A stretch of 64,000 nucleotides of DNA from the IMG/VR virus record IMGVR_UViG_3300049597_000059. The stretch is one strand, 5' to 3'. The notes under the pieces are model-generated. The model searched no databases, was not told the origin of the DNA, and was given only the letters and a program-made list of their open reading frames with translations. Shown one piece after another: positions 1 to 64,000 of this stretch. Position numbers and translations under genes: made by a program. How positions within the stretch are numbered: position 1 is the stretch's first letter; each line of letters opens with the position of its first letter. Source of the stretch: a virus (taxonomy: Duplodnaviria; Heunggongvirae; Uroviricota; Caudoviricetes).

Positions 1-113
1 GAGAATTACGTATAGGTTTCTTTTTCGTAAACATTAGTGTTCTGTTCTGGATAGATAACCAAGGAAATGATGCATAATATAGCATTAGGTGTTATAAATA
101 ACTAATTAAGTTA

Positions 114-144
114 TTTGTAGATGATTGGAAATCAATTACCTTTG
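114..144 (+). promoter_or_regulatory. Putative Bacteroidota-type sigma-A promoter (TTTG at 114-117, TACCTTTG at 137-144) upstream of first gene
   Basis: Exact TAnnTTTG -7 box 12 nt before ATG at 157; TTTG 19 nt upstream; AT-rich context. Confidence 0.45.
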
Positions 145-156
145 CCCTAATTAAAT

Positions 157-519
157 ATGGAACAACCAACAACCAAGAAGACAATAGTTCAGAAGCTTAG
201 AAAGCCTGTAGAGGATCAATTCGCTATAGCTGAGAAGTATTATTCCCTATTGTCAGCATTGAATGGGTTGAAGCTTACACAGAGGGAAATACAGCTCGTG
301 GCATTTACAGCTATAAGGGGTAACATCTCCTATGCCAACATCCGCCAAGAGTTCTGTGAGAAATACGACAGTACAGCTCCTACAATAAACAACATCATCT
401 CCAAGCTTAAGAAGCTAGGTGTGTTTGTGAAGGATGGGACAAAGGTGAAGGTGAACCCAATGATCATCCTCAACTTCGAGAACGATATAGTGTTACAAAT
501 AACCCTTAGCCATGGATAA
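157..519 (+). CDS. hypothetical protein (basic, possible DNA-binding)
   Basis: 120-aa ORF starting 12 nt after -7 box; no recognisable motif. Confidence 0.4.
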   Translation: MEQPTTKKTIVQKLRKPVEDQFAIAEKYYSLLSALNGLKLTQREIQLVAFTAIRGNISYANIRQEFCEKYDSTAPTINNIISKLKKLGVFVKDGTKVKVNPMIILNFENDIVLQITLSHG

Positions 520-862
520 GCCAATAAGCATGTCCGTTAAGGACTATTTGATCAGGACACTAGCTGTTAAGATGCTCACAAGTGAGAAGACAATTGAGGC
601 TGTTGTCAACCATCAGTTCCAATCCGCTAACGAGGCCCTTGACACCAACCACAGTGTAGAGATATCTGGGTTTGGTAAGTTCCTCTTTAACAACAAAAAG
701 GCTATTAAGAAGCTAGAAGCCCTACACGCTAAGGTGGGAGCCATGGAAAAAATACTGGCTGATGACACAATTACAGAGCAGAGAAGAAATGCTGCTACAG
801 TGACATTAGCTAACACACACATAGCAATCAATCAACTAAAACCAAAGCTCAGATATGATTGA
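512..862 (+). CDS. HU/IHF-like DNA-binding protein
   Basis: 116 aa; segment VEISGFGKF...KK resembles HU/IHF arm region (VxLxGFGxF); crAss-like phages commonly encode IHF-like proteins next to packaging genes. Confidence 0.5.
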   Translation: MDKPISMSVKDYLIRTLAVKMLTSEKTIEAVVNHQFQSANEALDTNHSVEISGFGKFLFNNKKAIKKLEALHAKVGAMEKILADDTITEQRRNAATVTLANTHIAINQLKPKLRYD

Positions 863-1148
863 TTTATCCAAGGTTTATGAAGGATGGAGAAACAAGCTGT
901 TTCCTCCAGCTGAAATGAAGGCCCTAATCACTAAGGTTAGTGAGGAAAGAATGGCCATCTGTAATGATTGTGAGAACATATCTACAAAACATAGGTCTAT
1001 TAGACCAGATGTACATTGTATAGATTGTGGATGCACACTATCAGCTAAAACAAAATGTCTGTCATGTGCTTGCCCTATTGGTAAGTGGAAAGAGATGATG
1101 ACAGATGACGAATATGATGAAATAAAACAAGCTATCGATGGAGAATAA
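855..1148 (+). CDS. Cys-rich putative zinc-binding protein
   Basis: CNDCEN...HCIDCGC...CLSCACP cysteine clusters. Confidence 0.4.
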   Translation: MIDLSKVYEGWRNKLFPPAEMKALITKVSEERMAICNDCENISTKHRSIRPDVHCIDCGCTLSAKTKCLSCACPIGKWKEMMTDDEYDEIKQAIDGE

Positions 1149-1386
1149 CCATGATGTCATATTAAGAAAGATTCCTTTATCAGTTTTACTGGACCACCTA
1201 ACAGAAATATACAATTCTGGTGTGGATTACATTGACATCCTTGGTGTTAATGGTATAGAACAGGATAAAATAGGGATTGCCTTCAACTCATCATATATGT
1301 CTCCTGAGGAAGACACAAATTTAGACCTAGACGAATCACAAATAAATATAAAATTGTCCGATGAGGACCTAAACCAATTATTATAA
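1138..1386 (+). CDS. hypothetical acidic protein
   Basis: ORF in tight operon, overlaps neighbours by a few nt. Confidence 0.35.
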   Translation: MENNHDVILRKIPLSVLLDHLTEIYNSGVDYIDILGVNGIEQDKIGIAFNSSYMSPEEDTNLDLDESQINIKLSDEDLNQLL

Positions 1387-1391
1387 ATACA

Positions 1392-1682
1392 GTGAGTAAG
1401 AAGAATTATTATAATAGTATAATTCATACGCTTCAAGAACTACATAAGGGATTCCCAGAGTATAATATGGGAAGACACATCGCTACAGCTCTTGATGAAT
1501 ATGGAGATATATGGGGAATGACAGATAAGGAATTAGCCTTTGCCATGGACAAGTATAAAACAAAGCTTGAAATGGATATTCCCCATACAGACGAATCTGA
1601 GATTGATAAGATTATCAAGGAAGGAATGGATCTGGACAATATTTTAAAAGAAGAAGACGAAGATTATGGCGACAACTATTAA
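1392..1682 (+). CDS. hypothetical acidic protein
   Basis: ORF in operon; Asp/Glu-rich C-terminus. Confidence 0.35.
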   Translation: MSKKNYYNSIIHTLQELHKGFPEYNMGRHIATALDEYGDIWGMTDKELAFAMDKYKTKLEMDIPHTDESEIDKIIKEGMDLDNILKEEDEDYGDNY

Positions 1683-2001
1683 AAAAACTACATTTATAAA
1701 TACAGAGCTTGAATGGGCTGAGTCACAACTTACGTCTTGGAAAGCTTATGTGGATGCAAACCCACTACACGAACTAAAAGACAGGATTGAGTGGAAACCT
1801 ACAGCTAAAGGAGGAATGTTACCAATGGTAATTGCAAGCATTGAGGCACAAGGTAAGTTTGTACAAGAAACAATGAAGAACTATCTAGCCCTTATTGAGG
1901 TGGTAGACAAGCTAAGAAGTGTTGAAGAGGCTAAGGTGGAAGTGAGAGGTAAAGGGGAATTATCTGGTGCTGCAGAAGAGTTTCTTAAGAACAGAAGATA
2001 A
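1666..2001 (+). CDS. hypothetical protein immediately upstream of TerL (candidate small terminase subunit)
   Basis: Position only; 111 aa; stop overlaps TerL start (TAATGA). Confidence 0.3.
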   Translation: MATTIKKTTFINTELEWAESQLTSWKAYVDANPLHELKDRIEWKPTAKGGMLPMVIASIEAQGKFVQETMKNYLALIEVVDKLRSVEEAKVEVRGKGELSGAAEEFLKNRR

Positions 2002-4031
2002 TGAGTAGTGTACACATACAGAGTATAGATTACAAAGACTGGTTTATTAATCAGAAGCGTCTGCCAGACAGAGCATCTGATGAGTATAAACCGTTTTATG
2101 ATTTTCATAAAGACTTATGTTTAAATGGTTGTATGATGGGGGGTGTATATATCAACCCCTTTTTATATTGGCACCTAAACATCTGGCATACAGAGGTGGA
2201 TATTATTGATGAGTATGGAAGGATTGCACAGAAATATGCTAATCCTTTATTACGTGATAACGAGTGGCTGGTAACAAACGAAATTGACAGAGCACAGAAA
2301 GAAAGAAAAGGCTTAGTCATTCTAGGTATTAGACGTTTTGCTAAGTCCGTTATTGAGGCATCTTATATTGCATGGGGTGCAACATTTGATGAAAACTCAC
2401 AAAACATTATTGCTGGTTTGAACGCTCCAGATATTAAGCTTATTACAGATAAGATTGATAAGGGGCTTAACTTCATTCCAGAATATTGGAGATGGCAGAG
2501 AATTGAGGATAACTGGAAAAACCAAGTTACGCTTGGTATCAAGACTAAGTCTGGAGAACGTATCCCCTTTTCTTCCATCTTAATTCGTAACCTTGATGAA
2601 GGTAATAATGAAGAGGCTATCGCAGGTACAAAACCACGTAAATTAATTATAGATGAGATTGGTAAAGGAAATTTCCTTCGAGGTTTACAGGCAGCTATTC
2701 CTGGTTTCACTACACCCTATGGCTGGGGATGTTCTCCTATTCTTACTGGGACTGGTGGTGATATGAAGAAATTTATGGATGCAAAGAGCTTAATGTTCGA
2801 TGTAGACAACTTCAATTTCCTTACATATAATAATGAGAAAGACACAACTCGCATACATGGACTCTTTATATCTAATAAATATAGAATGGAGGCCAAAGAG
2901 AAGAGCTCTCTTGGAGCTTTCTTAAGTGAGCCTTACACATCTGATTTACATAAGATTGAGATGTTGGTAAGTGACCAAGAGAAGGCTGACCAAATCACTG
3001 TGCAAAACTTAGAAAGACTTAAGAAAGCTGGTGATAGAGTTGCCTATCTAAAAGAAAAGATGTACTACCCACAGGAAGTGGATGACATATTCCTCAATGA
3101 AGACACCAACATCTTTGATATTGAGGCTGCTAAAAGACAGAAGAGCAGACTATTACAACAAGAAAGAACAGGTACACCTATTATATTATTTAATGATGGA
3201 GAGAAGATAAGTCACGAGTTTACAGATAAGCTTCCTATATCTAACTTCCCTCTTAAGAATAGTGATCAGAAAGATGCTCCTGTTGTTATATATGAATTCC
3301 CAATTGATAATCCTCCTTATGGATTATATGTAGCTGGGGTCGATCCATATAGACAAGGACAATCTGCATATTCAAGTTCGTTAGGATCTGTGTATATTTA
3401 TAAAAGAATGCACGACCTAACAGGTGAGAAATATCAAGATATGTTCGTAGCTTCGTATTGTGCTAGACCTGAAAAGAAGGAAACTTGGGAAGAACAAGCT
3501 AGACTTCTTATCAAGTATTACAATGCTAGAACGCTTTGTGAGAATGATGATATATCATTTATAGAATATATGAAGGCTAAAGGGGATGCTCACTATTTAG
3601 AAAAGCAACCTCAATGGCTTATGGAGATTGTTCCAAACACAACGGTTAAACGTGAGTATGGAATTCATCGTTCAAGTCAGAAGATAATTGACTATCTTCA
3701 CAACTGCTTAAAAAAGTATTTGGAAGGAACAATATATAAAGAGACAAATGAAGCTGGTGAGACTGTGAGAGAAGTGTTGGGTGTGAGTAAGATCTTTGAT
3801 CCTGTATTACTTGAAGAAGTTATTCAGTACAATGACTCAGGTAACTTTGACCGTATCATTGCTGCAGAACTAGCTATTGCTCAAGCACTTAAAATGGATC
3901 CTATATTTGGAAAGATTGGTGGATCTAGTGATGATAGAGTGAAAGCAATGCATTCAGGATCACCAAAGAACCCTTTATTTTCTACATCAAGAGGAATATT
4001 TAATAAAAGAAAACGTAAACTTTTTACATAA
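2001..4031 (+). CDS. terL: terminase large subunit
   Basis: 676 aa; Walker A-like GIRRFAKS; Walker B-like KLIIDEIG; RNaseH-like nuclease signature LYVAGVDPYRQG in the C-terminal half; adjacent to portal. Confidence 0.65.
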   Translation: MSSVHIQSIDYKDWFINQKRLPDRASDEYKPFYDFHKDLCLNGCMMGGVYINPFLYWHLNIWHTEVDIIDEYGRIAQKYANPLLRDNEWLVTNEIDRAQKERKGLVILGIRRFAKSVIEASYIAWGATFDENSQNIIAGLNAPDIKLITDKIDKGLNFIPEYWRWQRIEDNWKNQVTLGIKTKSGERIPFSSILIRNLDEGNNEEAIAGTKPRKLIIDEIGKGNFLRGLQAAIPGFTTPYGWGCSPILTGTGGDMKKFMDAKSLMFDVDNFNFLTYNNEKDTTRIHGLFISNKYRMEAKEKSSLGAFLSEPYTSDLHKIEMLVSDQEKADQITVQNLERLKKAGDRVAYLKEKMYYPQEVDDIFLNEDTNIFDIEAAKRQKSRLLQQERTGTPIILFNDGEKISHEFTDKLPISNFPLKNSDQKDAPVVIYEFPIDNPPYGLYVAGVDPYRQGQSAYSSSLGSVYIYKRMHDLTGEKYQDMFVASYCARPEKKETWEEQARLLIKYYNARTLCENDDISFIEYMKAKGDAHYLEKQPQWLMEIVPNTTVKREYGIHRSSQKIIDYLHNCLKKYLEGTIYKETNEAGETVREVLGVSKIFDPVLLEEVIQYNDSGNFDRIIAAELAIAQALKMDPIFGKIGGSSDDRVKAMHSGSPKNPLFSTSRGIFNKRKRKLFT

Positions 4032-6616
4032 TGGCAATTATACGGTATACAAAAGATGCTACAATTAGGTATGCATATTTAAATATATTTCCTGATCAGT
4101 TCAAGACTGAGAAGGAGAAGCAAGATGAGAGTTGGATTAAAAACACAATGGACTATTTTGCCAACAAATCATACGCTGAGTATGTGAAGAACAGAGACAC
4201 CTTTGTCAAGAACTATGATCTTGTTAAGGGTATTTTGCGTATGGAGGATTTCTATCAAGAGCCTGTTGTAAGTAGCTTTACACAAACATTAGAAGCTAAC
4301 TTAAATCTTCCTTCATATGTAAAGATGTATTCTATCATTACTACTCCTCTTAATGAGTTAGTTGGTGAGATTTCTAAAAGACCTGATGCTTTCCGTGTGA
4401 AGGCATTTGATGACGATAGTCAAGCTGAAGAACTAGAATTCAAAACTGGTATTCTACAGGAATACATCATGAATGAAGCTAGACAAAAGATATTAACTAA
4501 AGCTCAGCTAGATGGACAAGAGTTAGAAGATGAAGAAGTTCAACAGATGACACTTGATCAAGTGAAGGATGAGTTGGATAGCTATACGTCTGTTGCTGAG
4601 AAATGGGCTAACCATATTCTTACATGCCAGAAGGCAGAGTTTAATCTTAAGGAGAAATCAGAAGATGCCTTCAGAGATATGTTGATTTCAGCTAGAGAGT
4701 TCTATCATATATATGAGGACAACTCTAAGCTTGGTTTTAATATTGAGGTGGCTAACCCTAAGAACACTTGGTTCCTAACTACACCAGATAGAAAGTATGT
4801 TTCAGATCCTACAGGTAGAGCACAAGGAGCTTATGCTGCTGGTATTGTACAGGTGATGGAACTATCTGAAATCATTGAAGCTATTCCTGACTTAACTAAA
4901 GATGAAATAGATCACTTACGTAGTTCTCTACAAGACTATGGTTTGATCAACGTACGTGAATCAAATCTTGGTAATCCAAATGCGACACCTGGTATTGATT
5001 CAGTACAATATGATACATACGATCCTCTTGTTCTACAAACAAGAATGATTATTGAATCAGAAATGAAAGAGAATGATGATGGACTTAAAGACTTCTTAGG
5101 TCTTACATCTAACGTAAGCTCATTTGGTTATAAGTATGTGGTAGTTAGAGCTTATTGGATCTCTAAGAAGAAGATTGGTAAGTTGGTCTACACAGATGAA
5201 ATGGGTAATGAGCAATCTATGCTTGTTGATGAAACCTATAAGAGTAAGACTATTCCTACAGAGATTTCTCTAGAGTGGGGTTGGATTAACCAATGGTATC
5301 AAGGTATAAAGATTGGTCCAGACATTTATCATGTTAAACCATATAAATTATTAAACTATTGTCCTATCATTGGATTGGTTCATGAGGTTAAGAATACAGA
5401 AGCTAAGAGCTTAGTGGACTTAATGAAACCATTCCAAGTGTTATATAATGTATGTATGAACCAGCTTTATACACTTCTTGAGAAGGAAGTTGGTAAGGTG
5501 TATTTAACATCCATCAGACATATTCCTGTTCCTAAGGATGGTGATGCTCAAGATGCTTTAGATATATGGGAACTAGAAGCTCGTAATAGAGGAGTTGTAT
5601 TTATCGATGACTCTCCTGAAAACTTAAAGAGTCCTTCTAGCTTTAACCAGTTTAGAGATATTGACCTTACACGTACGCAGGAGATTCAATCTCGTTACAC
5701 GTTAGCTATGCAGTTAAAAACTGAGTGTTGGGAACTAGTGGGTATGTCTAGACAAAGAATGGGATCTGTATCAGCTAGTGAAAGTGCTACAGGTACAAAC
5801 GCAGCTCTTACGCAATCTTATTCTCAAACAGAACCTTTATTCGTAGCTCATGAATATGTTCTTGGTCAGTTGTACCAGGCTATCATTGATGCTGCTTTAT
5901 ATGTAGAATCTAGTAAACCACAATCCACCCTATCATACATTACATCTGATGGAGAGTCTGCTTTCGTACAGGTGAATGGAACTGATCTCAAATTCCGTGA
6001 CCTTAAGGTGTTCTTAACCAATCGCCCTGAAGATCAGAAAATGTTTAACGAATTACGTGGATTGTCTCAAGCTGTTATACAAAATGGTGGTTCATTACAT
6101 GATATCATTGAACTCTACAGCACTGATTCTGTACGTAAGATGAAGAAGGTATTCAAGAGCCTTAAGGATAAGCAAGATGCTATGCAACAACAACAGTTGG
6201 ATCTGCAACAGCAACAGCAACAACAGCAGCAAGAGCAAGCTATGGCTCAAATTCAACAGGCTCAAGAAGCTCAAGAGAAACAATTGGCTCATGATGACTA
6301 TCAGAAGGAACTTGATAGAATCAATAAGAAAGAGATTGCACTTATTGCTGCTGAATCAAAAAGTGGTCCTCTATCAGATTTTGATATGTCTGGAGCTCCT
6401 GATGTATTGGAAATCAATAAGTTAGGTTTAGAACAATCTAAAGCTGCTAATGAATATCAACTAAGACTTCAAGAGATTCAATCTAGAACAAGACAAGATG
6501 CTGAGAAACTTCAATTAGAAAGAGAGAAGTTACAAGTGGCTAGAGAAAACCAAGCAAACGATTTAGCTGTTGCTAAAGAAAATGCTAAGGGTAGAGCGAA
6601 TAAGAAAACTAAGTAA
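4031..6616 (+). CDS. portal protein (candidate)
   Basis: 861 aa directly downstream of TerL; size and position as in crAss-like phages; C-terminal polyQ/coiled-coil tail. Confidence 0.5.
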   Translation: MAIIRYTKDATIRYAYLNIFPDQFKTEKEKQDESWIKNTMDYFANKSYAEYVKNRDTFVKNYDLVKGILRMEDFYQEPVVSSFTQTLEANLNLPSYVKMYSIITTPLNELVGEISKRPDAFRVKAFDDDSQAEELEFKTGILQEYIMNEARQKILTKAQLDGQELEDEEVQQMTLDQVKDELDSYTSVAEKWANHILTCQKAEFNLKEKSEDAFRDMLISAREFYHIYEDNSKLGFNIEVANPKNTWFLTTPDRKYVSDPTGRAQGAYAAGIVQVMELSEIIEAIPDLTKDEIDHLRSSLQDYGLINVRESNLGNPNATPGIDSVQYDTYDPLVLQTRMIIESEMKENDDGLKDFLGLTSNVSSFGYKYVVVRAYWISKKKIGKLVYTDEMGNEQSMLVDETYKSKTIPTEISLEWGWINQWYQGIKIGPDIYHVKPYKLLNYCPIIGLVHEVKNTEAKSLVDLMKPFQVLYNVCMNQLYTLLEKEVGKVYLTSIRHIPVPKDGDAQDALDIWELEARNRGVVFIDDSPENLKSPSSFNQFRDIDLTRTQEIQSRYTLAMQLKTECWELVGMSRQRMGSVSASESATGTNAALTQSYSQTEPLFVAHEYVLGQLYQAIIDAALYVESSKPQSTLSYITSDGESAFVQVNGTDLKFRDLKVFLTNRPEDQKMFNELRGLSQAVIQNGGSLHDIIELYSTDSVRKMKKVFKSLKDKQDAMQQQQLDLQQQQQQQQQEQAMAQIQQAQEAQEKQLAHDDYQKELDRINKKEIALIAAESKSGPLSDFDMSGAPDVLEINKLGLEQSKAANEYQLRLQEIQSRTRQDAEKLQLEREKLQVARENQANDLAVAKENAKGRANKKTK

Positions 6617-6618
6617 TT

Positions 6619-7149
6619 ATGTTAGATAGGCTGATTGACGTTGTGTTACAATTTGGCTCAGACGTACTTCCTGGTATTATTATTAGGGATTATGAGGAGG
6701 CTGTACTTCTAAGATTTGGTAAATTTAAAAAGGTGTTGAAACCTGGGTTCCACCCAAAGATACCATTTGCGGATGAAGTGATTGAGCAACATGTCGTTGT
6801 GACAACATTAAGTCTTCCAGCACAATCTTTGTACACTAGTGATAGACAGAACATTGTTGTCAAGGGTGTAATCAAATACAAGATATCAGATGTAAAAACA
6901 TTCCTGTTAGAAGTGTTTGATGCCCAAGATGCAATAGCTGACATGTCACAAAGTGTCATAAAAAATGTAATCATGTCTATGTCCCTGGAAGAATGTACAG
7001 ATGCAGAACTTGATAACACATTAACTAAGAAGGTAAGGGTTGAAGCAAGGAAGTGGGGTGTTGAGATTCAACAAGTTACGCTCACTGACCTAGCCCCAAT
7101 TAAGAGCTTTAGGTTAATAAATGACACAATTACAAACAATCTTGATTAG
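6619..7149 (+). CDS. hypothetical head-associated protein
   Basis: ORF between portal and scaffold-like gene. Confidence 0.35.
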   Translation: MLDRLIDVVLQFGSDVLPGIIIRDYEEAVLLRFGKFKKVLKPGFHPKIPFADEVIEQHVVVTTLSLPAQSLYTSDRQNIVVKGVIKYKISDVKTFLLEVFDAQDAIADMSQSVIKNVIMSMSLEECTDAELDNTLTKKVRVEARKWGVEIQQVTLTDLAPIKSFRLINDTITNNLD

Positions 7150-7269
7150 AGTGAATTACATTAATGCTATATTATCGTGAATAATGAGCCTTATAGTGCA
7201 CTACCTCTTTGGTATTAATTTATAATAATATACTTTTACATCTGAAAACCAATAATAAATAAACTACAT

Positions 7270-8532
7270 ATGGCTGAAAATCTAGAAAACCCATCAATGG
7301 GAAACTTTAGTATTCAAGATACTATGGAAATGGGTATGGGAAACCAAGAACTTTTAAGCGATTTATTTGCTCCTGAAACTTCTACTACCAATCCTGATGA
7401 TATCCAAGATATTAAAGATGAACCTGCTCCTGCACCTAAACCTGCAAAGAAGACACCAGCTCCTGCTGCTGCTCCAGAAGAGAATGATGAGGAAAATAAA
7501 GAAGATAATAAAAAATCTTTACAGGACTTTTTACTAGGTGGAGATGATGAAGAGGATAATGATGAAGATGATTCTCCTGCTCCAGCTCCCAAAGCAAAAG
7601 CTCCTACAGATACAGAAGATGATGAAGAAACAGAGGGTGATGAACCAGCTAGTCCATTTACATCTCTATCTAGAGACCTTTTCAAACTTGGTGTATTCAC
7701 CAATGATGAAGATGATGAAGAAGTTGCAATTTCTACTCCTGAAGAATTCCTTGAGCGTTTCCAAGCTGAGAAAAAGAAAGGAGCTATTGAGGTGGTAAAT
7801 AACTTCATTGGTCAATTTGGAGAAGATTATCAACAAGCATTTGATGCCATATTTGTAAAAGGAGTAGATCCAAAAGAGTATTTCGGTACTTATAATAATA
7901 TAAAGAGTTTCGCTGAGATGGATTTAGCAGACGAAGCTAACCAAGTTGCAGTAATTAAACAAGCACTTTCTGATCAAGGATTTGATCCTGAGGATGTTAC
8001 AACAGAACTCGAAAGGTTGAAAAATTACGGTGATTTGGAAACTGTTGCTACAAGACACCACAAAGTGTTAGTTAAGAAAGAAGCGGTAAAGCTTCAAGAA
8101 ATGGAGCAAGAGAATGAAAAAAGATTACAACAGCAAGCTGCTGTTAAACAGCAATATTTTCAAAACGTTCAGTCAGTATTACAAGAAAAACTAAAAACAA
8201 AAGAGTTTGACGGTATTCCTCTGAACCCTAAATTGGCTGGTGAACTACAAGATTTCCTGTTAGTAGATAAGTATAAGACAGCATCTGGTGAGACTCTCAC
8301 AGATTTTGATCGTACTATTCTAGAACTTAAACGTCCTGAAAACCATGCAACGAAGGTTAAGATTGGACTTTTATTAAAGATTTTAGAAAAGGACCCTACT
8401 CTATCTACAATACAAAAGACTGGTATCACCAAGAAGTCAAATGAATTGTTTGGTGAAGTTGCTAGACAAGTTAGCAAAAGTTCTACAAAAACAGGAAATA
8501 AGCCCAAGCCTACAACTTCATGGTTTCAATAA
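7270..8532 (+). CDS. acidic scaffold-like protein (candidate)
   Basis: 420 aa; N-terminal 150 aa extremely Asp/Glu/Pro/Ala-rich (PAPAPKPAKK, DDEEDNDEDD); located just before the putative MCP. Confidence 0.4.
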   Translation: MAENLENPSMGNFSIQDTMEMGMGNQELLSDLFAPETSTTNPDDIQDIKDEPAPAPKPAKKTPAPAAAPEENDEENKEDNKKSLQDFLLGGDDEEDNDEDDSPAPAPKAKAPTDTEDDEETEGDEPASPFTSLSRDLFKLGVFTNDEDDEEVAISTPEEFLERFQAEKKKGAIEVVNNFIGQFGEDYQQAFDAIFVKGVDPKEYFGTYNNIKSFAEMDLADEANQVAVIKQALSDQGFDPEDVTTELERLKNYGDLETVATRHHKVLVKKEAVKLQEMEQENEKRLQQQAAVKQQYFQNVQSVLQEKLKTKEFDGIPLNPKLAGELQDFLLVDKYKTASGETLTDFDRTILELKRPENHATKVKIGLLLKILEKDPTLSTIQKTGITKKSNELFGEVARQVSKSSTKTGNKPKPTTSWFQ

Positions 8533-8566
8533 ACAATTTATAAACATTAATTAAAAAAATAACAAA

Positions 8567-10120
8567 ATGGCAATTCAAACAATTCCAGGTTTAACTGGCT
8601 TTACGTATGCTCGCGTTGCGTCTATGGACAAGCGTGCAGTAGGTAAGTTGACAGATGCAAACCACTTGGAGAGTTTTCACTCAACTGAGCCAGCAGATTA
8701 TGATAAGAAAATTATCAGTTTGTACACTCAGAGTTCTCTTTACAGTAACGATTTCTTGGATATGATTAACAAGAGCACTCCTTACTATATCGATAACAAC
8801 AGTGATGCTTGGAAGTGGCAAGTACAAGTTCCTTACAAATTCCCTAAAATCATTGATATTCCTGATAGCACTCTAGCTCTAGATAAGCCAGGTATCGATG
8901 GTCAAGAGTTTTCTCTTGTAATTGACACTAATGAGTTCTCTAAGAATGCAATTGTTTCTGTAGGTACTCGTCAGTATGGTCCTCGTTTCTACGTGATTAA
9001 AGATCCTATTCCTTGGAATATGGGCTTTTTGTACACCTTCACTCTTGTGACTGACAACCCTCAAGTAGATTACGTAAGTGCTACTTTCTTACAGACTGGT
9101 ATTGAACTTGAATTAGTTGATGCTGCTATCGGTGAATTCGATCAAGACTTATTAGGTCTTCCTCGTTTAGGTGAGCAAATCACTATGTTTGAATCTTTAG
9201 GTTCTGCATATGGTTATGAGCACAAAATCACTGAGTGGGCTGATGACAAAATGATGCGTGATGCTTCTGGTAAGCCTCTTGATATCTTAGTATATGCTCC
9301 ACAAAGACGTAACCAATTACCTTTAACTCGTAACGATGTTAAATGGGAACCATTTATTGAGTTCTGGATGCGTAAGTCTATGTTAGAATTAAAAGTTAAG
9401 CGTATGATCTGGGCTAAGCCTGGTACCGTGAAGACTAATGGTTCTAAGCAAGAATTAAAGCGTACATCTGCTGGTGTATACCACAGAATGCGTAATAACG
9501 GTAACTTAGTACAATACAACCGTGGTGAGTTCACTGCAAACTTGATTCGTTCAGTGTTTGGTGACTTATTCTATCGTCGTGTTGATGTTAAGGATCGTAG
9601 AGTTAAAATGTACACTAACGAAGCTGGTTTCGATGTGTTCCAACAAGCTCTTAAAAATGATGCACTTAATTCTGGTTTAACTTTCATGGCTGATTCTGGT
9701 AATCGCTACATGCAAGGAGAAGGTCAACACATCACTTACAACTTTGCATTCGATGCAATGGTTACACGTGAAACAGGTCGTGTTGAACTAATTCACTTAA
9801 AAGAATTAGACCTTCCTCAAACTAACTTAGAATTCGGTCAGAACAAAAAATCTACTCCTGTATTCATGGTGTTTGATGTATCTCCAATGAGCGATGGTTC
9901 AATGGTAAACAACATTCGTGAAGTACGTATGAAGGGTGCTCCTTCAATGACTTGGGGTTATATCGATGGAACTCGTCACCACTTAGGTTTTGCTAAGTCT
10001 CAAGGTATGAGTTCTGCGAACAAATTCCCTGGTTATGAGATTTGGATGAAAGACCGTTGTGATGTATTCATTGAAGATTTATCACGTACAGTATTAATCG
10101 AAGAAATACCACAATTCTAA
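8567..10120 (+). CDS. major capsid protein (candidate)
   Basis: 517 aa; position after scaffold-like gene; followed by strong hairpin; codon usage distinct (CGT/GGT-rich), suggesting high expression. Confidence 0.55.
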   Translation: MAIQTIPGLTGFTYARVASMDKRAVGKLTDANHLESFHSTEPADYDKKIISLYTQSSLYSNDFLDMINKSTPYYIDNNSDAWKWQVQVPYKFPKIIDIPDSTLALDKPGIDGQEFSLVIDTNEFSKNAIVSVGTRQYGPRFYVIKDPIPWNMGFLYTFTLVTDNPQVDYVSATFLQTGIELELVDAAIGEFDQDLLGLPRLGEQITMFESLGSAYGYEHKITEWADDKMMRDASGKPLDILVYAPQRRNQLPLTRNDVKWEPFIEFWMRKSMLELKVKRMIWAKPGTVKTNGSKQELKRTSAGVYHRMRNNGNLVQYNRGEFTANLIRSVFGDLFYRRVDVKDRRVKMYTNEAGFDVFQQALKNDALNSGLTFMADSGNRYMQGEGQHITYNFAFDAMVTRETGRVELIHLKELDLPQTNLEFGQNKKSTPVFMVFDVSPMSDGSMVNNIREVRMKGAPSMTWGYIDGTRHHLGFAKSQGMSSANKFPGYEIWMKDRCDVFIEDLSRTVLIEEIPQF

Positions 10121-10143
10121 TCTAACGATTAGGCATAACCTAC

Positions 10144-10188
10144 CGAGAAGAATTCCCCCCCACTACTCCATGTGGGGGAGTCTTCTCA
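10144..10188 (+). terminator. Nested hairpin after MCP gene (GAGAAGA-att-CCCCCCCAC-loop-GTGGGGGAG-TCTTCTC)
   Basis: Perfect 7-bp outer and about 8-bp GC-rich inner inverted repeats; no strong T-tract, so it could be an RNA stability or attenuator element rather than a full terminator. Confidence 0.45.
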
Positions 10189-10280
10189 CACAGATGGATG
10201 GATACAGATTACATGTCTGTATGGCACTCTCTTCGCTGAGAACCCATCTGCAAAAATAAACCAAACAAAAACAACTACAT

Positions 10281-11249
10281 ATGGGTAAGATAGGAAAAAT
10301 CTCTACATTAAAGAAAGATTACAACAACTCTCAGTTACAAACTATGCAAGGTGGACTTGCACAGAAAGGTCTAACTAGGATCCCTGGAACAGGTGTATTT
10401 AAGTATCCTTACAAGGAACTTGATGGACAGTACAGAACTGGTTTAGATCCAAATGCTTCATACATCCGTAGGATGGGTGATAGTCTTGAAAGAGAAATGG
10501 AAGTCGAAAGAGTTACAGCACTTAAAAAGAAACTTGAAGCTTCTTTAGGTGATGTTGATTTAGGTCCTCGTTCTAGTTTCTGGAACTATGGATTGTCTAC
10601 ATCTACAGATGATACATTACATGTACAGGCTGTTAAGTTGATGGATGGTGATAACTACTTTGATTTTACTAATCCTTTTCAGGAATTAGCATTTGCTTGG
10701 TTGAGAGTTCATCCAACAATTGCCTCTAGCTATCAGGCTTGGGAGCGTGGTGAAGTTCCTGCAGATACACAATTTTACGTTGCTGATGATGAAATTGAGA
10801 ATGCAGTGATATTCAAGAAGAAACAATTGATCAACAAGGCTATTGTCAAGTTTGATGCAATGACTCCAGAGAAGAAGCGTAAGGTGGCAAGATTGTTAGG
10901 ATTACCTGTTACAGAAGACACTAAAGAAGAATCTGTATACAACCAGGTAGATAACCTATTAAAACAAACAGAATTCAAGAATGGTAAACATGCTGGTTTA
11001 AACCCTGTAGAGGTGTTCAGCAGATTTGCAGATATGAAGGAAAACTTACTCCATATTAAAGACTTGGTTAAGCAAGCTATTGCTCACTCAGTATATCGTT
11101 TAAAACCTAATGGTAAGGTGTACGAAGGTGAATTTGAGATTGCTAAGGATGAAGATGATTTAGTTAAATTCCTTGCTGATGAAGATAACCAAGACGAATT
11201 ATTAACCTTGGAAGGAAAATTAAAAACTAAGAAAATAGCTTCTGTATGA
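10281..11249 (+). CDS. virion structural protein (hypothetical)
   Basis: 322 aa downstream of MCP; start context aactacatATGG shared with gene at 7270. Confidence 0.4.
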   Translation: MGKIGKISTLKKDYNNSQLQTMQGGLAQKGLTRIPGTGVFKYPYKELDGQYRTGLDPNASYIRRMGDSLEREMEVERVTALKKKLEASLGDVDLGPRSSFWNYGLSTSTDDTLHVQAVKLMDGDNYFDFTNPFQELAFAWLRVHPTIASSYQAWERGEVPADTQFYVADDEIENAVIFKKKQLINKAIVKFDAMTPEKKRKVARLLGLPVTEDTKEESVYNQVDNLLKQTEFKNGKHAGLNPVEVFSRFADMKENLLHIKDLVKQAIAHSVYRLKPNGKVYEGEFEIAKDEDDLVKFLADEDNQDELLTLEGKLKTKKIASV

Positions 11250-11977
11250 TACCCGTAGATAGTTTATTATATAAAATTGACCAGAAACTAAATAAACTAT
11301 CGACTAACGAGCATCAACAAATTCAATTGGAAGATAAGATTTTAGCCTTGAATGAGGCTCAGATCAAGTTGATTAAACAGAAGGTTGACGGTCAAAACAC
11401 AGTTTCTGGTTTAGGTCTAGATGCTTTTAAAAAGCGTTATGAAGACCTACAAAGTTTGGTGGTAACTTATAACCATCAACCCCTAGATTTAACACTACTA
11501 AATGCTGAGTTAAATCAATGGTCTGCAGATATTCATTTACTCACTCCAAAATACATGTTCTACATAGATAGTTATGTAATTGCGGACAAGGGTAGATGTA
11601 CAGATAGAAAAATATGGATCAATAGAGATCTTACTAAGCATGGCGATTTGCAATTTTGCTTAACTAACACTCACTATAGACCATCATTTGAATATCAAGA
11701 AACGTTTAATTCTATATCTTCTGATGAGATTTCTATATTTACTGACGGTACATTCACACCTAAGAAGATATACATATCATACATGAGATATCCAGTGTAT
11801 ATTAATAAAACTGGATATGTTATGTTAGACGGACAGAACTCTTTTGATCAAGACTGTGAACTAGAAACATACCTGGAAGATGAGTTGTTAGACTTAACAG
11901 TTCAAAACCTAGCGATGTATACAGAGAATCAATCTGCAGTTCAAAGTGCTCAGTTTAGGATTCAGACAAACGAATAG
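11246..11977 (+). CDS. hypothetical structural protein
   Basis: 243 aa; start overlaps upstream stop (ATGA). Confidence 0.4.
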   Translation: MIPVDSLLYKIDQKLNKLSTNEHQQIQLEDKILALNEAQIKLIKQKVDGQNTVSGLGLDAFKKRYEDLQSLVVTYNHQPLDLTLLNAELNQWSADIHLLTPKYMFYIDSYVIADKGRCTDRKIWINRDLTKHGDLQFCLTNTHYRPSFEYQETFNSISSDEISIFTDGTFTPKKIYISYMRYPVYINKTGYVMLDGQNSFDQDCELETYLEDELLDLTVQNLAMYTENQSAVQSAQFRIQTNE

Positions 11978-12006
11978 TTATTTTCACAATTTAAATAAAA
12001 CAAAAA

Positions 12007-13146
12007 ATGGCTGATTTTTCATTAACTACGCTCTTCGTAGTTCCAGTAGGAAACACTCTACCTAGCTCTGGTTCTACGCAAAACTTGACCGCAGGTCAGT
12101 TTGGTATTTTTAGAAGCGATTACACTGTAGCTAATGCAGGTAACATTGCTGCTAAACCGTATTTCTATTTAGCTCAAGGTAGAACAAACACTTATTTACA
12201 AGGTTCTAAGCGTTCTGACAAGATTGCTTCTAGCCAAGTTAGTGAGTGGTATAAAGTGGTTGGTAACCCAGTGGCTGCTAATCAAGTAACTGAAATTGGT
12301 AACTTCAATGTTAAAGCTGGTGATGTTGTAACATTCACATTACGTGCTCATTCTTCTTACATTGACACATTGTATTTCAACGGTTTTACCCGTTCTATTA
12401 CAGTTGTTGCTCCTTGTTTAGAGTGTGGTGGCGATCCATGTGCAGATGTTGATGTTCCTGCTTTCATCGATCAAGCTATCTTAAAGTTCAGACAAGAGGC
12501 TCCAGGTAACAACCCTGACAACATTAGCTTTGACACTTTCTATCAATTCCAAAGAGTTGGTAACAATCAGAACGCTAAGTTAGTTATCTCTGGTAAACCA
12601 TTAACTAAGTATGGTCAACCATGTGATGTTGCTGCATTCCCTTGGGAATACGATCGTATGTACTTCCGTACTTTCGTATACAGTGGACCAGCTACAACTG
12701 CTGACTTCATCGTTGCTGACAATTGTAACATTGTTGCTGAGGCTGTAGTTACTCAACGTGCTTCTTATGTATCTGGTACTTCAGATGAGATCAAGCAATT
12801 AGAGAAAAACTTCTATAGCTACCAAGCTGGTTACCTTAAGCATTTGTACAGAATGGTTGGTTACAACGAGAACTTTGAGTCTTGGGTATCTGACGGTACT
12901 ACTTATGATACTTATTACATTAAGTTCAATGAGTATGACAAATCTGCTTACAAGTGGGGTGATTACATCATCGAAGATAGCACTGTTATCATTGCTATTC
13001 CTAGTGGTGCAAGTGCTACAATCGAGGCAATCTTAGTTGCTGCTTTAGGTGCTGTAACTGATGATAGTGGTCCTGTAACAAGTACAACTTCTACTACAAC
13101 TACTGTTTGGCCTAGTACTTCAACAACAACTACTTTGATTCCTTAA
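12007..13146 (+). CDS. structural protein with C-terminal poly-Thr tail (…TTSTTTTVWPSTSTTTTLIP)
   Basis: 379 aa; C-terminal Thr-rich linker shared with several downstream tail proteins. Confidence 0.45.
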   Translation: MADFSLTTLFVVPVGNTLPSSGSTQNLTAGQFGIFRSDYTVANAGNIAAKPYFYLAQGRTNTYLQGSKRSDKIASSQVSEWYKVVGNPVAANQVTEIGNFNVKAGDVVTFTLRAHSSYIDTLYFNGFTRSITVVAPCLECGGDPCADVDVPAFIDQAILKFRQEAPGNNPDNISFDTFYQFQRVGNNQNAKLVISGKPLTKYGQPCDVAAFPWEYDRMYFRTFVYSGPATTADFIVADNCNIVAEAVVTQRASYVSGTSDEIKQLEKNFYSYQAGYLKHLYRMVGYNENFESWVSDGTTYDTYYIKFNEYDKSAYKWGDYIIEDSTVIIAIPSGASATIEAILVAALGAVTDDSGPVTSTTSTTTTVWPSTSTTTTLIP

Positions 13147-13173
13147 TAGAATACAAGTAGAATCATATAACCT

Positions 13174-13226
13174 ATGCCAGAGGGTGAGAGGATATTTCTC
13201 AAGTCCTCTGGCATATTTATTTTAAT
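13174..13226 (+). terminator. Rho-independent terminator (ATGCCAGAGG ... CCTCTGGCAT + ATTTATTTTAAT)
   Basis: Perfect 10-bp inverted repeat with 21-nt loop followed by a T-rich tract. Confidence 0.55.
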
Positions 13227-13229
13227 GAC

Positions 13230-13787
13230 ATGACCTTAGATATACTGGTAGTACCAACTTATAATACATTAACATTAGGTGTAGCTGATGCATCAACTTA
13301 CAATACAAATCCTCCTGTTGTTACTTCTCCAACTCTTGAAGTAACAATGCCTGGATTTGCACCTGTATTTTTACCATTTAATGTTAATGACTTTAATATA
13401 CTTAATTCAGCATCATTAGGACTTAGTGTTGTAGGAGCTCCATTGATTCCTCTACCTGATGGAATCTATACATTAACATATTCTGTTGCTCCTGCATTTC
13501 AGAACTTTGTTACTAAAACCATCATTCGTGTTGAACAATTACAAGAGAAGTTTGATAATGCTTTTATGAAGCTTGATATGATGGAATGTGATCTTGCTAT
13601 CAAGACACAAGCTAAGGTTGACTTAAATAGTATATACTACATGATTCAGGGTTCTATTGCTGCAGCTAATAACTGTGCTGTAGATACTTCTAATAAACTG
13701 TATGTACAAGCAGATAAAATGCTTAATAACTTTATTAAAACCAATTGTGGTTGTTCAGGAAATAACTACATAATTAATTTCCAATAA
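13230..13787 (+). CDS. hypothetical tail-associated protein
   Basis: 185-aa ORF. Confidence 0.4.
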   Translation: MTLDILVVPTYNTLTLGVADASTYNTNPPVVTSPTLEVTMPGFAPVFLPFNVNDFNILNSASLGLSVVGAPLIPLPDGIYTLTYSVAPAFQNFVTKTIIRVEQLQEKFDNAFMKLDMMECDLAIKTQAKVDLNSIYYMIQGSIAAANNCAVDTSNKLYVQADKMLNNFIKTNCGCSGNNYIINFQ

Positions 13788-13788
13788 A

Positions 13789-13932
13789 ATGGCAAACTGT
13801 AGAGATTGTGGCATCAAAGTAGGATGTGGATGTCAATTAATTAACGGCTTATGTTCAGCATGTAATAATAAACTGAAGCAAGCAACTCAAAGAATAAAAA
13901 ATGTTATCACCAAGGCTTACAAACTGTATTGA
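13789..13932 (+). CDS. small Cys-rich ORF (47 aa, MANCRDCGIKVGCGCQLINGLCSACNNKLKQ...), not in the supplied ORF track
   Basis: ATG 1 nt after preceding stop; NCxDC motif as in the N-termini of the neighbouring fibre genes; overlaps 13901 ORF out of frame. Confidence 0.3.
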   Translation: MANCRDCGIKVGCGCQLINGLCSACNNKLKQATQRIKNVITKAYKLY

Positions 13933-14167
13933 TTGTGCAACTATTCCTGCACTCTTAACTGATATTGATTGCAAGTTAACAAGCTTGGCAAATAATCAAT
14001 ATAATAATATCGTATTCTCTTTAAACTATCCTGTACCAGGAGTTGTAATTGGTGACTTACTTAATTATAAAAGGATCTTGACTTACAAGTTTTGTAACCC
14101 TGATTACTGTAGTCAATTTACTGTAAAGATGATAGCGAGTAAAGTAAAACTTTTAATTCATAAATAA
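13901..14167 (+). CDS. small protein with fibre N-terminal anchor-like motif (NCIDC...IPALLTDIDCKL)
   Basis: 88 aa; shares an IPAL..TxD..KL segment with the 14176 protein. Confidence 0.4.
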   Translation: MLSPRLTNCIDCATIPALLTDIDCKLTSLANNQYNNIVFSLNYPVPGVVIGDLLNYKRILTYKFCNPDYCSQFTVKMIASKVKLLIHK

Positions 14168-14175
14168 TTTATAAA

Positions 14176-15273
14176 ATGTCTTGTACAAACTGCTTTAATG
14201 GATGTGTTGAGATTGTATCTGATCAATGTGTTAGATATACAGGTCCAAACATTCCTGCTCTAAATATTACTACAGGAGATACATTAACTCATGTAGAAGA
14301 AATGATTACAGATAAACTTGTTCCACTATTAGTTGGTACAGGTGATGTTATAACCATTGCTTCTGGTGATAAATGTGCTCTTATCAATGGATTCCTAACA
14401 GGAATCACTTCTCCTAATTCTACTCAATTATTTACAGCACTAGTTAAATCTGTTTGTAGTTTACAAACTCAAGTGACTGCAGTTGCTGCTGATATCACTG
14501 TATTAAATGCAGATTATTCAATAGGTTGTCTTACAGGTGTAACAGCCTCTTCTGACACACATGCTATTTTACAAGCTGTTATTACAAGACTTTGTACAGT
14601 AGTAACAGACTTAGCAGCATTAAGTTTAAATGTAAGTACAAACTACGTAAAGCTTGCTGATCTAAATGGTTTAATCCAAGCTTATTTAAATAGTCTTGCT
14701 CCTACACAGAACTATACAAAGATGGTTCCTTATACAGCTGTAGAATACTATGGTTCATTGACCTACTTTGATATCACTGGAGCAGGTATTGCTGCTGATG
14801 GGTTTGATAAAATCTATCTATGTAATGGCTTAAATGGAACTCCTGATAAAAGAGGACGTGTTCCTGTAGGTGCTATTGTTGGTATGGGTGGTGGAGCTCT
14901 AGATGCTGCTGTTAATCCTATTAACGTTGGTAATCCTAACTATGCTCTTGGAGATGGTGGTGGTGCTAACACTGTAATATTAAACAGCACACAAATCCCT
15001 GCACACTCACATCCTGTTACAGTTACTGATCCTGGTCACGTGCATGCTCCTGGTAGTTCTATCTTTAGAGGTAACAGAACTACAGATGATTCTGGTGGAA
15101 CACAATGTGTGGCTACACAATTATCAAATAGTGATCCAGCACTAACAGCACCTCAATACACAGCAAGTGCTACTACAGGTATAAATGTAACCGTTGGTAA
15201 TACAGGTGGTGGATTAGGTCATGCTAATATTCAGCCTGTGCGTGCTTGCTACTACATCATGTACATTCCTTAA
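14176..15273 (+). CDS. tail fibre / receptor-binding protein with T4 gp12-type tail-collar C-terminal domain
   Basis: C-terminus NTVILNSTQIPAHSHPV ... GGGLGHANIQPVRACYYIMYIP matches the phage tail collar pattern (LP.H.H...G...H.N.QP); N-terminus shares a Cys-rich anchor motif with the 53688 fibre. Confidence 0.6.
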   Translation: MSCTNCFNGCVEIVSDQCVRYTGPNIPALNITTGDTLTHVEEMITDKLVPLLVGTGDVITIASGDKCALINGFLTGITSPNSTQLFTALVKSVCSLQTQVTAVAADITVLNADYSIGCLTGVTASSDTHAILQAVITRLCTVVTDLAALSLNVSTNYVKLADLNGLIQAYLNSLAPTQNYTKMVPYTAVEYYGSLTYFDITGAGIAADGFDKIYLCNGLNGTPDKRGRVPVGAIVGMGGGALDAAVNPINVGNPNYALGDGGGANTVILNSTQIPAHSHPVTVTDPGHVHAPGSSIFRGNRTTDDSGGTQCVATQLSNSDPALTAPQYTASATTGINVTVGNTGGGLGHANIQPVRACYYIMYIP

Positions 15274-15292
15274 TCGATTAAACTAAATTATA

Positions 15293-15688
15293 ATGGCTTG
15301 CGTACCTGGTACCCCTTGCTTTGAGAATACAGTGAATGCTTATTATCCACAGAATTGTAATAATGGAGCATTCGCTGGTTATCCTGTTCCTACATCAGCC
15401 GTTCAATATAATGGCCCAGGTCTTCCTAATTCAGGAATTGATACAGGGGATATATTGACATTAGCTTTACAGAAACTAGATAACGCAATTGATCCTGTAG
15501 AATTAGTACAAACCCTTATCACTGTAATCAATCAGAACCCATCTTTAAAGGTGATGTTCTGTACATTGGTAAACTCTTGTCCAATTACAACAACCACTAC
15601 ATCTACAACGATTCCTCCTACAACAACTACTACAACATCTAGTTCTACATCAACATCAACTACTACAACAACAACTACAATTCCTTAA
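15293..15688 (+). CDS. small fibre-anchor-domain protein with C-terminal poly-Thr
   Basis: 131 aa; YNGPGLPNSGIDTGDILTLALQKLD parallels YTGPNIPALNITTGDTLTHVEEMITDKL (14176) and YTGINTNDNLQTALQKID (53688). Confidence 0.45.
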   Translation: MACVPGTPCFENTVNAYYPQNCNNGAFAGYPVPTSAVQYNGPGLPNSGIDTGDILTLALQKLDNAIDPVELVQTLITVINQNPSLKVMFCTLVNSCPITTTTTSTTIPPTTTTTTSSSTSTSTTTTTTTIP

Positions 15689-15700
15689 TAAACCTATAAT

Positions 15701-16237
15701 ATGACAGTATTAATTACATTAACGACAGCTGGTTCTTCAACAGGACCATTTAGTCTATATTCAAATGTAGATTCTTATTCTACACCATTTGAGACAGGTG
15801 TATCAAGATCTAGCCTACTGGCTGGATATACATCTACGGTAGTTCCAAATGGCACAACAATCGTTCGTGTTATGTCTACAGGAACATGTACAAACTATAC
15901 AGATATATCTGTAGTGCCATGTACTACAACCACAACTACCACAGTTCCTCCAACAACTACAACCACCACAACCCTACCTTATCAAATATATGTAATTGAT
16001 AATGGGGCTTCTGGTAGTTCAAGTGCTGCTTGTAGTTCAAGTACAACAACTAGCACTGTTTACACTCAATCAGTAAATAATGTTCCTATTGTTGGAATGT
16101 TTTTATACACTGATACAGGGTTAACTACTCCTTTTGTTGGTGGCACAGGATGGAGAAAATTAGTTAAAGGTGCTATAACTTATGCAGCTGAGGTTGATGT
16201 TAACGGAGAACTTACGAACTATATCACTTGTCCATAA
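15701..16237 (+). CDS. two-domain small tail protein joined by poly-Thr linker
   Basis: N-domain (…TAGSSTGPFSLYS…) paralogous to the N-terminus of the 24561 protein; C-domain (…LYTDTGLTTPFVGGTGW…VDVNGELTNYITCP) paralogous to the C-domain of the 60350 protein. Confidence 0.45.
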   Translation: MTVLITLTTAGSSTGPFSLYSNVDSYSTPFETGVSRSSLLAGYTSTVVPNGTTIVRVMSTGTCTNYTDISVVPCTTTTTTTVPPTTTTTTTLPYQIYVIDNGASGSSSAACSSSTTTSTVYTQSVNNVPIVGMFLYTDTGLTTPFVGGTGWRKLVKGAITYAAEVDVNGELTNYITCP

Positions 16238-16275
16238 AATATCAAAAACCTTGTTTTGTTGGTTTTACAAGGTAT

Positions 16276-16307
16276 CCCCTGGCCTTTCTAGGCTGGGGGT
16301 TTTTGTT
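16276..16307 (+). terminator. Rho-independent terminator (CCCCTGGCC-tttcta-GGCTGGGGG + TTTTTGTTT), preceded by a second hairpin at 16248-16273
   Basis: 9-bp GC-rich stem (with G:U pairs) and T-tract; upstream 7-bp stem ACCTTGT/ACAAGGT. Confidence 0.6.
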
Positions 16308-16358
16308 TAAACTCTAATCAAATTGATTAATGTATATAATTAAATTGGTTAATAAAAT

Positions 16359-16390
16359 TTTGTAAATGTCAAAATTAGTTCGTACCTTTA
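16359..16390 (+). promoter_or_regulatory. Putative promoter (TTTG 16359-16362; TACCTTTA 16383-16390)
   Basis: Near-consensus Bacteroidota -33/-7 elements, 20-nt spacing, 28 nt upstream of ATG 16419 and just downstream of the terminator. Confidence 0.35.
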
Positions 16391-16418
16391 CAGCAATTTT
16401 AACTAAATTAAACCATAT

Positions 16419-17669
16419 ATGTCTGAAAACCAATCATTGCTACAACAGCTAGAAGAGATTCTACATTGGAAAAAGAGTAAACAATTCTATGCTGATAAGC
16501 TTGGAATTACAGAGTTTGAGGTTGACGAGTTATTAAAAGAATTAAGAAATCAAGAGAAGAGTGAGGAAGATGCTGAGGTTGGAAATTACATCTCTGAACT
16601 AGAGAATGTAATAGTTAAGTTTACAGAGGACATTAGTAAAGGTGTTGGTGAGGTGGTAGCTAATTTTAGCGAAGAGGTTAAGAGCTTAGATGAACTAATT
16701 GAGAAGTGTCATATAGACACAGAGAAATGGGAAATAACTAAATATGTACAGAACTTCTGGGGGAATGGAAACAATCCTCATTGGCAAGTCAAAGCATGGT
16801 TAGGTAAGAAGTCTACAGAACAAGTTTTTCAAGATAGTTTTGTAGACTTTTTAGCATCATACCAACCTGTTAGTCAGGAAGTTATGAGTCCTAAGTTTGA
16901 CCCAGAGAGACCAAATGGTATGTTGGTTATCAACAAACAAGACTCTCATTTAAACAAATGGGATGTAGATGGTAATAACAATGTACTAGATAGATTGGCT
17001 AAGATTATGTATAAGGTGGAAGTGATAGCTGCACAAGCTCAACTTTCAAACAACCTAGAAGAAATCACATACATTATTGGCTCAGATGAGTTTAATAGTG
17101 AATACACCAATGCAACTACAAAAGGAACTCCTCAACAGAATACACATACATATCACACTTCATTTGAGTATATATGTGACCATGAGGTGTTAATGATTAC
17201 AATGTTATTACAATACGCTAAACATGTTAATGTAGTGTATGTAGCAGGTAATCATGATGAGTTTGTAGGATGGCATATGGTTAACTGGTTACAAACGTAT
17301 TTTAGAAATACAAACAGACTTACAATTGATAGCTCTCCTAAATACAGAAAGTATGTAAGTTATGGCAATTCAGCATTGATGTTCAATCATGGGGATGCGA
17401 TTAAGCCAGCTAAACTTGCAGGACTGTTCCCAATAGAATATAGAGACCAATGGTCATTCCACCATAACTTCTATATATTCACAGGAGATAAGCACCATGA
17501 AGTGAGTCATGACTTTAACGGTATTAAATTTTACCAAATTCCAGCTTTCTCAAATGCTAAAAGCCTTTGGGATGATAAGAATGGTCACACAATGTCTAAA
17601 GCTGAAGTGACAGCATTCTTAATTGATCAAGCTGAGGGAATGACAAATATATTCAAACAGTATTTATAA
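16419..17669 (+). CDS. calcineurin-like metallophosphoesterase (C-terminal domain) with N-terminal extension
   Basis: Motifs DSH (DxH), GSDEF, VYVAGNHDEF (GNHD/E), NHGD, GDKHHE in the canonical order of the metallophosphatase fold. Confidence 0.5.
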   Translation: MSENQSLLQQLEEILHWKKSKQFYADKLGITEFEVDELLKELRNQEKSEEDAEVGNYISELENVIVKFTEDISKGVGEVVANFSEEVKSLDELIEKCHIDTEKWEITKYVQNFWGNGNNPHWQVKAWLGKKSTEQVFQDSFVDFLASYQPVSQEVMSPKFDPERPNGMLVINKQDSHLNKWDVDGNNNVLDRLAKIMYKVEVIAAQAQLSNNLEEITYIIGSDEFNSEYTNATTKGTPQQNTHTYHTSFEYICDHEVLMITMLLQYAKHVNVVYVAGNHDEFVGWHMVNWLQTYFRNTNRLTIDSSPKYRKYVSYGNSALMFNHGDAIKPAKLAGLFPIEYRDQWSFHHNFYIFTGDKHHEVSHDFNGIKFYQIPAFSNAKSLWDDKNGHTMSKAEVTAFLIDQAEGMTNIFKQYL

Positions 17670-18394
17670 TGGCAACTTTAAGGAAATTAGTTTCAGATGT
17701 GCGTGCAATGCACAAATTGTTATCAACAGATAACTTAATCACTGATAGAGTGGTTGCATCTGAGATTAAGAACAACACACTTTTATTAGTAAAACGTGAG
17801 ACAAATCTCAGAAAGCTTTGGGCTACTGATACTTTGTTTACTACCATTCCTTGTTTGGAATTGGTAGAAGTTCCTATTTCTGAATGTTGTGATTTTGTGG
17901 ATCCTTGTACTGTAGCTAGAACAAAAGTTAAACTTCCTCGTATCTGCGAGGGTAATTATCAATACCTCATTCAAGGTGTTTATTCAATAAACGCTATGAG
18001 TGGGCAAGGCAAAAAGTTGAAAGAGATTACTATCAATAGATATTTAAATCTCTTAAAACTTCCAATCATCAAGAATGAACAATACTATTGGATTTCAAAT
18101 GGTTATTTATATGTAAATAATCCTTTGTTACAAGCCATTAGAATTGCTGCTTTCTTTGAAGAAGATGTTCCTAATGAGATCATGTTTGCTGAGTGTCACT
18201 GCGGTGATAATGTTAATCTAGAAGACTATTGTATGAATCCTCTAGATAAAGAATATGGCTGCCCTGGTTATCTAGAAAAGCAAGTGCTAGAACTGACATC
18301 TCAAAAGCTGTTATCAACCTACTTTAGATTGAAAACAGATCAAACATCAGATGGGGTGGATGGTCAAGCACCAAACACAACCAACAATAACTAA
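17669..18394 (+). CDS. hypothetical Cys-rich protein
   Basis: 241-aa ORF; start overlaps upstream stop. Confidence 0.4.
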   Translation: MATLRKLVSDVRAMHKLLSTDNLITDRVVASEIKNNTLLLVKRETNLRKLWATDTLFTTIPCLELVEVPISECCDFVDPCTVARTKVKLPRICEGNYQYLIQGVYSINAMSGQGKKLKEITINRYLNLLKLPIIKNEQYYWISNGYLYVNNPLLQAIRIAAFFEEDVPNEIMFAECHCGDNVNLEDYCMNPLDKEYGCPGYLEKQVLELTSQKLLSTYFRLKTDQTSDGVDGQAPNTTNNN

Positions 18395-18870
18395 TGCGAA
18401 CAAAAGTTGATTGGAGAAGCTCCAGTAAAGAAAACTACAATAATTTCTGTAAAAAGAACCCTTCCGTAAAAATCTCATTTGACCAATGGAGAAACATTAT
18501 CTATTTGTACAATGAGAGCTTCAAGAACTATATTCTAGAAACTGGAGAGAAAGCAAAACTTCCTTTTGGATTTGGTGACTTCTCAATCAATAAGAAGAAG
18601 AGAAAGAAGATGAAACTGATCGATGGTAAAGAGTTTGTTAACCTACCAGTTGATTGGAAAAGATCTAAAGAGAAGGGTAAAATAATCTACAACTTTAACT
18701 ACCACACTGAAGGATATTTCTTTGGGTGGATGTGGTTTAGAGAATCAGCCAGATTCAAGAATATGAAACTCTGGTACTTCAAACCATCTCGTACAACCTC
18801 TAGGTTGTTATCTCACTACTTAAAAACCAACGATCAATATCAACATATTTATCGTGAATGGAAAAAATAA
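18394..18870 (+). CDS. hypothetical basic protein (KKKRKKMK patch)
   Basis: 158-aa ORF; Lys/Trp-rich. Confidence 0.4.
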   Translation: MRTKVDWRSSSKENYNNFCKKNPSVKISFDQWRNIIYLYNESFKNYILETGEKAKLPFGFGDFSINKKKRKKMKLIDGKEFVNLPVDWKRSKEKGKIIYNFNYHTEGYFFGWMWFRESARFKNMKLWYFKPSRTTSRLLSHYLKTNDQYQHIYREWKK

Positions 18871-18875
18871 AATAA

Positions 18876-19799
18876 ATGTCATATTACTACAAGTATAACT
18901 TCATCTCCCCTGAGCCTGTCTATGCGACTGTGAAAGAAGAGTTTAAAAGCTACTTCGATACAGGTGCTGTAGATGATTTGTTATTTCCTACATACCTGGA
19001 TAAATGTCTTAGGAAACTAGGAAGGTCTTCTTATGTTATTAGCGAACAGCTTCTATATATTGAGGACTTTGAAGCTAGGCTTCCTGATAACTTCTTTGCT
19101 GTAAGAGAAGCTTGGTTATGTACATCAATCCCTGGCTATCCTTATCAAACAGCTAATTCATTCTATTCTCAAGCTGCTTCCCAAACAACAATACAGGTGA
19201 GTCCTGTTATTTCTGGAGGAGCTCCTTGTACCAATCTAGAATGTACAACAGGTTGTCCTACGTGCATGCCTGAGCTTATTCAAGCTGTATACAAGACTAA
19301 TCAACAAGTGGCTGTAGAATATCATAGACAATACTTATTAAAACCAGGTAACATCTCTGTTAAAGCACATTGTGATCTACAGTGTGCAAACTTTGGTAGC
19401 TCTTCTGCTGATTCATTTGACATTAGAGATAACAAGTTTGTTACCAATTTTAGAAATGGTGTAGTTCACTTAGTGTTCTATTCTACAGCATATGATGGAG
19501 TGGGTAATGAATTGATTCCAGATAACTATCGTATCAGAGAGTTTGTAGAAGCTTTCATCAAATACAAAATGATAGAAACGCTGACCAATCAAACTAATGA
19601 TGAAACGTTTAACCAACTTCAAACAAAGCTTGCATACTATAAACAACAAGCTGATGAAGCATTCATCATGGCTGATATTGAGGTGAAGAAGCAAGATTCT
19701 TGGGCTAAGCAAAGAAGAATCATACAAGACTTAAATAGATTTAATAGATACGAACTACCAAATAGAAGTTACAGATATGGCTGGAGAAGAAACAACTAA
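18876..19799 (+). CDS. hypothetical Cys-rich structural protein
   Basis: 307 aa; CTNLECTTGCPTCMP cluster. Confidence 0.4.
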   Translation: MSYYYKYNFISPEPVYATVKEEFKSYFDTGAVDDLLFPTYLDKCLRKLGRSSYVISEQLLYIEDFEARLPDNFFAVREAWLCTSIPGYPYQTANSFYSQAASQTTIQVSPVISGGAPCTNLECTTGCPTCMPELIQAVYKTNQQVAVEYHRQYLLKPGNISVKAHCDLQCANFGSSSADSFDIRDNKFVTNFRNGVVHLVFYSTAYDGVGNELIPDNYRIREFVEAFIKYKMIETLTNQTNDETFNQLQTKLAYYKQQADEAFIMADIEVKKQDSWAKQRRIIQDLNRFNRYELPNRSYRYGWRRNN

Positions 19800-22700
19800 T
19801 ATTAAGCAGGAGTACAACAGTGCTATATCTGGCTTAAACATGGATCAATCTGTAAATCAGGTTGAGAAGGGTAAGCTTACGTATGCATTGAATGCTAGTG
19901 TTGAGAACTTTGACTCAGATTCTGTTAACTATCAGAATGAGCCAGGTAATGAGTTATGTCTAAACTTTCCTACAAACTATCATTTAATAGGAACTCATTT
20001 CATTGGTGAACAAAACAAACATATATTCTTTCTAACTAATCCTGAAACAGGAGATAGTCAGATTGGATATATGGATAATAATGATTGCGTATATCGTGTG
20101 TACGTAAGTGCTAAATGTTTAGGCTTTGATATAAAATATCCTATTCTTAAAGCTGTTCATAAGATTACCAATTGCACTACAGAAGTGTATTGGACAGATG
20201 GTCTTAATCCTAGAAGATATATAGACTTAAATAACATTCCCTACAAGTTAGCTCCTAACGCTGATTTATGTGATCCTATTTATACCACTGAGCTTGATTG
20301 TAATCAATTAAACGTTCAGCCTAATTTTAACATTCCTGCATTAGATATAACTGATGTTGTAACTGGTGGTGATCTAACTTCTGGTACATATCAGTTTGCT
20401 ATTCAGTATTGTGATGCTGCTGGTAACCCATACACATCTTTCTACTCTGTTACCAATCCTACACCTATTGCTAATAATAAAATTACTACACCAGAGTTCT
20501 CTTACCAAGTGGGTAAGTCTATTGTAGTTAGTATTAGTAACTTAGATACCACTGGACAATTCCAGTATTTCAATCTTGCTGTAGTAAAGACAATAAATGC
20601 AATAGCTTCTGTTGAGCTTGTTGGTACATATTTTATTGAAGATGACACTAGAACTGTAACTTATACAGGACAGAATGTTACACAAATTCGTCTTGCTATT
20701 GCTGATATATTTGAGAAATATCCATATTATGAGGTAGCTCAAGACTTAACCACTGCCCAAGATATTCTTATCTGGGATAATCTTACTTCTATAGATAGAA
20801 TTAACTATCAATCAATTGCTAGTCAAATTGATCTTAAGTGGGAAACTTATAGAATCCCTAGTACAGAAACCTATGCTGATGAACTAAACGCTACAAATCT
20901 TAGAGGTTATCTAAGAGATGAAGTGTATGCATTTGAGATAGTTTTCTTGCTTAAGAACGGTAAGCAAACAGATGGTTTCCATATTCCTGGTAGAATGATT
21001 ACTGCTAACGAAGGTTCTCAACCAGACGTACCAAGCAGTAATCCTGACTTTATTGGAGAGGGCACAAGTGCACCTTATTGGAAGATTTACAACACAGGTT
21101 CTGTAACAGGATTTTCTCCTGGATACTCAACAAGTCAATCATATAAAGGACCTTATCAATATGGTGAGTTTGCTTACTGGGAATCAACAGACACCTATCC
21201 ATGTAATATAGATGTATGGGGTGATCTTGCTGGTCAACCTATTAGACATCACAAGTTTCCTGATGTTCTTGTAAGTCCTATATACGAAAGTCCTACATAC
21301 ACACTAGGGGCAGGGTTTGCACCAGTGATGCAGAATGATGCTATATTCCCAATGGGTGTACAGATTGATGTTCAACAAGTTGCATACTTGGTATATGCTT
21401 CTAATCTTACACAGGCACAGAAAGAAAGCATTGCAGGATTTAAGATTGTAAGAGGAGACAGAAGTACAAATAGATCCATTGTAGGTAAAGGTATTCTTAG
21501 AAACGTAGGTAAGTATAAGAGAGAAGAAACAGAATATTTCTTTCCTAACTATCCATATAATGATCTTAATAAGGATGAATTCCTTCTTGATAATAACAAT
21601 GCATACCTTGATCAATGTATTACCTATAATGTAATAGCCACTACAACATGTGTTATACAATATACTGATTGTTTTTCAAATACAACACAGATAGAAACAT
21701 TAGTAGTTGGAACTACAAAAAAGATATGTTCTCTTAGCACTCTTTTGGTTATGAGTGGAACAGCTACAATCACTGTGGTTGTCTATAACACATATAATCT
21801 TACTAGTGCTTCAACAACTGTATTCCAATATCAAGATCCATTAACCACTGTATTTAAACAAATCACAGTGACGGGTAATGGTTTACAACAAGTGAATTCA
21901 TTAGTGCTTCCTGTATATTTATCTGGAACAACTAGTTTTAGTATTACAACAGATGCAACAAAGAACTCACTTTGTTATCCTAATAAGTTAGATGCGTTTG
22001 CTACAGATGAGTCTAAATACAGAATGGTATTTAACTCACCTGAAACATCTTTTGGACAACCTTTCTTAGGAACTGTTCTAAAGCTTGAGAACGTTATGTT
22101 TGGTGCAGGTATAGCTCATTTCGTAGAGGTTAAGAAGAATGCTATGTATAAGCTTCTCACAGCAGAAGCTCAACGTGATGCTCTTGAGTCTAGTGAAGAT
22201 ATTGGTGCTATCACACCAACGTTTAATGCATCAGCAATGTTTGCTGCATACCAAGCCTATCTAACTATCTACATAAATGGAATCACTAGAAGAAACTATG
22301 GATACTCATTTAACTCAATAGCTAGCTATGATTACAGTGGAGCTATTGATAATAATCTAGGCATCAAGCAAAGACAATTAGACAATGCTCAATATGTATT
22401 CCCTGGAGTACAGTCTGTAAGTGACTTACATGATTTCAACAACTTCAATAGAGAATCATCTATATATGTAAAGACAGTTGATACTAGAGATGGTTCATCA
22501 GTAATACCTCTACCATTCCCTAATCAGACTCCTAGTCTTTTAGTTGGTGGTATAAGCGGTATCTCTGATACATCAAGATTCACTATATCACAGAAGAACA
22601 ATTGTTCTGTACCTAGTAAGAATGAAGCAATTAATGTAGTTTCTTACTATGGATCATTGAAGAACATCTTTAATAATCAATGGGGTCAGATATACTCTTA

Positions 22701-24549
22701 TGATACAATTGATACAGGTTTCCAAGAAAGCATTGACACTAACAATTTAATGTTCTCTACACCTAAATCAGCAACTGTATTTGGTGGAGATACATTTATT
22801 AACAGATTTGCATTTAAGACCAAGCTTCCATTCTTTATTGATAATAGGGTGAATGGTCTTGATGATAGTGATATATTCTATGATGAGATTGGTAATGTGG
22901 CTTATCCACAATACTGGCACTCAGCTAGATCTGTGTTGCAAGACTACTCTTTAAATAATGGTGCTGGTCCAGTGCTGAAGAATATGATTTCTTATAAGGC
23001 ACATAACTTTGATTGTCCTAATAATCAATCTCCTGCACCTAACCCAGCAGCAAATCCTCCAATAGTAAATCCTAACAGAACATTTTACGATGGTAAGATG
23101 TATATGTTTGCTTACGGTATTCCTTCTTTCTATTGTGAAAGTTCATATAATGTAGACTTACGTCAAGCATTCAATAACTTGGAAGGTGACTTCTACCCAC
23201 ACGTGAGCTCAGGTATTCCTGACAACTGGTTACAAGAGTCTGTAGTTCCTATTGTATTTGATAATACATATTATTATAATGTAACATTTTCAAAGCAAAA
23301 CAGAGAGAATGTGTTCACCCACCTGCCTGCAGATTGGGCTGAGCAACTTTGTTTTACCAAATATCCATTCAGAGCTGTTTATTCAAATCCTCAGGATGTA
23401 TTTGCTGACAATAAGGTGAACAGTTGGTTGATCTATAAGCCTATTTCATTCTTTGATTTCCCTCAAAACTTTGGTGGTCTTGTATCATTAGATGGTATTC
23501 AGAATAAAGCTGTATTAGCTAGATTTGAGAATAAGTCATTGTTATACAATACAATGCTTACAGTTCAAACTAGCAATCCACAAGCTGCTTATTTAGGTAA
23601 TGATACATTATTTAAGAGTGCCCCTCCAATTGACTTTGCTGAAACAGATCTTGGATATGTAGGAGCTCAGAATAAGTTTTTATTGAAGATTCCTCAAGGA
23701 CAGATTACGGTGGATGCTAAGAGAGGACAGGTGTTTTTGATTGAGGGTTTACAGGCTACTGATTTATCAGCATTTGGTTCAGGACTTAATAAGTTCTTTA
23801 CAGACCATCTAGCATTTGAAATCTTACGTTACTATCCAGATGTAAATACAGATAACCATTATGATGGTATTGGCTTACATGGAGTGTTTGATAGTAAGTA
23901 TGACAGGGTGATTATATCTAAACTAGATTACATTCCTAATAGCAAAAATATTAAATATGATGCTACTAATAGAGAATTCTATATAGAAAAAACTCTAGGC
24001 AATAGCGTAGTAAGAACAGTGGTGAGTGTTTATGATTCAGAATACTTCTGTAATAAGTCATGGACTCTTTCATTTAGCATGAACACTAAAAGTTGGATTA
24101 GTTTCCATAGTTACATTCCTAACTTCTACATAGCAGAGAATAACTTCTTCTATTCTGGATTGAATGGTGGATGTGACTTAGAGGCTATTGCTTTCTCTCA
24201 GATTCCTTGCACTACTACCACAACAACCTCAACAACAAAAGATTGTAGAATAATAGGTACAGCAGTTGATCTATGTATAGATTGTACATTGATAGGAATA
24301 GCTTGTATAGATTGTACAATAGTTGGTACGGCTGTAGAACCATGTCCAACTACTACCACTACAACATCTAGTAGCACAAGTACAACAACTAGTACTAGTA
24401 GTAGTACCACAACCACTACAACAACAGCAGTACCTGGACCAACTACTACTACTACAACAACTACTAGTACCACAACTACTACTACTACCGCTACTCCACC
24501 AGCACCAGAGTGTGATTTAGGTGGAACAGCTGCAGAACAATGTCCGTAA
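19777..24549 (+). CDS. large tail/virion structural protein (1590 aa) with C-terminal Cys-repeat and poly-Thr region
   Basis: Long Asn/Thr/Tyr-rich beta-type composition; C-terminal DCRIIGTAVDLCIDCTLIGIACIDCTIVGTAVEPC followed by about 60 residues of Thr/Ser. Confidence 0.45.
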   Translation: MAGEETTNIKQEYNSAISGLNMDQSVNQVEKGKLTYALNASVENFDSDSVNYQNEPGNELCLNFPTNYHLIGTHFIGEQNKHIFFLTNPETGDSQIGYMDNNDCVYRVYVSAKCLGFDIKYPILKAVHKITNCTTEVYWTDGLNPRRYIDLNNIPYKLAPNADLCDPIYTTELDCNQLNVQPNFNIPALDITDVVTGGDLTSGTYQFAIQYCDAAGNPYTSFYSVTNPTPIANNKITTPEFSYQVGKSIVVSISNLDTTGQFQYFNLAVVKTINAIASVELVGTYFIEDDTRTVTYTGQNVTQIRLAIADIFEKYPYYEVAQDLTTAQDILIWDNLTSIDRINYQSIASQIDLKWETYRIPSTETYADELNATNLRGYLRDEVYAFEIVFLLKNGKQTDGFHIPGRMITANEGSQPDVPSSNPDFIGEGTSAPYWKIYNTGSVTGFSPGYSTSQSYKGPYQYGEFAYWESTDTYPCNIDVWGDLAGQPIRHHKFPDVLVSPIYESPTYTLGAGFAPVMQNDAIFPMGVQIDVQQVAYLVYASNLTQAQKESIAGFKIVRGDRSTNRSIVGKGILRNVGKYKREETEYFFPNYPYNDLNKDEFLLDNNNAYLDQCITYNVIATTTCVIQYTDCFSNTTQIETLVVGTTKKICSLSTLLVMSGTATITVVVYNTYNLTSASTTVFQYQDPLTTVFKQITVTGNGLQQVNSLVLPVYLSGTTSFSITTDATKNSLCYPNKLDAFATDESKYRMVFNSPETSFGQPFLGTVLKLENVMFGAGIAHFVEVKKNAMYKLLTAEAQRDALESSEDIGAITPTFNASAMFAAYQAYLTIYINGITRRNYGYSFNSIASYDYSGAIDNNLGIKQRQLDNAQYVFPGVQSVSDLHDFNNFNRESSIYVKTVDTRDGSSVIPLPFPNQTPSLLVGGISGISDTSRFTISQKNNCSVPSKNEAINVVSYYGSLKNIFNNQWGQIYSYDTIDTGFQESIDTNNLMFSTPKSATVFGGDTFINRFAFKTKLPFFIDNRVNGLDDSDIFYDEIGNVAYPQYWHSARSVLQDYSLNNGAGPVLKNMISYKAHNFDCPNNQSPAPNPAANPPIVNPNRTFYDGKMYMFAYGIPSFYCESSYNVDLRQAFNNLEGDFYPHVSSGIPDNWLQESVVPIVFDNTYYYNVTFSKQNRENVFTHLPADWAEQLCFTKYPFRAVYSNPQDVFADNKVNSWLIYKPISFFDFPQNFGGLVSLDGIQNKAVLARFENKSLLYNTMLTVQTSNPQAAYLGNDTLFKSAPPIDFAETDLGYVGAQNKFLLKIPQGQITVDAKRGQVFLIEGLQATDLSAFGSGLNKFFTDHLAFEILRYYPDVNTDNHYDGIGLHGVFDSKYDRVIISKLDYIPNSKNIKYDATNREFYIEKTLGNSVVRTVVSVYDSEYFCNKSWTLSFSMNTKSWISFHSYIPNFYIAENNFFYSGLNGGCDLEAIAFSQIPCTTTTTTSTTKDCRIIGTAVDLCIDCTLIGIACIDCTIVGTAVEPCPTTTTTTSSSTSTTTSTSSSTTTTTTTAVPGPTTTTTTTTSTTTTTTTATPPAPECDLGGTAAEQCP

Positions 24550-24560
24550 TTAATTAAGAT

Positions 24561-25427
24561 ATGTCTAAAGTAATAACAATAAGATTAACAAAGGCTGGCA
24601 TTAGAACTGGACCGTTTAAGATTTCTGATAACTACGGAAATGTCTTAGGAACTAATATTCCTAAGAGCCAAGTTATTTCTGGAATCACCTACTCAGTTAG
24701 TGATGCTGTTACGGTTATTATTATTGAATCTATAGGAAAGTGTAGGACAAGGTTACAAATGTCTATAGAGCAACTGTGTGTTGCAGATGTAGCAGCTATT
24801 GAGTTTGTACCTACAAACACCCCATCTTTATGGAGACATTTAACTAACACAACAATTTACAATACGTTCTACGGAAACATAGAACCTTATATTATAGAGT
24901 ATCCATTTGCCTATCAGTATTATGATGAGATCTTACAGAATGTAAAAGATTACACAAAGGCATACAGATACCTTCCTATACCAGATGGTGTGTTCAATGA
25001 TAACTCTAAGATAGAAACAAACACAGTTTATTTCAACAAAGCTATCTTATACAATGGACAACAGTCTTCTGGTGTACTAGAGTTGGTTCCTAAACCAATC
25101 AACAACTTAAAGGAATACATGAAGTATCCTATATATAACGTTGAGAGTAAGACAATTACGTTTACTAAATCAGATAATTTTTATCAATACAATACATTTT
25201 GGTCATTAGTTAAAGATAAATCCGTACCTTTGTTTCTAACAGGTTGTGACTCATTGTCTATAGATAAGGTTGTAAATCAACCAAATATGGATTATGGAAA
25301 GAGATCATTTAAGAAAGAACCTCTACGTGCGAAGGATTTAAAGGTGAGACACGTCCTAGATAATAGATCAGATGCCCATTTGATAAGTCAATTCATCATT
25401 ACACCATCTCAAATTTCTTACAAATAA
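24561..25427 (+). CDS. tail-associated protein with TGPF beta-domain
   Basis: N-terminus MSKVITIRLTKAGIRTGPFKISDNYG paralogous to the 15701 N-domain. Confidence 0.4.
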   Translation: MSKVITIRLTKAGIRTGPFKISDNYGNVLGTNIPKSQVISGITYSVSDAVTVIIIESIGKCRTRLQMSIEQLCVADVAAIEFVPTNTPSLWRHLTNTTIYNTFYGNIEPYIIEYPFAYQYYDEILQNVKDYTKAYRYLPIPDGVFNDNSKIETNTVYFNKAILYNGQQSSGVLELVPKPINNLKEYMKYPIYNVESKTITFTKSDNFYQYNTFWSLVKDKSVPLFLTGCDSLSIDKVVNQPNMDYGKRSFKKEPLRAKDLKVRHVLDNRSDAHLISQFIITPSQISYK

Positions 25428-28400
25428 TGGCTAAGTGGTTAGATAAATATGAACAAGGGGGATTGGTCTTAAAACAAAAGACCGATAACTATGGTAAGAA
25501 GCCCAATCCTAATGATGTACAAGCATCTGTAGGTCCTGACTTTGTAGGTCTTGGTTATGATACAACAGGTAGAAACTATTCTCCTGCATGGGGTGGACAG
25601 TTTGAGGATGGTGGATATGTAGCTCAAAAAGGTAAATCTGTTCCTACAATGACAGATAGTCTTGCTCTGTATAACAATGCTAATAAAGTACTTAATTATT
25701 ATAAAGGTAAAAAATACCGAAATCTTTCTTCTGGTGAAAGATATGGAAAGAAGAATTATTATAAAGAAAAAAATAAAGAATCACTAGAACAGTTCATCCG
25801 CAGAAACAAAATGAATGCTGTTTTGTTTTCTAGAGGAACAGGTTCTGAAATGACATCTATTCCAATAGATTCATATTACAAAAGACTTGATGGCAATAGG
25901 TATTTTCAAAGAGAAGGTGCCAGTGCAATATTAGATATGAGAGCTCCAATGCAGTTGTTTGATGATAGAATCACTCCTACAATGCTTAATTTTTATAGAA
26001 ATATTGACAAGAACGATCCTTTAACTGATGATTATGTTTCTATTTTTTCTTATGATCCTATATTAGTTAAACCTGTAAGTATGCTTACTCCAGAGGAAAA
26101 AGCTACTAGATTAAAAAGATACGGAAAGGAAAGTGGTTTAATTGATAAAAACGTAAAACTGTCTACATCTACTGAGAAATCAAAAACTGAACCAGAAAAG
26201 AAAAAGACTCCAGTAACTAAAAAATCTGAAGAAACCAAAATAGAAGAAACTAAACCAGCACCATATACTCCTACAGGAAGTAAGAAGTACATAGTAAATG
26301 GAATAGAGGTTAGTGAAGAAGACTTCTTAGGTACAGGTAATACAACTGGTGGTAGTAAAAGAATTATATATAGTACACCAAAACTAAAAACACAAAAGGT
26401 TCTTCGTTTAGATGGAACTCCTGAAACAGATCCAGAGAAGATTCGTAAGGCTATGCGTGCACAGGAAAAGGATGGTGATATGGCTATGGGTGGTAGCTTA
26501 CCAGGTTCTGTAGGATTCACGTACGCACGTGTAGCTGGTAGTGCTCCTAGCAATGGTAAGTATGCTAAGAAGACAAAAGCTTCTGCACAGAATGGTAAGG
26601 AGATGAAGTTCTACCAAGAAGGCTTGGATTTCAAACCTAACAGTATTGCTCAGGATGGTGCTATTGTAGACCCAATGGGACAATGGGCACATCCAGGAGA
26701 AGTAACTATAATACCAGGAACAGACATAACAATGGAAGGGGTAGATTATCCCGTACTAGGAATATCTGATACAGGGGATACACAGATGATGTACCCTGGA
26801 GAAGACTATGATTTTGATGGTGACTATGTTACAGAGTATCCAATAATGAAAGATGGTGGTTGGTTAAGTAAATTTGATACAGCTCAAAAAGGTAAGACTA
26901 TTCCTAAACCTGAGCTTACTTCATCTAATATACCATATACACCAATAACCTTATCTACAAACGTTAAAGCTGGAACAAAAAAACCAACTGTTACACTTTC
27001 ATCTCAAGAGGAAATATTAGATGAACAACAGCGAAAGAAGAACAAAAATAAACCCGTTGTTGAAAAGAAGTATGAAAATATAGAGACTGTTAAACAAGAT
27101 AATAGAACATCTAGAGAGAAAGAAATTGCTCAACAAGAGTTGTTAAAGCTTATGATGCAAGAAGCTCAAGGAGCTTCTCCTTTTGCTCAAACATTAAGTT
27201 CTTTCACACCAACAGGATATAATCCAGAGGCTGGTAAGATAGCCGCTGAAAATATAGGACAAATGACTCCTATGATGGGAGCTACTAGATTGTTTAACAC
27301 TGTAAGAGATCCTGAGAATAACCCTTATGGTATTGGTCAAGGGAATGGATTTCTAGCAAATACATTAGGTACACTAGGATTAATTGGAGATGCTTTAGAT
27401 GTAGGTGTTGTAACGGCACCTGGTGTAAAAGTTGCAGGTAAATACCTTACCGAACAAACACCTTTAAAAAATACCTATAAGTTAAATCCTTTTGCTTTCA
27501 AACCTACAGAAGGAATGATGTATAGAGGACTTGGGGTAGAGGGAATGGAAGATGCTCTTGCATCAGGTGTATTTAGAGCTAAGCAAGATATACCACCTTC
27601 TATGGTAGGTAACTTTGATATGTCTAAACGATTTGACAAAGCTTACTTTAGTCCAAAGTTTGATGTAGCAGATCAGTATGGACAGGGATATATTGCTGAG
27701 GTACCAAGAACAGCTTCTGATTGGGGTAAGAGATATGGTAAAAAAGAATGGAGTCAAATAGCTCAAAGAGATATACCTACAACTGAAGGTAAGATATTAC
27801 AGAAAGATTGGTTAAAAGGATATAAAGAAGTTCCTCAACAAAGTCCTGATTTAGGATCAGTCTTTCAACTCAATACTAAAGGAGCAGTTCCCCCACCTTT
27901 ACCAGAACCAAAGCTTTCAATAGCTCCTCGTGGTAACTATCTAGAAAGTGAACTAACTAAAGGAAATAAAATTAGTTTGAACGATGTTGATAAACTTGGT
28001 AAGAAGGAAATAGATTGGTTGCAAAGTTATGAGTATTTTAAAAGAAGATCCGCAGCAACAGGTGAAAGTGCATCTGAGATACAAAAAGATGTAGATGAGA
28101 TTGTTAAGCGTTGGGGAAATTTATCTGTAAGTGCAGCTAATACAGGAAAGGATGCGGCTGGTTTTTACGGTAGGGGTAAAAACAGAATAGTATTAAGTGA
28201 TAAGTTAAAAAGAGAAGAAGCCCTATCAGTTTTAGACCATGAGGTTAAACATGCTCTTTCACAAATGGGGGGCCTCGAGGGTTCCAAAGGATATAAAAAA
28301 TATCCAACTACTAAGGTAGATACTTGGTTAAATAGAACTCTTGGTCTTAAAAATGCACATTATTATGCTGAACCTTGGGAACAGCAAGTTAGAGGTCTGC

Positions 28401-28792
28401 GTTTATTAGACTTCATAGAAAAAACACAAGGGATTCCTAGAGGCACACCGTTATCAATGGAAGATATAACTCAGTTTGCAAGAAATGTTTCTCCTTCATC
28501 TCCTTCAAAAGAAATTATGGAACTTTTTTCCAAAGACTACAATGATGTAACTAGTCAGCTTTTTAAAATGAAGGATGCAGACAAACAACTTAAGTTTGTT
28601 CCAAGTAATATAAAAAAATTAAAGTCTCCTTTTCAATATGAACAAAAAGGAGAACTAAGAAAAAATATACTAGATTGGCTTAATAGAACATACGCTGTAC
28701 CTGTAGGTGTAGGTATAGGTGCTGGTGCACTTGGATCTGATGAAGAGATGCCACAACAAAAAGATGGTGGTTGGTTAACCAAATATAAATAA
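25427..28792 (+). CDS. large virion cargo/internal protein (1121 aa) with HExxH motif and repeated DGG[WY]…AQKGK motifs
   Basis: LDHEVKHAL (zincin-like) at 28238-28252; internal PGSVGFTYARVA motif identical to the MCP N-terminus; Lys-rich low-complexity linker. Confidence 0.45.
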   Translation: MAKWLDKYEQGGLVLKQKTDNYGKKPNPNDVQASVGPDFVGLGYDTTGRNYSPAWGGQFEDGGYVAQKGKSVPTMTDSLALYNNANKVLNYYKGKKYRNLSSGERYGKKNYYKEKNKESLEQFIRRNKMNAVLFSRGTGSEMTSIPIDSYYKRLDGNRYFQREGASAILDMRAPMQLFDDRITPTMLNFYRNIDKNDPLTDDYVSIFSYDPILVKPVSMLTPEEKATRLKRYGKESGLIDKNVKLSTSTEKSKTEPEKKKTPVTKKSEETKIEETKPAPYTPTGSKKYIVNGIEVSEEDFLGTGNTTGGSKRIIYSTPKLKTQKVLRLDGTPETDPEKIRKAMRAQEKDGDMAMGGSLPGSVGFTYARVAGSAPSNGKYAKKTKASAQNGKEMKFYQEGLDFKPNSIAQDGAIVDPMGQWAHPGEVTIIPGTDITMEGVDYPVLGISDTGDTQMMYPGEDYDFDGDYVTEYPIMKDGGWLSKFDTAQKGKTIPKPELTSSNIPYTPITLSTNVKAGTKKPTVTLSSQEEILDEQQRKKNKNKPVVEKKYENIETVKQDNRTSREKEIAQQELLKLMMQEAQGASPFAQTLSSFTPTGYNPEAGKIAAENIGQMTPMMGATRLFNTVRDPENNPYGIGQGNGFLANTLGTLGLIGDALDVGVVTAPGVKVAGKYLTEQTPLKNTYKLNPFAFKPTEGMMYRGLGVEGMEDALASGVFRAKQDIPPSMVGNFDMSKRFDKAYFSPKFDVADQYGQGYIAEVPRTASDWGKRYGKKEWSQIAQRDIPTTEGKILQKDWLKGYKEVPQQSPDLGSVFQLNTKGAVPPPLPEPKLSIAPRGNYLESELTKGNKISLNDVDKLGKKEIDWLQSYEYFKRRSAATGESASEIQKDVDEIVKRWGNLSVSAANTGKDAAGFYGRGKNRIVLSDKLKREEALSVLDHEVKHALSQMGGLEGSKGYKKYPTTKVDTWLNRTLGLKNAHYYAEPWEQQVRGLRLLDFIEKTQGIPRGTPLSMEDITQFARNVSPSSPSKEIMELFSKDYNDVTSQLFKMKDADKQLKFVPSNIKKLKSPFQYEQKGELRKNILDWLNRTYAVPVGVGIGAGALGSDEEMPQQKDGGWLTKYK

Positions 28793-28810
28793 AACACACA
28801 AACGTTCAAT

Positions 28811-31800
28811 ATGAAAGATCAAATCCTAAAGATCGCAAAAGTTAAATCTGAAAAGGAATTCTATAAGAAGTATCCTACAGAAGAAGCATTCATGAAAGCT
28901 CATGGTAAAGCATTTAAAAAAGCTGCTATGGGTAAGACTATGGTTGCTAAACAGTTAACACAACTAACTGACTTTGCTAATCCTCCACAGGCTGAAGTTG
29001 GTACATATATAGGTGGTGACACTTATAAAACTGCCAATTTTAAATATGGTGATTTTGCTGATGAAGCAGATGCTAGTGTTACAGGTACTCCTGCTCCAAT
29101 GAGAGTACAGAATGTTCAACCTCCTGCAGCTGGTGCACAACAAAGTCCTTATGCTTTTAATGCAGGAACTACAGGAATGAGAAATATAAATTGGGAGGAT
29201 GTAGGTGAAGATGTACTTCCACAACTAATGCAAATGCAAGGAGGTGGTATTATTTCTGCACAAGGAGGAGTAAGAATTCCTGCTTTTGCATCAACTATAC
29301 CTACATCAACTCCTACTAAAGCACCTGCTGCTAACATGACCAATATTGGAAACATGTTAGGTAACCAACAGTTTCAACAAAATGCAACTAATCGATTTGC
29401 AGGTTTAGGAACACAACCAACACCATCTTTAGGTAGTCAGATTGGTTCTGGTGTGATAAACAATGCTGGTAATATCCTACAGGGTATTAATATGCTTAGG
29501 GATGAAAAAAGACAAAAACAAACGGCAAAACAATCAGCTGCATTAACTGGTGTAGTTGGTAAGGCTGCTGGTACAAGATCAGAAATAAGCAAACGTAAAT
29601 ACGTTAGACCTGAGGATATGTCTGTTCAACCAGGAGAGTTAGGTAACCCTTATGGTGAAGGAACTACTCCTTTAGTAATGCAAGATGGTGGTGGTGTTGG
29701 AGGTAATCCAACTGAGATTCAAAATACATTTGCTCCAAATGTAATTTATACAAATCTTGAATATGAACCACTAAATGATAGTAAGGTTAAACAATACAAG
29801 AAAGGTGGTAAATTAAAGAAGGCTCAAATTGGTGCAGGTATTGCTGGTCAATTAGGTGGTGGTTTAGGTAGTATTGTTGGTGGTGGTAGATTTAATCAAG
29901 CTGGCGGAGCTGGTAAGATTGGTTCTACACTCGGTGGTATTGCAGGAAGTGTTATCCCTGGTGTAGGTACAGTTATTGGATCTGCTGTTGGTGGATTAAT
30001 TGGTGGTGCTATTGGTGGTAAGAGTGCAAAAGAAACAGCAAGACTTCAAGAAGAATCACAAAATAATATTATGAGCTCAGCATTACAACAAGGTGCTCAA
30101 TCAATCCAATCTAACTATAGTGGATTCATGGAAGATGGTGGATGGGTAAGTAATGATTGGCAGCCACAAGTTATTGCTAGTTTTGGCGAATATAAGATGA
30201 AAGATCTTCTTAAACCTCCTCATGATGCACAGATGTTACGTGCTGGTGGTCATTTAAAAGAATACACTCCTCCTAGTGAAAGAGCTATGGAAACATATGA
30301 TATGGGTGGTGAACTCGAAACACATTGGGGTGGATACATGGAACCTATGTCTCAAAACCCTTATCTACCAGATGGTGGTGTTACAGTGATGCCTAGAGGA
30401 CAATCTCACGCAGAGAGTGATGGTAAAGGTAACACAGGTATTGGTATTACATTTGGTGACAATCCTGTAGAAGTAGAAAGAGGTGAGCCTATGGTTAAGC
30501 TAAAAGATGGTGGTACAGGGGAAGATAATCTAGTGGTATTTGGTAACATGAAGATACCTAAGTATGCTTTAGACGAGTTTGAAAAAAAGGCTAAGGGTAA
30601 GAAGTTTAAAACTTATGCCACTGACCTAACTAAGACAGAAGCTAAACAAACTAAGTTAATAGATAAGTCAACTAAAAAAATAGATGATCTAGAAGTGTTA
30701 ACACCATTTGATAGATTAACGGCAGACTCTTTACAAGCAAATCTTATTGGTGCTAACATGAAACTAAAAGATATTGCTGACAAGAAACAAAAGCTCGGTG
30801 ACTTACAACAGTCTATACATTCCACTGCTCCTGAGTTTGGATATGAGGATGTAGATAAATTCAATAATGATGTTATAAAGGGAAGTGTTAAAATTAAGAA
30901 AGGAAAGGTTGAGTCTGATGTACCTATGGCTCAAGATGGTATTGTAGCAGCACTTAATGCTCCAACTCCTTTAAACATACTTAACAACGCTTCTTCTTCT
31001 TGGTACGAAACTCCTTCATTAATGAGCTTAAGAAGACCATCATCTCGTGTAGCTAGTCCTATGCAAAAATTAATAAGAAGTATTGTACCTCAACAACCAG
31101 TTGCTAACTTCCCATTAAGACCAGGGTTTATGTACAATCCTCCTGATTATTTATATCAAAACGTTCCAGCTGTTAATTACAATGTTGGTGCAGGATTTCC
31201 TACAGTGTCAGCACTTAATGCTCCTTCTGCTTTAAATATGTCTAATGCTGGTTCTCTTGGTTTTCAACCAACTGGAAGTATGTTACCAGCTCCTATTGGT
31301 CCTGATGAAGAAGATATTAAAAAAGATTTTATACTTACTAGAATTGGTGATTTTATAAATAAAAACCTTGGTGATAATTCTACATTAGCTTCTGAGTTAT
31401 TGCCTTATTTAAGACCTACAAATCAAATGGATCTAGATCCTACACAAATAGCTGGAGAAATGGATGCATTAGCTGATAATCAGGTGGATCCAGTGTTTGC
31501 TCAAACTCTACAACCTAGACTAGGTTCACCAATTGATATATCATTACAGAGTTCACTTAATGCCAATCAGGCAGATTACAATGCTCTTATTAGAAACGTA
31601 GGATATAATCCTGCTGCTCAGTCTTTGTTAGCTGCTCAAAAGTATGCTGCTAACTCTGAGATTTTAGGAAAAGAATCTCAGATGAATAAAGAAGAGAAGT
31701 CAAGAGTGTTTGATGCAAATAGACAATTATTGAATGAGTATGACCTTAAGAATGCAGTTATTAGTGACACTCAACAAGTGAGACAATCACAAGCTAGATC

Positions 31801-32104
31801 TAACACTAAAGCCCAAAGAAGAGAAGCACTTAACTCTATTAGTCAGAAGTACCTTGAGAACAGAAGAGAGAACAGAACATTGGGTATATATGAAAATGAA
31901 TACAAATTCAGATATGACAATCAGGGTAGACTTATTAATATGAATCCTTTAGCTAGATTTACTATTCCAACTGCATCAGGCAAACCTTCAGGAATAAGCA
32001 ATACAGATGTTCTTCCTGTGTATGACAAGGATAATAAAGAGGTGGTTGCGTACAGACAGAAGGCAAAAAATGGTAACATTGTCAAAGCTATTAAAAATCT
32101 CTAA
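28811..32104 (+). CDS. large virion cargo/ejection protein (1097 aa) with glycine-zipper hydrophobic segment
   Basis: About 65-aa run of Gly with small hydrophobics (GAGIAGQLGGGLGSIVGGG…GGLIGGAIGG) at 29827-30030; DGG[WV] motifs. Confidence 0.45.
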   Translation: MKDQILKIAKVKSEKEFYKKYPTEEAFMKAHGKAFKKAAMGKTMVAKQLTQLTDFANPPQAEVGTYIGGDTYKTANFKYGDFADEADASVTGTPAPMRVQNVQPPAAGAQQSPYAFNAGTTGMRNINWEDVGEDVLPQLMQMQGGGIISAQGGVRIPAFASTIPTSTPTKAPAANMTNIGNMLGNQQFQQNATNRFAGLGTQPTPSLGSQIGSGVINNAGNILQGINMLRDEKRQKQTAKQSAALTGVVGKAAGTRSEISKRKYVRPEDMSVQPGELGNPYGEGTTPLVMQDGGGVGGNPTEIQNTFAPNVIYTNLEYEPLNDSKVKQYKKGGKLKKAQIGAGIAGQLGGGLGSIVGGGRFNQAGGAGKIGSTLGGIAGSVIPGVGTVIGSAVGGLIGGAIGGKSAKETARLQEESQNNIMSSALQQGAQSIQSNYSGFMEDGGWVSNDWQPQVIASFGEYKMKDLLKPPHDAQMLRAGGHLKEYTPPSERAMETYDMGGELETHWGGYMEPMSQNPYLPDGGVTVMPRGQSHAESDGKGNTGIGITFGDNPVEVERGEPMVKLKDGGTGEDNLVVFGNMKIPKYALDEFEKKAKGKKFKTYATDLTKTEAKQTKLIDKSTKKIDDLEVLTPFDRLTADSLQANLIGANMKLKDIADKKQKLGDLQQSIHSTAPEFGYEDVDKFNNDVIKGSVKIKKGKVESDVPMAQDGIVAALNAPTPLNILNNASSSWYETPSLMSLRRPSSRVASPMQKLIRSIVPQQPVANFPLRPGFMYNPPDYLYQNVPAVNYNVGAGFPTVSALNAPSALNMSNAGSLGFQPTGSMLPAPIGPDEEDIKKDFILTRIGDFINKNLGDNSTLASELLPYLRPTNQMDLDPTQIAGEMDALADNQVDPVFAQTLQPRLGSPIDISLQSSLNANQADYNALIRNVGYNPAAQSLLAAQKYAANSEILGKESQMNKEEKSRVFDANRQLLNEYDLKNAVISDTQQVRQSQARSNTKAQRREALNSISQKYLENRRENRTLGIYENEYKFRYDNQGRLINMNPLARFTIPTASGKPSGISNTDVLPVYDKDNKEVVAYRQKAKNGNIVKAIKNL

Positions 32105-32145
32105 CTAATTCAATTATACCAGATTAACAAAAATCATTAGAACTC

Positions 32146-32176
32146 TTGGTATATATAATAATTTAAATTACATTTG
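32146..32176 (+). promoter_or_regulatory. Putative promoter (TTG 32146-32148; TACATTTG 32169-32176)
   Basis: Exact TAnnTTTG 14 nt before ATG 32191; -33-like TTG 20 nt upstream. Confidence 0.4.
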
Positions 32177-32190
32177 CTAATCATATTATC

Positions 32191-34890
32191 ATGGCATCAT
32201 TTACCGACCAAATAACGAAATTTAATCCCTACGTACAACAATTGCCTGTTGAGGCAATGGTTCAGGTTGGCATGCGTAGGCAAGCTAAATATGATGAGGG
32301 TGTAGAAAAGATCCAAAGCTACATAGATAATATAGCTGGTTTGGATGTAATCAAGCCTATTCATAAAGAATACATCCAATCTAAACTTAATGAGCTAGGG
32401 GGTAAACTTAAAACGGTAGCTGCTGGAGACTTCTCTAACCAACAGTTAGTTAATTCTATTGGCGGTATGACCACTCAGATAATCAAAGACCCTACCGTTC
32501 AGAATGCTGTATATTCTACCCAAAGAGTTAGAAAGGTACAAGGCGATATGGAGGCTGCTAAGAAAGCAGGTAAGAGTGGTATTGAGAATGAGGTTTGGGC
32601 AAATGATGAAATTAGCTCTTGGATAAATGATGGTAATGCACAAACCACTTTCAATGGTGAGTTTGTAGAATATACAGACCTTGACAAACAATTAAGAGAC
32701 CTTGCTAGTAAACTTAAGGAAGCTGAAAACTCTGTAGATATTCCATTTAAGACAAATGCTGATGGTCGTATATTATACTACAGCCCTGTTAAGGATGCTA
32801 AAGGTAAAGTTATTAGAATAGATGAATCCTTGGATCCAAGTAAGGGTGTTCCTGAAAAAGATGATGCTATGAAACGCATCAAGACAAAAGGACTAGGAGC
32901 TCAAAAGATATTAAACAACTTCTACGATAGTTTAAGTGAAAATGATAAGCGACAGTTAAAGATAACAGGCAACTACCATTATCGAGGAGCTACAAAGGAT
33001 ACATTTAAAAATGATATAGTTAATACTTACACCACTGCTAAGCAAATGCTTTCTGAACAAGTGGTTGATTGGGCAGTTAAACTACAGACTGATAACAAGT
33101 TAACAGCTGCTGAAAGATCAGACATTGAAGCAAACATCACTACAGCTAATAAAAAGTTAACTGATGGTACGTTTGAAAATCAAATAGCTAAAAAGACTTC
33201 TGAGATAGATAACATAAAAGATTTAACTCAGTATAAGTATGCTTTATATAGTGAAAAGTATTTAACCAACCTTGCAAAAGATTTAGCAAACGAAAGTAAA
33301 ATTGTAGAAATAATGACCAATCCATATCAACAAGCAGATATGGAAAAGCAAAAGCTACAGTTCCAAGTTAATAAAGCTCAACAAGACTATCAACAGTGGG
33401 CAGCAACTCATGCTCTTAAGATAGCAGAGTTTGACTTTGAGAAGGACAAGGAAACATATAAGAGAATTCAAGAAGAAGCTAAGAAAAGATTATTACAACC
33501 TGTCACTACACCTGGTGGTTTAGGAACAGATGTTAAACTTCCTACTCTAACTGATTTAAGTAATGACATTAAATCAACAGAGACAGCTATAAAAACATTA
33601 GATGCTACATATGCTAGTCAGTTGTTTCCTGAGTTATCAAATGATAAAACAATAAAAACTACAACTGTTAGAGATGGAAAAGTTGTAACTGAATATATAT
33701 CACAAAGACAGGAAGCATTAAACAAACTAAACTCTGATTACAACATTGATCCAAAAAATATTAAAGGTAGTGGTAAAATAGAATATCTTGAAAAAAGAAG
33801 AGCATTTAGTATAGACCTTGCTCAAAAGGGTAACTTATTTTTAACTGTTAGAAACGGTTCTCAACAGTTTGATAATGCAATTAAAGATGCTTTAAAAACT
33901 GAACAAGGTATTAATCTTCCAAATGGTCAACAACTATATAGTGCAGAAGAACTTTTTAATATAGAAAATACTAGTAAAAAATATCTAATGTCTTCTGGTA
34001 CAACGGCTACTAGAGGAAAACTTAGATTTGATTCTCAAGGGTTTTTGAATGAATATAAAGGAACTAAGTATGAGCCTATTGCAAATGCTTATGTTAAACG
34101 TATGAATAATCAACCTTTAACAACTTCTGAACAAACTATGTATAATAAAGCTCTTTCTATTGGTTCAAAATATCAAAATGTTTTAAGTGATGTAGTTAGT
34201 AAAAAACTTCAATATGAATCAAATGTATTAGCTAAGAGCATGCCAGAAAGACAAGTGGTTGTTGGTACAATCAATATGGGTGATGATGTTATTAAAGCAC
34301 GTATGGAAAATTTAATAGGTAACAAGTTTTTTGAATATGAACAAAACGGTCAAGTTGATGTTCAAAACAAAGATCTATTTAAGCCTGAAACAATTGCAGA
34401 ATTACAAAAAGATCCACAAACAAAATATACAATAGAAAAGAAATATGATGGTAGTGCTAATGTAATTATGAATAATGGAAAGAAGAAACAAGTTGTTCCT
34501 ATGAACTCTAATGAGTTTTCTGCTTTCTATCCTGACTATGCTGCAAACAGTCCTGCAGACAACTTTAAATATGCAGTGATGTCTTCTCCTAATCGCACTA
34601 CAAATTTAAGTGGTAAAGAAGATGCTGTTAATGCGTATATGACAGGACATAGTATTGGAGGCCTTGCTGGAACTCCTTTAGCTGGAAAAACAAGACTTGA
34701 TGTAATAGGTAGTCCAAATAATACAGGTGGTCCAAATGACAAGTATGATGTGTTAATGTACTTTAATAACAATGGTGTTTGGGAAAAAGCAATATTAAAT
34801 CAAAAGGGATACGTAACTGAAGATGGTGTATTAGGAATTCTTAATAACATAGGACCTGCTACAGTTCAAAGTTTATTAAAACAAAAATAA
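32191..34890 (+). CDS. large virion protein (899 aa), hypothetical
   Basis: Long Lys/Asn-rich ORF in the cargo block. Confidence 0.4.
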   Translation: MASFTDQITKFNPYVQQLPVEAMVQVGMRRQAKYDEGVEKIQSYIDNIAGLDVIKPIHKEYIQSKLNELGGKLKTVAAGDFSNQQLVNSIGGMTTQIIKDPTVQNAVYSTQRVRKVQGDMEAAKKAGKSGIENEVWANDEISSWINDGNAQTTFNGEFVEYTDLDKQLRDLASKLKEAENSVDIPFKTNADGRILYYSPVKDAKGKVIRIDESLDPSKGVPEKDDAMKRIKTKGLGAQKILNNFYDSLSENDKRQLKITGNYHYRGATKDTFKNDIVNTYTTAKQMLSEQVVDWAVKLQTDNKLTAAERSDIEANITTANKKLTDGTFENQIAKKTSEIDNIKDLTQYKYALYSEKYLTNLAKDLANESKIVEIMTNPYQQADMEKQKLQFQVNKAQQDYQQWAATHALKIAEFDFEKDKETYKRIQEEAKKRLLQPVTTPGGLGTDVKLPTLTDLSNDIKSTETAIKTLDATYASQLFPELSNDKTIKTTTVRDGKVVTEYISQRQEALNKLNSDYNIDPKNIKGSGKIEYLEKRRAFSIDLAQKGNLFLTVRNGSQQFDNAIKDALKTEQGINLPNGQQLYSAEELFNIENTSKKYLMSSGTTATRGKLRFDSQGFLNEYKGTKYEPIANAYVKRMNNQPLTTSEQTMYNKALSIGSKYQNVLSDVVSKKLQYESNVLAKSMPERQVVVGTINMGDDVIKARMENLIGNKFFEYEQNGQVDVQNKDLFKPETIAELQKDPQTKYTIEKKYDGSANVIMNNGKKKQVVPMNSNEFSAFYPDYAANSPADNFKYAVMSSPNRTTNLSGKEDAVNAYMTGHSIGGLAGTPLAGKTRLDVIGSPNNTGGPNDKYDVLMYFNNNGVWEKAILNQKGYVTEDGVLGILNNIGPATVQSLLKQK

Positions 34891-34902
34891 AATTAAGCGA
34901 TA

Positions 34903-37900
34903 ATGGCAATTTTTGATAAAGAGCTTATTGACAATACTTCTAATAGAGATTATGGTAAACCTGAAATGGATCTGCGTTCTCCAGAGACCAGAAAGGTTGA
35001 TGTGAGTCTAGGAGGTTTTGAAGACTTTGCTATTGGAGGTCCTAGTAGATCTTCTGGTTTAACTATTGACCAATTATCAGACTTTTCACGTGTTCCTACA
35101 AATCAAAATACATTTAACTCTCCTGTACAAATGATTCCTAGAAGTGAACTTCTAGCCAATCAACGTTACAATATATATGAAAGAAATAGAGATTTAGAAA
35201 ACGTAGCTGGACTACAACAAAGTTGGGCAGATCAATTAGCTAATGGTGTTGTTAAATTTGCAGCAATTGGCGGTGGTACATTCCTTCAAAGTTTTGGTAC
35301 TATACCAAACACAGTATCTGCATTAAAGACAGGTAAGTTATCTGAGTTATCTGGAGGACCTGATGGTTATGAGTCTAAGGTGGGTGACTGGTTAACGAAC
35401 ATTGAAGATATATTTCCTAACTATTACACTAGACGAGAAAAAGAAAGTCCATTCTTAGCAGCCCTTCCTTTTGCTCCAGGATCTGCAAACTTCTGGGGAG
35501 ATAAGATTATTAAGAACCTAGGTTTTACAGCAGGTGCTATTGGTGGAGCAGTTGTTCAAGATTTAGCAATTGGTGCTATTACAGGAGGTATTGGTGAAAT
35601 TCCATTAGTTGCTGCTCAAATTGGTAAAGCTTCTTTGTATTTAAATAAATTATTTACAGGAACCAATCGCTTAGATGAAGTTCTTAATTTAGCTACTCAA
35701 CTTGGTAAAACAGAAAAGCAAATACTAAACATCAAACGTTTAGGTGAAGTTGCTGCTGCAACAAAGGTGACAGACGGTGCTAGATATGCACTAAACATAT
35801 ACGGTTCTGCTAGAACAGAAGCTGCTATTGAAGCTAGAGATGGTTACAAACAAGTTAGAGAAAACTTAATCAATCAATATAAGTTAGAAAACCTTGGTGA
35901 AGAACCTACAGGAGCAGATGCTAAACAGATAGAAGATTTAGCAACAAATGCTATGAATACCAGATTTGGTATTAACATGGCACTACTCACTGTGTCCAAT
36001 GCTGTACAGTTTGGTAACTTATTCAAATCATTTAGCAATGCTTCATCTAGTGGCATCTCTGGTTCATTAACTAGAGAGCTAGAAGATATTGGTAAGTTTG
36101 GATTGAAAGAAGGTAGTATAGATGTATTTGAATCTAAGGCTGCTAAAACTCTTCGTGGTAAAATTTGGGAATCTGTAAAACCTAAAGTAGCTAACATCTT
36201 TACAGAAGGTGTTTATGAAGAGGGTGGACAATTTGCTGCTGAAAGAGGTACGTTTGATTACTACACTAGAAAATACAAAAACCTTAACGACCCTAATAAT
36301 AAACAAAACTGGAACGAATTAAATGAGGTTATTAACTCTACTAATAAAGGGTTAGCTGATCAATACGGTTCAGAAGAGGGTCTTGAAAATATGTTTGTTG
36401 GTGCATTATCTGCTTTAATTAGCGGTGGCATCATGAGCAGAATTGATAGTGTTAAAGGTAAAGGTGCTGATGCTAGATTACAGTCTACCATCAATATGCT
36501 TAATAGATATGGTATCACTGGAATGTTACAAGATAACTACACTGATACACTAAACTCAGCTGCCATAGCTAAAGAAATGGATACAGCTGCTAAGTCTGGT
36601 AACATCTTTAAGTATAAGAACCTTAAGAAAGACATGTTCTTTAACTTTGTAAACTCACGCATTCCTTCTGGTATGCATGACGTTACACTTGAGCAATTGA
36701 ACATGTTAAAAGATTTATCCAAAGAAGAGTTTGAGAAAACCTTTGGAATGGACTTCAACACTTCTAATAAGAATACAGTTGATGCGTATGTAGACAATTT
36801 AATCTCAAATGCAAATAAGATTAAGTCTACAGTTGATTCATTAGACAGTACGTTTAAGAATCCTTTTGCAAAAATTACAGATCCTAAAACTCCTGAAGAG
36901 GCAGTTGCTGCTAATAATCATGATGTCTTTAATGAATGGAAGACTAACTTAGCATACTATGCTATGGTTGCTCCAGATGCAAATGATAGACTATCTTCTA
37001 TTTCTCAAACTGTTGCTGGTGTTAATCCATTGATTAACAATGACTTATTAGGCAAGCTTACCGATCCAACTAGCTTAAGAGAATTAAGTAGTAACTATGA
37101 AGAGAGAGCTAATCAGTTAAACAGAACAATCACTGAGTTTACAAGTCCTGAAGATAAGAAGGCTATAAAAGCACAGGTTAAGGCTTTGCGTACAAGTGCA
37201 GAGAGAATCAACCTTGCTATCAATAATAGAGATTTAGACATGAAGACGTTTAACTCTCTATTAAACTTTGAGTTAAATAACCTAGATAGTACCAAGGATG
37301 ATGTTGTGGGTATGGAGCGTGCTTCTGAGTTATATGGATATGGTGTTGATATTAACAAGCTTATTGGATTAAAGAGATCTGCTTCTAGCATACTTGATGA
37401 ATTAGCAAGTGAATCAGGTCTTGAGAAGTTCTTTAAAGAAGCTAGTGAAATAGCTTCTGAGGAACCACCAACCACTGTTCCTGGAGAAGAAGAAGCTCCA
37501 GCAGCTGAAGTTACTCCTGCTGTAGTTCCTCAATATACTAATGTAAAGGGTAAGAGAGAGAATTTAGAATTAAACAGAGAATACGAAGTTGCTAAGCTTA
37601 GACCTTCTAAGGTTAATAGATTAGCAGAAGACAGATGGCAAGTTATCTCTCCTGATGGAACTTTTGAAATCTATCCTACGAAGGAGAAAGCTCAAGAGAT
37701 TGCTAAAGACTTAGATGAAGAGTTTGCTAGCTTAGCTAAGGTGAAGATCGTTGCATTAAATGAAGATGGTACAGCTAAGGTGGAAGATAAAGATGGTAAC
37801 ATCTATAATATTGACACTAGAAAGCTATCAGGATTTAATAAGGTTGAAAGTGAACAAGAGAAGTTACAAAAGGTTGCAGATCAATTAGGTAGACAACAAC

Positions 37901-40900
37901 AAGAGGTTGAAAAGAAATCTGGTATTGTTGCTACAGGAAATCCAAGTTTGGAAACATTTGAAAAGGAAGACCCTAAGAAATCTGCAAATATATTATATAC
38001 ATCTACAACAGGTGCTTCTGAAACTTGGGAACAACTAGCTAAACCACATCAGGTTAGATCTAGACAGTTCTTAAACAATGTTAAAAACTTTGGTAACAGA
38101 GCTAACATGAAGATAATCCTTGTAACTCCTAATCAAGAAGAATCTTTAGGGTTAAAAGGATTAAGTGAGTTATCTGGATCTACAGATACTAGTGTAGAGA
38201 ATGGTTTAGTTGCTGCTGTATATGTAGTTCAGTCTAATGGTAAGAATTACTTTGTAGACAAAGATGGTAAACAACTTACTGAGGTGGGTCAACCTGTTGA
38301 TATGAATGTTGTAGTGTTCTCAACAATGCCTACTGCTGCATTATATAATAGTAAAGGAGATCCACGTTTTAGAAAGCAAGAAGAAGCTCAGGCAAAAGAA
38401 ATGTCTAGAGCATGGACTGTTAAAAGAGCTGAGTTATTTGCAGCTCCTGCAGGAACCTATACGATTTATGATTTTGGTGTATCTAAGGGTGTGCCTATTA
38501 CTGATAGAAATGAAAGAAAGTTTGTAGGAGATAATCTTGTTCCTCAGAAGAAGATTGCTACCCAAGAGAACCTAATTGTTATTTCTACCACTGGAACACT
38601 TGCTTACAATGGAGAGAACTTAAAGTTCCCTGTAGGTAGACCTGTGTTACAATACGGTGATACATTACAATACGTAGATAACAGAACCTTTACAAACGAT
38701 GAGGCTAAGAGCATCTTTGAAGCTATTAGACTTTTGTCAGAAGAAGTGCAGTCTCAGAATACTAAGGGTGAAACTATTGAACTTAATAGATTATATACAG
38801 ACTTCTTACAGAATGTTCTCTATTGGAGAAAAGGTAAGGATACTAAAGATAACCAAATACACATAGATGAAAGATCTATGGAGCTGTATATTGGTGGTGA
38901 TAAATATAACTTTGCTGACATTGCTAGTAATGAAGCTGCTATTGTTAGCAAGCTAAAAGGTACATTTAACAATGTTAACAATGAATCTTTAAAGAAGACT
39001 AGTGAACCATTCATTGAGTTATACTTTGAAAATGGATTCCTACAAAACAGAGAGTGGGCTAACTATCAATCATATTTACTATCTAATAAATATCCTGATG
39101 GTAAGAACCGTTCTATTACAGACACTCCTCTATCTACATATGTAAACAAACCTACAGACGCAGTTCCTTACAACTATGTTAGGAAGTATGCTATCCTTGA
39201 GGGATTAGATCTTCCTGTACAGCAGACTGCCCCTGTAGTAACTCCTGTGGCTGAAGCAGCACCATCTGCTGATAAGCTAGGTGAGTTCTTTGTAAATGGA
39301 ACAGAAAATACAATATCTCTAAAGGAACCTCTAGGTGAAACTAAGTTTACAGCAACAATTAACAGTGATGGTAATGTTGTTGCTGAAGTTATTTCTAATC
39401 CTAAGATACAAGCAATTGCTGCAACTGCTGAGAAAGCTAAGCCTTATTTAGATTTCTTAAAGAATACAATGGGTACTGATGGTAAACCGTTGTTTGATGC
39501 TACAAAGAGTGTAGAAGATTCTATTCTACAGTTTGTAGCATTAAACATTAGTGCTCGTTTGCAGGCTATAAAAAATGAACAAGCTGCTGCTGCTCCAGTT
39601 GTAACAACAGCTGCTACAGTTACACAAACCACTCCTTATGGTACAGAGGCTGCTCCTGCAGTGGTTACTTCTACAGAGTCTGTAGATAAAAAATCTGGTA
39701 TAAAAGGAACTTTAACAGGACAAGGAACTTCTTTAGAATTAGAAGTAATAGGAGATACTGGTAAAGAATTTTTACTTACTGTAGATAGAAAAGGTAATAT
39801 TAGTTTATTCTCTGAGAAACAATCTGACGGTAGTTATAAATCAGGGGAACCTGCTTCAAAAGAAGCAGTAGATAAATTATACAATAAGTATATATCTGAA
39901 AAAACAAGAACAGCTATAACTAATTGGTTAAATTCTTTTACTGGTTCTTGGGCTGCTCCAGAAACACAAGATGGTAAAAATTATGATAAAGCAGAAAAAG
40001 CACTTAATGCTGAACTAGCTGCTTTAGAAGGACAACCTACAGTTGCTGTACCTGCTTTAATATCTCCTGTTATACAGTCTAGTTTAGATATGCTTTCTAA
40101 AGCACAGGAATTATTAAATGCCCAATCTAAAAAGTTTGAAAAGTACATACCTGCTGTACAGAAGTATTTAGATACTAAAAAACAGCAGCTACAAGATCCA
40201 AAGCTTACAGTTGAACAACGTGAAAAAATAGCTAAGACTATTGAAATGGATATGAAGATACCAATTGTATCTTTAAATAATTTGGTTCTTGAATTTGATA
40301 CAGGTCGTGTAGAAAAAATATATATCAATAATCCTGAAACTAAAGAGAGTTATAATTTTACTGCTTTCTTTCAGGAAAATGGAGAAAGAAACTTTGAAAA
40401 CAATCCAAACTATGCTTTTAATCCAGATGAAAGATTAGGACAGGGAAGTAATTATGGTTATGATATTGTGTCTAAAAACTCTATCATACCTATAGAAGGT
40501 CTTAACTTGAGAGAAGCTGAAACTCTAAGACACATTTTATCTGGAGCTGATCCAAAGGCTACTCAGTATGCAGCTTCTGGTGATGAGAATCTTGGTCAAG
40601 GTCTTTTAATGGGTGTAATTAAACACTACTTTATAGAGAAGGCTGCTGGTAGAATGCAACGTGACTATTGGGATTATTTACAAGATCCTCGTAAAGAGAT
40701 GCGTGAGCAAATTGAAGCTATGGAAGCTCAACCAGCTACTGCTCCTAAGAACTTTGGTGCAACTAAACCTCCTTCAAACAGTGAGTATAGAAGAGTGGGT
40801 GTTGGTGGTGTAGAAAGAATCAATGATGCTGAGATAGAAATATTTAAAAGATGGGCTGCAGAAAATGTTCCAGGTATTCCATTTGAGATATTAGATAACA

Positions 40901-43900
40901 TCATCAGTACAAATGATGGTGAGAAGGCTTGGGGTGCATTTGAAAAAGGTGTGGCTAAGTTCTATAAGTCAGCTGCTAGAGGTACAGAATACCATGAGGT
41001 ATTTGAGGGTATATGGAAAGCTTTCCTTACAGAAGAACAAAGACAAGCTATATTAGATGAGTTTAAATCTAAGCCTGGTACATTTACAGATAGACAATCT
41101 GGTAAGAAGATTGCTTATGACCAAGCTACAGATAAGCAAGCTAAAGAAAGAATAGCTGATGACTTTGCTGATTTCAAGGTGGGTAAACTTCCTGCTAGAA
41201 GTATTGGTGAAAGAATCCTAAACTTCTTTAGAAACATTATTGAGTTTGTTAAACAGTTTGTAAACAAACCTACACAAAAGCAAGAGTTATTCAAAGCTAT
41301 TGAGGCAGGTAAGTTTAAAGAAATGACTGTTCCAGATAGTGTTAAGAATGACATGTCTGAGTACAGAGCTGTTGAAGGATTAAGTGAAAGACAAACACAT
41401 GAGTTTGTTCAGGATATTACAGCTAGGTCTTTCCAAATTATGTTTGGAACTAATACATCTTTGTACAATCCAGAAAAACTTACAGCTCCTGATATATTTA
41501 ACCAAGTTAAAAGTCAATATGCTGAAGAAGGCAAGTTGGAACTATTAGGTGAAAACGCTTGGAATCAATTAGTTAATAAAACAAAAGAGTTCTTACGTAC
41601 ATTTAAACTTGAGTTTGATGAGAATCAAAGTATTAGTATTAATGATGAGAACGTAAATAAAAATGATTACGCTCCTGAACCATTCTCTACAGATTGGAAG
41701 AAGAGTTCTTCGTTTGCTATCAAGTTACTTATTGGTACATTAACTGAAACCACACCAAGTAATCAAGAGAACGCAAGTAGTATGGCTCTCCCTGCTCAGA
41801 AACTATCTGATGTAATGGGATACAAGTTATTAAACTTTACTAGATCATTTGCTACAGTGCTAGATAAACTAGCTAATACAACAAAGGTTACTTCTGTTGT
41901 AGATAAGCTGATTGACCTTGCTAAATATGATAGCAACTATGTACGTCTATTCACTCGTGTGGGTGGTAATAGAAACAACATGGTTATTGACTTCTCTAAA
42001 TTTGAAGCACAGGATTGGAGATTGTTTGTTAACTTCTATCAAACATTCACCAAGCAAAAGCCTGATGCACTTATTCAATACGTTAGTGGAGATGAGGTGT
42101 ATACAGGATCTGCTAACCTATACACTGCTGCTAACTCAGTTAAAGAAGGTTGGATAGAGAACATGAAAGCTTTATCTAAAGTGGAAGGTTCTTTAATTAG
42201 CTATAACAGTGGTACAAAGACTTACAAAGTTGGAGACTTAACTAATGTGTCAAATAAGACTCCTGAAGAGATGATAACATTCCTAGGTAATCTAGGTATT
42301 GAATTCCCTATGGAAGTCTATTCAAAGTTAAAGACTGTTCAAAAGAATAAGTTTGCTAACGCTATTGGTGGATTGATTATTTCTCTTAGAGGAAAGAACG
42401 ATATATTAAGCGTTACAGGTAAGGTGTTAGACATCAATGGTCCATTGAGTCTCATCTCTGAACTATATGTAAAGGTGACCAACCCTAACATTGATGCTAC
42501 TTATTTTAACGTTGAGAACAGAAGAACAAACGCATTCTCAGAAAACAATGCTCCTTCTTTATTTGAGAACTTATTTAATGAAGCAAATACATTAGATGAG
42601 CTTCTTGAAGCTAGACCAGAGCTTAAAGATATTTTCTCTGCAAGTAGCCAAGTGTTAAAGAAGGGTGGATTATTCTTTGATGAAGATGGTAATAGAATTA
42701 GATCTATAAAGGTTAGTTACATCCAGGGAACTAAGCTTGTAGATGAGAATGATGGTACAGCTACTAGTAGATTAACTGAAGGAGAAAGATTTACACAAGA
42801 GTTTAACCAAAACCTTAATGGTAACTACTATGTACTTATTCCTGCAGATGGTTCTACAGAGTGGATGATGAACCTAGGTAACAACGTTCGTTTCTCAGCA
42901 TTTGAAAACGGAACAGCTTGGGGTAAGGTTTATACAACCTTTAAAGGATATTTAAAAGATGAGATCAACTTAGCACTAACTGCTGCTAGTAGAACTCAAC
43001 TTATGAATGTAGGAAACAAAGCTTCTGAGCTTCGCTTCTTCAATGATATTCTTTCTAAAGATACGTTAGCTAGCATCAATAACTTGATTGCTAAAGAGGC
43101 ATCTGAAGAAGAAATCAACGCATTCATTGAAGCTAATATAGGAGACATCAACAAGTCTATTAAGGATTACATTGATGGTGTATCTGATGTTACATTTAAA
43201 ACACTTGCTGCAAACGGAGAGATCTATGTAAACACTAAGGGTGAATACTCTTATCCTAAACTAGATGATGTATTTGCAAAAGCAGAGAAGTTTAATAAGT
43301 TTAAGCTTTCTGAGAAAAAGTTAAACAATATTATAAGTTTTGCTAATGCGAACTATATAATCAACAACATAGAATACCACAAAATCTTATTTGGTGATCC
43401 ATATCAATTTAAGATTAAAGATAACATCCTAGATGAAACTAAGCGTATCAAGTCTTTCTTATCTCCTAGAAGAACTACATTTGATAGCCCAGACTATAAT
43501 ACATTCCTTAATCAGGAACTAAATAAAGCTGGAGAGATTGAATTGAATGAGGGAGATCCAGGATTCCAGAAGTTCAAACCTTACACCAACACTATTACAT
43601 TGAAGGATGTAAAGGTGTTAGGTAGATTATTAGGTGAGACTAATGAGGCTGATGCTGCTTCTTATTTAATGGATGGTACATATAAAGAAGTTAAGTTAAA
43701 GAATGGTCAATGGTCTGATGAGGCTGAAGCTTGGCACCAATGGCAAATGGCTTACACTAGAAATAAAATGGCTGCCAAGGGTGATTACACTTATACTAAT
43801 GATTCATTAAGAGCTCAGGATGAGAAGACTATATCTAAACCAGAACCACTATATATTACAGAGGTGTTGAAACCTATTGTAACTGGTAACAAGTATGGTG

Positions 43901-46900
43901 CTACACAGTTTGATCTAGTGTTAGATAAGTTCTCTCAACTACCTCTATACTATAAGGCTATAGAAGGAACTAACCTAGAGAAGCTTTATGTTAAGATGAT
44001 GAAGGAAGATGTGGGCTATGTTATATTTGAGTCTGGCAGAAAGGTGGGCACTGAAACATTGTACAGTTTGTATAATGGAGATGGTAGCTTAAACGATGGT
44101 GGATTTGATAACAAGATACAAGTTCCTTGGAGTGCTTACGGTATTCAAGTGGAGAATAGCTATGAAGGATCTAAGCAACAAACTCGTGGTTCTCAGCCTA
44201 CTAAACTTGCTAGCTTAAACCTATTTAACAATGGTGTAGCTACAAGTCCTGAAGCTGCTAGTGAGTATGCTCGTAACAAAGAGATATTAGATAGGATGCA
44301 CGAGAATGGATATAACGAGCTATTAAGAAAGCTTGGTATTGAAGATCTTGGTGATGGGTTTAAACTTACAACTAATGTAGACGTATCTAAACTTCTTGAG
44401 TATGAAATGCTTAGAAGAGAGATGTCTGACAATGCTAAAGATACTGTACAGTTAGATGAGAATGGTCAATTTAGAATTCCATTTGAAGCATCTAATGCCT
44501 ACGTACAGATTAGAAATATTCTTTATTCAATGGTGGATAAAGCCCTTACATCTCCTAAGATGAATGGTGGTCCTAAGGTACAGGTTCCTGTAACAGGATG
44601 GGAGAATGCAAAAGCTGGTAGAAAGATTGCTCTTAAAACAAAAGATGGATTTAAAGAAATCTCTAAAGTAGAATATAATAACCTGTCTGAAGAAGATAAG
44701 AAGAAGGTAAGATTAACAGACGACACTCTTAAGTTCTATACTAAGGACCAACCTTATTGTGAGGTGTTATTACCACACTGGTTTAAGGTGAAGTTTGGTA
44801 AGAAGTTCCCTGATGATAAAGCTCTACTTAACTATCTAAATAGTACAGCAGAAGGACGTTCTATTCTTACGGGAGTTGGTTTCCGTATTCCTACACAGGA
44901 ATTAAGTAACATTGAGGTGTTTAGAGTGAAAGGTTTCTTACCACAATCTATGGGAGATACTATTGTTGTTCCTTCTGAAATTACTACCAAGGCTGGATCT
45001 GACTTTGATATAGATAAATTAAACACTTATTTAAAGGCTACTTATTTAGATAAGAATGGTGACATCCGTCTAGTTAAATACAAAGGTTCTGAAGAAGCTA
45101 CTAAAGAGTTCTACGCTAATGTATTTAATGAAATGCTTGATAAGAAAACTGTCAAGAAGAACGAAATATTGGATGCACTATACATAATGAACAATGATGC
45201 TAGTGATCCAGAGAACTTAGTAGACAGATATTCAGGCATATTAGATGCTATGATTTCTGAGCTAGGTGATGTAAACACTACAGAAGGTCTTGAAGAAAGA
45301 CTTGCTGCAGAGCTAGATAAGTTAAGTGATGCCACTCTACAAGCTGAGTTGAAAGATAAGTATGTTAGAGACATGTATAAGAAGTCTTTAGAGAATGAAT
45401 ACTACGATTCTTTAACAAAACTTCTTACACTTCCAGAGAACTTTGAGAGATTGATTTCTCCCATAGGAGATGCTGGTTTAAAAGACTTAGCTTCTAAATT
45501 AGATAAGTTAAGAGGGTATGATGAAAGCACTATCAAGAACAGGATGCTTGATAGAAACTATCTAACTAAACTTAGACACGCATTCGTAACTGCTAAGCGT
45601 TGGGTGGGTATTGCTGCTGTAAACATCACTAACCATTCTCTTACACAAAAGATTTCTGCATATATTGATCCTAGTAAGTTTGAGCTTGTTAATGAGGTTG
45701 ATAGAAAGATATTAGGTGATGGTAAGGTGGCTCTTCCACATAATACAGTGAATGTTAACGGTGAAGAACGTATATCCTTATCTTCAATTCTAGATAAGGC
45801 TGGTAAGTATATTTCTGGTAAACTATCTGGATATGCAACAGCGTTTGTGGATGTGGCTAAAGATCCATACATCCTTAAGATTATAGGTTCTGACTTAGCT
45901 GTAGGTACATTTATGTACTTAGAAAGAATTGGTGTTCCAATTGAAACAACAGCAATGTTTATGAACCAGCCTATTATTAAGGAGTATTTAACATACTTAG
46001 ATAACACAGGAGCTAGAGGTTTATTTAACCAAAAGAACATAGATGCTGTTAAGTCTAAGTTTGTTACAACTGGAACATTGATTAACTCTGCAGGTGTTAG
46101 CGTTGACACTCTTGAAGATAACATTTCAGAATACTATTCTAAAGGAGAACTTAGTGAACCTAAGAATGCTGAGCAACATGTTATACTAAACGAGTTCTTG
46201 AAATACGCTAAGATGGCTGAGTATCTATTTAACTTTGGTCAAGCGATTAACTATGACACTACCAAGTTTAGAAGTGGTGATGCATTGTTTAAGAAGGAAA
46301 CAAGAACAGAAGTTGCTGAAGATATTAACATTATCAGTTCTGTAAATGAGTTGTTAGATGCTTCATTTATAGGTAAGCAAGCTGAGCTTATTGCTTCTTC
46401 TATGGAAGCTATGGGTGAGATATTCAAGCTTGAGAAGGATGAGTTTAGAGTTATAACTAATTCAATATTAAAGTCTTTTGCAAAAGATCAATACTTAAGT
46501 GCGGATGACTATGATAGAATTGCTAACAAACTAAAAGCTTCTCTTCTAGACTATATCATCCAAACTAAGAGTGGTTTAAACGGTGAGATTAAAGCATTGT
46601 TAGTTGATGCAGGTACATCTGTAGCTTCTCAACTAGCTGAGGCTAAGCGTAACAACCCAGGACTTACAATCTTAAACGACCTACAAGTGGTTAGTTCTGA
46701 TAGAGTGGATGGTGCTAAGAGTATTAAACTGTTAGCTAATAACAAAGATGCTTACGATGAGAACTTGTATACAGGATATATGAGAGAGCTCAGAGATAAT
46801 CCATCTACTACAGAGCTGTACAACAACATAGTTAAATTGTCTATTCTCCAGGGTACATACCAAACAGGTATATCTATAAAGAACATTATTCCTATTGAAG

Positions 46901-48591
46901 ACTATAGCAAAATCATTGCTCCAATAATAGCTCCTCTTGTATCTAATGATTCATTACTATCATTTGCTCAAGGTGCGTTCCAAAGGAACAACTGGAAGGA
47001 TGACAAGATATTTGGTAAGGTGAAGCCTAAGTTCTTCTTAGCTCAGGAGACTCCTATTGCTGTGGATATATATGATAATGACATTTACCAATACTTCTCT
47101 CCAGCTTTCCCTAACATTAAGAACTTAGGAATCAAGTCTACAGACAGAAAGATATTGTTATTGAGTGAGCGTTATAATGCAGCTAGCTTGAAATATGATT
47201 TTGTTAAGGTTCCTAGAGTGGTTGAAGATAGTTTTACAGGAACAAGAGTTAATATGACTAATGGTGAAAATGTAACCAATTCAATGTTTGCAATTAAGAA
47301 ATCTAAAGGTGACCTATCTTTAAAAGACATATACGGTTATCAAAAGGTTAAATATGCTGACGGTAGTCCAGTGATTGTGTATGATGATAAAGGAGTGGGT
47401 AGCCACGTATATAAATTAGTTAATCTATATGGTGACGGTCAATTAGCTTCTGAATACTATGAGAACAATATTCCTTCTGTATTAAACAATGGCACTGTAA
47501 AGATTGCTAATGAGATTACGGATGAAGAAATAATTGCACATTATGGTGGGCAAACTCAACCTAAAGTTGTACCTTTACAATCTATGGCAATTGGAAAACC
47601 TGAGTTCAATAAACTTCCTGCTAAAATTGGAAAGCCAACAATGACCTATGCAGGTATTGGTTCAAGACAAACTCCTCCAGAAGTTCTTAAACAAATGACT
47701 GAGGTGGCTAAACAACTTGAATCAAAAGGATATACATTAAATACAGGCATCACCTTTGGTGGTAAAGAAGAAGGAGCTGATAAAGCTTTCTCTGATGGAG
47801 CTACAAATAAAAATCTATTCTCTCCTGAGAAACAAGGATCTAGAGCTAAAGAACAAGCTATTGCTAACGAGATGCATCCTAATCCATCAGCTTTAACACA
47901 AGGTGCTTTAAAACTAATGGCTAGAAATACCAATCAAATATTTGGTGATAATCTTGATACACCTGTAGACTTTGTATTGTTCTACGCTAAAGAAACTGCT
48001 AGTATTAGACCACAAGGTGGAACAGGTCAAGCTGTAGAAATGGCTAGATTAAAGGGTATTCCTACAATCAATATGGCTAATCCTAATTGGAGAGAAGAAT
48101 TAAATGCAGCGTTAACTCAACCAACAGCTGCTCAAAGTGAACAACCGTTGAGTGCGTATGTAACTGTGGAGCAATTAGAAGCTGATAAATCTTTCTTGAA
48201 TACAGCCATAGAGTTTGTTGATGAAATCTCTACAAACAAAGATGTTCCTGTAGCAATGAGAAACTTAAACAAAGGAGAGAAAATACAAATGGTTAAAGAC
48301 CTGATGCAGAAGAAGTTTGATGATAAAGCTTGGACCAGCCCTGTTACACAGGCAGATGGTAGTAAAGCTACAGCACTTCCTGCAGAACAGTTCAAATCAT
48401 TTAACGAGTTCTTAACGTTTGCTTTGTTACATGAGAAAGCACACGAGACTATATCAAAAGTTTCTGGCGAAACAATTGGTCAGTATGAAGATAGAATCAA
48501 TGCTGCAGCGTTAAACAATATGCCTAAACCTCCTGCTGAATTTGAAGGCGATTTAGAAGGAGCTGATAACCCTAATCCTTGTGGACAATAA
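34903..48591 (+). CDS. giant polyvalent virion protein (4562 aa) with RNA polymerase-like DxDxD catalytic motif, C-terminal SLOG/DprA-like Rossmann domain and HExxH motif
   Basis: One uninterrupted ORF; GSDFDIDKLN at 45001-45018 resembles the two-barrel RNAP metal-binding loop (NADFDGD); MTYAGIGSRQTP… Rossmann-like segment at 47641-48110; LLHEKAHE at 48430-48447; Ala/Pro/Val/Thr linkers between domains. Confidence 0.55.
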   Translation: MAIFDKELIDNTSNRDYGKPEMDLRSPETRKVDVSLGGFEDFAIGGPSRSSGLTIDQLSDFSRVPTNQNTFNSPVQMIPRSELLANQRYNIYERNRDLENVAGLQQSWADQLANGVVKFAAIGGGTFLQSFGTIPNTVSALKTGKLSELSGGPDGYESKVGDWLTNIEDIFPNYYTRREKESPFLAALPFAPGSANFWGDKIIKNLGFTAGAIGGAVVQDLAIGAITGGIGEIPLVAAQIGKASLYLNKLFTGTNRLDEVLNLATQLGKTEKQILNIKRLGEVAAATKVTDGARYALNIYGSARTEAAIEARDGYKQVRENLINQYKLENLGEEPTGADAKQIEDLATNAMNTRFGINMALLTVSNAVQFGNLFKSFSNASSSGISGSLTRELEDIGKFGLKEGSIDVFESKAAKTLRGKIWESVKPKVANIFTEGVYEEGGQFAAERGTFDYYTRKYKNLNDPNNKQNWNELNEVINSTNKGLADQYGSEEGLENMFVGALSALISGGIMSRIDSVKGKGADARLQSTINMLNRYGITGMLQDNYTDTLNSAAIAKEMDTAAKSGNIFKYKNLKKDMFFNFVNSRIPSGMHDVTLEQLNMLKDLSKEEFEKTFGMDFNTSNKNTVDAYVDNLISNANKIKSTVDSLDSTFKNPFAKITDPKTPEEAVAANNHDVFNEWKTNLAYYAMVAPDANDRLSSISQTVAGVNPLINNDLLGKLTDPTSLRELSSNYEERANQLNRTITEFTSPEDKKAIKAQVKALRTSAERINLAINNRDLDMKTFNSLLNFELNNLDSTKDDVVGMERASELYGYGVDINKLIGLKRSASSILDELASESGLEKFFKEASEIASEEPPTTVPGEEEAPAAEVTPAVVPQYTNVKGKRENLELNREYEVAKLRPSKVNRLAEDRWQVISPDGTFEIYPTKEKAQEIAKDLDEEFASLAKVKIVALNEDGTAKVEDKDGNIYNIDTRKLSGFNKVESEQEKLQKVADQLGRQQQEVEKKSGIVATGNPSLETFEKEDPKKSANILYTSTTGASETWEQLAKPHQVRSRQFLNNVKNFGNRANMKIILVTPNQEESLGLKGLSELSGSTDTSVENGLVAAVYVVQSNGKNYFVDKDGKQLTEVGQPVDMNVVVFSTMPTAALYNSKGDPRFRKQEEAQAKEMSRAWTVKRAELFAAPAGTYTIYDFGVSKGVPITDRNERKFVGDNLVPQKKIATQENLIVISTTGTLAYNGENLKFPVGRPVLQYGDTLQYVDNRTFTNDEAKSIFEAIRLLSEEVQSQNTKGETIELNRLYTDFLQNVLYWRKGKDTKDNQIHIDERSMELYIGGDKYNFADIASNEAAIVSKLKGTFNNVNNESLKKTSEPFIELYFENGFLQNREWANYQSYLLSNKYPDGKNRSITDTPLSTYVNKPTDAVPYNYVRKYAILEGLDLPVQQTAPVVTPVAEAAPSADKLGEFFVNGTENTISLKEPLGETKFTATINSDGNVVAEVISNPKIQAIAATAEKAKPYLDFLKNTMGTDGKPLFDATKSVEDSILQFVALNISARLQAIKNEQAAAAPVVTTAATVTQTTPYGTEAAPAVVTSTESVDKKSGIKGTLTGQGTSLELEVIGDTGKEFLLTVDRKGNISLFSEKQSDGSYKSGEPASKEAVDKLYNKYISEKTRTAITNWLNSFTGSWAAPETQDGKNYDKAEKALNAELAALEGQPTVAVPALISPVIQSSLDMLSKAQELLNAQSKKFEKYIPAVQKYLDTKKQQLQDPKLTVEQREKIAKTIEMDMKIPIVSLNNLVLEFDTGRVEKIYINNPETKESYNFTAFFQENGERNFENNPNYAFNPDERLGQGSNYGYDIVSKNSIIPIEGLNLREAETLRHILSGADPKATQYAASGDENLGQGLLMGVIKHYFIEKAAGRMQRDYWDYLQDPRKEMREQIEAMEAQPATAPKNFGATKPPSNSEYRRVGVGGVERINDAEIEIFKRWAAENVPGIPFEILDNIISTNDGEKAWGAFEKGVAKFYKSAARGTEYHEVFEGIWKAFLTEEQRQAILDEFKSKPGTFTDRQSGKKIAYDQATDKQAKERIADDFADFKVGKLPARSIGERILNFFRNIIEFVKQFVNKPTQKQELFKAIEAGKFKEMTVPDSVKNDMSEYRAVEGLSERQTHEFVQDITARSFQIMFGTNTSLYNPEKLTAPDIFNQVKSQYAEEGKLELLGENAWNQLVNKTKEFLRTFKLEFDENQSISINDENVNKNDYAPEPFSTDWKKSSSFAIKLLIGTLTETTPSNQENASSMALPAQKLSDVMGYKLLNFTRSFATVLDKLANTTKVTSVVDKLIDLAKYDSNYVRLFTRVGGNRNNMVIDFSKFEAQDWRLFVNFYQTFTKQKPDALIQYVSGDEVYTGSANLYTAANSVKEGWIENMKALSKVEGSLISYNSGTKTYKVGDLTNVSNKTPEEMITFLGNLGIEFPMEVYSKLKTVQKNKFANAIGGLIISLRGKNDILSVTGKVLDINGPLSLISELYVKVTNPNIDATYFNVENRRTNAFSENNAPSLFENLFNEANTLDELLEARPELKDIFSASSQVLKKGGLFFDEDGNRIRSIKVSYIQGTKLVDENDGTATSRLTEGERFTQEFNQNLNGNYYVLIPADGSTEWMMNLGNNVRFSAFENGTAWGKVYTTFKGYLKDEINLALTAASRTQLMNVGNKASELRFFNDILSKDTLASINNLIAKEASEEEINAFIEANIGDINKSIKDYIDGVSDVTFKTLAANGEIYVNTKGEYSYPKLDDVFAKAEKFNKFKLSEKKLNNIISFANANYIINNIEYHKILFGDPYQFKIKDNILDETKRIKSFLSPRRTTFDSPDYNTFLNQELNKAGEIELNEGDPGFQKFKPYTNTITLKDVKVLGRLLGETNEADAASYLMDGTYKEVKLKNGQWSDEAEAWHQWQMAYTRNKMAAKGDYTYTNDSLRAQDEKTISKPEPLYITEVLKPIVTGNKYGATQFDLVLDKFSQLPLYYKAIEGTNLEKLYVKMMKEDVGYVIFESGRKVGTETLYSLYNGDGSLNDGGFDNKIQVPWSAYGIQVENSYEGSKQQTRGSQPTKLASLNLFNNGVATSPEAASEYARNKEILDRMHENGYNELLRKLGIEDLGDGFKLTTNVDVSKLLEYEMLRREMSDNAKDTVQLDENGQFRIPFEASNAYVQIRNILYSMVDKALTSPKMNGGPKVQVPVTGWENAKAGRKIALKTKDGFKEISKVEYNNLSEEDKKKVRLTDDTLKFYTKDQPYCEVLLPHWFKVKFGKKFPDDKALLNYLNSTAEGRSILTGVGFRIPTQELSNIEVFRVKGFLPQSMGDTIVVPSEITTKAGSDFDIDKLNTYLKATYLDKNGDIRLVKYKGSEEATKEFYANVFNEMLDKKTVKKNEILDALYIMNNDASDPENLVDRYSGILDAMISELGDVNTTEGLEERLAAELDKLSDATLQAELKDKYVRDMYKKSLENEYYDSLTKLLTLPENFERLISPIGDAGLKDLASKLDKLRGYDESTIKNRMLDRNYLTKLRHAFVTAKRWVGIAAVNITNHSLTQKISAYIDPSKFELVNEVDRKILGDGKVALPHNTVNVNGEERISLSSILDKAGKYISGKLSGYATAFVDVAKDPYILKIIGSDLAVGTFMYLERIGVPIETTAMFMNQPIIKEYLTYLDNTGARGLFNQKNIDAVKSKFVTTGTLINSAGVSVDTLEDNISEYYSKGELSEPKNAEQHVILNEFLKYAKMAEYLFNFGQAINYDTTKFRSGDALFKKETRTEVAEDINIISSVNELLDASFIGKQAELIASSMEAMGEIFKLEKDEFRVITNSILKSFAKDQYLSADDYDRIANKLKASLLDYIIQTKSGLNGEIKALLVDAGTSVASQLAEAKRNNPGLTILNDLQVVSSDRVDGAKSIKLLANNKDAYDENLYTGYMRELRDNPSTTELYNNIVKLSILQGTYQTGISIKNIIPIEDYSKIIAPIIAPLVSNDSLLSFAQGAFQRNNWKDDKIFGKVKPKFFLAQETPIAVDIYDNDIYQYFSPAFPNIKNLGIKSTDRKILLLSERYNAASLKYDFVKVPRVVEDSFTGTRVNMTNGENVTNSMFAIKKSKGDLSLKDIYGYQKVKYADGSPVIVYDDKGVGSHVYKLVNLYGDGQLASEYYENNIPSVLNNGTVKIANEITDEEIIAHYGGQTQPKVVPLQSMAIGKPEFNKLPAKIGKPTMTYAGIGSRQTPPEVLKQMTEVAKQLESKGYTLNTGITFGGKEEGADKAFSDGATNKNLFSPEKQGSRAKEQAIANEMHPNPSALTQGALKLMARNTNQIFGDNLDTPVDFVLFYAKETASIRPQGGTGQAVEMARLKGIPTINMANPNWREELNAALTQPTAAQSEQPLSAYVTVEQLEADKSFLNTAIEFVDEISTNKDVPVAMRNLNKGEKIQMVKDLMQKKFDDKAWTSPVTQADGSKATALPAEQFKSFNEFLTFALLHEKAHETISKVSGETIGQYEDRINAAALNNMPKPPAEFEGDLEGADNPNPCGQ

Positions 48592-48605
48592 ATAACTGAT
48601 AAACA

Positions 48606-51600
48606 ATGAGTTGTAAAGTAAAGTATATAGAGAACAATTATAGAGCTGACCATCCTATATTGGCTGATCGATTAACAGACATCTATCACTCAGTATGGAA
48701 AAGCATCACCAAGTCTAATCTTTTTAGAAAGTATGGTGAAGGTAATACAGCAACATATTTATTCTCTCCTGCAGGAACTGGTCAGAACAAAAAACAGTTA
48801 GAGCTTATCAATAAGATAAACAAGGAGTTTAATGCTCCTGAAGGAAAGTCTTTGGTTAGATCTAAACTTACAGTGGCAGGTACCAACTCTAAGGTGGAAG
48901 TTGATGTAAATCCACTTGCTCAACAAGAATGGGAAAAGATTGCTGTACAGGGAACATTGTTTCAAAAGCCTACAGATACAGTGAGTTCTAAAGCTTCTCC
49001 TAAAACACTTGCTATAGTTAAAGACTTCTTAACTCGTATAGGGGTTGATATTAAGCAAATGGACAAGGTTGTTGTGAATGGTGTTAAGGTGGATGCTAAT
49101 GGTGCTGCTTTGATTACACAAAAGTTAGTACAGGTTGTTGAGGGTAAGGAAGAAGTAGCTCTTACAGAAGAAGCTATGCACTTTGCTGTTGAAATAATCC
49201 AGCAATTAGATCCTAAATTATTCAACAAACTATTGAAAGAAATCAACAGTTATAACATATTAAATGATGTGTTTCGTGAATATGGATCTGATCCAAACTA
49301 CCAAACTGCTGATGGTAAGCCTGATGTATTAAAGCTTAAGAAAGAAGCTATTGCTAAGGTGCTTACAGAGACAGTTATAAATAAGAACGAAGGCTTAACA
49401 GAAAAGCCTGAGTTAATAGCCAAGGCTGAGAGCTGGTGGCAAACAATTGTAAACGCTCTTAAATCTTTATTCCAAAAGTCTGGATTTGACCAAGCTGCAA
49501 TGCAAGTGTTATCTGGAGAGTTTGTTGGAACAGTTGATGAGCTTAGAGATTCTGAGAACGATGTTTACTTACAAAAGGATAAACAACAACAGATATACGA
49601 TTCTATTATAGATCTTAAAGCTAAGGTTGTTAAGAAAGATGATGGATACTATGTAGATGGAGTGAAAGTTCTTAGAAGAGTTACTGACTTAGTTAGTGAC
49701 TGGTACGATAGAAGATTCAAAGCTAATGACTTAACTAAGAGTGAGTTTGCTAAAGCTGTAGATGATTTAAAGGCTGAGAAGGGTACAGCAGGACATGCTG
49801 ATATTGAACATGCATTTGAATTATTTGTAGATGCTGATGGTTTCTTAAGACCAGAACCTCTTAATGATGATGGATATGTTTCTCAACTAGATCCTAATGA
49901 TAGGACTATGTATGAAACATTAAAGGCAAATCTAAAGGAACGTTTGAATTCATTCCCTAAAGAAAATGGTGGTACGAGGTTTATGTCTGAGGCAATTGTA
50001 TATGATCCTAAGCGTAACTTAGCTGGTACTATTGACTTCTTAGCTATTGAACCTGATGGTAAGACAAACATCCTTGACTGGAAGTTTATGGATCTTAACG
50101 TAGATAAGTATGATGACATTCCTTGGTATAAGGTGAATGCTTGGAGATTACAGATGGAGCAATACAAAGCTATTCTTCAAAATACATATAATGTTAGTCC
50201 TCAAGACTTTAAGCAAACAAGAATGATTCCTATTAAAGCATTCTACTCTCAGGGTAATGCTAAAACTGGAGACCTTCCTAAACTTCAATCAATTAAGATA
50301 GGTGATGTTAGTGTTAAAGCTATTCAAGATGACTATCTAATTCCTGTAGGTCTTGAAGGAGAGAAGACAGGTAATAAAAAGATTGATGCTCTTATTGAAA
50401 AACTTAATGCTGTATACAAACAGATTTCTGAAAAGAAAGCTCTACCTTCTGAGAAGCTATCTAAAGCTGAGCAGTTGAATGCTCTCTTTACAGCAATCAG
50501 ACAGTTACAAATGAAAGGAAACGTTAAACCTCTATTGTATCAGGCTAAGGTGCTGAACAAGCAAATCAAAACTACAATTGATACTTACAATACTACATGG
50601 GCTGGTAAAGACCCTAAGTCTTTTAGTGAGGAAGAAATGAACACCTTTCAAGAAGAGATTGAAACAGCACAAGATGCTCTTGATATGTATACAAAACTAG
50701 ACTCTGAACTTAGATTCTTATTCCTTGGAGATTTATCAGAAGAAGATAAGAAGATTAAAGAAGAGCTTAGAGATACAGCAGATGATGCTAGAGATTTACA
50801 AAGTGATTTAAACACTGTAGCAGAAGAGTTTGCAGATACAATTATAGCAGGTAGTGTTGAGGTAGATAACTTATTGTCTCCTGAAAAGATTATCAAGGGT
50901 ATCACTAGATTCTTTTCTTCTACCACTACATTACAGTTGAAGGGAGTGGAGGTGTTGTTTAAGAAAGCAAATAAAGCTTTTGGTTTATCTTCTATGGACA
51001 CTCTTACAGAGACTAAAAGACTACAAGATTTAAAAGAAGCATATGATAAACTAGCTGCTTCCAAAGGATTAACAATCAAAAACTACTTTGACTTAATCAA
51101 GAAGAAAGATAGTAACGAACTTATAGATGAGTTTAATCCTGAGTTCTATAAAGAACTAAGAACTAAAATCAATGATAAAGACTATGCTTGGATTAGAGAA
51201 AACGTTGATGCTCAAGAGTTTAAGAAGTCTTTAGATGAGAAGTTAGAAGAAGAGTATAAGAGAATTGATGATAAAGCTAGAATAGGTACAGATGAAGAAA
51301 TCAACTCTGCAATTGTAAGAGAGAAGAATGATGCTAAGAGGAAGTACGATGCAAGTACTTCAGAATCAATTGGTTGGTTACAATATGACCTAGTTAAAAA
51401 GTTCCCTGATAGATCTAAGTGGGAATCTAATGAATGGAAAGAACTACACAAACCTGATAACAAAGCTGCTCTTGACTTCTATAATTATATTATAGAGAGG
51501 AACAATGAATACAAAGAGATTGGTTACATCAATAAAGCTGAAGCTAGAACGTTCCTTCCTTATGTAAGAAAGGGGTTGATGGAAAAGATTATATTTGGTG

Positions 51601-53549
51601 GAAACATATCTTTAGGAGAGCAATTCCTAAGATCAATATCTATTGATGAAGGTGATGTTGGATTTGGTAAGACAAACCCACTTACAGGTAAACCTATTGA
51701 TACAATCCCTACATATTTCACTAGAGAGATTGAAGGTGAGGTGAGTACAGACTTATTTAGAACAATGGCTCTATACAATGAGATGGCTATTAAGTATAAG
51801 TATTTAAGTAATATTGAGGCTCAAGCTAGAGCACTTGTACGTGTAGAGAGGAATAAGAAAGCAATTGCTACATCTGTATTTGGTAAAACTGAATACAAAG
51901 ATGGTGTGTTACAATACACTCCAGATAACAATGAGAACACTAAGCTTGTTGAAGACATGGTAAAAGCTATTGTTTATGGTCAGAAGTATTTACAAAGTGA
52001 TAGCTTTGATCAGCTACTAGGTAAGTTTGGTAAGTTTGGAGAGAAGATAAATAAAAAGATTGGTTACAACATCTTCCCAGAAAACCTAGAGGGAAGACAA
52101 GTTAGTATCAATAAGGTGATTGATCAGTTAAATAACACATTCCAACTTAAAGCATTGGGACTCAACGTGTTATCTGCTACATCCAACTTATTTGGTGGTA
52201 CAGCTCAATCAATTATTAACTCAGGTAAGTATTTTAATCCTAATGATTTTATTGGTACAGAGCTTTGGTTAGCTGCTGGTAAGATGAATGGTGAAGATAA
52301 GAAGATGATGATAGGTGCTCTTGAATACTTCCTACCGTTAACAGATAATTATAATAAAGAAATAGCTAAGAAGCTGTCTCTCAATAAGTTAAGTCAAGAG
52401 AATATTCAAGAATTCCTAATGGTGTTAATGAGGAACTCTGACTTACACGTACAGACAGTTAACTTCTTTAGCTTTCTTAAGAACTCTATTGTTGAGGATG
52501 GTAAAGTTGTAAACGCTAGAGAATTCCTAAGAGCTACCCCTGAATATGCTAACAGGTATCAAGGAACAGCAGAACAAAGAAAAGCTTTAGAACAAAAGTT
52601 TGAAGAAGACGTTAAGAAACTTGTTGAAGAAAAAGGTGTACTAAAATTAGGATCTGTGGTGAACAATGAGTTTGTTATACCTGGAGTGGATAGAAAGTCT
52701 GACTCAGTATTAGATGTAAGAAGAAAGGTACAGTCTTTAACTAAAGATGCATTAGGATCTTTATCAGAAGATGATGTTCGTTTAATCAACATGAGTATTT
52801 ATGGTAAGTCATTCATGATGTTTAAGAACTGGATTCCTAGACTTGTGGATGTAAGAGCTGGTAACTTAAAATACAACTCTGCATCAGATGCTTATGAGTG
52901 GGGTAGAATGAGAATGGTGTTTAGAGTGATGTCTGAGGACTTATTAGGAAGCTTAACTAACTTAACTAACTCATTGCAAGCTAATGATAAAGGTGTTGAG
53001 TTTATGAGAACATTGTTTGAGAAGAAGAAAGCTGACTATGAAAAAGAAACAGGCAAGGAACTTAAAATGACTGAGGCTGAATTCATGGACCTAGTTAGAA
53101 AGAACATTAAGTCTCAGATGATTGACGTTATATTTATGCTTACACTATACGGATTATTCCTTGGACTAAAAGCAAATGCTCCTGATGATGATGAAGATGA
53201 AACAGTTAAGAACCAATACAAGTTCTTATTAAAAGCTTCTGATAAACTTAAAGATGAGATCTTATACTTCTATGACCCAACTAGTATTACAAGTCTAGTG
53301 TCTTCAGGTATATTCCCATCAATAGGACACATCACCAACTATAAAACATTGGTTAAGAACTTTATGACTGAGAACTATGCTATAGCTGTAGGGGATGAAA
53401 AACTCCAAGAAAAGAACTATGTTGTTAAGTATTTACTACGTTCTTTCCCTGTAACTAGTCAGGCTCAGGGTATGCTTCCAATGTTCTTCCCAGACCTAGC
53501 TAAGGACTTAGGTATTAAAGCACAGTCTCAATCTGGTTTCCTAAGATAA
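48606..53549 (+). CDS. large cargo protein (1647 aa) containing a RecB-family PD-(D/E)xK nuclease-like domain
   Basis: GTIDFLAIE (motif II), NILDWKF (motif III D-x-K), LQMEQY (QhxxY) in the canonical order and spacing at about 50025-50165; C-terminal hydrophobic helix MIDVIFMLTLYGLFLGL. Confidence 0.45.
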   Translation: MSCKVKYIENNYRADHPILADRLTDIYHSVWKSITKSNLFRKYGEGNTATYLFSPAGTGQNKKQLELINKINKEFNAPEGKSLVRSKLTVAGTNSKVEVDVNPLAQQEWEKIAVQGTLFQKPTDTVSSKASPKTLAIVKDFLTRIGVDIKQMDKVVVNGVKVDANGAALITQKLVQVVEGKEEVALTEEAMHFAVEIIQQLDPKLFNKLLKEINSYNILNDVFREYGSDPNYQTADGKPDVLKLKKEAIAKVLTETVINKNEGLTEKPELIAKAESWWQTIVNALKSLFQKSGFDQAAMQVLSGEFVGTVDELRDSENDVYLQKDKQQQIYDSIIDLKAKVVKKDDGYYVDGVKVLRRVTDLVSDWYDRRFKANDLTKSEFAKAVDDLKAEKGTAGHADIEHAFELFVDADGFLRPEPLNDDGYVSQLDPNDRTMYETLKANLKERLNSFPKENGGTRFMSEAIVYDPKRNLAGTIDFLAIEPDGKTNILDWKFMDLNVDKYDDIPWYKVNAWRLQMEQYKAILQNTYNVSPQDFKQTRMIPIKAFYSQGNAKTGDLPKLQSIKIGDVSVKAIQDDYLIPVGLEGEKTGNKKIDALIEKLNAVYKQISEKKALPSEKLSKAEQLNALFTAIRQLQMKGNVKPLLYQAKVLNKQIKTTIDTYNTTWAGKDPKSFSEEEMNTFQEEIETAQDALDMYTKLDSELRFLFLGDLSEEDKKIKEELRDTADDARDLQSDLNTVAEEFADTIIAGSVEVDNLLSPEKIIKGITRFFSSTTTLQLKGVEVLFKKANKAFGLSSMDTLTETKRLQDLKEAYDKLAASKGLTIKNYFDLIKKKDSNELIDEFNPEFYKELRTKINDKDYAWIRENVDAQEFKKSLDEKLEEEYKRIDDKARIGTDEEINSAIVREKNDAKRKYDASTSESIGWLQYDLVKKFPDRSKWESNEWKELHKPDNKAALDFYNYIIERNNEYKEIGYINKAEARTFLPYVRKGLMEKIIFGGNISLGEQFLRSISIDEGDVGFGKTNPLTGKPIDTIPTYFTREIEGEVSTDLFRTMALYNEMAIKYKYLSNIEAQARALVRVERNKKAIATSVFGKTEYKDGVLQYTPDNNENTKLVEDMVKAIVYGQKYLQSDSFDQLLGKFGKFGEKINKKIGYNIFPENLEGRQVSINKVIDQLNNTFQLKALGLNVLSATSNLFGGTAQSIINSGKYFNPNDFIGTELWLAAGKMNGEDKKMMIGALEYFLPLTDNYNKEIAKKLSLNKLSQENIQEFLMVLMRNSDLHVQTVNFFSFLKNSIVEDGKVVNAREFLRATPEYANRYQGTAEQRKALEQKFEEDVKKLVEEKGVLKLGSVVNNEFVIPGVDRKSDSVLDVRRKVQSLTKDALGSLSEDDVRLINMSIYGKSFMMFKNWIPRLVDVRAGNLKYNSASDAYEWGRMRMVFRVMSEDLLGSLTNLTNSLQANDKGVEFMRTLFEKKKADYEKETGKELKMTEAEFMDLVRKNIKSQMIDVIFMLTLYGLFLGLKANAPDDDEDETVKNQYKFLLKASDKLKDEILYFYDPTSITSLVSSGIFPSIGHITNYKTLVKNFMTENYAIAVGDEKLQEKNYVVKYLLRSFPVTSQAQGMLPMFFPDLAKDLGIKAQSQSGFLR

Positions 53550-53626
53550 AATAGGGTGAATTATTGCTATATTATGTGGCATTCTTCATCGTAACTCATT
53601 GAAAATAAACTATATTCATTAACTTT

Positions 53627-53663
53627 GCGAATGTGTTCCATGCACATTCGCTTTGTTATATTT
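53627..53663 (+). terminator. Rho-independent terminator (GCGAATGTG-ttccatg-CACATTCGC + TTTGTTATATTT)
   Basis: Perfect 9-bp inverted repeat, 7-nt loop, T-rich tail, 78 nt after stop of the 1647-aa gene. Confidence 0.6.
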
Positions 53664-53687
53664 ACAATACACTTCTAATCTATTAAT

Positions 53688-56600
53688 ATGGACATTACTT
53701 GTTCAGCTGAACCGTGCCCGATTATACTAAATTCTACCTGCGTATTCTACGAGGGTAACACTTTGGTGTATACAGGTATTAATACTAACGACAATCTTCA
53801 GACTGCTTTACAGAAAATAGATCAAAAGTTTCAAGACGCTGGTTTAGGTTATATATTTACGAATGGTATTGAACAACTAACTCCTGGTGGTGCAGTTATG
53901 TTGGGTGGAGCATTGATTCAAAACACTACAATTGGTGGGTTATACAATCTTGCATTTGCTGGTACATTGGAAGCATCTGCTCTCATCACTACAGGCGGTA
54001 CATCTTCAGATTTTGTAAAGGGTGATGGTAGCTTAGATCCAACTAGCTATCAGCCAGCAGGCAATTATATTTCAAATTTAACAGGTGATGTAACAGCTAA
54101 CGGACCAGGTTCTGTAACTGCTACACTAGCAACAGTATTTGGTGCACCTGGAACATATGGTAATTCAGGAAGCGTTCCTCGTATTACAGTGGATGGTAAG
54201 GGTAGGATTACAAATGTTACCCCTGTAGCAATCAACTATCCAGCTCAATCATTAAGTTTTACAGGCGATGTAAGTGGATCTGGTTTCACTGGATCTCCAG
54301 TTACACTAACATTAGATACAGTTAATTCTAATGTATACGGAAGTAACACATTCCTTAAGTTTGCTGTAAATGGTAAAGGTCTTGTGACCTCTGCTGCTCC
54401 TGTTACACAAGGAGATATTGTATCTGCATTAGGGTATGTACCAGTTCCTACAAGCAGAACGTTAAGTATTAATGGTGTAACCTATGACTTATCTGCAAAT
54501 AGAAACTGGTCTGTAGGTACTGTGACAAGTGTGCAACTTGCTATGCCTCAAGCATTTCAAATCACAACACCTCCTGTAACTTCTTCAGGAACTATAAATG
54601 TTATAGCAACAGGATCGATAGCTCAATATATAAGAGGTGATGGTACCTTAGGTAACTTCACAGCTACAGCAGGTACCTCTGGTACTGCAGGTACAAGCGG
54701 AACATCTGGCACTAGCGGTACAACAGGTACTTCTGGAAGTTCAGGTACAAGTGCTACATCAGGGTCATCAGGGTCATCAGGTATAGATGGCACATCTGGT
54801 ACAAGTGGAACCACAGGAACTTCAGGTAGCTCTGGTACATCTGGCAGTTCAGGAACTGCTGGTACAACAGGTACATCAGGTACAGCAGGTACCAGTGGAA
54901 GCTCAGGTACTACAGGTACTAGTGGCAGTTCTGGAACCTCAGGATCAAGTGGTACAGCAGGTACAACAGGTACGTCTGGAACCAGTGGTACAGATGGAAC
55001 AGGGGGAACTTCTGGGACAAGTGGTACTAGTGGATCCTCTGGAACCACAGGTACGTCAGGTACTACAGGAACAAGTGGATCTTCAGGTACTGATGGTTCT
55101 GGTGGAACATCTGGTACATCTGGTACTAGTGGCACCAGTGGAACAAGTGGGACTAGTGCAACTGATGGTACAGGAGGTACTTCTGGTACATCAGGAACAA
55201 CAGGTTCATCTGGCTCTTCAGGTACAACAGGAACTAGCGGATCAAGTGGAACTAGTGGTAGTGCTGGTACATCAGGCACCACAGGTACAAGTGGGACCTC
55301 TGGAACATCAGGAAGTTCAGGAACATCTGCAACAGATGGTACTGGAGGTACTAGTGGAACTAGTGGGACATCAGGTACTTCTGGAACCACAGGAACTAGT
55401 GGTACTACAGGTACGTCTGGCTCTTCAGGAAGTAGTGGAAGTTCAGGTTCTTCAGGTACCACTGGAACAAGTGGCACAAGTGGAACAGCAGGTACATCAG
55501 GTATAAATGGTGTATCTGGAGGACTTATATACTATCTAAATCAATCATTAAATACAAGTTCTGCTTTTGGCAGTCCTACATATAAGCAGTGGTCTCCAAT
55601 TGGAACAGGCACTGGGGAACAAACTATAACAACAAGTATTGCAGGTTCTACAAGAACTCTCTTTGCTACATATGCTACAGATTCAAATGTTCCAGGTATA
55701 ACAAGTATACCTTCAGGACTTTGGGCTTGGGTAACACACTTCTCTATCAACGCTAATGTTAGCGTTAAAGTGGATATAGAGCTTTACAAATGCAACTCTA
55801 CAGGTGGAAGTGTAGTGTTTCTTGGAACAACCAACCTTGACACTGAATCAATGTCAAGTGGTGTTATCAAAGAATTTTTCACAGACTTATTCCTTCCTCA
55901 AACTGCAATGTTATCTACAGATAGACTTTACTGTCAAATCTATGTAGAGCATACAGGTGCAGGAAGTCAAAGCATTACATTCTATACAGAAGGAACAAGT
56001 AATTATTCATACGCACAAACCACATTCACTCCTCCTAGTGGTACTTCTGGATCTTCAGGTACATCAGGTGTTGGAGGAACTAGTGGCACATCTGGCACTA
56101 GTGGAACTGATGGTACGAGTGGAACTAGTGGTGTAAGTGGATCTAGTGGTACAACTGGTACCTCTGGAACTACTGGAACCAGTGGGTCTTCAGGAACTGC
56201 AGGCACAAGTGGAACTGATGGAACAGGAGGAACAAGCGGTACTAGTGGTACGACAGGCTCTTCAGGTTCTAGTGGAACAACAGGTACAAGTGGGACAAGT
56301 GGTACGTCTGCAACAAGTGGAACAAGTGGCACAACAGGAACTTCTGGCTCTAGTGGCTCAGCAGGTTCTAGTGGTACGTCTGGTACTAATGGAACAGGTG
56401 GTACAAGTGGTACTTCAGGAACCACTGGAACATCAGGTTCTTCTGGCAGTAGTGGCATCAATGGCACATCAGGATCCTCAGGTACTACAGGATCCTCAGG
56501 AACATCTGGTATTAATGGATCTAATGGCACCTCAGGTACAGCTGGTTCTTCAGGAACAAGTGGTACAAGTGGAACCAATGGTACAGGTGGTACGTCAGGT

Positions 56601-59600
56601 ACCACAGGTACATCAGGCTCTAGTGGTACATCAGCCACAAGTGGTACGTCTGGTACAACAGGAACCTCTGGTACAACAGGCTCTAGTGGGTCTAGTGGTA
56701 CAACAGGAACCAGCGGTAGCTCAGGAACAAGTGGAACTTCTGGCACCAGTGGTACGTCAGGTACAAGTGGTAGCTCAGGTAGCTCTGGTAGAGATATTGG
56801 TTCTAGTGCTGTTATTATATTAGGTGCTGGGACATGTTCATCAGTTAGGTGTGGTGTTTTAAATGCTGCATCAGGGAGCTGTAGCTCTGTCGTAGGTGGT
56901 AAGAACAATGCAGGATTAGGTGTATCTTCTTTTATTGGGGCAGGTATTTTTAACACTGCTTGTGACTACTCATTAGTAGGGGCAGGTAGTTCAAATACTG
57001 CTTCAGGATATATATCAACAATTGGAGGAGGTTTTAGTAACACTGCATCAGGTAGTATATCTTTTATTGGAGCAGGAAATGTTAATACAGCTTCAGGATG
57101 TACTTCTGCTGTTGTAGGAGGTCAAAGCAATATTTCATCAGGTGCTTTTAGTTTTGTAGGAGGAGGATGTGGAAACTGTGGAAATAATTCATATTCTACA
57201 AGTATTGGAGGTCAAGCAAATGTGGCTGTTGCAAATTTTGCTACAACGTTAGGAGGATATAATAACTCAGCAAGTGGATATAATTCAATTGTTGGAGGTA
57301 GAAGTAACACATCAAGTGGAAACTATTCAGGAATATTTTCAGGTAAACAAAATAGTTCTTCAGGTATTTATTCAGCAGTATTAGGTGGACGTCTAAATAC
57401 AGCATCAGCCAATTGTTCAACAATAGGTGGCGGTCAACAAAACGTAGCTTCAGGAGCTTGGTCATTTATTGGAGGTGGTAATTGTAATACTGCTAATAAT
57501 AATAGGTCAATTGTAGTAGGAGGGCTTCTGAATACATCTTCAGGACTATATTCAACAGTTGGTGGTGGTAGTTATAATACTGCATCAGGAAGATATGCTT
57601 TAGTAGGTGGAGGTTCATCAAACACTTCTTCAGCTTATGGTTCAACAGTATCAGGAGGATATAAAAACTGTGTAATAAATACTAACGCTACTATTGGTGG
57701 TGGTCTTTGCAATTTTATATGTAATGCAACAACAGTTATTTCTTCAGCAGGTGCGACTATAGCAGGTGGGGTTGGTAATAACACAAGTGGTGGTACTTGG
57801 AATGGTTGTAGATTTAACAATCCTCCTACAGCATTTTATGCAGCAGGATGTTTATCTTTTATTGGTGGGGGTTATCAAAACAGAGCCACTGCAACTTACT
57901 CTACAGTTGTAGGAGGTTATTTAGGAATATCTACAGGATGTTTTTCTTTTATTGGTAGTGGATATAATAATACTGCTTCAGGTAATTACTCAGCAGTAGT
58001 TGGTGGTGATTCAAATACAGCCAATGGAGGTAATGCATTTGTTGGTAGTGGTTTAGGTAACGTAGCAAGTGGAAGCAGGTCAGTTGTTTCAGGTGGTCAG
58101 TCCAATACTGCATCAGGAGGATTTTCATTAATAGCAGGAGGTAGGCAAAACACTTCTTCAGGTACTTATTCTCTTGTTACAGGAGGTTATTTAAATTGTT
58201 CTTCATCAACTTGGTCTACAGCAGGTGGTGGTAAGCAAAATACAGCATCAGGTTATATATCAACGGTTGCAGGAGGATGGCAAAACACAGCTAACGCAGA
58301 TAGTTCTTCTGTATTAGGTGGTGGTAAAAATGGTGCTACAGGTGCTTATTCAACTATTTCAGGAGGATATTTAAATAGTTCAGGTGGAGCTTTCTCAGCT
58401 GCTTTAGGAGGACTTCAAAATTCTGCATCAGGAGTTAGGTCTTTTGTAGGTGGAGGACAGGCTAATACTGCTTCAGGATGTTTTGCAACTGTTGCAGGAG
58501 GTTGTGGTTCAGTGGCAAGTGGTTATTCCTCTGTATCAGCAGGTTTTGGAAGTAATGCGTCAGGGGGGTATTCAGGTGCTTTGAGTGGTAGTTTTAATAC
58601 AGCATCAGGAAGTGAATCAGTAGTTTCAGGAGGTGCATCAAATACAGCATCTGCTTATACATCATTTGTAGGTGGTGGTGGTAGTAATATATCTTGTGGT
58701 ATAGCTTCAGTAATAGCAGGTGGTAAATCTAATACAGCTTCAGGTGGTTGTTCTACAGTAGCAGGAGGTTGTGGTAACACTGCAACTTGTCGCTTTGCGT
58801 TTGTAGGTGGAGGTAGATTAAACTCAGCAAGTGGTGCTTATGATGCAACTATAGGTGGTGGTTATTTTAATATAGCTTCAGGAACATACGCTTCTACTGT
58901 AAGTGGTGGGTACAATAACTGTTCTACAAGCCACATGAGTACAGTTGGTGGTGGTAGATTCAATACTGCCTCAGGATATTGCTCTACAGTTAGTGGTGGT
59001 CATAGTAACTGTGCAACTGTTGAGGGAGCTGCTGTAGCAGGTGGTTCTACCAACTCTGCAACTTCTAATCATTCTTTTGTAGGAGGTGGTCTTCAAAACA
59101 CAGCTAATGCTATTAGAGCTACAGTAGCAGGTGGAAGATGTAATACTGCTTCAGGTAATTGTTCATTTATTGGAGGAGGAGATATAAATACAGCTTCAGG
59201 AGCACATTCAACTATTAGTGGGGGTTTAACTAACACAGCAAGTGGTTATCGTTCTTTCTTAGGGGGTGGTCAAAGCAATACAGCTAATAACGATTGGGCT
59301 GCTTTAGGAGGCGGTAGAGCAAACTGTGCCAATGGTGCATATTCAGGAACTTTTAGTGGTAGATACAACACTTCTCCAGGTGCTTATGCTTTTACAGGAG
59401 GTGGATATAATAGTACGTCTAGTGGTAATTTTTCAACTGTTGCAGGTGGTCGTGACCATACAGCATCAGGATATAGAAGTTTTATTGGTAGTGGTAATTC
59501 AAACACTTCTTCAGGAGATTCATCTGCTATTGTAGGTGGTCAGCTAAATACTTCTTCAGGAAGGTGTTCTTTTATAGGAGGCGGTAATTCAAATACAGCA

Positions 59601-60353
59601 TCGGGTGCATATTCAGTTGTAGTTGGTGGTAATTCTAACACTGCATCAAGCTATCGTTCTTTTGTTGGAAATGGTGATAATAACGTAGTGAGTTCTAATA
59701 GAGGTTTTATAGGTGCAGGGTATACTAATTCAGTATCAGGTAACTATTCAGCCGTTGTGGCAGGATACAATAACTGTGTTACAGTGTGTCACATGGGATT
59801 CATTGGTGCAGGAAGATTGAATACAGTTTCTTCTTCTTATAGAGGAGGTATTGTTAGTGGTGGTTGTAATACTGTTAGTGGTTCTCATGCATTTGTTGGT
59901 GCAGGTCAAGGCAATACTGCTTCAGGAAGTCACTCTGCAGTATTAAGTGGAATATCTAATACTATTTCAGGAAATTATTCAGGTGGTGGTGGATGTGGAA
60001 TATCAGGAACTTGTATAAATACATTCTATTGGAATAACTTCTGTGCAACGTCTTGTATGTGGGCTACAGCTTACTTTGAATCTTCTGATGAAAGATTGAA
60101 GGACATTCATTGTAGAGTGGGTTCTTTTGATAACATCAACCCTATCTATTTCAATTGGAAAGAAGGAGATGCAAGTGTTATTAACATAGGATATTCTGCT
60201 CAGAATGTTAAAGAAATTCTTCCAGATACAATCAGAACAGATGAGAAGGGTTATTACAACGTAGACTATCATCAAGTTCACATATACAAAATGATGAAGA
60301 TGGAAGAAAGACTTGCCAAATTAGAGGAAAGACTTAAAAAATATGAATCATGA
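53688..60353 (+). CDS. tail fibre (2221 aa) with collagen-like regions, YadA-like beta-roll repeats and C-terminal S74 intramolecular chaperone domain
   Basis: N-terminal Cys anchor motif; phage tail-fibre repeats (ITVDGKGRITNV / AVNGKGLVTSA); two Gly-X-Y blocks; many NTASGxxSxVxGG repeats; C-terminal SSDERLKDIH… (Ser-Lys autoproteolytic chaperone signature). Confidence 0.65.
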   Translation: MDITCSAEPCPIILNSTCVFYEGNTLVYTGINTNDNLQTALQKIDQKFQDAGLGYIFTNGIEQLTPGGAVMLGGALIQNTTIGGLYNLAFAGTLEASALITTGGTSSDFVKGDGSLDPTSYQPAGNYISNLTGDVTANGPGSVTATLATVFGAPGTYGNSGSVPRITVDGKGRITNVTPVAINYPAQSLSFTGDVSGSGFTGSPVTLTLDTVNSNVYGSNTFLKFAVNGKGLVTSAAPVTQGDIVSALGYVPVPTSRTLSINGVTYDLSANRNWSVGTVTSVQLAMPQAFQITTPPVTSSGTINVIATGSIAQYIRGDGTLGNFTATAGTSGTAGTSGTSGTSGTTGTSGSSGTSATSGSSGSSGIDGTSGTSGTTGTSGSSGTSGSSGTAGTTGTSGTAGTSGSSGTTGTSGSSGTSGSSGTAGTTGTSGTSGTDGTGGTSGTSGTSGSSGTTGTSGTTGTSGSSGTDGSGGTSGTSGTSGTSGTSGTSATDGTGGTSGTSGTTGSSGSSGTTGTSGSSGTSGSAGTSGTTGTSGTSGTSGSSGTSATDGTGGTSGTSGTSGTSGTTGTSGTTGTSGSSGSSGSSGSSGTTGTSGTSGTAGTSGINGVSGGLIYYLNQSLNTSSAFGSPTYKQWSPIGTGTGEQTITTSIAGSTRTLFATYATDSNVPGITSIPSGLWAWVTHFSINANVSVKVDIELYKCNSTGGSVVFLGTTNLDTESMSSGVIKEFFTDLFLPQTAMLSTDRLYCQIYVEHTGAGSQSITFYTEGTSNYSYAQTTFTPPSGTSGSSGTSGVGGTSGTSGTSGTDGTSGTSGVSGSSGTTGTSGTTGTSGSSGTAGTSGTDGTGGTSGTSGTTGSSGSSGTTGTSGTSGTSATSGTSGTTGTSGSSGSAGSSGTSGTNGTGGTSGTSGTTGTSGSSGSSGINGTSGSSGTTGSSGTSGINGSNGTSGTAGSSGTSGTSGTNGTGGTSGTTGTSGSSGTSATSGTSGTTGTSGTTGSSGSSGTTGTSGSSGTSGTSGTSGTSGTSGSSGSSGRDIGSSAVIILGAGTCSSVRCGVLNAASGSCSSVVGGKNNAGLGVSSFIGAGIFNTACDYSLVGAGSSNTASGYISTIGGGFSNTASGSISFIGAGNVNTASGCTSAVVGGQSNISSGAFSFVGGGCGNCGNNSYSTSIGGQANVAVANFATTLGGYNNSASGYNSIVGGRSNTSSGNYSGIFSGKQNSSSGIYSAVLGGRLNTASANCSTIGGGQQNVASGAWSFIGGGNCNTANNNRSIVVGGLLNTSSGLYSTVGGGSYNTASGRYALVGGGSSNTSSAYGSTVSGGYKNCVINTNATIGGGLCNFICNATTVISSAGATIAGGVGNNTSGGTWNGCRFNNPPTAFYAAGCLSFIGGGYQNRATATYSTVVGGYLGISTGCFSFIGSGYNNTASGNYSAVVGGDSNTANGGNAFVGSGLGNVASGSRSVVSGGQSNTASGGFSLIAGGRQNTSSGTYSLVTGGYLNCSSSTWSTAGGGKQNTASGYISTVAGGWQNTANADSSSVLGGGKNGATGAYSTISGGYLNSSGGAFSAALGGLQNSASGVRSFVGGGQANTASGCFATVAGGCGSVASGYSSVSAGFGSNASGGYSGALSGSFNTASGSESVVSGGASNTASAYTSFVGGGGSNISCGIASVIAGGKSNTASGGCSTVAGGCGNTATCRFAFVGGGRLNSASGAYDATIGGGYFNIASGTYASTVSGGYNNCSTSHMSTVGGGRFNTASGYCSTVSGGHSNCATVEGAAVAGGSTNSATSNHSFVGGGLQNTANAIRATVAGGRCNTASGNCSFIGGGDINTASGAHSTISGGLTNTASGYRSFLGGGQSNTANNDWAALGGGRANCANGAYSGTFSGRYNTSPGAYAFTGGGYNSTSSGNFSTVAGGRDHTASGYRSFIGSGNSNTSSGDSSAIVGGQLNTSSGRCSFIGGGNSNTASGAYSVVVGGNSNTASSYRSFVGNGDNNVVSSNRGFIGAGYTNSVSGNYSAVVAGYNNCVTVCHMGFIGAGRLNTVSSSYRGGIVSGGCNTVSGSHAFVGAGQGNTASGSHSAVLSGISNTISGNYSGGGGCGISGTCINTFYWNNFCATSCMWATAYFESSDERLKDIHCRVGSFDNINPIYFNWKEGDASVINIGYSAQNVKEILPDTIRTDEKGYYNVDYHQVHIYKMMKMEERLAKLEERLKKYES
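54664..55524 (+). repeat. Collagen-like (G-T/S-S/T)n coding repeat block 1 (about 287 aa)
   Basis: Strict Gly every third codon (GGN-ACN-AGY); generates spurious long antisense ORFs. Confidence 0.8.
56043..56795 (+). repeat. Collagen-like Gly-X-Y coding repeat block 2 (about 250 aa)
   Basis: Same triplet periodicity as block 1. Confidence 0.8.
56830..59990 (+). repeat. About 13-14-aa degenerate coding repeats (NTASGxxSxVxGGxx), YadA-head-like
   Basis: Dozens of tandem copies visible in the translation; typical of left-handed parallel beta-roll fibres. Confidence 0.6.
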
Positions 60354-60829
60354 GTTGGGCAGGTATAGCAAGTAATCAATGTATATCTTTTAACAACCTA
60401 CAGGATGCTGTAACCACAGGGGTGTTTGCATTAAAAAATAGCATACCTGCAAGCACAGAGCAGATTACAAAAGCTGATGCTGATTATTATGTATATATTG
60501 ATACTACTTATGGTCCTTATGCATCAAAAGCTTCTAACCAATTAGTTGTAAAATCAAACTTACAGCCAGCCACTACAACTACCACTACAACATCAATTGT
60601 TTGTCAGCAAATTTTCCTATATCCTAATAATGTAAACCCATGTGACCATTTCAATACTTTAACATTGTTTGATACAGACAGTGCTTTATTCCCTACTAAA
60701 CTTTACGTATTAGGTGGTTGTGGAACAACTCCTGTAGCAGGTGGAAACTTATGGTATTCTCAGGGACCAGGGTCTGACAGTTATCAAGTGGACAACAGTG
60801 GTAATATTATTAGTATATTCCCTTGTTAA
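60350..60829 (+). CDS. small poly-Thr-linked two-domain protein
   Basis: 159 aa; C-domain (LFDTDSALFPTKLYVLGGCGTTPVAGGNLWY…VDNSGNIISIFPC) paralogous to the 15701 C-domain. Confidence 0.4.
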   Translation: MSWAGIASNQCISFNNLQDAVTTGVFALKNSIPASTEQITKADADYYVYIDTTYGPYASKASNQLVVKSNLQPATTTTTTTSIVCQQIFLYPNNVNPCDHFNTLTLFDTDSALFPTKLYVLGGCGTTPVAGGNLWYSQGPGSDSYQVDNSGNIISIFPC

Positions 60830-60875
60830 ATTTCAATAAAAATATTAATTTTACAAAAATAAAAAACAATAAACA

Positions 60876-61223
60876 ATGGCAAATCCATTTAACACACTTC
60901 ACATCTTTGGCTTTGGTACAGTACAAGTAATCACTGATACCCAAAACGTACAGGCAAATGTTTCTGACTTCCAAGCTCTAGTAGACGCTTGCGTAGATGA
61001 TGTATGGGCAAACAAACCAGAAGGTTACACTGGTCCTAAAGAGTACCATGCAATTAACACATTCTATGACCTTTTCTCTGATTGGCTACCAAGTCAACAA
61101 GGTGCACAAAGTTTCAGAGTACAGTATGCAGACTTAGATACTACAGCTTTTGTAGATCTTGCTGAGGCTGTTTTGGCTGGTCCTACAACCACCACAACTA
61201 CTACTACAGCTGTTGAAGAATAA
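60876..61223 (+). CDS. small protein with C-terminal poly-Thr tail
   Basis: 115 aa ending GPTTTTTTTTAVEE. Confidence 0.4.
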   Translation: MANPFNTLHIFGFGTVQVITDTQNVQANVSDFQALVDACVDDVWANKPEGYTGPKEYHAINTFYDLFSDWLPSQQGAQSFRVQYADLDTTAFVDLAEAVLAGPTTTTTTTTAVEE

Positions 61224-61233
61224 TATTAAATAA

Positions 61234-61265
61234 TTTGGTTTTATTATAAGCAATGTATACCTTTG
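61234..61265 (+). promoter_or_regulatory. Putative Bacteroidota-type promoter (TTTG 61234-61237; TACCTTTG 61258-61265)
   Basis: Exact TAnnTTTG 16 nt before ATG 61282; TTTG 20 nt upstream; same 8-mer as the promoter at 137. Confidence 0.45.
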
Positions 61266-61281
61266 CTTGTAAAGCTAAATT

Positions 61282-62157
61282 ATGAATATCATTTTCCAAA
61301 TCAATGGTGGTATAGGTAAGTGTATACTTGCTACATCTGTTTGTGAAGCAATTCACAAACAATATCCTGATAGTCAATTAATTGTAATGAGCGGTTACCC
61401 AGAGGTGTTTATAAACAACCCCTTTGTGTATCGCTCATTTTCTTTTGGTATGACACAATACTTCTATGAAGATTTCATAGAGGGTAAAGAGTTTAAGGTG
61501 TTTGCACATGATCCATATGTACAGACAGAACATCTTATGCAGAATGAACATTTAAGCCATACATGGACAAGAATGTTTGGTGTTCCTACACCTGAAGATG
61601 TTACTCCTAAGCTCTATATTACAGATAGAGAACGTAAGTTCTTTGGTCAGAAGTTTACGTCTGACAGACCTATTTTATTATTACAAACAAATGGTGGTGC
61701 TCCAGGACAAGAGTTGAAATACTCATGGGCTAGAGACATTCCTAGTTATGTAGTGGAGAATGTTATACATGAATTTAAAAATGACTATAACATTGTACAC
61801 ATAAGAAGAGAAGATCAGATTGGTTATGACTTCACCACTCCTGTTACAGATAACTTCAGAGCACTTGCTGTTCTTATAGAACTTAGTAGTAAGAGATTGT
61901 TGATGGATAGCTTTGGTCATCATGCAGCTGCTGCTATGAATAAACCTTCTACAGTGTTATGGGTGTGTAATAAGCCTGAGGTGTTTGGATATGATGTACA
62001 TGATAACATTGTATGTAATCCATTCACTAAGAAGCCTGAGTTACGCAATGCATACTTGCAGAAGTTTGATATATCAGGGAACCTATTAGAGTTTCCATAT
62101 AACAATGAGAAAGAAATATTTAATGTAGATCAAATTATAGCATCTTTAAAATCTTAA
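61282..62157 (+). CDS. glycosyltransferase family 9 (heptosyltransferase-like)
   Basis: N-terminus IIFQINGGIGKCILATSVCEAIHKQYPDSQLIV resembles the GT9 N-terminus (LIIRxSSxGDVxxTxPAxxxLKxxYPxAxIDWLV); C-terminal LLMDSFGHHAAAAMNKPSTVLW matches the GT9 GNDSGPMHLAAALGTPTVALFG motif. Confidence 0.55.
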   Translation: MNIIFQINGGIGKCILATSVCEAIHKQYPDSQLIVMSGYPEVFINNPFVYRSFSFGMTQYFYEDFIEGKEFKVFAHDPYVQTEHLMQNEHLSHTWTRMFGVPTPEDVTPKLYITDRERKFFGQKFTSDRPILLLQTNGGAPGQELKYSWARDIPSYVVENVIHEFKNDYNIVHIRREDQIGYDFTTPVTDNFRALAVLIELSSKRLLMDSFGHHAAAAMNKPSTVLWVCNKPEVFGYDVHDNIVCNPFTKKPELRNAYLQKFDISGNLLEFPYNNEKEIFNVDQIIASLKS

Positions 62158-62158
62158 T

Positions 62159-62977
62159 ATGGAGAATATATTCTATCAAAGCTCTTTACCAAGAGCAGGT
62201 TCAACATTGTTACAAAACATACTAGCACAAAACCCAGACATTTATGCTACACCAACTAGTGGTGTTCTTGAATTAGTGTTTGCTGCTAGAGGAAACTATA
62301 CAGACAGCCCTGAGTTCCAAGCTCAAGATCCACAGATAATGAAAGCTGCATTCCAAGCATTCTGTAAAGAAGGAATGATTGCTTATTACAATGCTATTAC
62401 AGATAAGAAATATGTTGTAGATAAATCTCGTGGATGGGGAATACATTATGACTTCTTAAACTTCATCCACCCAGAGCCAAAGATTATATGCATGGTGAGA
62501 GACCTACGTGATGTCTTTGCTTCTATGGAGAACAACTATAGAAAGAATCCTGATAAGGCTAACGCTATTCTTAATTGGGCACAGATGCAAGGAACAACAG
62601 TTCCTAAACGTATAGATATCTGGGCACAGAGTCAACCTGTTGGACTAGCTATAGAAAGATTACAAGAGATGTTTAGGCTAGGAATAGACAAACATGTATT
62701 GTTTGTTAAGTTTGAAGACTTGTGTCTATATCCAGATACAGAGATGCAAAGGATATATCAATACCTAGGCATTCCTTATTACCAACATGATTGGGATAAT
62801 ATAGAACAAGTTACTAAGGAAGATGATGAGGTTTATGGTAGCTTTGGTGACCACACTATTCGTACTAGATTAGAACCTGTTCCTTCTAGAGCTAAACAGT
62901 TATTAGGTAAGGATGTTACAGGTTGGATATGGGACAACTATCAATGGTTCTTTCAACAATTTAGATATACAAAATGA
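62159..62977 (+). CDS. sulfotransferase
   Basis: 5'-PSB loop LPRAGSTLL and 3'-PB motif MVRDLRDVFASM in the canonical order for PAPS-dependent sulfotransferases. Confidence 0.6.
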   Translation: MENIFYQSSLPRAGSTLLQNILAQNPDIYATPTSGVLELVFAARGNYTDSPEFQAQDPQIMKAAFQAFCKEGMIAYYNAITDKKYVVDKSRGWGIHYDFLNFIHPEPKIICMVRDLRDVFASMENNYRKNPDKANAILNWAQMQGTTVPKRIDIWAQSQPVGLAIERLQEMFRLGIDKHVLFVKFEDLCLYPDTEMQRIYQYLGIPYYQHDWDNIEQVTKEDDEVYGSFGDHTIRTRLEPVPSRAKQLLGKDVTGWIWDNYQWFFQQFRYTK

Positions 62978-63411
62978 TAATAGTATTATTTGGACAGCCT
63001 GCATCAGGCAAGACAACTCTTGCTAAAAAGTTTATAGCAGAGGGATTCCACCACATAGATGGTGATGAACTAAGAGATATGTTTAAGAACAAAGACTACA
63101 GCAAAGAAGGTAGGATTAAAAACTTAAACAGAGCTAGTGACATTGCTTACTATTTGAATAAAGCAAGAAACTATAACATAGTGTTATCACTAGTGTATCC
63201 TTACGAAGAAGCTAGAGAGTACCTAAGCAGTCTAACTAGAGATGTTAAATGGATCTATCTCACATATGAAGAAGATAGAGGTAGAGATCAATTTAAAGTG
63301 GCAGACTTTGAACCACCACAGAAAGATGATGTAGATTTAATTATTAATACGTCTAACACTTCTATTGAAGACAGTGTAGATAAAATCAAATATGTATGCA
63401 GAATATTCTAG
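62974..63411 (+). CDS. cysC: adenylylsulfate (APS) kinase-like P-loop kinase
   Basis: GQPASGKTT P-loop; HIDGDELR (APS kinase LDGDNxR); KNLNRASDIAYYL…IVLSLVYPY parallels CysC ENIRRVGEVA…VLTAFISPH. Confidence 0.5.
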   Translation: MIIVLFGQPASGKTTLAKKFIAEGFHHIDGDELRDMFKNKDYSKEGRIKNLNRASDIAYYLNKARNYNIVLSLVYPYEEAREYLSSLTRDVKWIYLTYEEDRGRDQFKVADFEPPQKDDVDLIINTSNTSIEDSVDKIKYVCRIF

Positions 63412-63782
63412 CAAAAGGTAATGGTAATGGAAGTGGTTATGCAATGTTCATAGGAAGATGGCAACCATGGCATCCTGGTCACAGATGGTTGATTGATCAG
63501 AAATTAAATGAAGGTAAGAATGTTCTTCTCTGTGTAAGAGATGTTACTCCTGATGAGAAGAATCCTTGGTCTGCATGGCAAGTTATGATGAATCTAACAG
63601 AAGAATTAATGGATCTTATTGAGGAAGGAAGAGTTAGACTCATGATTATACCTGATATTGAATCTGTTAATATTGGTAGGGGTATTGGTTATGATGTTGT
63701 AGAACACGTACCACCTCAAGATATACATGATATATCTGCTACAAAGATTAGAGAACAATTAAAGGCTGAAGGGAAGCTATAA
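63396..63782 (+). CDS. cytidylyltransferase-like (HxGH) nucleotidyltransferase, 128 aa
   Basis: FIGRWQPWHPGH (H-x-G-H) near the N-terminus and ISATKIREQL near the C-terminus, the two signature motifs of the NMNAT/TagD/HldC-type nucleotidyltransferase fold. Confidence 0.5.
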   Translation: MQNILAKGNGNGSGYAMFIGRWQPWHPGHRWLIDQKLNEGKNVLLCVRDVTPDEKNPWSAWQVMMNLTEELMDLIEEGRVRLMIIPDIESVNIGRGIGYDVVEHVPPQDIHDISATKIREQLKAEGKL

Positions 63783-63996
63783 CTTTATCTGCTGTGATGG
63801 TGTTATGGCATTCAAACTGTTTGTCATAACCCTTCCAGATAGGGCACCAGTTCCAGTCTCCTCTATCAAACTTGAAGTTCTTATTGTTCCAACATCCATG
63901 GCATACAGTCTCATCTGTAATTCTAATACAATTAGATTGAAACTCATGGTCTGCTTTGGTGAAATTACTAATCATCACCACTTGCTTACCCATCAT
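63748..63996 (-). CDS. hypothetical Cys/His/Trp-rich protein, minus strand, possibly 5'-truncated by window edge
   Basis: Only minus-strand ORF not embedded in a + strand gene; 3' end overlaps 63396-63782 by 35 nt; no stop seen upstream before the window end. Confidence 0.3.
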   Translation of the reverse strand: MMGKQVVMISNFTKADHEFQSNCIRITDETVCHGCWNNKNFKFDRGDWNWCPIWKGYDKQFECHNTITADKVIASLQPLIVL

Positions 63997-64000
63997 CCAA

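What the first reader, a model, noticed from the sequence alone, without database searches (positions are those of the whole stretch)
114..144. Four promoters matching Bacteroidota sigma-A architecture, including a recurrent TACCTTTG -7 box
TTTG-N19-21-TAnnTTTG elements lie 12-28 nt upstream of gene starts at 157 (TACCTTTG), 16419 (TACCTTTA), 32191 (TACATTTG) and 61282 (TACCTTTG). Most starts have A-rich upstream context (aaaaATGG) with no GGAGG-like Shine-Dalgarno. Both are hallmarks of Bacteroidota gene expression. This partitions the window into at least four + strand transcription units and points to the host phylum. The poly-Thr linkers fit Flavobacteriia in particular.
Basis: partly seen in the sequence, partly recalled or inferred. 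Interest (0 to 1): 0.5.

Follow-up and report, generated by a model that had tools for sequence, protein, structure and literature searches.

The report
Bacteroidota-type host promoters in crAss-like phage

Summary
Two details differ: the -33 of the 32191 site is CTTG, and the -7 of the 16419 site ends in A.

Window-wide the strict pattern is not above chance (3 vs 1.46). It is concentrated in the 1,241 nt of + strand intergenic DNA. TTG-N19-21-TAnnTTTR occurs there 5 times against 0.14 expected (0 of 5000 shuffles), and never on the opposite strand.

Relatives keep the -33 and -7 boxes at fixed spacing while the spacers diverge (sites 1, 2 and 4, plus a missed site at 7208-7238).

The window is a crAss-like phage. 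It has a muzzle protein and a gp66-like virion RNA polymerase with a DFDID motif. In phi14:2, the studied crAss-like phage, the mapped middle promoters are used by host polymerase. I read them as CTTG-N20-TAnnTTTG, and they sit at partly syntenic positions.

None of 37 genes has a Shine-Dalgarno core.

Verdict: host sigma-A promoters of a known type, a new member of a known kind. A Bacteroidota host is likely. Flavobacteriia specifically is not supported: MAG co-binning points to Sediminibacterium and Cytophagales.

Side finds: a second invariant motif (TGCTATATTAT), operator-like palindromes, and a covarying RNA structure after the capsid gene.

The parts
114..144 (+). Promoter 1. -33 TTTG at 114-117, 19-nt spacer, -7 TACCTTTG at 137-144. 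Predicted TSS about 149-150. Drives w157 and the small genes, HU-like gene, TerL and portal block.
   Evidence: Read. It scores 10/10 against the consensus. In the 13 distinct relatives recovered (downstream protein 58-98% identical), all 13 have a TAnnTTTR element in the expected place, and TATTTG and TAyCTTTG are kept while the spacer varies.
7208..7238 (+). TTTG, 19-nt spacer, TACTTTTA, 31 nt before ATG 7270. The downstream gene lies between portal and major capsid protein, the position of phi14:2 g092.
   Evidence: CTCTTTG and TATACTTTTACA are near-invariant in 60 of 61 distinct relatives, with a variable spacer.
16359..16390 (+). Promoter 2. TTTG, 20-nt spacer, TACCTTTA, 28 nt before ATG 16419. 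The downstream block is exonuclease/phosphoesterase, then gp074-like, IHF-like and muzzle genes.
   Evidence: Read. 66 of 69 distinct relatives keep TAnCTTTA/G and TTTG at fixed spacing. It follows a terminator at 16276-16308. Its position is equivalent to phi14:2 P075.
32145..32176 (+). Promoter 3. CTTG (only TTG of the -33), 20-nt spacer, TACATTTG, 14 nt before ATG 32191. This gene heads the block that contains the virion RNA polymerase gene.
   Evidence: Read. The whole 86-nt gap is 98-100% identical in relatives whose downstream coding DNA is 72-76% identical. That shows constraint but cannot resolve the individual boxes.
53598..53627 (+). ATTG, 18-nt spacer, TAACTTTG. It is followed by a hairpin plus T-run at about 53627-53664, and lies 60 nt before ATG 53688 (collagen-like tail fibre).
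   Evidence: Two diverged relatives keep TCATTGAAAATAAA-N-TACCTTTG or TACTTTTG with the same 18-nt spacing.
60823..60853 (+). Weak candidate promoter. TTG, 20-nt spacer, TAATTTTA, 22 nt before ATG 60876.
   Evidence: Relatives have TAACTTTA, TAACTTTG or TATATTTG at the same place.
61234..61265 (+). Promoter 4. TTTG, 20-nt spacer, TACCTTTG, 16 nt before ATG 61282. The downstream operon holds an unknown gene, a sulfotransferase, an APS-kinase-like gene and a cytidylyltransferase-like gene.
   Evidence: Read; 10/10 match. 27 of 53 distinct relatives have TAnnTTTR 5-35 nt before the homologous ATG. Many of these have TTTGG 19-20 nt upstream despite unrelated spacers.
74..84 (-). Second conserved motif ('class B', TGCTATATTAT), copy 1, on the minus strand. 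It lies about 70 nt upstream of the predicted start of promoter 1.
   Evidence: One of three exact copies, all intergenic. Conserved as GCATAATATAGCA in relatives.
7165..7175 (+). Class B motif, copy 2. It lies 32 nt upstream of the -33 of the 7208 promoter.
   Evidence: TTAATGCTATATTAT is invariant in about 56 distinct relatives and keeps a fixed 32-nt distance to TTTG. The same context appears in independent IMG/VR hits.
53565..53575 (+). Class B motif, copy 3. It lies 22 nt upstream of the ATTG of the 53598 promoter.
   Evidence: Kept in relative L176.
16315..16351 (.). Two operator-like palindromes, TAATCAAATTGATTA and TAATTAAATTGGTTA, just upstream of the -33 of promoter 2. A similar ATAACTAATTAAGTTAT lies at 98-114 and abuts the -33 of promoter 1.
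   Evidence: The same pair, TAATCAATTTAGTTA twice, precedes another TTGG-N19-TATCTTTG promoter 10 kb to the right of the window in L384.
16276..16308 (+). Intrinsic terminator: a GC-rich hairpin followed by TTTTTGTTT. It closes the unit before promoter 2.
13174..13223 (+). Terminator-like hairpin, ATGCCAGAGG...CCTCTGGCAT, followed by ATTTATTTT.
   Evidence: Read.
10141..10260 (+). Conserved two-domain RNA structure between the capsid gene and w10281. It may be a processing, stability or attenuation element and has no promoter.
   Evidence: 19 of 32 predicted pairs show compensatory changes across 21 sequences (the window copy and 20 diverged relatives). No Rfam family matches.
34903..48591 (+). 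Giant 4562-aa protein containing the virion RNA polymerase module (DFDID at residue 3367). Given as context: it is the likely early-gene polymerase.
   Evidence: BLASTP to phi14:2 gp66 gives 1e-28; the DFDID motif is present.

Best explanation
The sites are promoters read by the host's RNA polymerase carrying the Bacteroidota-type primary sigma factor. That factor contacts a -33 TTTG and a -7 TAnnTTTG set 19-21 bp apart (here mostly TAyCTTTG/A).

They drive the middle and late (virion and accessory) genes of an uncultured freshwater crAss-like phage. Transcription should start 4-5 nt after the -7 box, at about 149, 7243, 16395, 32181, 53632 and 61270. This gives leaders of 7-27 nt, and about 56 nt with a 5' hairpin for the tail-fibre gene.

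Translation then starts without Shine-Dalgarno pairing, on A-rich leaders.

Early genes, outside this arm, are probably transcribed by the injected virion RNA polymerase (the gp66-like module of w34903).

**Shown:** sequence, placement, enrichment, conservation, and homology and synteny with phi14:2.
**Inferred:** which polymerase uses the sites, the start sites, and the timing.
For: 1. Five hits to the composite motif lie in 1,241 nt of sense-strand gaps, against 0.14 expected (0 of 5000 shuffles) and 0 on the antisense strand. Six gaps hold a 9-10 of 10 match to the consensus, whereas the best sigma-70 matches are at most 9 of 12, which is noise level.
2. Phylogenetic footprints: the boxes and their spacing are kept while spacers diverge, in relatives whose downstream protein is down to 54-63% identical depending on the site.
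3. None of the -7 boxes has G at the two N positions. This fits the refined TAHHTTTG consensus of Flavobacterium johnsoniae (PMC6847099).
4. The phage is crAss-like: crAss_MUZ domain, crAss-type TerL and portal PHROGs, and a gp66-like DFDID polymerase.
5. In phi14:2, middle and late transcription is rifampicin-sensitive, meaning host RNAP (bioRxiv 10.1101/2020.03.07.982082). Its mapped promoters P070 and P075 read CTTG-N20-TATATTTG and CTTG-N20-TACTTTTG. P108 and P110, and sites before g092 and g093, also fit.
6. Positions match. One site is at the start of the arm. One is before the g092-position gene. One is before the phosphoesterase/gp074/IHF block.
7. Four more such elements lie in intergenic DNA within 10 kb to the right of the window. 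Each is oriented with its gene, including a divergent pair.
8. Controls. The composite motif is enriched in phi14:2 (5 vs 0.43) but not in T4 (0 vs 0.52). The -7 box alone is enriched in Flavobacterium phage 11b (9 sense, 0 antisense, vs 1.5 expected) but not in T4.
9. None of 37 genes has a Shine-Dalgarno core.
10. Bacteroidota MAGs hold this phage.
Against: - There are no transcript data for this phage, so no start site is mapped.
- Site 3 has no informative relatives.
- The composite pattern was relaxed after seeing the data.
- The closest isolate by terminase (40% aa) is recorded with a cyanobacterial host yet is rich in the same motif. Either that host record is wrong or the motif is less phylum-specific than assumed.
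- E. coli sigma-70 holoenzyme transcribed the phi14:2 promoters in vitro, so cross-recognition exists.
- Flavobacterium phage 11b is not enriched for the full -33/-7 composite.
- MAG co-binning also includes four non-Bacteroidota bins.
Confidence: 0.8

Rival explanations
1. The sites are promoters for a sigma-70-like holoenzyme of a host outside Bacteroidota, for example a cyanobacterium. Under this reading TTGnnn-N16-17-TAnnnT is what is recognised, and the resemblance to the Bacteroidota consensus is incidental.
For: The closest cultured relative is deposited as Leptolyngbya phage Lbo-JY46, and it has more than 12 copies of TTTGG-N-TATCTTTG. E. coli sigma-70 RNAP transcribes phi14:2 promoters of this form in vitro. 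Some MAG bins holding the phage are Actinomycetota or Firmicutes.
Against: Positions that sigma-70 does not read (T-8, T-6, G/A-5 of the -7 box) are among the most conserved columns. Fits to TTGACA/TATAAT are no better than noise. All other cultured relatives by terminase infect Bacteroidota. The Lbo-JY46 host record could not be checked, because no paper was found.
Confidence: 0.07
2. The motif is read by a phage-specified enzyme or factor rather than by unmodified host sigma-A holoenzyme. Candidates are the virion RNA polymerase, or host core polymerase with a phage sigma or activator. The motif would then track the phage lineage and not the host.
For: The phage encodes a gp66-like polymerase. 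The motif is shared across a phage lineage, including a member with a different recorded host. Fixed-distance partner motifs (class B and the palindromes) suggest that extra factors act at these promoters.
Against: In phi14:2 the same promoter class is rifampicin-sensitive, and gp66-made early transcripts have no common upstream motif. The -7 box is also enriched in the unrelated Flavobacterium phage 11b. The motif equals the cellular consensus defined on Bacteroides and Flavobacterium genes.
Confidence: 0.08
3. The sites are not promoters. They would be AT-rich intergenic sequence conserved for other reasons, such as translation leaders, DNA-binding protein sites or recombination blocks, that happen to match a short degenerate pattern.
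For: Genome-wide counts of the pattern are at chance. The site 3 gap is conserved as a whole block. Other conserved non-promoter elements do exist in these gaps.
Against: None of 5000 composition-matched shuffles reaches the observed count. The hits are strand-specific. The two boxes are conserved selectively, with free spacers and fixed spacing, at four independent loci. The motif recurs before non-homologous genes and before genes on either strand.
Confidence: 0.03

Closest known systems
Bacteroidota primary-sigma (sigma-ABfr) promoters: -33 TTTG / -7 TAnnTTTG. Bayley 2000, Vingadassalom 2005 and Chen 2007 are cited from my own knowledge. The refinement to TAHHTTTG is from Baez et al. 2019, PMC6847099.
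   Same: The two boxes are the same. The spacing is 19-20 bp. There is no G at the N positions. The sites lie shortly upstream of genes that lack Shine-Dalgarno sequences and have A-rich leaders, including A at -3.
   Different: Two sites end in A instead of the nearly invariant G-5. One has only TTG at -33 and one has an 18-bp spacer. Several predicted leaders are shorter (7-12 nt) than the 33-nt average reported for F. johnsoniae. The -33 box is better conserved here than in F. johnsoniae cellular promoters.
Middle promoters of Cellulophaga crAss-like phage phi14:2 (Drobysheva et al., bioRxiv 10.1101/2020.03.07.982082; published in Nature 2021)
   Same: The sequence form is the same (CTTG-N20-TAnnTTTG, read). 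The genome arm is the same. The positions are comparable: the head of the arm, before the g092-position gene, and before the phosphoesterase/gp074/IHF block. The ATG follows very closely. The companion virion RNA polymerase with DFDID is also present.
   Different: The proteins are only about 24-32% identical, and the phosphoesterase pair is not detectably homologous by BLAST. This family has additional partner motifs, class B and the palindromes, that phi14:2 lacks. There is no experimental mapping here.
Sigma-70 -35/-10 promoters (TTGACA-N17-TATAAT)
   Same: The layout is two boxes with similar overall spacing, and TA opens the downstream box. Some cross-recognition by E. coli holoenzyme was reported for phi14:2.
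   Different: The fits to both hexamers are poor. The conserved TTTG tail of the -7 box is not part of a -10 element.

Membership tests
Bacteroidota sigma-A (-33/-7) promoter | A -7 element TAnnTTTG (TAHHTTTG) | tested here: met
   Exact at 137-144, 32169-32176, 53620-53627 and 61258-61265. The last base is A at 16383-16390 and 7231-7238. No site has G at the N positions.
Bacteroidota sigma-A (-33/-7) promoter | A -33 element TTTG placed 19-21 bp upstream of the -7 element | tested here: met
   TTTG at a spacing of 19 or 20 for four sites. CTTG at 20 for site 3. ATTG at 18 for 53598.
Bacteroidota sigma-A (-33/-7) promoter | Non-random placement: intergenic, sense strand, shortly upstream of a gene | tested here: met
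   5 hits against 0.14 expected in the gaps, 0 antisense, all 12-31 nt from an ATG.
Bacteroidota sigma-A (-33/-7) promoter | Selective conservation of both boxes and their spacing | tested here: met
   Met for sites 1, 2 and 4 and for 7208. Inconclusive for site 3, where the whole gap is invariant.
Bacteroidota sigma-A (-33/-7) promoter | Transcription start 4-5 nt downstream of the -7 element | not testable with these tools
   No transcript data are available.
Bacteroidota sigma-A (-33/-7) promoter | Use by host RNAP with the sigma-ABfr-type factor; host belongs to Bacteroidota | tested here: inconclusive
   Indirect support only. Five of nine MAGs holding the phage are Bacteroidota, and cultured relatives mostly infect Bacteroidota. 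The nearest one, however, is labelled Leptolyngbya.
phi14:2-type crAss-like middle/late promoter | Same motif located in the virion/gene-expression arm of a crAss-like genome that encodes a DFDID virion RNAP | tested here: met
phi14:2-type crAss-like middle/late promoter | Rifampicin-sensitive, temporally middle or late transcription | not testable with these tools
   This needs an infection experiment.
Sigma-70 -35/-10 promoter | A good match to TTGACA-N16-18-TATAAT at the conserved positions | tested here: not met
   The best match in any gap is 9 of 12 and does not coincide with the conserved boxes.

The most novel reading that the evidence does not exclude
The host-type promoters may be only the base layer of a phage-specific regulatory code.

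- An invariant 11-15 nt motif, TTAATGCTATATTAT, sits at a fixed distance upstream of some of them: the capsid-operon promoter, the tail-fibre promoter and the arm-head promoter.
- Paired palindromes, TAAyCAAnTTrGTTA, abut others.
- These would be binding sites for phage proteins that sort promoters into temporal classes. The window encodes two HU/IHF-like proteins, w512 and w18394.
- Alternatively, the TGnTATATT-like motif could itself be a promoter for a different polymerase form. That would be the first sequence signal proposed for non-sigma-A transcription in a crAss-like phage.
Probability: 0.2. Interest if true: 0.6.

Novelty: new member of a known kind. Interest (0 to 1): 0.3.

Why it matters
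These promoters give a culture-independent clue to the host of a very abundant, uncultured freshwater crAss-like phage lineage, which has hundreds of IMG/VR contigs. They also give a first map of its transcription units.

The result extends the phi14:2 scheme to a distant branch: a virion polymerase for early genes and host sigma-A promoters for middle and late genes.

The same test flags a GenBank 'Leptolyngbya phage' whose promoters look Bacteroidota-type, so its host assignment deserves re-checking.

Nothing here changes what is known about how such promoters work.

Tried and rejected
- **Megablast of window 1-20000 against phage genomes:** no match, so identification had to go through proteins.
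- **tRNA scan:** none found, so no host clue from tRNAs.
- **Rfam:** nothing at gathering threshold. In the structured gap there was only a meaningless snoR9 hit at E = 0.57.
- **Site 3 relatives:** two separate locus searches returned only relatives with an almost identical gap. The individual boxes could therefore not be footprinted.
- **Exact 14-mer scan of IMG/VR for the class B motif:** 96 of 120 hits were unrelated chance matches. The family hits showed only the two contexts already known.
- **Prochlorococcus phage P-SSM2 as a cyanophage control:** only about 600-770 nt of upstream DNA were available, which is underpowered.
- **Flavobacterium phage 11b as a non-crAss positive control:** the full -33/-7 composite was not enriched (1 vs 0.49). 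The -7 box alone was.
- **Literature searches:** nothing for Lbo-JY46, and nothing for freshwater crAss-like phages with Sediminibacterium.
- **Class B as an N4-type hairpin promoter:** considered and dropped, because the motif has no self-complementarity on reading.
- **Class B in other phages:** absent from phi14:2 and Lbo-JY46.
- **A leftward gene driven by class B:** left open. The region left of the window is mostly non-coding, with only a 31-codon ORF. A gene caller instead places an 89-aa + strand ORF there.

Full report
**1. What is in the sequence**

- Site 1: TTTG 114-117, 19-nt spacer, TACCTTTG 137-144, ATG 157.
- Site 2: TTTG 16359-16362, 20-nt spacer, TACCTTTA 16383-16390, ATG 16419.
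- Site 3: CTTG 32145-32148, 20-nt spacer, TACATTTG 32169-32176, ATG 32191.
- Site 4: TTTG 61234-61237, 20-nt spacer, TACCTTTG 61258-61265, ATG 61282.

The distances to the start codons are 12, 28, 14 and 16 nt, as stated. There are two corrections. Site 3 has only TTG of the -33 box.

**2. Is it more than chance?**

Across the whole window and both strands it is not. The strict pattern occurs 3 times against 1.46 expected, and TAnnTTTG occurs 87 times against 78.

The signal is in placement. Every long ORF is on the + strand, and only 1,241 nt lie in + strand gaps of at least 15 nt.
- Of 11 + strand matches to TTG-N19-21-TAnnTTTR, five lie in those gaps.
- Dinucleotide-preserving shuffles of the gaps give a mean of 0.14, and none of 5000 reaches five.
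- The opposite strand of the gaps has none.
- Six gaps contain a 9-10 of 10 match to TTTG/TAnnTTTG. Their best sigma-70 matches are at most 9 of 12, and those do not coincide with the conserved boxes.

- A strong site at 7208-7238 (TTTG-N19-TACTTTTA, 31 nt before ATG 7270).
- A probable one at 53598-53627 (ATTG-N18-TAACTTTG).
- A weak one at 60823-60853.

**3. What the window is**

It is a distant crAss-like phage.
- It has crAss-type terminase, portal and capsid PHROGs and a crAss muzzle domain in w19777.
- It has homologues of phi14:2 gp094, gp093, gp074, gp073 (IHF-like) and gp071.
- It has a homologue of the virion RNA polymerase gp66, inside the 4562-aa w34903, with the DFDID motif at residue 3367.
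- No phage genome matches at the DNA level.
- By terminase, the nearest isolates are 'Leptolyngbya phage Lbo-JY46' (40%), then Cellulophaga phages phi4:1 and phi17:2 (33%), then gut crAss-like phages.
- Hundreds of IMG/VR contigs belong to the same lineage, with genomes of about 105-117 kb.

**4. Conservation**

I extracted the DNA upstream of homologous genes from these relatives.
- Before the exonuclease gene, 66 of 69 distinct sequences keep TTTG and TAnCTTTA/G at fixed spacing while the spacer changes.
- Before w157, all 13 distinct sequences keep TATTTG and TAyCTTTG.
- Before w7270, 60 of 61 keep CTCTTTG and TATACTTTTACA.
- Before w61282, the neighbourhood is often rearranged. Even so, 27 of 53 distinct relatives have TAnnTTTR 5-35 nt before the ATG. 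Many of these have TTTGG 19-20 nt upstream and completely unrelated spacers.
- Site 3 could not be resolved. Its 86-nt gap is 98-100% identical even where the downstream coding DNA is 72-76% identical.
- Ten kilobases to the right of the window, in a near-identical contig, there are four more intergenic copies. These include another TACCTTTG and a back-to-back pair serving divergent genes.

**5. Comparison with what is known**

Baez et al. (PMC6847099) summarise the Bacteroidota consensus as -33 TTTG / -7 TAnnTTTG. They refine the -7 box to TAHHTTTG, place the start 4-5 nt downstream, and report SD-less, A-rich leaders with A at -3.
- The window fits. There is no G at the N positions. None of 37 genes has an SD core, against a 12.4% background. 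A makes up 62-76% at -14..-11 and 65% at -3.

The closest precedent is phi14:2. Drobysheva et al. showed three things.
- Early genes are made by the injected gp66 polymerase, and those transcripts have no common upstream motif.
- Middle and late genes are rifampicin-sensitive, so they are made by host RNAP.
- Middle promoters, mapped by primer extension, have -35/-10-like blocks.

Reading the phi14:2 genome, P070 is aaaaaaaCTTG-N20-TATATTTG and P075 is aaaaCTTG-N20-TACTTTTG. P108 and P110, and sites before g092 and g093, match the same pattern.

The window's sites occupy comparable places. One is at the head of the arm. One is before the gene between portal and capsid. One is before the phosphoesterase/gp074/IHF block.

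**6. Controls**

I ran the same scan with my own ORF caller on other phage genomes.
- The composite motif is enriched in phi14:2 (5 vs 0.43) and absent from the first 50 kb of T4 (0 vs 0.52).
- The -7 box alone is enriched in the unrelated Flavobacterium phage 11b (9 sense, 0 antisense, 1.5 expected) but not in T4.
- Phage 11b is not enriched for the full composite.
- A cyanophage control (P-SSM2) had too little intergenic DNA to be informative.
- Unexpectedly, Lbo-JY46 is strongly enriched (9 vs 0.89). It carries more than a dozen copies of aTTTGGtagtttca-N-TATCTTTGta, several of them before tRNA genes.

**7. Host**

GTDB genomes holding this phage's capsid gene include the following.
- Bacteroidota: two Sediminibacterium MAGs (one with a 111,986-bp contig), a Cytophagales MAG, an 'uncultured Bacteroidetes' MAG and a Kapaibacterium MAG.
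- Others: Aquiluna, Tissierellales, Gudongella and Clostridium bins.

This is co-binning and not proof. It fits Bacteroidota but gives no support for Flavobacteriia. The Lbo-JY46 result cuts both ways: either its host record is wrong, or the motif is less diagnostic than assumed.

**8. Mechanism and verdict**

The best explanation (confidence 0.8) is that host RNAP with the Bacteroidota-type primary sigma factor initiates at these sites and transcribes the middle and late arm. The virion polymerase would handle early genes elsewhere in the genome.

Clear terminators precede only some promoters (13174-13223 and 16276-16308). The promoters therefore probably act partly as internal boosters and not as strict unit boundaries.

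The rivals are a sigma-70-type host, a phage-specified polymerase or factor, and a non-promoter reading. Together they get about 0.2. This is a new member of a known kind and of modest interest.

**9. Other features seen**

- A second motif, TGCTATATTAT, occurs exactly three times, always intergenic. It is invariant in relatives at a fixed 32 nt from the -33 of the 7208 promoter and is absent from phi14:2 and Lbo-JY46.
- Paired palindromes, TAAyCAAnTTrGTTA, sit directly upstream of promoters 1 and 2 and of a third promoter outside the window.
- The capsid-w10281 gap holds a two-domain structure with 19 of 32 pairs showing compensatory changes and no Rfam match.

These are the parts that might repay further work.

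Noticed in passing
window 74-84 (-), 7165-7175 (+), 53565-53575 (+): The motif TGCTATATTAT, which resembles an extended -10 (TGnTATATT), occurs exactly three times and always in intergenic DNA. It lies 62-73 nt upstream of predicted starts of the host-type promoters. In about 56 relatives it is invariant as TTAATGCTATATTAT, at a fixed 32 nt from the -33 box. It is absent from phi14:2 and Lbo-JY46. It could be a factor-binding site or a second promoter class.
   Followed up: partly
window 10141-10260 (+): The gap between the capsid gene and w10281 contains a conserved two-domain RNA structure. Domain 1 is the GAGAAGA/TCTTCTC stem enclosing CCCCCCAC/GTGGGGG. Domain 2 is closed by CAGATGG/CCATCTG and holds two inner hairpins. 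19 of 32 pairs show compensatory changes across 21 sequences, and no Rfam family matches.
   Followed up: partly
window 98-114, 16315-16329, 16337-16351; L384 11962-12000: Operator-like palindromes, TAAyCAAnTTrGTTA, often occur as a pair 22-24 bp apart, directly upstream of the -33 box of three different promoters. They suggest a shared dimeric regulator.
   Followed up: partly
PP438436 (L237-L239), e.g. 16030, 38328, 47109, 118473-124442: The GenBank record 'Leptolyngbya phage Lbo-JY46' is the closest isolate by terminase. It carries more than a dozen Bacteroidota-type promoters (TTTGG-N-TATCTTTG), several before tRNA genes: 9 composite hits against 0.89 expected. Either its cyanobacterial host assignment is doubtful or the motif is not strictly phylum-specific.
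   Followed up: partly
window 7243-7269 and 10253-10280: The leaders of w7270 and w10281 share a conserved sequence, AAACCAA-N10-12-AACTACATATG, which is kept across relatives. It may be a translation-initiation or stability element for highly expressed structural genes.
   Followed up: no
window 34903-48591; 25427-28792: The 4562-aa w34903 contains the gp66-like virion RNA polymerase module (DFDID at residue 3367). That is about twice the length of phi14:2 gp66 and suggests a fusion with neighbouring cargo proteins. Separately, w25427 contains a DFDGD pentapeptide at residue 462. This is unlikely by chance but was not examined.
   Followed up: partly
window 61282-63782 and L384 4684-8073: The operon behind promoter 4 encodes a sulfotransferase, an APS-kinase-like protein and a cytidylyltransferase-like protein. 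A convergent 1129-aa glycosyltransferase follows. This looks like an auxiliary glycan or sulfation module.
   Followed up: no
window 53688-60353: The 2221-aa tail-fibre-like protein has about 10 collagen-repeat stretches and a C-terminal S74 intramolecular chaperone. Its GC content is 41-43%, against about 35% for the rest of the window.
   Followed up: no
window 512-862 and 18394-18870: Two HU/IHF-family DNA-binding proteins are encoded. w512 hits Pfam Bac_DNA_binding in the gene table, and w18394 is homologous to phi14:2 gp073. Both are candidate binders of the conserved upstream motifs.
   Followed up: no
L082 700-1600 / L382 1-520 (left of window position 1): About 800 nt to the left of the window are mostly non-coding. 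This stretch holds another TTG-N21-TACCTTTG element and GC-rich hairpin-like segments. phi14:2 has highly transcribed non-coding regions, so this could be an RNA gene or an origin or terminus region.
   Followed up: no
window proteins w12007, w15293, w15701, w19777, w60350, w60876: Long Thr/Ser tracts (up to 26 residues) occur near the C-termini or in linkers of six virion-arm proteins.
   Followed up: no

What the first reader, a model, noticed from the sequence alone, without database searches (positions are those of the whole stretch)
13789..15460. Family of paralogous Cys-rich N-terminal anchor modules heading at least four fibre/RBP genes
The N-termini MSCTNCFNGCVEIVSDQCVRYTGPNIPALNITTGDTLTHVEEMITDKL (14176), MACVPGTPCFENTVNAYYPQNC…YNGPGLPNSGIDTGDILTLALQKLD (15293), MDITCSAEPCPIILNSTCVFYEGNT…YTGINTNDNLQTALQKID (53688), …NCIDCATIPALLTDIDCKL (13901) and the unlisted 47-aa ORF MANCRDCGIKVGCGC (13789) share a C-x2-4-C…C…Y-x-G-(P)…TGD-x-LT…QK-h-D pattern. 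This suggests several receptor-binding proteins dock to one adaptor site through a common N-terminal module, or that a cassette system swaps distal specificity domains. The C-terminal domains differ: tail collar, poly-Thr, and collagen/beta-roll.
Basis: seen in the sequence. Interest (0 to 1): 0.6.

Follow-up and report, generated by a model that had tools for sequence, protein, structure and literature searches.

The report
Shared N-terminal anchor on phage fibres
Three fibre genes of an uncultured crAss-like phage begin with the same ~50-residue cysteine-rich module, an unannotated but widespread domain. It most likely plugs interchangeable fibres into the tail collar, which is a familiar phage design built from a new domain family.

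Summary
The window is the structural block of an uncultured crAss-like phage (Crassvirales capsid, ring and muzzle proteins). The shared N-terminal motif is real for three genes only: A (14176), B (15293) and C (53688). A profile built without A and B scores them at 24.7 and 28.6 bits, and 0 of 2000 shuffles reach that.

The 88-aa ORF (13901) and the 47-aa ORF (13789) do not share the motif. The 88-aa ORF sits where crAss001 encodes tail hub protein B. The 47-aa ORF is a conserved six-cysteine mini-gene.

The module family is large: 1215 clusters at 50% identity. It sits almost always at residues 1-55 and has no Pfam, NCBIfam, PHROG or PDB match.

In 66 of 66 related loci, the hub gene is followed by exactly two module genes. 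Sequence downstream of the module is replaced wholesale between genomes.

Best reading: a hub-docking anchor carrying swappable distal domains. Homology and swapping are shown; docking is inferred. This is a known principle with a new domain family, of moderate interest.

The parts
14176..14325 (+). A-type N-terminal module (residues 1-50 of gene A; MSCTNCFNGCVEIVSDQCVRYTGPNIPALNITTGDTLTHVEE...)
   Evidence: 24.7 bits against a C-type-only HMM, 0/2000 shuffles as good. 76% identical to the L069 orthologue over the first 25 residues.
14176..15273 (+). Gene A, 365-aa short fibre: module, then a conserved helical/coiled stalk (to about residue 175), then a tail-fibre C-terminal domain
   Evidence: PHROG tail protein/tail fibre families over residues 181-364. 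The C-terminal domain is replaced in L069, where identity is 52-76% for residues 1-175 and 0-16% after that.
15293..15508 (+). B-type N-terminal module (residues 1-72 of gene B, with a longer Cys-rich lead-in; core SAVQYNGPGLPNSGIDTGDILTLALQKLD)
   Evidence: 28.6 bits against a C-type-only HMM, 0/2000 shuffles as good.
15293..15688 (+). Gene B, 131 aa: module, a small helical domain ending in FCTLVNSC, then a poly-Thr tail with no distal domain
   Evidence: Orthologues at the same position are 81-1488 aa. They come as module plus helical domain only, with a poly-Thr tail, with a poly-Thr linker plus globular domains, or as the module fused to collagen.
53688..53852 (+). C-type N-terminal module (residues 1-55 of gene C; MDITCSAEPCPIILNSTCVFYEGNTLVYTGINTNDNLQTALQKID)
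   Evidence: Commonest subtype in the exhaustive search. In the AF2 model of C residues 1-115 (overall mean pLDDT 77.8), the module has a core with pLDDT above 90 and a helix at residues 37-52.
53688..60353 (+). Gene C, 2221-aa long fibre: module, shaft, collagen-like repeats, Gly/Ser-rich repeats, C-terminal endosialidase-type chaperone
   Evidence: Pfam Collagen 1.1e-58; Peptidase_S74 21.7 bits against a cut-off of 22. Many PHROG tail-fibre families. The syntenic gene in 56 IMG/VR loci is 174-3396 aa.
13230..13787 (+). Probable tail hub protein A (THA), the candidate docking partner
13789..13932 (+). ORF E, 47-aa Cys6 mini-protein (CxxC-x5-CxC-x6-CxxC); not a module paralogue
   Evidence: Conserved in L069 and L070/71 with all six Cys kept and 8 synonymous codon changes. 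Module HMM gives only 4.6 bits, over the helix segment.
13901..14167 (+). ORF D, 88-aa Cys-rich protein at the tail hub protein B (gp39) position; not a module paralogue
   Evidence: Present in 66/66 THA loci; 88 aa in the relatives translated. Module HMM 0.2 bits. No detectable similarity to crAss001 gp39, so the assignment rests on position and size only.
15701..16237 (+). Neighbouring 178-aa gene: a different conserved N-terminal domain, a poly-Thr linker and a variable C-terminal domain (no module)
   Evidence: No module hit. The N-terminus is conserved and the C-terminus replaced in L069/L070.
17669..18394 (+). Ring protein R2, which in crAss001 forms part of the surface that holds the hubs
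   Evidence: Precomputed Pfam PF25702 CrAss_Ring_2 on the identical gene in L001-L006. phmmer to gp40, E 1.4e-5.
18876..19799 (+). Ring protein R1
   Evidence: PF24228 CrAss_Ring_1. phmmer to gp43, E 1.5e-4.

Best explanation
The ~50-residue module has three parts: a Cys-rich loop, a beta-hairpin (C-V-x-Y-x-G) and an alpha-helix (N-D-x-L-x-x-A-L-x-K-I-D). It is the virion-attachment domain of the tail fibres in one lineage of crAss-like phages.

Proposed mechanism:
- Each fibre trimerises. The helix continues into a coiled coil or collagen stalk.
- The three N-terminal modules insert into one of the twelve docking hubs of the tail collar.
- The hub is built from the product of 13230-13787 (THA-like) and probably the 88-aa product of 13901-14167. 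The fit may be locked by disulfides or a metal.
- Everything distal to the module is exchangeable and sets what the fibre binds.

The genome carries three anciently diverged, position-specific versions: A and B directly behind the hub genes, and C behind the cargo/RNA-polymerase genes.

Shown: homology of the three modules, strict N-terminal location, wholesale replacement of the downstream sequence, and invariant linkage to the THA-like gene.
Inferred: trimer state, docking to the hub, and the role of the cysteines.
For: Homology of the three modules:
- Pairwise z = 4.5-8.9.
- Leave-out HMM: 24.7 and 28.6 bits, 0/2000 shuffles as good.
- Exactly three copies in the window.

Family and placement:
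- 1215 representative proteins at E <= 1e-3, and 316 at E <= 1e-10.
- The module lies within the first ~12 residues in 142 of the best 150, in proteins of 60-1983 aa.

Modularity:
- Identity is 62-74% in the first 50 residues, then 6-26% after (C against L036, L042, L048, L060).
- A against L069-A: 52-76% to residue 175, then 0-16%.
- B-position products range from 81 to 1488 aa with different distal parts.

Link to the hub:
- 66/66 evaluable IMG/VR loci have THA, then D, then two module genes at +0.4 and +1.5 kb.
- The same order occurs in the cultured Leptolyngbya phage Lbo-JY46. Its MCP is only 26% identical. Its THA-like gene (E 5e-18) is followed by three genes with module-like N-termini, one of them annotated as tail fiber.

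Precedent and fibre character:
- In crAss001, residues 1-26 of the trimeric fibre gp22 sit inside each THA2-THB hub, and the hub region is disulfide-stapled (PMC10172136).
- Cys is enriched here: 2-13% in the hub, ring and fibre proteins against 0.84% over all listed ORFs.
- A and C have tail-fibre C-terminal regions.
Against: - No complex could be modelled, so docking is inferred from gene order, analogy and fold.
- The module has no sequence or fold similarity to the gp22 N-terminus or to any solved structure.
- D shows no similarity to THB.
- Three conserved, mutually divergent subtypes are not what a single shared site predicts.
- Most B-position products are short and headless (81-136 aa), which is odd for a receptor-binding fibre.
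- The linkage survey covers one lineage (THA 72-96% identical), so the 66 loci are not independent.
Confidence: 0.6

Rival explanations
1. The module is a capsid-docking peptide of head fibres. It would bind hexon pockets as the N-termini of crAss001 gp21 (residues 1-38) and gp29 (residues 1-58) do, so some or all module proteins would decorate the head rather than the tail.
For: - Many module proteins are as small as head fibres: B is 131 aa, and there are 59-61-aa proteins in L008 and 81-110-aa B-position products. crAss001 gp21 and gp29 are 97 and 122 aa.
- The N-terminal docking length is similar (PMC10172136).
- Poly-Thr tails would suit surface decoration.
Against: - The genes are tightly linked to the hub gene, not to the capsid genes, in 66/66 loci and in Lbo-JY46.
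- A and C carry tail-fibre type distal domains and an endosialidase-type chaperone.
- There is no similarity to gp21 or gp29.
Confidence: 0.12
2. The module is only an N-terminal oligomerisation or folding cap: a disulfide- or metal-stabilised knot that nucleates trimer formation. It would have no docking specificity, and attachment would be made by other parts or other proteins.
For: - Three or four conserved Cys lie within 20 residues, followed by a helix. In the 60-61-aa proteins this helix runs straight into a short coiled coil.
- The AF2 monomer model is compact only for residues ~20-52.
Against: - Stand-alone module proteins with no fibre to nucleate are common.
- The module is far more conserved than the stalks it would nucleate.
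- Known fibre folding nuclei are usually C-terminal, as the S74 chaperone is here (general knowledge).
Confidence: 0.13
3. The three subtypes address three different sites or partners. Examples are inner and outer fibre positions, or non-equivalent THA1/THA2/THB faces. The short B product would be a connector or blank plug rather than a receptor-binding protein.
For: - The subtypes are position-specific and old: core identity is 0.63, 0.49 and 0.69 within types and 0.29-0.38 between types.
- The B-type keeps its own helical domain.
- crAss001 has inner and outer fibre assemblies attached through gp22 (PMC10172136).
Against: No data on stoichiometry or placement. The shared core motif suggests a common binding mode.
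Confidence: 0.14
4. The resemblance is chance or a compositional effect of Cys-, Thr- and Asn-rich N-termini.
For: This holds for D and E, which share only scattered Cys and a helix-like stretch.
Against: For A, B and C, 0/2000 shuffles reach the leave-out HMM scores, and hundreds of homologues exist.
Confidence: 0.01

Closest known systems
N-terminus (residues 1-26) of crAss001 tail fibre gp22, docked in the THA2-THB tail hub (PDB 7QOJ; PMC10172136)
   Same: - A crAss-like phage in which the extreme N-terminus of a trimeric fibre is the attachment element.
- The hub genes lie in the same block of gene order.
- The collar region is Cys-rich and disulfide-stabilised.
   Different: - No detectable sequence similarity (phmmer A against gp22, E 0.085).
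- The module is about twice as long and Cys-rich.
- It is present on three to five genes per genome, including stand-alone mini-proteins.
- The fibre genes follow the hub genes here, whereas in crAss001 they follow the portal gene.
crAss001 head fibres gp21 and gp29 (N-terminal 38-58 residues bind capsid hexon pockets)
   Same: Short N-terminal docking segment on small fibre proteins of a crassvirus; similar size to gene B.
   Different: No sequence similarity. Different gene neighbourhood. The module also heads fibres of 2000-3400 aa with tail-fibre features.
Conserved N-terminal anchor domains of podovirus fibres and tailspikes with exchangeable distal parts: T7 gp17 N-terminal domain, P22/Sf6 tailspike head-binding domain, and the multi-tailspike Klebsiella and CBA120/G7C systems (general knowledge, not tested here)
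   Same: Same design logic: a conserved N-terminal attachment module, mosaic receptor-binding C-termini, and several receptor-binding proteins per virion.
   Different: Unrelated sequence family with no Pfam, PHROG or PDB hit. Cys-rich. Three stable subtypes tied to genome position.
Adjacent fibre genes of Leptolyngbya phage Lbo-JY46 (XAI97407 'tail fiber protein' and XAI97406)
   Same: Closest cultured relative. Divergent copies of the same Cys-rich N-terminal module (HMM E 4.7e-9 and 8.7e-6). They lie directly downstream of a THA-like gene.
   Different: Only about 26% MCP identity, a cyanobacterial host, and a longer Cys-rich lead-in. No published analysis was found.

Membership tests
Crassvirales virion module (context of the finding) | Crass-type major capsid protein, muzzle protein, and ring proteins R1 and R2 | tested here: met
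   PF23898 Crass_capsid 4.8e-28 and PF25731 crAss_MUZ 4.1e-30. PF24228 and PF25702 on the identical genes in L001-L006. Gene-order matches to gp31, 33, 34, 40, 42 and 43.
crAss tail hub protein A (Pfam PF25724 crAss_THA), for 13230-13787 | Sequence match to the family HMM | tested here: not met
   No Pfam hit at E <= 0.1. The family profile finds nothing in PDB sequences. hhalign gives only a short local match, P 7e-4, probability 26%.
crAss tail hub protein A, for 13230-13787 | Two-domain fold of gp38 (beta-sandwich plus helical domain) and position between the auxiliary-capsid gene slot and R2 | tested here: met
crAss tail hub protein B (Pfam PF25711 crAss_THB), for ORF D 13901-14167 | Sequence match to the family, or to gp39 | tested here: not met
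   No Pfam hit, no PDB sequence hit, hhalign probability 0.1%. Only position and size (88 aa against 114 aa) agree.
Hub-docking fibre N-terminus (gp22-like) | Physical insertion of the trimeric N-terminus into the THA2-THB hub | not testable with these tools
   Only monomer prediction is offered. It needs multimer modelling or cryo-EM.
Any described domain family, for the module itself | Match in Pfam-A, NCBIfam, PHROGs, PDB sequences or PDB folds | tested here: not met
   Pfam and PHROGs give nothing over the N-termini. NCBIfam gives nothing. The PDB profile search returns only chance helical matches. Foldseek against PDB has no hit at E <= 0.001.
Collagen-like phage tail fibre with an endosialidase-type intramolecular chaperone, for gene C | Collagen triple-helix repeats and a C-terminal Peptidase_S74 domain | tested here: inconclusive
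   Collagen is met, at 1.1e-58. Peptidase_S74 scores 21.7 bits, just under the 22-bit cut-off.
   No Pfam family at E <= 0.1. PHROG tail-fibre families do match residues 181-364. The motif YLCNGLNGTPDKRGR resembles the family by eye only.

The most novel reading that the evidence does not exclude
The three conserved subtypes may form an addressing code. Each subtype would direct its fibre to a different, non-equivalent position on the A2B hub collar. The abundant headless or module-only mini-proteins (59-136 aa, including gene B) would act as blank plugs or connectors. They would set how many hubs carry a long fibre, giving a built-in way to tune fibre stoichiometry.
Probability: 0.15. Interest if true: 0.7.

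Novelty: new member of a known kind. Interest (0 to 1): 0.4.

Why it matters
crAss-like phages are abundant, yet their receptor-binding proteins are mostly unannotated. A ~50-residue profile that marks the N-terminus of fibres gives a simple handle for finding them: 1215 clusters, with no database family.

The handle would help to:
- find receptor-binding and decoration proteins in this aquatic/environmental lineage;
- map where distal domains are exchanged;
- pick the hub-fibre interface for structural work.

A cultured relative, Leptolyngbya phage Lbo-JY46, makes this testable.

Tried and rejected
- DNA search of the region against cultured phages: no match.
- tblastn of A found only a distant Burkholderia phage fibre, matching the middle of the protein (residues 87-290).
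- Treating D and E as family members: rejected on shuffle statistics.
- An apparent 266-aa variant of gene A in L006: a scaffold gap of Ns, not a variant.
- Sequence routes to THA and THB all failed or were marginal: Pfam, PDB phmmer/hmmsearch and hhalign. Only the fold comparison worked for THA.
- Foldseek of the module model against the PDB gave nothing.
- The PF26696 PTL_trimer label in a precomputed gene table was not reproduced by my own scan at E <= 0.01.
- Literature searches found nothing for Lbo-JY46 or the motif strings. A keyword search (Crassvirales, tail fiber, N-terminal, conserved, receptor-binding) returned only two unrelated papers.
- The context of P0057, a member with an N-terminal extension, lay on a contig too short to be informative.
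Full report
**What the window is**

All large ORFs lie on the + strand at about 36% GC. Their order is:
- large terminase (2001-4031);
- P22-like portal (4031-6616);
- Crass-type major capsid protein (8567-10120; PF23898, 4.8e-28);
- ring proteins R2 (17669-18394) and R1 (18876-19799);
- muzzle protein (19777-24549; PF25731, 4.1e-30);
- very large cargo-type ORFs, including one of 4562 aa;
- a 2221-aa collagen-like fibre.

phmmer against crAss001 proteins recovers gp31, gp33, gp34, gp40, gp42 and gp43 in the same order. The window is therefore the structural block of an uncultured crAss-like phage.

There is no nucleotide match among 50,697 cultured phage records. Near-identical metagenomic contigs do exist (L001-L006).

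**Check of the observation**

The five ORFs exist as described. Only three share the motif.

Local alignment of the first 90 residues against 1000 shuffles:

| Pair | z | Shuffles as good |
|---|---|---|
| A-B | 8.9 | 0/1000 |
| B-C | 6.9 | 0/1000 |
| A-C | 4.5 | 3/1000 |
| any pair with D (13901) or E (13789) | <= 1.6 | not significant |

A stricter test used an HMM built from 140 C-type homologues from other genomes, with neither A nor B in it:

| ORF | Score (bits) | Shuffles reaching it |
|---|---|---|
| A | 24.7 | 0/2000 (best shuffle 12.0) |
| B | 28.6 | 0/2000 (best shuffle 10.2) |
| D | 0.2 | 447/2000 |
| E | 4.6 | 14/2000 (19-residue helix stretch only) |

A six-frame scan of the whole window finds exactly three copies.

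**How big the family is**

A word-indexed search gave 33 proteins. The exhaustive HMMER search of 1.84 billion representatives gave 1215 proteins at E <= 1e-3 and 316 at E <= 1e-10.
- In 142 of the best 150, the module starts within the first ~12 residues.
- Protein length runs from 60 to 1983 aa.
- The domain boundary falls right after the conserved 'QKID'. Beyond it the sequences continue as a common shaft start, as collagen-like GTS repeats, as a short coiled coil followed by a stop, or as unrelated sequence.
- No Pfam, NCBIfam or PHROG family covers the module.
- A profile search of PDB sequences gives only chance helical matches.
- A Pfam scan of 63 full-length members finds few distal domains: Collagen 4, Peptidase_S74 2, BppL_N 2, Lcl_C 1.

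**Fold**

An AF2 model of C residues 1-115, made with a 56-sequence alignment, has mean pLDDT 77.8. The blocks covering residues 21-40 are at 90-94, and a helix spans residues 37-52. The Cys-rich first 20 residues are less confident. Foldseek against the PDB finds nothing. The model is a monomer, so this is weak evidence about the assembled state.

**Modular exchange**

With C's N-terminus as query, 56 IMG/VR loci were found.
- Nearly all lie in the same position: after homologues of the 4562-aa and 1647-aa ORFs wherever the locus reaches far enough upstream (53 show both, the rest are cut short).
- Fibre length ranges from 174 to 3396 aa.
- Many loci carry one or two extra small module ORFs (51-218 aa) just upstream. 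L008 has a 59-aa module plus poly-Thr, a 61-aa module plus coiled coil, and a 3135-aa fibre in tandem.

Identity profiles show sharp breakpoints:
- C against L036, L042, L048 and L060: 62-74% identical over residues 1-50, then 6-26%.
- A against its L069 counterpart: 52-76% to residue 175, then 0-16%, with a different C-terminal domain.

**Neighbourhood and the likely docking partner**

In crAss001 the order is AUX gp36, THA gp38, THB gp39, R2 gp40, gp42, R1 gp43, muzzle gp44. Each of the 12 collar hubs is a THA2-THB trimer. Each hub holds residues 1-26 of the trimeric fibre gp22, and disulfides stabilise the region (PMC10172136).

In the window, 13230-13787 occupies the gp38 slot and ORF D the gp39 slot.

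Evidence on the THA assignment for 13230-13787:
- Sequence tests fail. There is no crAss_THA or crAss_THB Pfam hit, although those models recognise gp38 and gp39. There are no PDB sequence hits.
- The AF2 model (pLDDT 81.5) is a beta-sandwich plus three helices.
- Foldseek gives a full-length hit to 7qoj_H, the second THA copy.
- hhalign adds a weak local match around a conserved 'ECD' (P 7e-4).

I take 13230-13787 as a probable THA.

D shows no similarity to gp39. Its assignment as a THB counterpart rests on position, size and strict conservation only.

**Linkage**

A scan for the THA-like protein returned 80 IMG/VR loci, of which 66 had enough downstream sequence to evaluate. All 66 contain D and exactly two module genes, starting about 0.4 and 1.5 kb after THA.
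- The first (A position) is usually 360-381 aa.
- The second (B position) is 81-1488 aa. Forms seen are module plus helical domain only (81-93 aa), the same with a poly-Thr tail (as in the window), with a poly-Thr linker and globular domains, or the module fused directly to collagen.

These loci belong to one lineage (THA 72-96% identical), so they are not independent.

Independent support comes from two cultured phages:
- Leptolyngbya phage Lbo-JY46. Its MCP is 26% identical (E 7e-33). It has a THA-like gene (E 5e-18), then 92-aa and 59-aa genes. Three genes with module-like Cys-rich N-termini follow, one annotated as tail fiber (HMM E 2.7e-3, 4.7e-9 and 8.7e-6).
- Cellulophaga phage phi17:2. 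It shows THA-like gp058, small structural proteins with only marginal module resemblance, then pectate-lyase tailspikes.

**Subtypes**

Core identity within the A, B and C positions is 0.63, 0.49 and 0.69. Between positions it is 0.29-0.38. The three copies are old paralogues tied to genome position, not recent duplicates.

**Interpretation**

The best-supported reading is a virion-attachment module that docks fibres to the collar hubs, with exchangeable distal parts (confidence about 0.6).

Rivals:
- capsid hexon docking like crAss001 head fibres (0.12);
- an oligomerisation cap without site specificity (0.13);
- subtype-specific sites, with B as a connector or plug (0.14);
- chance (0.01).

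The principle is well known from other podoviruses (general knowledge). What is new is the domain family, its size, its three stable subtypes and the common headless forms. I file it as a new member of a known kind, interest 0.4.

**ORF E**

ORF E is a real, conserved gene. The first 26 residues, with all six Cys (CxxC-x5-CxC-x6-CxxC), are kept in L069 and L070/71, with 8 synonymous changes. It is not a module paralogue. Its role is unknown; it may be part of the hub.

Noticed in passing
window 13789-13932 (+): A 47-aa ORF encodes a Cys6 mini-protein (CxxC-x5-CxC-x6-CxxC). It is wedged between the THA-like gene and ORF D and overlaps the start of D by 32 nt. It is conserved in diverged relatives with synonymous changes, so it is probably a real zinc-knuckle-like virion or assembly protein with no crAss001 counterpart.
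   Followed up: partly
window 12007-13146, 15293-15688, 15701-16237, 19777-24549, 60350-60829, 60876-61223: Poly-Thr/Ser tracts of 7-26 residues occur at the C-termini or as internal linkers of six virion-block proteins. These include the protein in the auxiliary-capsid slot and the muzzle protein. The muzzle protein's tail also carries Cys-rich repeats (IDCTLIGIACIDCTIVG). In relatives the same tracts link conserved N-terminal parts to variable distal domains.
   Followed up: partly
window 15701-16237 (+): A 178-aa gene after B has a different conserved N-terminal domain (MTVLITLTTAG...), a poly-Thr linker and a C-terminal domain that is replaced between relatives. This is a fourth modular surface protein with its own anchor.
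   Followed up: partly
window 16419-17669 (+): A 416-aa homologue of PHROG 'DNA repair exonuclease' (phrog_704, 3.2e-45) sits among the tail genes between the fibres and R2. It is conserved there in relatives (408-416 aa), which is an odd place for a nuclease or phosphoesterase.
   Followed up: no
window 6619-7149 (+): The 176-aa gene directly after the portal carries a Band_7 (PF01145) domain according to the precomputed table for the identical gene in L001.
   Followed up: no
window 54623-55477 (-), 54787-55506 (+), 56003-56956 (-), 56137-56823 (+): Long ORFs in other frames and on the opposite strand inside gene C (PVVPE- and QV-rich translations) are by-products of the collagen-like GTS repeat DNA. 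The same repeats raise GC to 0.41-0.43 over 54-60 kb. They are not genes.
   Followed up: partly
window 34903-48591 (+): A single 4562-aa ORF, followed by a 1647-aa ORF, lies upstream of fibre C. Both are conserved in nearly all of the 56 related loci, wherever the locus reaches far enough upstream. They are presumably the ejected cargo/virion RNA-polymerase block of crass-like phages, but domains were not examined.
   Followed up: no
L068 (Leptolyngbya phage Lbo-JY46, PP438436.1): This cultured cyanophage, listed only as unclassified Caudoviricetes, has a crass-type MCP relative (26% identity over 99% of the query) and a THA-like gene. It appears to be a crAss-like phage of a cyanobacterium.
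   Followed up: partly
P0057, P0069, P0120: A subset of family members carries a conserved 40-120-residue extension (MNVLPN-L-YG...) ahead of the module. The module is therefore not always at the very N-terminus.
   Followed up: no

Follow-up and report, generated by a model that had tools for sequence, protein, structure and literature searches.

[quoted passage not shown] Both genes lie in the window, the whole 64-kb stretch of DNA that was analysed, which is the structural half of the phage (genome ~114 kb). Comparison of the sequences supports the view that the match is not a coincidence and that it ties the coat protein to the cargo-type protein. The reading tentatively preferred here, at a probability slightly short of even, is that part of the cargo mimics the N-terminal arm (N-arm) of the coat protein and would act as a docking and encapsidation tag by binding the scaffold or the coat interior, rather than as a cleavage site.

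In the MCP, whose open reading frame begins MAIQTIPGLTGFTYARVASM, the motif IPGLTGFTYARVA occupies residues 6-18 of the N-arm (8582..8620, plus strand). The copy in the 1121-aa protein, LPGSVGFTYARVA, is the feature originally flagged and spans residues 358-370 (26498..26536, plus strand). The octapeptide GFTYARVA is found at nt 8597-8620 of the MCP gene and at residues 363-370 of the 1121-aa frame (nt 26513-26536; context ...MAMGGSLPGSVGFTYARVAGSAP), in agreement with the positions given in the preliminary description. The two copies are identical in 8/8 residues of GFTYARVA plus the preceding PG, and 10/13 positions are identical over the extended match [IL]PGxxGFTYARVA. It had been claimed that such an identity was unlikely to arise by chance, and this is borne out. 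When the residues of the 37 proteins encoded on the plus strand (20,820 aa) were shuffled 200 times, an average of 0.035 8-mers were shared between proteins, and GFTYARVA is the sole non-low-complexity 8-mer common to two of these proteins. Furthermore, a profile HMM built from 92 cargo blocks only retrieved the MCP N-terminus as its second-best match (E 1e-4), with no match below E 4 besides cargo and MCP N-terminus. The TYARV-like sites sought in other virion proteins were confined to the MCP and the 1121-aa protein, as loose regular expressions detected no third motif copy in any of the six frames of the window. At the family level, the core common to both proteins is PG-x-x-G-[FM]-[TM]-Y-A-R; the perfect 8/8 identity of GFTYARVA represents the upper end of the range among related genomes. 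The two 24-nt stretches differ at synonymous sites in 7/8 codons, so that they do not derive from a recent DNA duplication; these differences, together with the drift of the cargo copy beside a constant MCP, rule out both recent duplication and gene conversion.

The ring proteins R1/R2/R3-4, the portal, the MCP and the muzzle are encoded on one strand, in an order that matches PhicrAss001 gp44-gp47. The MCP gene (8567..10120, plus strand) encodes a protein of 517 aa which is a crassvirus major capsid protein in both sequence and fold. Residues 25-509 match Pfam Crass_capsid (PF23898) at E 4.8e-28, PHROG classifies the protein as a major head protein, and in Foldseek its AF2 model matches the PhicrAss001 gp32 chains 7qof/7qoh/7qoi at E 1e-24 to 1e-26 and TM 0.62-0.67. 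Encapsulin shells are also among the structural neighbours of this model. An intact N-terminus would correspond to the peptide (M)AIQTIPGLTGFTYAR, and residues 1-46 are modelled by AF2 with pLDDT below 50. The motif lies within an N-terminal extension of ~10 residues which is without counterpart in PhicrAss001 or in more distant crass MCPs. In PhicrAss001, the N-arm is ordered only in some quasi-equivalent positions: 503/504 residues are modelled in chain 7qof_B of the mature capsid and 451-485 in the other chains. The N-terminus is therefore retained there, with no N-terminal trimming, and N-arm sockets would be free at the remaining positions, including those around the portal. No motif in common was found between the N-terminus of PhicrAss001 gp32 and gp45, gp46, gp31 or gp36, so that any mechanism based on the MCP-cargo match would be clade-specific.

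Directly upstream of the MCP, in the position held by gp31 in PhicrAss001, lies the gene of a putative scaffolding protein of 420 aa (7270..8532, plus strand). Its N-terminal half is acidic and of low complexity, its C-terminal half is helical, and the sister-lineage ORF at the equivalent position shares 35% identity with it. It has no Pfam match, and loose regular expressions did not detect the motif in it. This protein is probably the scaffold and, as such, a candidate partner of the N-arm motif.

The cargo gene block is opened by the muzzle gene (1590 aa; 19777..24549, plus strand; Pfam crAss_MUZ, E 4e-30) and also includes a C1-type cargo of 1097 aa (28811..32104, plus strand), which is gp45-like by transitive similarity. 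Indeed, it matches the 1192-aa cargo of the sister-lineage genome L209 (BLASTP E 2e-26 and 1e-12), and the latter matches PhicrAss001 gp45 (E 6e-4). The motif was not found in the 1097-aa protein with loose regular expressions. The 1121-aa gene (25427..28792, plus strand) sits between these two genes, and its product is a crassvirus cargo by position, being encoded directly downstream of the muzzle in the virion module. By homology it does not appear to belong to the crassvirus cargo C1 (gp45 family), since its best BLASTP E against gp45 is 0.86 and the cargo-block HMM has no gp45 match; nor does it match any PHROG. The same two results leave unsupported an equivalence of the motif-bearing block to gp45 residues 214-245, the tail-barrel-bound segment which begins FGSGAIGYEFDNRY after AYGG. 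The protein may be packaged in the virion, as suggested by its gene position and by one module common to C1-type cargo. This is a small beta module, ...ITMEGVDYPVLGISDTGD... (~residues 427-481; 26705..26869, plus strand), which matches residues 222-275 of the L209 1192-aa cargo (BLASTP E 3.6e-7) and is predicted by AF2 to form strands at model residues 93-138 (pLDDT 70-76).

The 1537 homologues of the 1121-aa protein display a mosaic similarity that covers 7-100% with identities of 34-100%, and their Pfam payloads vary (PF03496, PF18760, PF01510, PF01464 and PF00300, besides several HExxH modules). Around the motif block, ADP-ribosyltransferase, zincin, amidase and lytic transglycosylase modules are shuffled between homologues. 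The protein thereby appears to combine a conserved delivery part with recombining enzymatic domains, as is typical of polymorphic toxins and effectors. The conserved part includes an adaptor block, A-MGG-SLPGSVGFTYARVAGSAPSNGKYAKKTKASAQNG, which is delimited by homologue alignments to residues 353-390 (26483..26596, plus strand) and contains the motif. Within it, there is little or no variation in MGG, PG, GF.YAR, NG.YAKKT and ASAQNG, and alternative modules switch on either side of it. The block is coil with pLDDT ~48 in an AF2 model of residues 335-520, and both motif copies are thus predicted to lie in regions that AF2 leaves disordered. A likeness of the segment after the motif to ribosomal protein L27 was considered and rejected: hhalign gave a probability of 3%, the PDB L27 profile gave E 0.94, and Pfam Ribosomal_L27 was matched at E 0.032 in 1/14 members. 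A second recurrent element is WLDKY at residues 4-8 (25436..25450, plus strand), where many homologues start MAKWLDKYEQGG; related motifs are GGWLSKF at residues 477-483 (26855..26875, plus strand) and the C-terminal GGWLTKYK at residues 1114-1121 (28766..28789, plus strand). The pattern GGWLxKY[KNQ] ends ~112/120 homologues. A weak zincin-like module, matching Pfam DUF6782 below the cutoff (E 1.6e-4, residues 905-943), contains the HExxH motif HEVKH (28238..28252, plus strand). HExxH is present in just 57/120 cargo homologues; the module is therefore a payload rather than a core function, and its role as a maturation protease is ruled out by the same count.

The preliminary description had named conservation of the motif in related phages as a check, and both copies proved to be conserved. 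MCP homologues keep PGxxG[FYLI]xx[AGK]R at the N-terminus down to ~45% identity, and only 7 peptides are encoded by 42 distinct nucleotide versions of the MCP motif. More divergent lineages have MCP N-termini of the kind IPGLSGFSYGR (P0126) or LPGATGYLYKR (P0192). In the cargo, P, G, G, Y and R are invariant across 38 nucleotide variants, and the narrow substitution set that is tolerated is the same as in the MCP (T or M at position 7). As judged from these variants, protein-level purifying selection is shown to act on the motif in both genes. Exactly one MGG-x2-PG-x2-G[FM][TM]YAR block is present in 114/120 cargo homologues, anywhere from residue 17 to residue 1017, and the cargo motif always occurs inside the larger block MGG...APSNGKYAKKTKASAQNG, never apart from it. 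The two copies do not co-vary. In the ten genomes from which both genes were recovered, the MCP motif is always PGLTGFTYARVA, and the cargo motif reads GFTYARV in 4, GFTYART in 3, GMMYART in 2 and GFMYART in 1, with position 7 (T/M) and position 6 (F/M) varying independently in the same genomes; co-evolution therefore does not establish a common partner. A scan of viral contigs for PGxxGFMYAR, which took in eight contigs >100 kb, returned 14 MCP and 33 cargo matches, never both in one contig. The pattern PGxxGFSYGR gave 3 cargo matches and no MCP. It has also been observed that GG-F-PG-TD-GFSYGR ends an unrelated family of lambda-gpL-like tail proteins, which suggests that the pattern can arise in other contexts.

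The relative age of the two copies is indicated by the sister lineage (MCP P0121, 63% identity), which keeps the motif as PGFTGLYAGR; PGxxGLYAGR was matched in viral contigs only at the MCP N-termini of this lineage. Its cargo was reached from its MCP by stepping through intermediate genes in one genome, L209, where nothing in the post-muzzle 1192-aa cargo significantly matches the MCP N-terminus. On this comparison, the MCP motif is ancestral and older than the cargo copy, which would therefore be a derived mimic.

In the mimicry reading, the coat protein starts with a flexible N-arm bearing the clade-specific PG-x-x-G-F-T/M-Y-A-R, and short conserved adaptor peptides link the shuffled payload modules of the 1121-aa cargo; the adaptor at residues 353-390 holds the copy of the coat motif. 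During procapsid assembly, the disordered cargo peptide would bind the partner that normally receives the coat N-arm, most likely the scaffold, whose gene precedes that of the MCP, or else the socket that accepts the N-arm on the inside of the coat lattice. A single tag per cargo molecule would be enough for enclosure, whatever the payload. We infer both this binding partner and the encapsidation role of the cargo motif. The candidate resembles a targeting peptide in that it appears as a short conserved peptide on an otherwise variable cargo and is predicted to lie in a flexible, exposed segment. A portable tag would indeed be expected, as is observed, once in each cargo, at no fixed place and flanked by variable modules. 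For phage 80alpha, binding of the coat N-arm by the scaffold at the procapsid stage has been reported (PMC5744158). It is also possible, although rather doubtful, that the cargo copy works as a loading tag by self-mimicry, plugging scaffold sockets or coat subunits with a displaced N-arm, for example at the portal vertex, so that a payload fused on either side would be packaged and later ejected. Processing might in addition take place at the invariant MGG upstream, which would leave the motif close to a newly formed N-terminus and so in a situation like that of the coat motif. A capsid-incorporation signal or scaffold docking motif had been among the earlier suggestions; it fits better than cleavage in view of the single copy, the free position, the disorder and the older MCP motif.

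Three other explanations have to be weighed against the mimicry reading. That the motif is a protease recognition or cleavage site is considered unlikely. The protease would be encoded outside the window or borne by the host, and cleavage at or next to GFTYAR would remove ~16 coat N-terminal residues and split the cargo into N- and C-terminal fragments. A precedent is given by 80alpha: its CP and SP carry an N-terminal motif that is also present in L27, and both are cleaved by the host Prp; Prp-type motifs occur also on non-homologous proteins of other phages (PMC5744158). The location of the motif in an N-terminal extension missing from the PhicrAss001 MCP, as a propeptide might be, is consistent with this, as are the accessible and predicted disordered segments around both copies; the invariant MGG upstream of the motif and the GG at other module joints could be further processing sites. 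Head maturation proteases, which include the types T4 gp21, phiKZ gp175 and HK97 gp4, are usually encoded in the portal-to-MCP interval. However, none of the ORFs of the window, which covers 64 of the ~114 kb of the genome, yielded a protease family, this interval included. The only peptidase-like matches were the tail-fibre Peptidase_S74 chaperone and the sub-threshold zincin payload, which, with its limited distribution, cannot be the maturation enzyme. The site also does not recur in several head proteins, since the putative scaffold lacks it, and there is a single site per cargo despite many module junctions. On these grounds, the prohead-protease site which had been proposed to trim an MCP propeptide and process the cargo gained no support. 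Moreover, the PhicrAss001 MCP, the only solved crassvirus MCP, retains its N-terminus in the mature capsid, and the corresponding paper is silent on proteolysis. The conserved cargo block of ~38 residues is far longer than a typical cleavage determinant, and the sister lineage keeps the MCP motif although the L209 cargo has no significant match to it.

A third factor, distinct from scaffold, coat and protease, might instead recognize both proteins. This would be either a folding or assembly chaperone that keeps hold of the two until they assemble, or the portal, which would nucleate the coat and anchor the cargo. This is regarded as improbable, despite the common chaperone that has been proposed for 80alpha CP and SP via their shared N-terminal peptide (PMC5744158) and the finding that the C1 chain of PhicrAss001, disordered elsewhere, is anchored to the portal wing and in the tail barrel through short ordered segments (PMC10172136). 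The predicted disordered context of the motif in both proteins is compatible with such a factor, but no candidate chaperone was identified in the window and the equivalence to the tail-barrel segment of gp45 is unsupported. In addition, only 10 of ~535 coat subunits contact the portal, which is a weak reason for every N-arm to be conserved. Common origin without common function, whether the cargo gene once took up a short piece of the MCP 5' end or the two sequences converged, appears distinctly improbable. Each copy would then be kept for local reasons, the N-arm for packing in the coat and the cargo adaptor for something unrelated. The independent drift of the cargo motif within genomes, its confinement to the larger MGG block and the similar ending of the lambda-gpL-like tail proteins agree with this. 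Conversely, the same narrow substitution set in both copies (T/M at position 7; invariant P, G, G, Y and R) and the significant profile-level similarity of the cargo-only HMM to the MCP argue against it, as does the fact that the match joins exactly two protein kinds that would have to meet inside the procapsid.

Several known systems resemble the proposed tag in part. In T4, the capsid targeting sequence is a short N-terminal peptide which sends ejected internal proteins into the prohead and can carry foreign payloads; it attaches to the scaffolding core and is cleaved off by the prohead protease gp21, whose LxE cleavage sites are found also in coat and scaffold. In the phage described here, no protease was found in the window, the putative scaffold lacks the motif, and the candidate tag copies the coat's own N-arm. 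In encapsulins, a disordered peptide of ~10-20 residues attaches otherwise unrelated cargo proteins to the luminal side of a shell protein with the HK97 fold. These cargo-loading peptides are usually terminal and, to our knowledge, none is a copy of a shell segment, whereas the candidate peptide here is internal and seems to mimic the N-arm of the shell protein. The Prp motif of 80alpha is similar in that a coat N-terminal peptide is repeated on a non-homologous virion protein and the coat N-arm doubles as a scaffold-binding element, as proposed here. In that phage, however, the motif is N-terminal in all substrates, mimics the host L27 and is cut by a known host protease, as has been demonstrated (PMC5744158). 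The second copy here is internal, at residue 17 to 1017, and neither a protease nor a host model protein was found. PhicrAss001 C1 (gp45) and C2 (gp46) are likewise encoded directly after the muzzle gene and are largely disordered chains with GG-rich joints and short ordered docking segments (PMC10172136). Unlike them, the 1121-aa protein has no detectable gp45 homology, the C1-type gene being the neighbouring 1097-aa ORF. MuF and other phage-borne polymorphic toxins also join a conserved trafficking or packaging part to variable domains swapped by recombination, but in MuF toxins the N-terminal head-morphogenesis domain is folded and the toxin is C-terminal (PMC5576092, PMC3482391). In the present case, the adaptor is short and linear, with payloads on either side of it, and the phage is lytic-type and crAss-like.

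Cleavage at the motif, if it proved to occur, would provide the first evidence that heads of the crassvirus lineage mature by proteolysis. A self-mimicry tag, if real, would represent an encapsidation signal of HK97-fold phage capsids that is portable and works at any position, with a possible use as a tag for packaging foreign proteins into them. The PhicrAss001 structure gives the location of some cargo, not its loading route; in this regard, a short, position-independent peptide copied from the coat N-arm would offer crAss-like cargo a concrete loading signal that is open to testing. Such a tag would explain how one gene slot can host ADP-ribosyltransferases, zincins and cell-wall hydrolases, and would provide a mechanism that lets an abundant freshwater crAss-like clade swap its injected effectors freely.

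The octapeptide GFTYARVA, which the preliminary description placed in both the major capsid protein (MCP; 8567-10120, plus strand, 517 aa) and a 1121-aa cargo-type protein (25427-28792, plus strand), is base-exact at 8597-8620 (MCP residues 11-18) and 26513-26536 (cargo residues 363-370), and [IL]PGxx precedes it in both. The two DNA copies differ synonymously in 7 of 8 codons. The match is also beyond chance, as had been claimed: across the 37 plus-strand proteins (20,820 aa), shuffling expects 0.035 inter-protein shared 8-mers, and GFTYARVA is the sole real one outside poly-Thr/Ser tracts, which explain all the remaining ones. No further copy, even a loose one, is found in any other frame of the window. 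An HMM built from 92 cargo blocks, without MCP sequences, recovers the MCP N-terminus (E 1e-4), the next match lying at E 4. The shared motif is real and functional. Two minus-strand ORFs, 26050-26553 (167 aa) and 26498-26692 (64 aa), run antisense to the cargo gene and overlap the motif region; they are probably spurious ORFs within a long gene.

All long ORFs of the window lie on the plus strand and make up a crAss-like podophage's virion module, in the gene order of PhicrAss001 gp19-gp47. Terminase (2001-4031) and a P22-like portal (4031-6616) are followed by a 176-aa SPFH/Band 7 domain protein (6619-7149; Pfam E 9e-27), an unusual location for such a domain, and by a putative scaffold, acidic and helical (7270-8532, 420 aa). 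The MCP (Pfam Crass_capsid) comes next, and ring proteins R3/4, R2 and R1 lie between it and the muzzle protein (19777-24549; Pfam crAss_MUZ), after which a run of very large ORFs begins. Within the module, with tail genes on one side and R2 on the other, a 416-aa ORF (16419-17669, plus strand) matches the PHROG "DNA repair exonuclease" (E 3e-45) and is kept in the sister lineage (locus L105, 417 aa). The ORFs 34903-48591 (4562 aa) and 48606-53549 (1647 aa), both on the plus strand and without a Pfam match at E < 1e-3, are by position candidate counterparts of the virion RNA-polymerase-related cargo of crassviruses. A 2221-aa protein (53688-60353, plus strand) has nine stretches matching the collagen triple helix (Pfam E 1e-58), and its C-terminus weakly matches the Peptidase_S74 intramolecular chaperone; it is probably a tail fibre. 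Where the structural block ends, a sulfotransferase (62159-62977, plus strand; Pfam E 3e-20) adjoins an APS-kinase-like gene (62974-63411, plus strand; E 1e-8). Long poly-Thr/Ser tracts occur in at least six ORFs (12007-13146, 15293-15688, 15701-16237, 19777-24549 at residues about 1476-1570, 60350-60829 and 60876-61223); the carriers are the muzzle C-terminus, the C-terminus of the ORF at the PhicrAss001 auxiliary capsid gene position, and four small ORFs. Among isolated phages no close relative was found, the top tblastn match being 26% identical; in metagenomes, near-identical MCPs number in the hundreds, and the contigs that carry them reach about 114-125 kb.

In the coat protein, 120 clusters (82-94% identity) share the N-terminus M-x3-5-[IL]PG-x-[TS]-G-F-[TMLNQH]-Y-[AGSK]-R-[VIT], and PG-x-x-G-hydrophobic-x3-R is kept in representatives down to about 45% identity, for example as LPGFTGLYAGR, APGFTGIKVGR, VPGYSGHVVQR and IPGLSGFSYGR. 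Since relatives at 25-30% identity, and also PhicrAss001, have a shorter N-terminus without the motif, it belongs to a clade-specific extension of the N-terminal arm. In the loci compared, 42 nucleotide versions of the MCP motif encode only 7 peptides. In an AlphaFold2 model (40-sequence alignment, mean pLDDT 75.6), residues 1-46 fall below pLDDT 50, and the rest adopts an HK97-type fold matching PhicrAss001 gp32.

The 1121-aa protein is strikingly mosaic: the best 120 of its 1537 homologues are 34-100% identical to it over 7-100% of its length. Pfam payloads differ among homologues (ADP-ribosyltransferase PF03496, PF18760, Amidase_2, SLT, His_Phos_1), and 57 of the best 120 have an HExxH module, of which there are several unrelated kinds. 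Exactly one copy of the motif-bearing block is present in 114 of these 120, at positions from residue 17 to 1017, with the consensus x-MGG-[SAG]-[LIM]-PG-[AST]-[VT]-G-[FMH]-[TM]-YAR-[TV]-x3-4-PSNG[KP]YAKKTKASAQNG. An AlphaFold2 model of residues 335-520 shows it as coil at low confidence, with a small beta module after it. Immediately after ASAQNG, and likewise after SIAQDG and at further xGG joints, the sequence changes from one alternative module to another. Modular switching and conserved blocks together indicate a string of payload modules linked by conserved short linear peptides, of which the most universal contains the flagged motif. The family has a second short motif, (GG)WLxKY (25436-25450, 26855-26875 and 28766-28789; homologues P0271-P0390), found at the extreme N-terminus (MAKWLDKYEQGG, with which many homologues start), in the interior and in the last eight residues (GGWLxKYK); GGWLxKY[KNQ] is the C-terminal end in about 112 of the best 120. 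Candidate roles are those of an additional docking peptide, a site of processing or a joint for recombination. At the boundaries between modules stands xGG or QDG.

Both copies of the shared motif belong to one class: in each, P, G, G, Y and R do not vary, and T alternates with M. Residue-for-residue tracking was not found at the available resolution: PGxxGFMYAR occurs in 14 MCP N-termini and 33 cargo blocks on 47 different contigs, eight of them longer than 100 kb, and in none of the 47 do MCP and cargo both carry it. In ten genomes with both genes the MCP is constant and the cargo reads FTYARV, FTYART, MMYART or FMYART. A scan for [hydrophobic]PGxxGFSYGR also matched 62 lambda-gpL-like tail proteins (Pfam Phage_tail_L, about 720 aa) on unrelated siphophage contigs (L226-L297, e.g. 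L226:4161-6320). All 62 finish in ...NPRFGGFPGTDGFSYGR plus 3-5 residues, so that GG-x-PG-xx-GF-S/T-Y-G/A-R, the pattern of the cargo block, is C-terminal there; in the one locus examined (L226), a Prok-JAB (gpK-like) gene comes next.

The sister lineage (MCP P0121, 63% identical, N-terminus PGFTGLYAGR) was traced from the MCP to the cargo genes. There the gene directly 3' of muzzle encodes a 1192-aa protein, which is the orthologue of the 1097-aa ORF of the window (28811-32104, plus strand) and is also linked to PhicrAss001 gp45; by transitive similarity via locus L209, the 1097-aa ORF is classed as gp45/C1-type cargo. The 899-aa ORF that follows (32191-34890, plus strand) matches the L209 ORF next after the C1-type gene (E 6e-38). 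These two assignments make the 1121-aa gene an extra insertion between muzzle and C1 in this clade. Only a small beta module is common to the 1121-aa and 1192-aa proteins, the latter does not significantly match the N-terminus of the sister-lineage MCP, and PGxxGLYAGR, scanned across the collection, occurs in MCPs and in no cargo. As the sister lineage has the MCP motif without a cargo counterpart, the derived copy is that of the cargo, and the window's clade has gained the 1121-aa gene together with its block.

The favoured account of how the motif acts, put forward tentatively, is a docking or encapsidation tag: the cargo block would mimic the coat N-terminal arm, whereby the cargo would be docked and enclosed in the capsid. 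It is preferred because of the single copy at any position, the disordered context, a block conserved over about 38 residues and the mimicry of a coat segment, one that binds the scaffold in other phages where this is a separate protein (PMC5744158). The prohead-protease site first proposed has a real precedent, since host Prp cuts an N-terminal motif common to the coat and scaffold of phage 80alpha and to host L27 (PMC5744158), yet several results tell against it. No protease family was detected in the 64 kb, where peptidase-like matches are limited to the S74 chaperone of the tail fibre and to a zincin payload, below threshold, that is not universal in cargo homologues. The putative scaffold lacks the motif, and each cargo has one copy despite many module junctions. 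In the PhicrAss001 capsid structure one MCP chain has 503/504 residues modelled and the others 451-485; this implies that crassvirus MCPs keep their N-terminus and that the arm is ordered in some quasi-equivalent positions only. Proteolysis is not reported in the PhicrAss001 paper. Cleavage is therefore considered unlikely, and is not rated lower because the protease search was confined to the 64-kb window and because the motif lies in a clade-specific N-terminal extension.

Two further resemblances were rejected. A by-eye likeness of the block to the tail-barrel-bound gp45 segment (residues 214-245) is supported by neither BLAST nor HMM, and a weak similarity of the segment after the motif to ribosomal protein L27, tempting given the 80alpha case, was rejected by hhalign.

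The coat-motif/cargo feature is no already described system. As a capsid-targeting system it is akin in kind to the T4 capsid targeting sequence and to encapsulin loading peptides, and as a shared-motif system to the 80alpha/Prp motif. What is new here is that the predicted tag copies the coat's own N-terminal arm, is internal and position-independent, and would serve cargo of a polymorphic family that crAss-like phages encode.

Follow-up and report, generated by a model that had tools for sequence, protein, structure and literature searches.

The question raised by this locus is why an RNA polymerase-like motif should be found in a protein about twice the size of the polymerase concerned, and what the rest of that protein may do. 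In the window, which is the whole 64,000-nucleotide stretch of viral DNA that was analysed, a single ATG-initiated ORF encoding 4562 aa was found without internal stop codons (Table 1). An earlier note had read it as an uninterrupted 13.7-kb ORF encoding a polyvalent virion protein. The length and continuity were borne out, and the three motifs quoted there (GSDFDIDKLN, MTYAGIGSRQTP and HEKAHE) were all present in the translated ORF.

Table 1. Features of the giant ORF and its downstream neighbour. Positions refer to the window.
Feature	Residues	Position	Strand	Remarks
Whole ORF	1-4562	34903..48591	+	putative gp47-like virion protein, crAss-type virion RNA polymerase and C-terminal add-on
N-terminal conserved domain	1-850	34903..37452	+	tblastn/blastp; shares homology with the N-terminal part of crAss001 gp47, of Dulem virus 41 XCD04986 and of Leptolyngbya phage Lbo-JY46 XAI97382
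Gly-zipper-like hydrophobic segment (FTAGAIGGAVVQDLAIGAITGGIGEIPLVAAQI)	208-240	35524..35622	+	Kyte-Doolittle 19-residue mean ~1.4-1.5
A/P/V/T/E-rich linker	851-877	37453..37533	+	Lbo_1552 alignment stops at 844
A/P/V/T-rich linker	1438-1456	39214..39270	+	L006 and P0017 alignments stop at 1458
A/P/V/T-rich linker pair	1559-1594	39577..39684	+	L005 and P0016 alignments stop at 1554-1560
Variable cassette A	~1698-1946	39994..40740	+	exchanged between lineages
C-terminal domain of gp47-like module	1960-2125	40780..41277	+	zincin-like YHEVFE at 2030-2035 (40990-41007)
Fusion junction	~2126-2240	41278..41622	+	in split relatives one gene ends and the next starts here
Putative RNA polymerase module	2126-4228	41278..47586	+	equivalent to phi14:2 gp66 and crAss001 gp50
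Putative catalytic core	2794-3776	43282..46230	+	~gp66 843-1680; both double-psi beta-barrels, connector, bridge helix, trigger loop
Metal-binding motif DFDID	3367-3371	45001..45015	+	column-for-column with gp66 1361-DFDID-1365
Variable cassette B, SLOG/DprA-like Rossmannoid domain	4229-4404	47587..48114	+	
T/Q/P/A-rich linker	4405-4415	48115..48147	+	pLDDT dip at model residues 181-186
Helical tail domain	4415-4545	48145..48537	+	HEKAH at 4510-4514 (48430-48444), downstream YEDR; possible minimal zincin
Cys4560	4560	48580..48582	+	third residue from the C-terminal end; the 4562 aa include just two Cys
Downstream partner gene (1647 aa)		48606..53549	+	related by blastp to crAss001 gp49 and to a 1714-aa protein of cr108_1; nuclease-like region

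Genomic Context of the ORF

No phage genome was matched by the ORF in a megablast search, and an exact look-up of the 4562-aa protein returned no record. Pfam searches with the whole protein and with segments of it gave only noise (e.g., DUF2188, Homeodomain and Cbl_N3), and seven internal segments had no match in PHROGs. The window represents the structural module of a crAss-like phage, with Crass_capsid (PF23898) and crAss_MUZ (PF25731) detected at 98.2 and 105.1 bits, respectively (cut-off 27 each). The order of muzzle protein, cargo genes, giant gene and gp49-like gene was the same as in crAss001, phi14:2 and Dulem virus 41, and the ORF occupies the cargo or "transcription" gene block of such phages. 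The major capsid protein of the window matched only Leptolyngbya phage Lbo-JY46 (26%), and the phage of the window is distant from the classified families. IMGVR_UViG_3300042997_000183 and 3300049596_000182 are nearly identical to it.

The downstream 1647-aa protein matched the exonuclease family phrog_298 (E = 3.5e-5), and its match to PD-(D/E)XK family PF12705 (E = 0.012) was below the cut-off. A 2221-aa ORF at 53688-60353 has the size of gp66 but was rejected as the real polymerase, being a collagen-like tail fibre. No RNA family was found in an Rfam scan of the 64-kb window.

The RNA Polymerase Module

The proposal that the ORF contains a two-barrel RNA polymerase was borne out by alignment with phi14:2 gp66. 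In a phmmer comparison with PDB 6vr4_A, residues 2793-3704 were aligned to gp66 856-1680 (E = 9.1e-21), and TKxGSDFDIDK was identical in both proteins. The alignment spans the connector (gp66 1095-1238), bridge helix (1529-1559) and trigger loop (1598-1636), with domain limits taken from Drobysheva et al. GSDFDIDKLN occupies residues 3365-3374 (44995-45024); the earlier span of 45001-45018 covers only DFDIDK, a trivial offset. The fourth position of the motif is Ile, in agreement with the rule that gp66-type polymerases carry DFDxD with Ile or Val at position 4 (Drobysheva et al.); Ala substitutions of the three Asp of gp66 DFDID were tested in the same study. GSDFD[IV]D was present in 135 of the 150 best-matching cluster representatives, and DFDxD arose by chance in 4.4% of 20,000 shuffles of the 4562-aa protein.

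Residues K3047, G3049, G3096, Q3098, K3219, G3222, Q3227, R3328, P3330, N3498 and P3520 were invariant across eight polymerases; the invariant positions include the K and G of barrel 1 and GSDFDxDK of barrel 2. Among them, K3047 (gp66 K1065) and K3219 (gp66 K1232) are candidates for the basic residues of the first barrel. The assignment of residues ~2800-3780 as a putative crAss-type two-barrel virion RNA polymerase is supported by this homology.

The closest counterparts, phi14:2 gp66 and crAss001 gp50 (PDB 6VR4), share with the ORF a homologous catalytic region with conserved bridge-helix and trigger-loop regions, and their genome position, adjoining a gp65/gp49-like gene, is the same. However, gp66 is a stand-alone protein of 2180 aa, whereas the module here is embedded in a longer chain that continues into the SLOG cassette and the tail with HExxH. 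In its N-terminal third, the module has diverged from gp66 beyond recognition: no similarity was detectable between residues 2126-2793 and gp66 1-843, and the self-inhibiting, cleft-blocking domain (gp66 196-233) was not located by sequence. It has been shown experimentally that gp66 is a virion-delivered RNA polymerase of early genes, and it favours single-stranded templates in vitro (Drobysheva et al.). The Lbo-JY46 protein XAI97381 (2748 aa) was dropped as a polymerase homologue, as it had no DFDxD motif and no BLAST match.

The gp47-like N-Terminal Half

The N-terminal domain matched Lbo_1552 (E = 3e-45) and crAss001 gp47 (E = 9e-22), and the motifs LPNYYT and SANFxGDKxxKNLGFxxGA were conserved. 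Similarity to crAss001 gp47 covers residues 1-844 and ~1960-2143. Judged by these homologies, the ORF is a gp47-type virion protein fused in frame to a polymerase, and it is twice the polymerase size because this neighbouring virion protein (crAss001 gp47, at the position of phi14:2 gp67) has been joined to it. The doubled size that had struck the earlier note is real, but the extra half is no novelty.

The N-terminal Gly-zipper stretch was present at residues 208-240, with moderate hydropathy. Conservation of its first part (GFxxGA) extends to crAss001 gp47 and other proteins, and the segment could possibly insert into a membrane. The linkers rich in A, P, V and T, which had been taken for domain boundaries, do fall at homology breakpoints (Table 1). 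Cassette A was 86-89% identical to P0019 and P0020, although the N-terminus of P0020 was just 21% identical and that of P0019 was unmatched. The same site holds unrelated sequence in L009 and L010, though these are 98.6% identical downstream. Cassette A had no match in Pfam or PHROG.

Distribution of the Fusion

The polymerase core has 3125 homologues. Among the 150 best-matching cluster representatives, 124 were 3500-5650 aa long, and an equivalent of 4491 aa is present in RefSeq for crAssphage cr4_1 (YP_010112556.1, Suoliviridae). The cr4_1 protein and a pair of 2967 and 798 aa from cr108_1 have the same module order and spacing, with YHExF[HE] around residue 2000 and DFDID around 3400; there is a C-terminal cysteine, and the protein that follows, of ~1700 aa, contains a nuclease. 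Their identity to the window protein is only 22-26%, and cr4_1 uses recoded stop codons. BLAST against the window proteins and motif searches found no match to the SLOG cassette or HExxH tail in cr4_1 and cr108_1. Fused polyproteins that are "likely cleaved" were mentioned for some crAss-like phages by Drobysheva et al., who credit a "single huge polyprotein" to Yutin 2018. The gp47-like/polymerase fusion is the norm in a large clade and is already in the literature and RefSeq; the size of the ORF is unsurprising because such fusions are common there.

In other relatives the chain is divided at the junction. P0013, P0014 and P0017 align up to residues 2149-2169 and terminate ~50-65 residues further on, and P0001 and P0002 begin at the equivalents of residues 2177 and 2244. 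A GIY-YIG homing endonuclease gene lies at the junction in L006-L008. The L006 split was considered as an intron, but the surroundings of the endonuclease gene had no group I intron match in Rfam; it is a real gene split. Because relatives encode the modules as separate genes, the modules are able to work as separate chains.

Zincin-like Motifs and Possible Processing

HEKAHE, described earlier as zincin-like, was located at residues 4510-4515 (48430-48447). HExxH arose by chance in 0.7% of the 20,000 shuffles, with His making up only 0.46% of residues. The H, E and H of the motif and a downstream GQYEDR were invariant in homologues with 55-59% identity. In the structure model, HEKAH lies on helix 272-288, with E4529 and D4530, candidates for the acidic third ligand, at the start of helix 297-310 (model numbering for helices); of the three-stranded sheet expected before the active-site helix, only two single-residue strand marks were predicted. 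All five members gave a sub-threshold match to PF14247 ("putative metallopeptidase"; best E = 0.0016). A PDB profile search with the tail domain returned nothing relevant, and the SLOG domain dominated the fold searches. The conserved HExxH on a modelled helix stands, but neither profiles nor folds of known zincins were matched significantly.

The earlier note did not mention another zincin-like motif, HEVFE, at residues 2031-2035. In its domain (residues 1960-2125), an invariant Y-H-E-x-F is followed further on by a helix with A-[ED]-x-F. HExxH is the form of the motif in crAss001 gp47, Dulem, cr4_1, cr108_1 and P0005; 96 of 124 giants have HExxE. The domain matched no Pfam or PDB profile, its hhalign probability against the tail domain was 0.1, and the AlphaFold model of residues 1955-2330 (pLDDT 56.6) was too poor for a fold search. 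Both assignments are at motif level only, and neither domain is classed here as a zincin.

These motifs bear on whether the product is a true polyprotein, with its own zincin-like domains cutting the chain at residues ~2126-2240 and around the C-terminal cassette to give separate mature proteins; the cuts could be made once the chain is synthesised, within the capsid or in the host following injection. We regard this as an alternative with clearly less than an even chance. It would agree with the phrase "likely cleaved" used by Drobysheva et al., with the split of the same modules into separate genes at this very place, with the conserved HExxH/E domain directly upstream of the junction and with the second HExxH in the tail; the polyvalent DdrB of phage P1, which has a zincin domain, is processed (Iyer et al. 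2017). However, we found no conserved cleavage site, split forms retain the junction-proximal domain although they need no cleavage, and the second His of its motif is usually Glu in the clade. Furthermore, the virion RNA polymerase of N4, also with a zincin domain, is packaged unprocessed (Iyer et al. 2017), and the split proteins each terminate in their own cysteine, whereas the fused chain has no cysteine at the internal junction.

A cysteine within the last 12 residues was found in 121 of 124 related giants, against 0.5% by chance, and their median Cys content was 0.046%. For a protein that has to unfold and travel through an oxidising compartment, the near-absence of Cys is fitting. No relevant paper on a C-terminal cysteine in these phages was found in a literature search, and both this conserved residue and the swappable add-on appear to be undescribed.

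The C-Terminal Slot and Its SLOG/DprA-like Cassette

The C-terminal SLOG/DprA-like Rossmann segment of the earlier note was confirmed by fold and family. MTYAGIGSRQTP occupies residues 4247-4258 (47641-47676), and residues 4246-4406 matched phrog_768 (DprA-like) with E = 1e-42. Cassette B has a Rossmannoid SLOG fold, and DprA proteins lead its matches by fold as well as by family; the DprA accessory domains are absent and just the Rossmannoid core is present. In the Pfam search of the 4562-aa protein, neither DprA PF02481 nor any other family was obtained at E <= 1, and PF02481 is carried by P0065 and P0086, homologues of the DprA-like domain.

P0024 and L009 were 97-99% identical to the ORF through residue 4228 and divergent afterwards. 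The slot of L009 holds cpYpsA and NADAR instead, next to a polymerase 98.6% identical to that of the window. The tails of other giants contain SF1 helicase, AlkB, ART-PolyVal (PF18760), NADAR or DUF7831. Tails of less than 60 aa were found in 28 of 117 related giants, and because many giants lack the cassette, it is dispensable for polymerase function. By these comparisons, the slot is exchangeable. The occurrence of different cassettes in the same slots of near-identical relatives agrees with the polyvalent-protein reading of the ORF. A gp47-like module, an RNA polymerase and SLOG plus motif domains lie in one chain inside a structural module, and cassettes are swapped at two sites among relatives, the MPTase being present at motif level only.

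Fusions to NADAR (PF08719) and DUF4326 (PF14216) recur among homologues of the DprA-like domain, and these belong to a domain set predicted to process ADP-ribose-derived immune signals early in infection (Iyer et al. 2022). By analogy, the most likely target of the SLOG cassette is a host immune signal derived from a nucleotide of the ADP-ribose or NAD family, which it would bind or degrade.

It is unlikely, in our view, that the domain acts instead on DNA, binding single-stranded DNA as a template for the polymerase or serving the protection or recombination of the entering genome. Cellular DprA is a single-stranded DNA-binding RecA loader, and the GIGSR and GGTGQA motifs of the cassette resemble what we take to be DprA signatures. 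Since DprA binds single-stranded DNA and gp66 favours single-stranded templates, a DNA-handling role is conceivable; it would also be in line with the DprA proteins among the best matches, the SF1 helicases in some related tails and the AAA_30 domain on P0086. Against it, the same slot is filled by cpYpsA and NADAR in a relative with a nearly identical polymerase, the closest homologues of the domain are joined to ADP-ribose-processing NADAR or DUF4326, and the accessory domains of DprA are missing. Action on an ADP-ribose- or NAD-family signal is the preferred role.

Integrity of the ORF

One continuous ORF of 3870-5004 aa spans the same junctions in 11 IMG/VR loci (26-98% identity), and residues 3960-4562 have a 99.8% identical counterpart in the 603-residue fragment encoded on a 1871-bp JGI contig (P0022). 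The long ORF is confirmed as genuine and not an assembly artefact. The idea that two or three real genes were run together because a sequencing or assembly error erased a frameshift or stop codon is effectively refuted: the halves are separate genes in crAss001, phi14:2, Dulem virus 41 and Lbo-JY46, and the relative L005 has a frameshift at residue 2126, but the 11 loci are independent, the fragments P0005-P0009, the 124 cluster representatives and cr4_1 are also continuous, conservation runs straight across the junction, and the L005 frameshift sits in a homopolymer, where L005 itself is more likely wrong. The contig name of L005 is presumably in the style of a long-read assembler.

Proposed Role and Comparison with Known Systems

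The best explanation as a whole, to which we give a probability of about three in four, is an injected cargo protein of ~500 kDa that combines a gp47-like module, a polymerase and an exchangeable effector slot, here with a SLOG domain directed against a NAD or ADP-ribose signal. By mass spectrometry, gp47, gp49 and gp50 have been detected in crAss001 virions, from which they have to unfold to exit. By analogy with such characterised relatives, the protein would be made late alongside the structural genes, stored within the capsid and pushed through the tail, at least partly unfolded, ahead of or with the DNA. After refolding in the host cytoplasm, the central module (residues ~2126-4228), a single-chain two-barrel polymerase of the gp66 type with a catalytic DFDID, would transcribe the phage early genes. 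Residues 1 to ~2125 are the counterpart of gp47, with the N-terminal domain, Gly-rich segment, linkers, exchangeable cassette and HExxE/H domain. Residues 4229-4562 would form the effector slot, with the SLOG/DprA-like domain, the small HExxH domain and the C-terminal cysteine. If the SLOG cassette acts on a host immune signal, counter-defence would enter with the first injected protein.

The N4-like virion RNA polymerase is likewise giant, packaged, injected and mosaic, with zincin-like domains and sometimes ART or lysozyme effectors (Iyer et al. 2017, where "crAss" has 0 occurrences and crAss-type polymerases are unmentioned). However, it is a T7-like single-subunit enzyme unrelated to the two-barrel polymerases, and the likeness is a parallel solution and not homology. 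The P23-45 virion RNA polymerase (5002 aa) is also described as a two-barrel polymerase inside a giant structural or ejected protein; it belongs to a Thermus siphovirus and is fused to the tail tape-measure protein. The viral SLOG, NADAR and DUF4326 proteins of Iyer et al. 2022 comprise the same domain set as the C-terminal slot of this family, and those authors predicted that they are used against NAD-derived immune signals at an early stage of infection. Those phage domains are typically stand-alone and mostly of a YpsA-like clade, whereas here a DprA-like SLOG domain is covalently joined to a putative injected polymerase.

SLOG, NADAR, ART, AlkB and helicase domains were found in the slot. 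We tentatively suggest, as an idea that is more doubtful than the overall reading, that the injected polymerase doubles as a delivery vehicle whose C-terminal and internal plug-in slots take counter-defence enzymes swapped by recombination between near-identical phages. The lone terminal cysteine might be a redox-sensitive or metal-mediated tether that holds the cargo or orders its ejection and is freed in the reducing cytoplasm.

Both the identity of the polymerase and its fusion bear out what was known of crassvirus biology and are of minor importance alone. The packaging and ejection mechanism was left open by the crAss001 structural study; a near-cysteine-free cargo that ends in a cysteine offers a testable handle on the way in which proteins of half a megadalton are packed into the particle and leave it through the tail of a podovirus. 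If the suggestion is true, a hypervariable effector slot on the first entering protein would couple early transcription to anti-defence in a very abundant phage group, and would provide a catalogue of candidate anti-defence domains picked by position alone.

Gene neighbourhood of the giant ORF

Every large ORF of the window was on the + strand, and together they formed a phage structural module. After the muzzle gene, three genes for proteins of 900–1100 aa were followed by the giant ORF, a gene for a 1647-aa protein and the gene for a collagen-like fibre. The Crass_capsid and crAss_MUZ matches identified the phage as crAss-like. It is remote from cultured crAss-like phages: the sole match of its capsid protein was Leptolyngbya phage Lbo-JY46 (26%), and the DNA of the giant ORF had no match among phage records. 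The fibre ORF, similar in size to gp66, the virion-packaged RNA polymerase of phi14:2 (PDB 6VR4), was rejected as a polymerase because it encodes a collagen-like protein unrelated to one; it explained the local increase in G+C to 0.41–0.43. An SbcD/Mre11-like DNA repair exonuclease gene (16419–17669; phrog_704, E = 3e-45) was located within the structural module, between tail-related genes. Threonine runs were present at or near the C-terminus of smaller ORFs at 12007–13146 (…TSTTTTLIP), 15293–15688 (…TTTTTTTIP) and 60876–61223 (…TTTTTTTTAVEE).

Table. Features of the window and of the giant protein
Feature	Residues of giant	Position (nt)	Strand	Remark
Large terminase		2001–4031	+	
Portal		4031–6616	+	
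Major capsid protein		8567–10120	+	Pfam Crass_capsid, 98 bits
Muzzle, 1590 aa		19777–24549	+	Pfam crAss_MUZ, 105 bits
Giant ORF, 4562 codons		34903–48591	+	ATG start, no stop within
Hydrophobic Gly-rich stretch	208–240			
A/P/V/T-rich linkers (four)	851–877, 1438–1456, 1559–1594, 4405–4415			
Internal cassette, ~250 aa	~1698–1946	39994–40740	+	
YHEVFE	2030–2035			conserved domain just upstream of fusion junction
GSDFDIDKLN	3365–3374	44995–45024	+	
DFDID		45001–45015	+	
Motif in C-terminal Rossmann segment		starts 47641	+	MTYAGIGSRQTP
Tail domain with HExxH	4415–4545			
HEKAHE		48430–48447	+	
Collagen-like tail fibre, 2221 aa		53688–60353	+	multiple PHROG tail-fibre matches

The RNA polymerase module

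By tblastn, residues 2501–4562 matched proteins annotated as RNA polymerases in phi14:2, in crAss001 and in many crassviruses of the gut. Among PDB sequences, phmmer gave one match only, 6vr4_A (phi14:2 gp66, E = 9.1e-21), in which giant residues 2793–3704 aligned to gp66 856–1680 with TKxGSDFDIDK identical. The connector (1095–1238), the catalytic DFDID (1361–1365), the bridge helix (1529–1559) and the trigger loop (1598–1636) all lie within the aligned part of gp66, and residue four of the motif is always Ile or Val in crAss-like polymerases (Drobysheva et al.). A MAFFT alignment of eight polymerases contained 31 invariant columns, including K3047/G3049, G3096/Q3098, K3219/G3222/Q3227, R3328/P3330 and GSDFDxDK at 3365–3372. 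The gp66 homology and the invariant columns therefore show that residues ~3000–3700 resemble two-barrel polymerases, and the RNAP-like module proposed in the earlier note was borne out. Its GSDFDIDKLN motif was correct, but the span assigned to it (45001–45018) was slightly short; the Gly-zipper stretch and APVT-rich linkers that it described were both found. In 20,000 protein shuffles, the chance of finding HExxH in the giant was 0.7% and that of DFDxD 4.4%.

Fusion of a gp47-like protein to the polymerase

Residues 51–844 and 2006–2143 matched gp47 of crAss001, XCD04986 of Dulem virus 41 and XAI97382 of Lbo-JY46. In these phages the gp47-type gene is separate and lies directly before the polymerase gene or in its vicinity, and phi14:2 carries a separate gene, g067, at the equivalent position. 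The matches and the separate genes thus indicate that the giant is an in-frame fusion of a gp47-like protein and the polymerase. The polymerase had been described as embedded in a protein of twice the known size; the size is real, but it is not unusual, the extra length being the fused neighbour protein. In crAss001 virions, gp47, gp49 and the polymerase gp50 were detected and placed in the capsid cargo zone (crAss001 structural paper), and the 1647-aa ORF after the giant corresponds to the gp49-like partner.

The fusion is genuine yet ordinary. Metagenomic fragments P0005–P0009 were continuous across the junction, and 11 IMG/VR loci encoded single ORFs of 3870–5004 aa with the same layout (26–98% identity); the ORF is uninterrupted as claimed, with no stop splitting it. 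When residues 2901–3700 were compared by HMMER with the full set of 1.84 billion cluster representatives, 3125 homologues were recovered, and 124 of the 150 best were at least 3500 aa long, mostly 4000–4500 aa and at most 5650 aa. The 4491-aa CDS of RefSeq crAssphage cr4_1 (Suoliviridae) includes YHEAFH (2002) and DFDID (3433). The fused 2967-aa CDS of cr108_1 is broken within the catalytic motif, between GSD and FDID. The break is presumably due to an intron or another element of the type reported from gut crassviruses: as annotated, the CDS terminates with ...AKAGSD, and the following one picks up 290 nt downstream (L021, 13377–13668).

The close clade also holds split forms. Three independent assemblies (L006–L008) had 1927-aa and 2373-aa genes, and the boundary between the gp47-like part and the polymerase was occupied exactly by a gene for a GIY-YIG homing endonuclease (15790–16440 in L006). 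About 30 residues (giant 2120–2149) matched both halves of the split, and no group I intron was detected at the L006 split. In another relative, L005, a one-base shift in an A-run (9860–9870), within conserved sequence at giant residue 2126, brings the gp47-like ORF into the polymerase frame; this shift is likely either programmed or an error of sequencing. The L005 polymerase is truly split near giant residue 2993 (12488–12599), the upstream piece having its own ...AYCIW end.

Zincin-like motifs

In the tail domain, homologues of 55–59% identity retained the motif residues H, E and H together with YEDR further downstream, and a predicted model placed the motif on a helix with another helix after it. 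The HEKAHE reported as zincin-like is thus present, conserved and helical, but the domain had no PDB or fold match, and PF14247 (putative metallopeptidase) gave a weak, sub-threshold match in 5/5 members. The junction motif was HExxH in crAss001 gp47, Dulem, cr4_1, cr108_1 and P0005; in 96 of 124 giants it read HExxE. Neither profile searches nor a low-confidence model supported a zincin assignment for this domain. In both domains the resemblance to zincins is confined to the motif. N4-type virion polymerases, too, invariably carry fused zincin domains, yet they are packaged intact. Processing of the giant is not to be assumed.

An HExxH is located in gp65 (aa 245) in phi14:2 and in gp47 in crAss001, and zincin-like motifs seem to shift from one cargo protein to another. 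Histidine was strongly depleted in the cargo proteins of 34903–53549 (0.36–0.55%), which makes the small number of conserved motifs with His conspicuous. The 1121-aa ORF at 25427–28792 in the cargo block has HExxH (LDHEVKHAL, aa 938–942) despite 0.36% His.

Exchangeable segments

The sole PHROG match of the entire giant was phrog_768 (DprA-like, E = 1e-42, residues 4246–4406), in support of the C-terminal SLOG/DprA-like Rossmann segment. Polymerase genes of L005, L006 and P0001–P0003 ended at giant residues ~4211–4240, so this domain is an addition. The add-on is exchangeable: the homologue P0024 was 97.6% identical to residues 4106–4228, continued with an unrelated 209-aa cassette (phrog_2072) and was then 90% identical to 4396–4562. 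In P0136 and in L009/L010, the latter 98.6% identical to the giant over residues 1946–4228, the slot held NADAR or cpYpsA + NADAR. Post-polymerase tails ranged from 0 to 1553 aa (117 giants), and a long-tail sample included SF1 helicases, DUF7831, AlkB and ART-PolyVal.

Residues ~1698–1946 form a second recombination cassette. They were 86–89% identical to segments of two proteins that diverge strongly elsewhere, P0019, whose N-terminus had no match, and P0020, whose N-terminus was 21% identical to the giant; they were swapped for unrelated sequence in L009/L010, which are near-identical downstream. No Pfam or PHROG family matched them.

Homologues of the DprA-like domain were frequently fused to NADAR or DUF4326. 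For viral SLOG, NADAR and DUF4326 domains, Iyer et al. 2022 predicted a part in the processing of ADP-ribose-derived immune signals at an early stage of infection, and noted that such domains usually stand alone, whereas the SLOG of the window is fused to a polymerase. Because of these fusions, the slot contents and that prediction, we favour a counter-defence role for the cassette, which would be delivered together with the polymerase, over the main rival, a DNA-binding role of the DprA type.

Cysteine depletion and a terminal cysteine

Cargo ORFs at 25427–53549 contained 0–2 Cys per 900–4562 aa (giant 2, three upstream proteins 0, downstream protein 1), compared with 1.8–1.9% in the muzzle and fibre proteins. 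The giant ends in ...NPNPCGQ, with Cys4560 at 48580–48582. A Cys was among the last 1–12 residues of gp47-like proteins and polymerases from crAss001, phi14:2, Dulem, Lbo-JY46, cr4_1, cr108_1 and cr128_1, without exception among the characterised crassviruses checked, and in the terminal region of all split forms; gp49-like proteins lacked such a terminal Cys. With a median Cys content of 0.046%, 121 of 124 giant representatives carried a Cys in the last dozen residues (~0.5% expected by chance), 48 of them as the very last residue. Cysteine goes unmentioned in the crAss001 structural paper, and no work on a terminal cysteine in crAss phages came up in a literature search.

The interpretation of the earlier note was right in essence, and the giant belongs to an abundant class of crassvirus cargo fusions that had been noted before. 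Two features appear to be new: the presence of a SLOG cassette in the polymerase's hypervariable effector slot, and the conserved terminal cysteine, which, speculatively, may act as a tether during packaging or in an ordered ejection.
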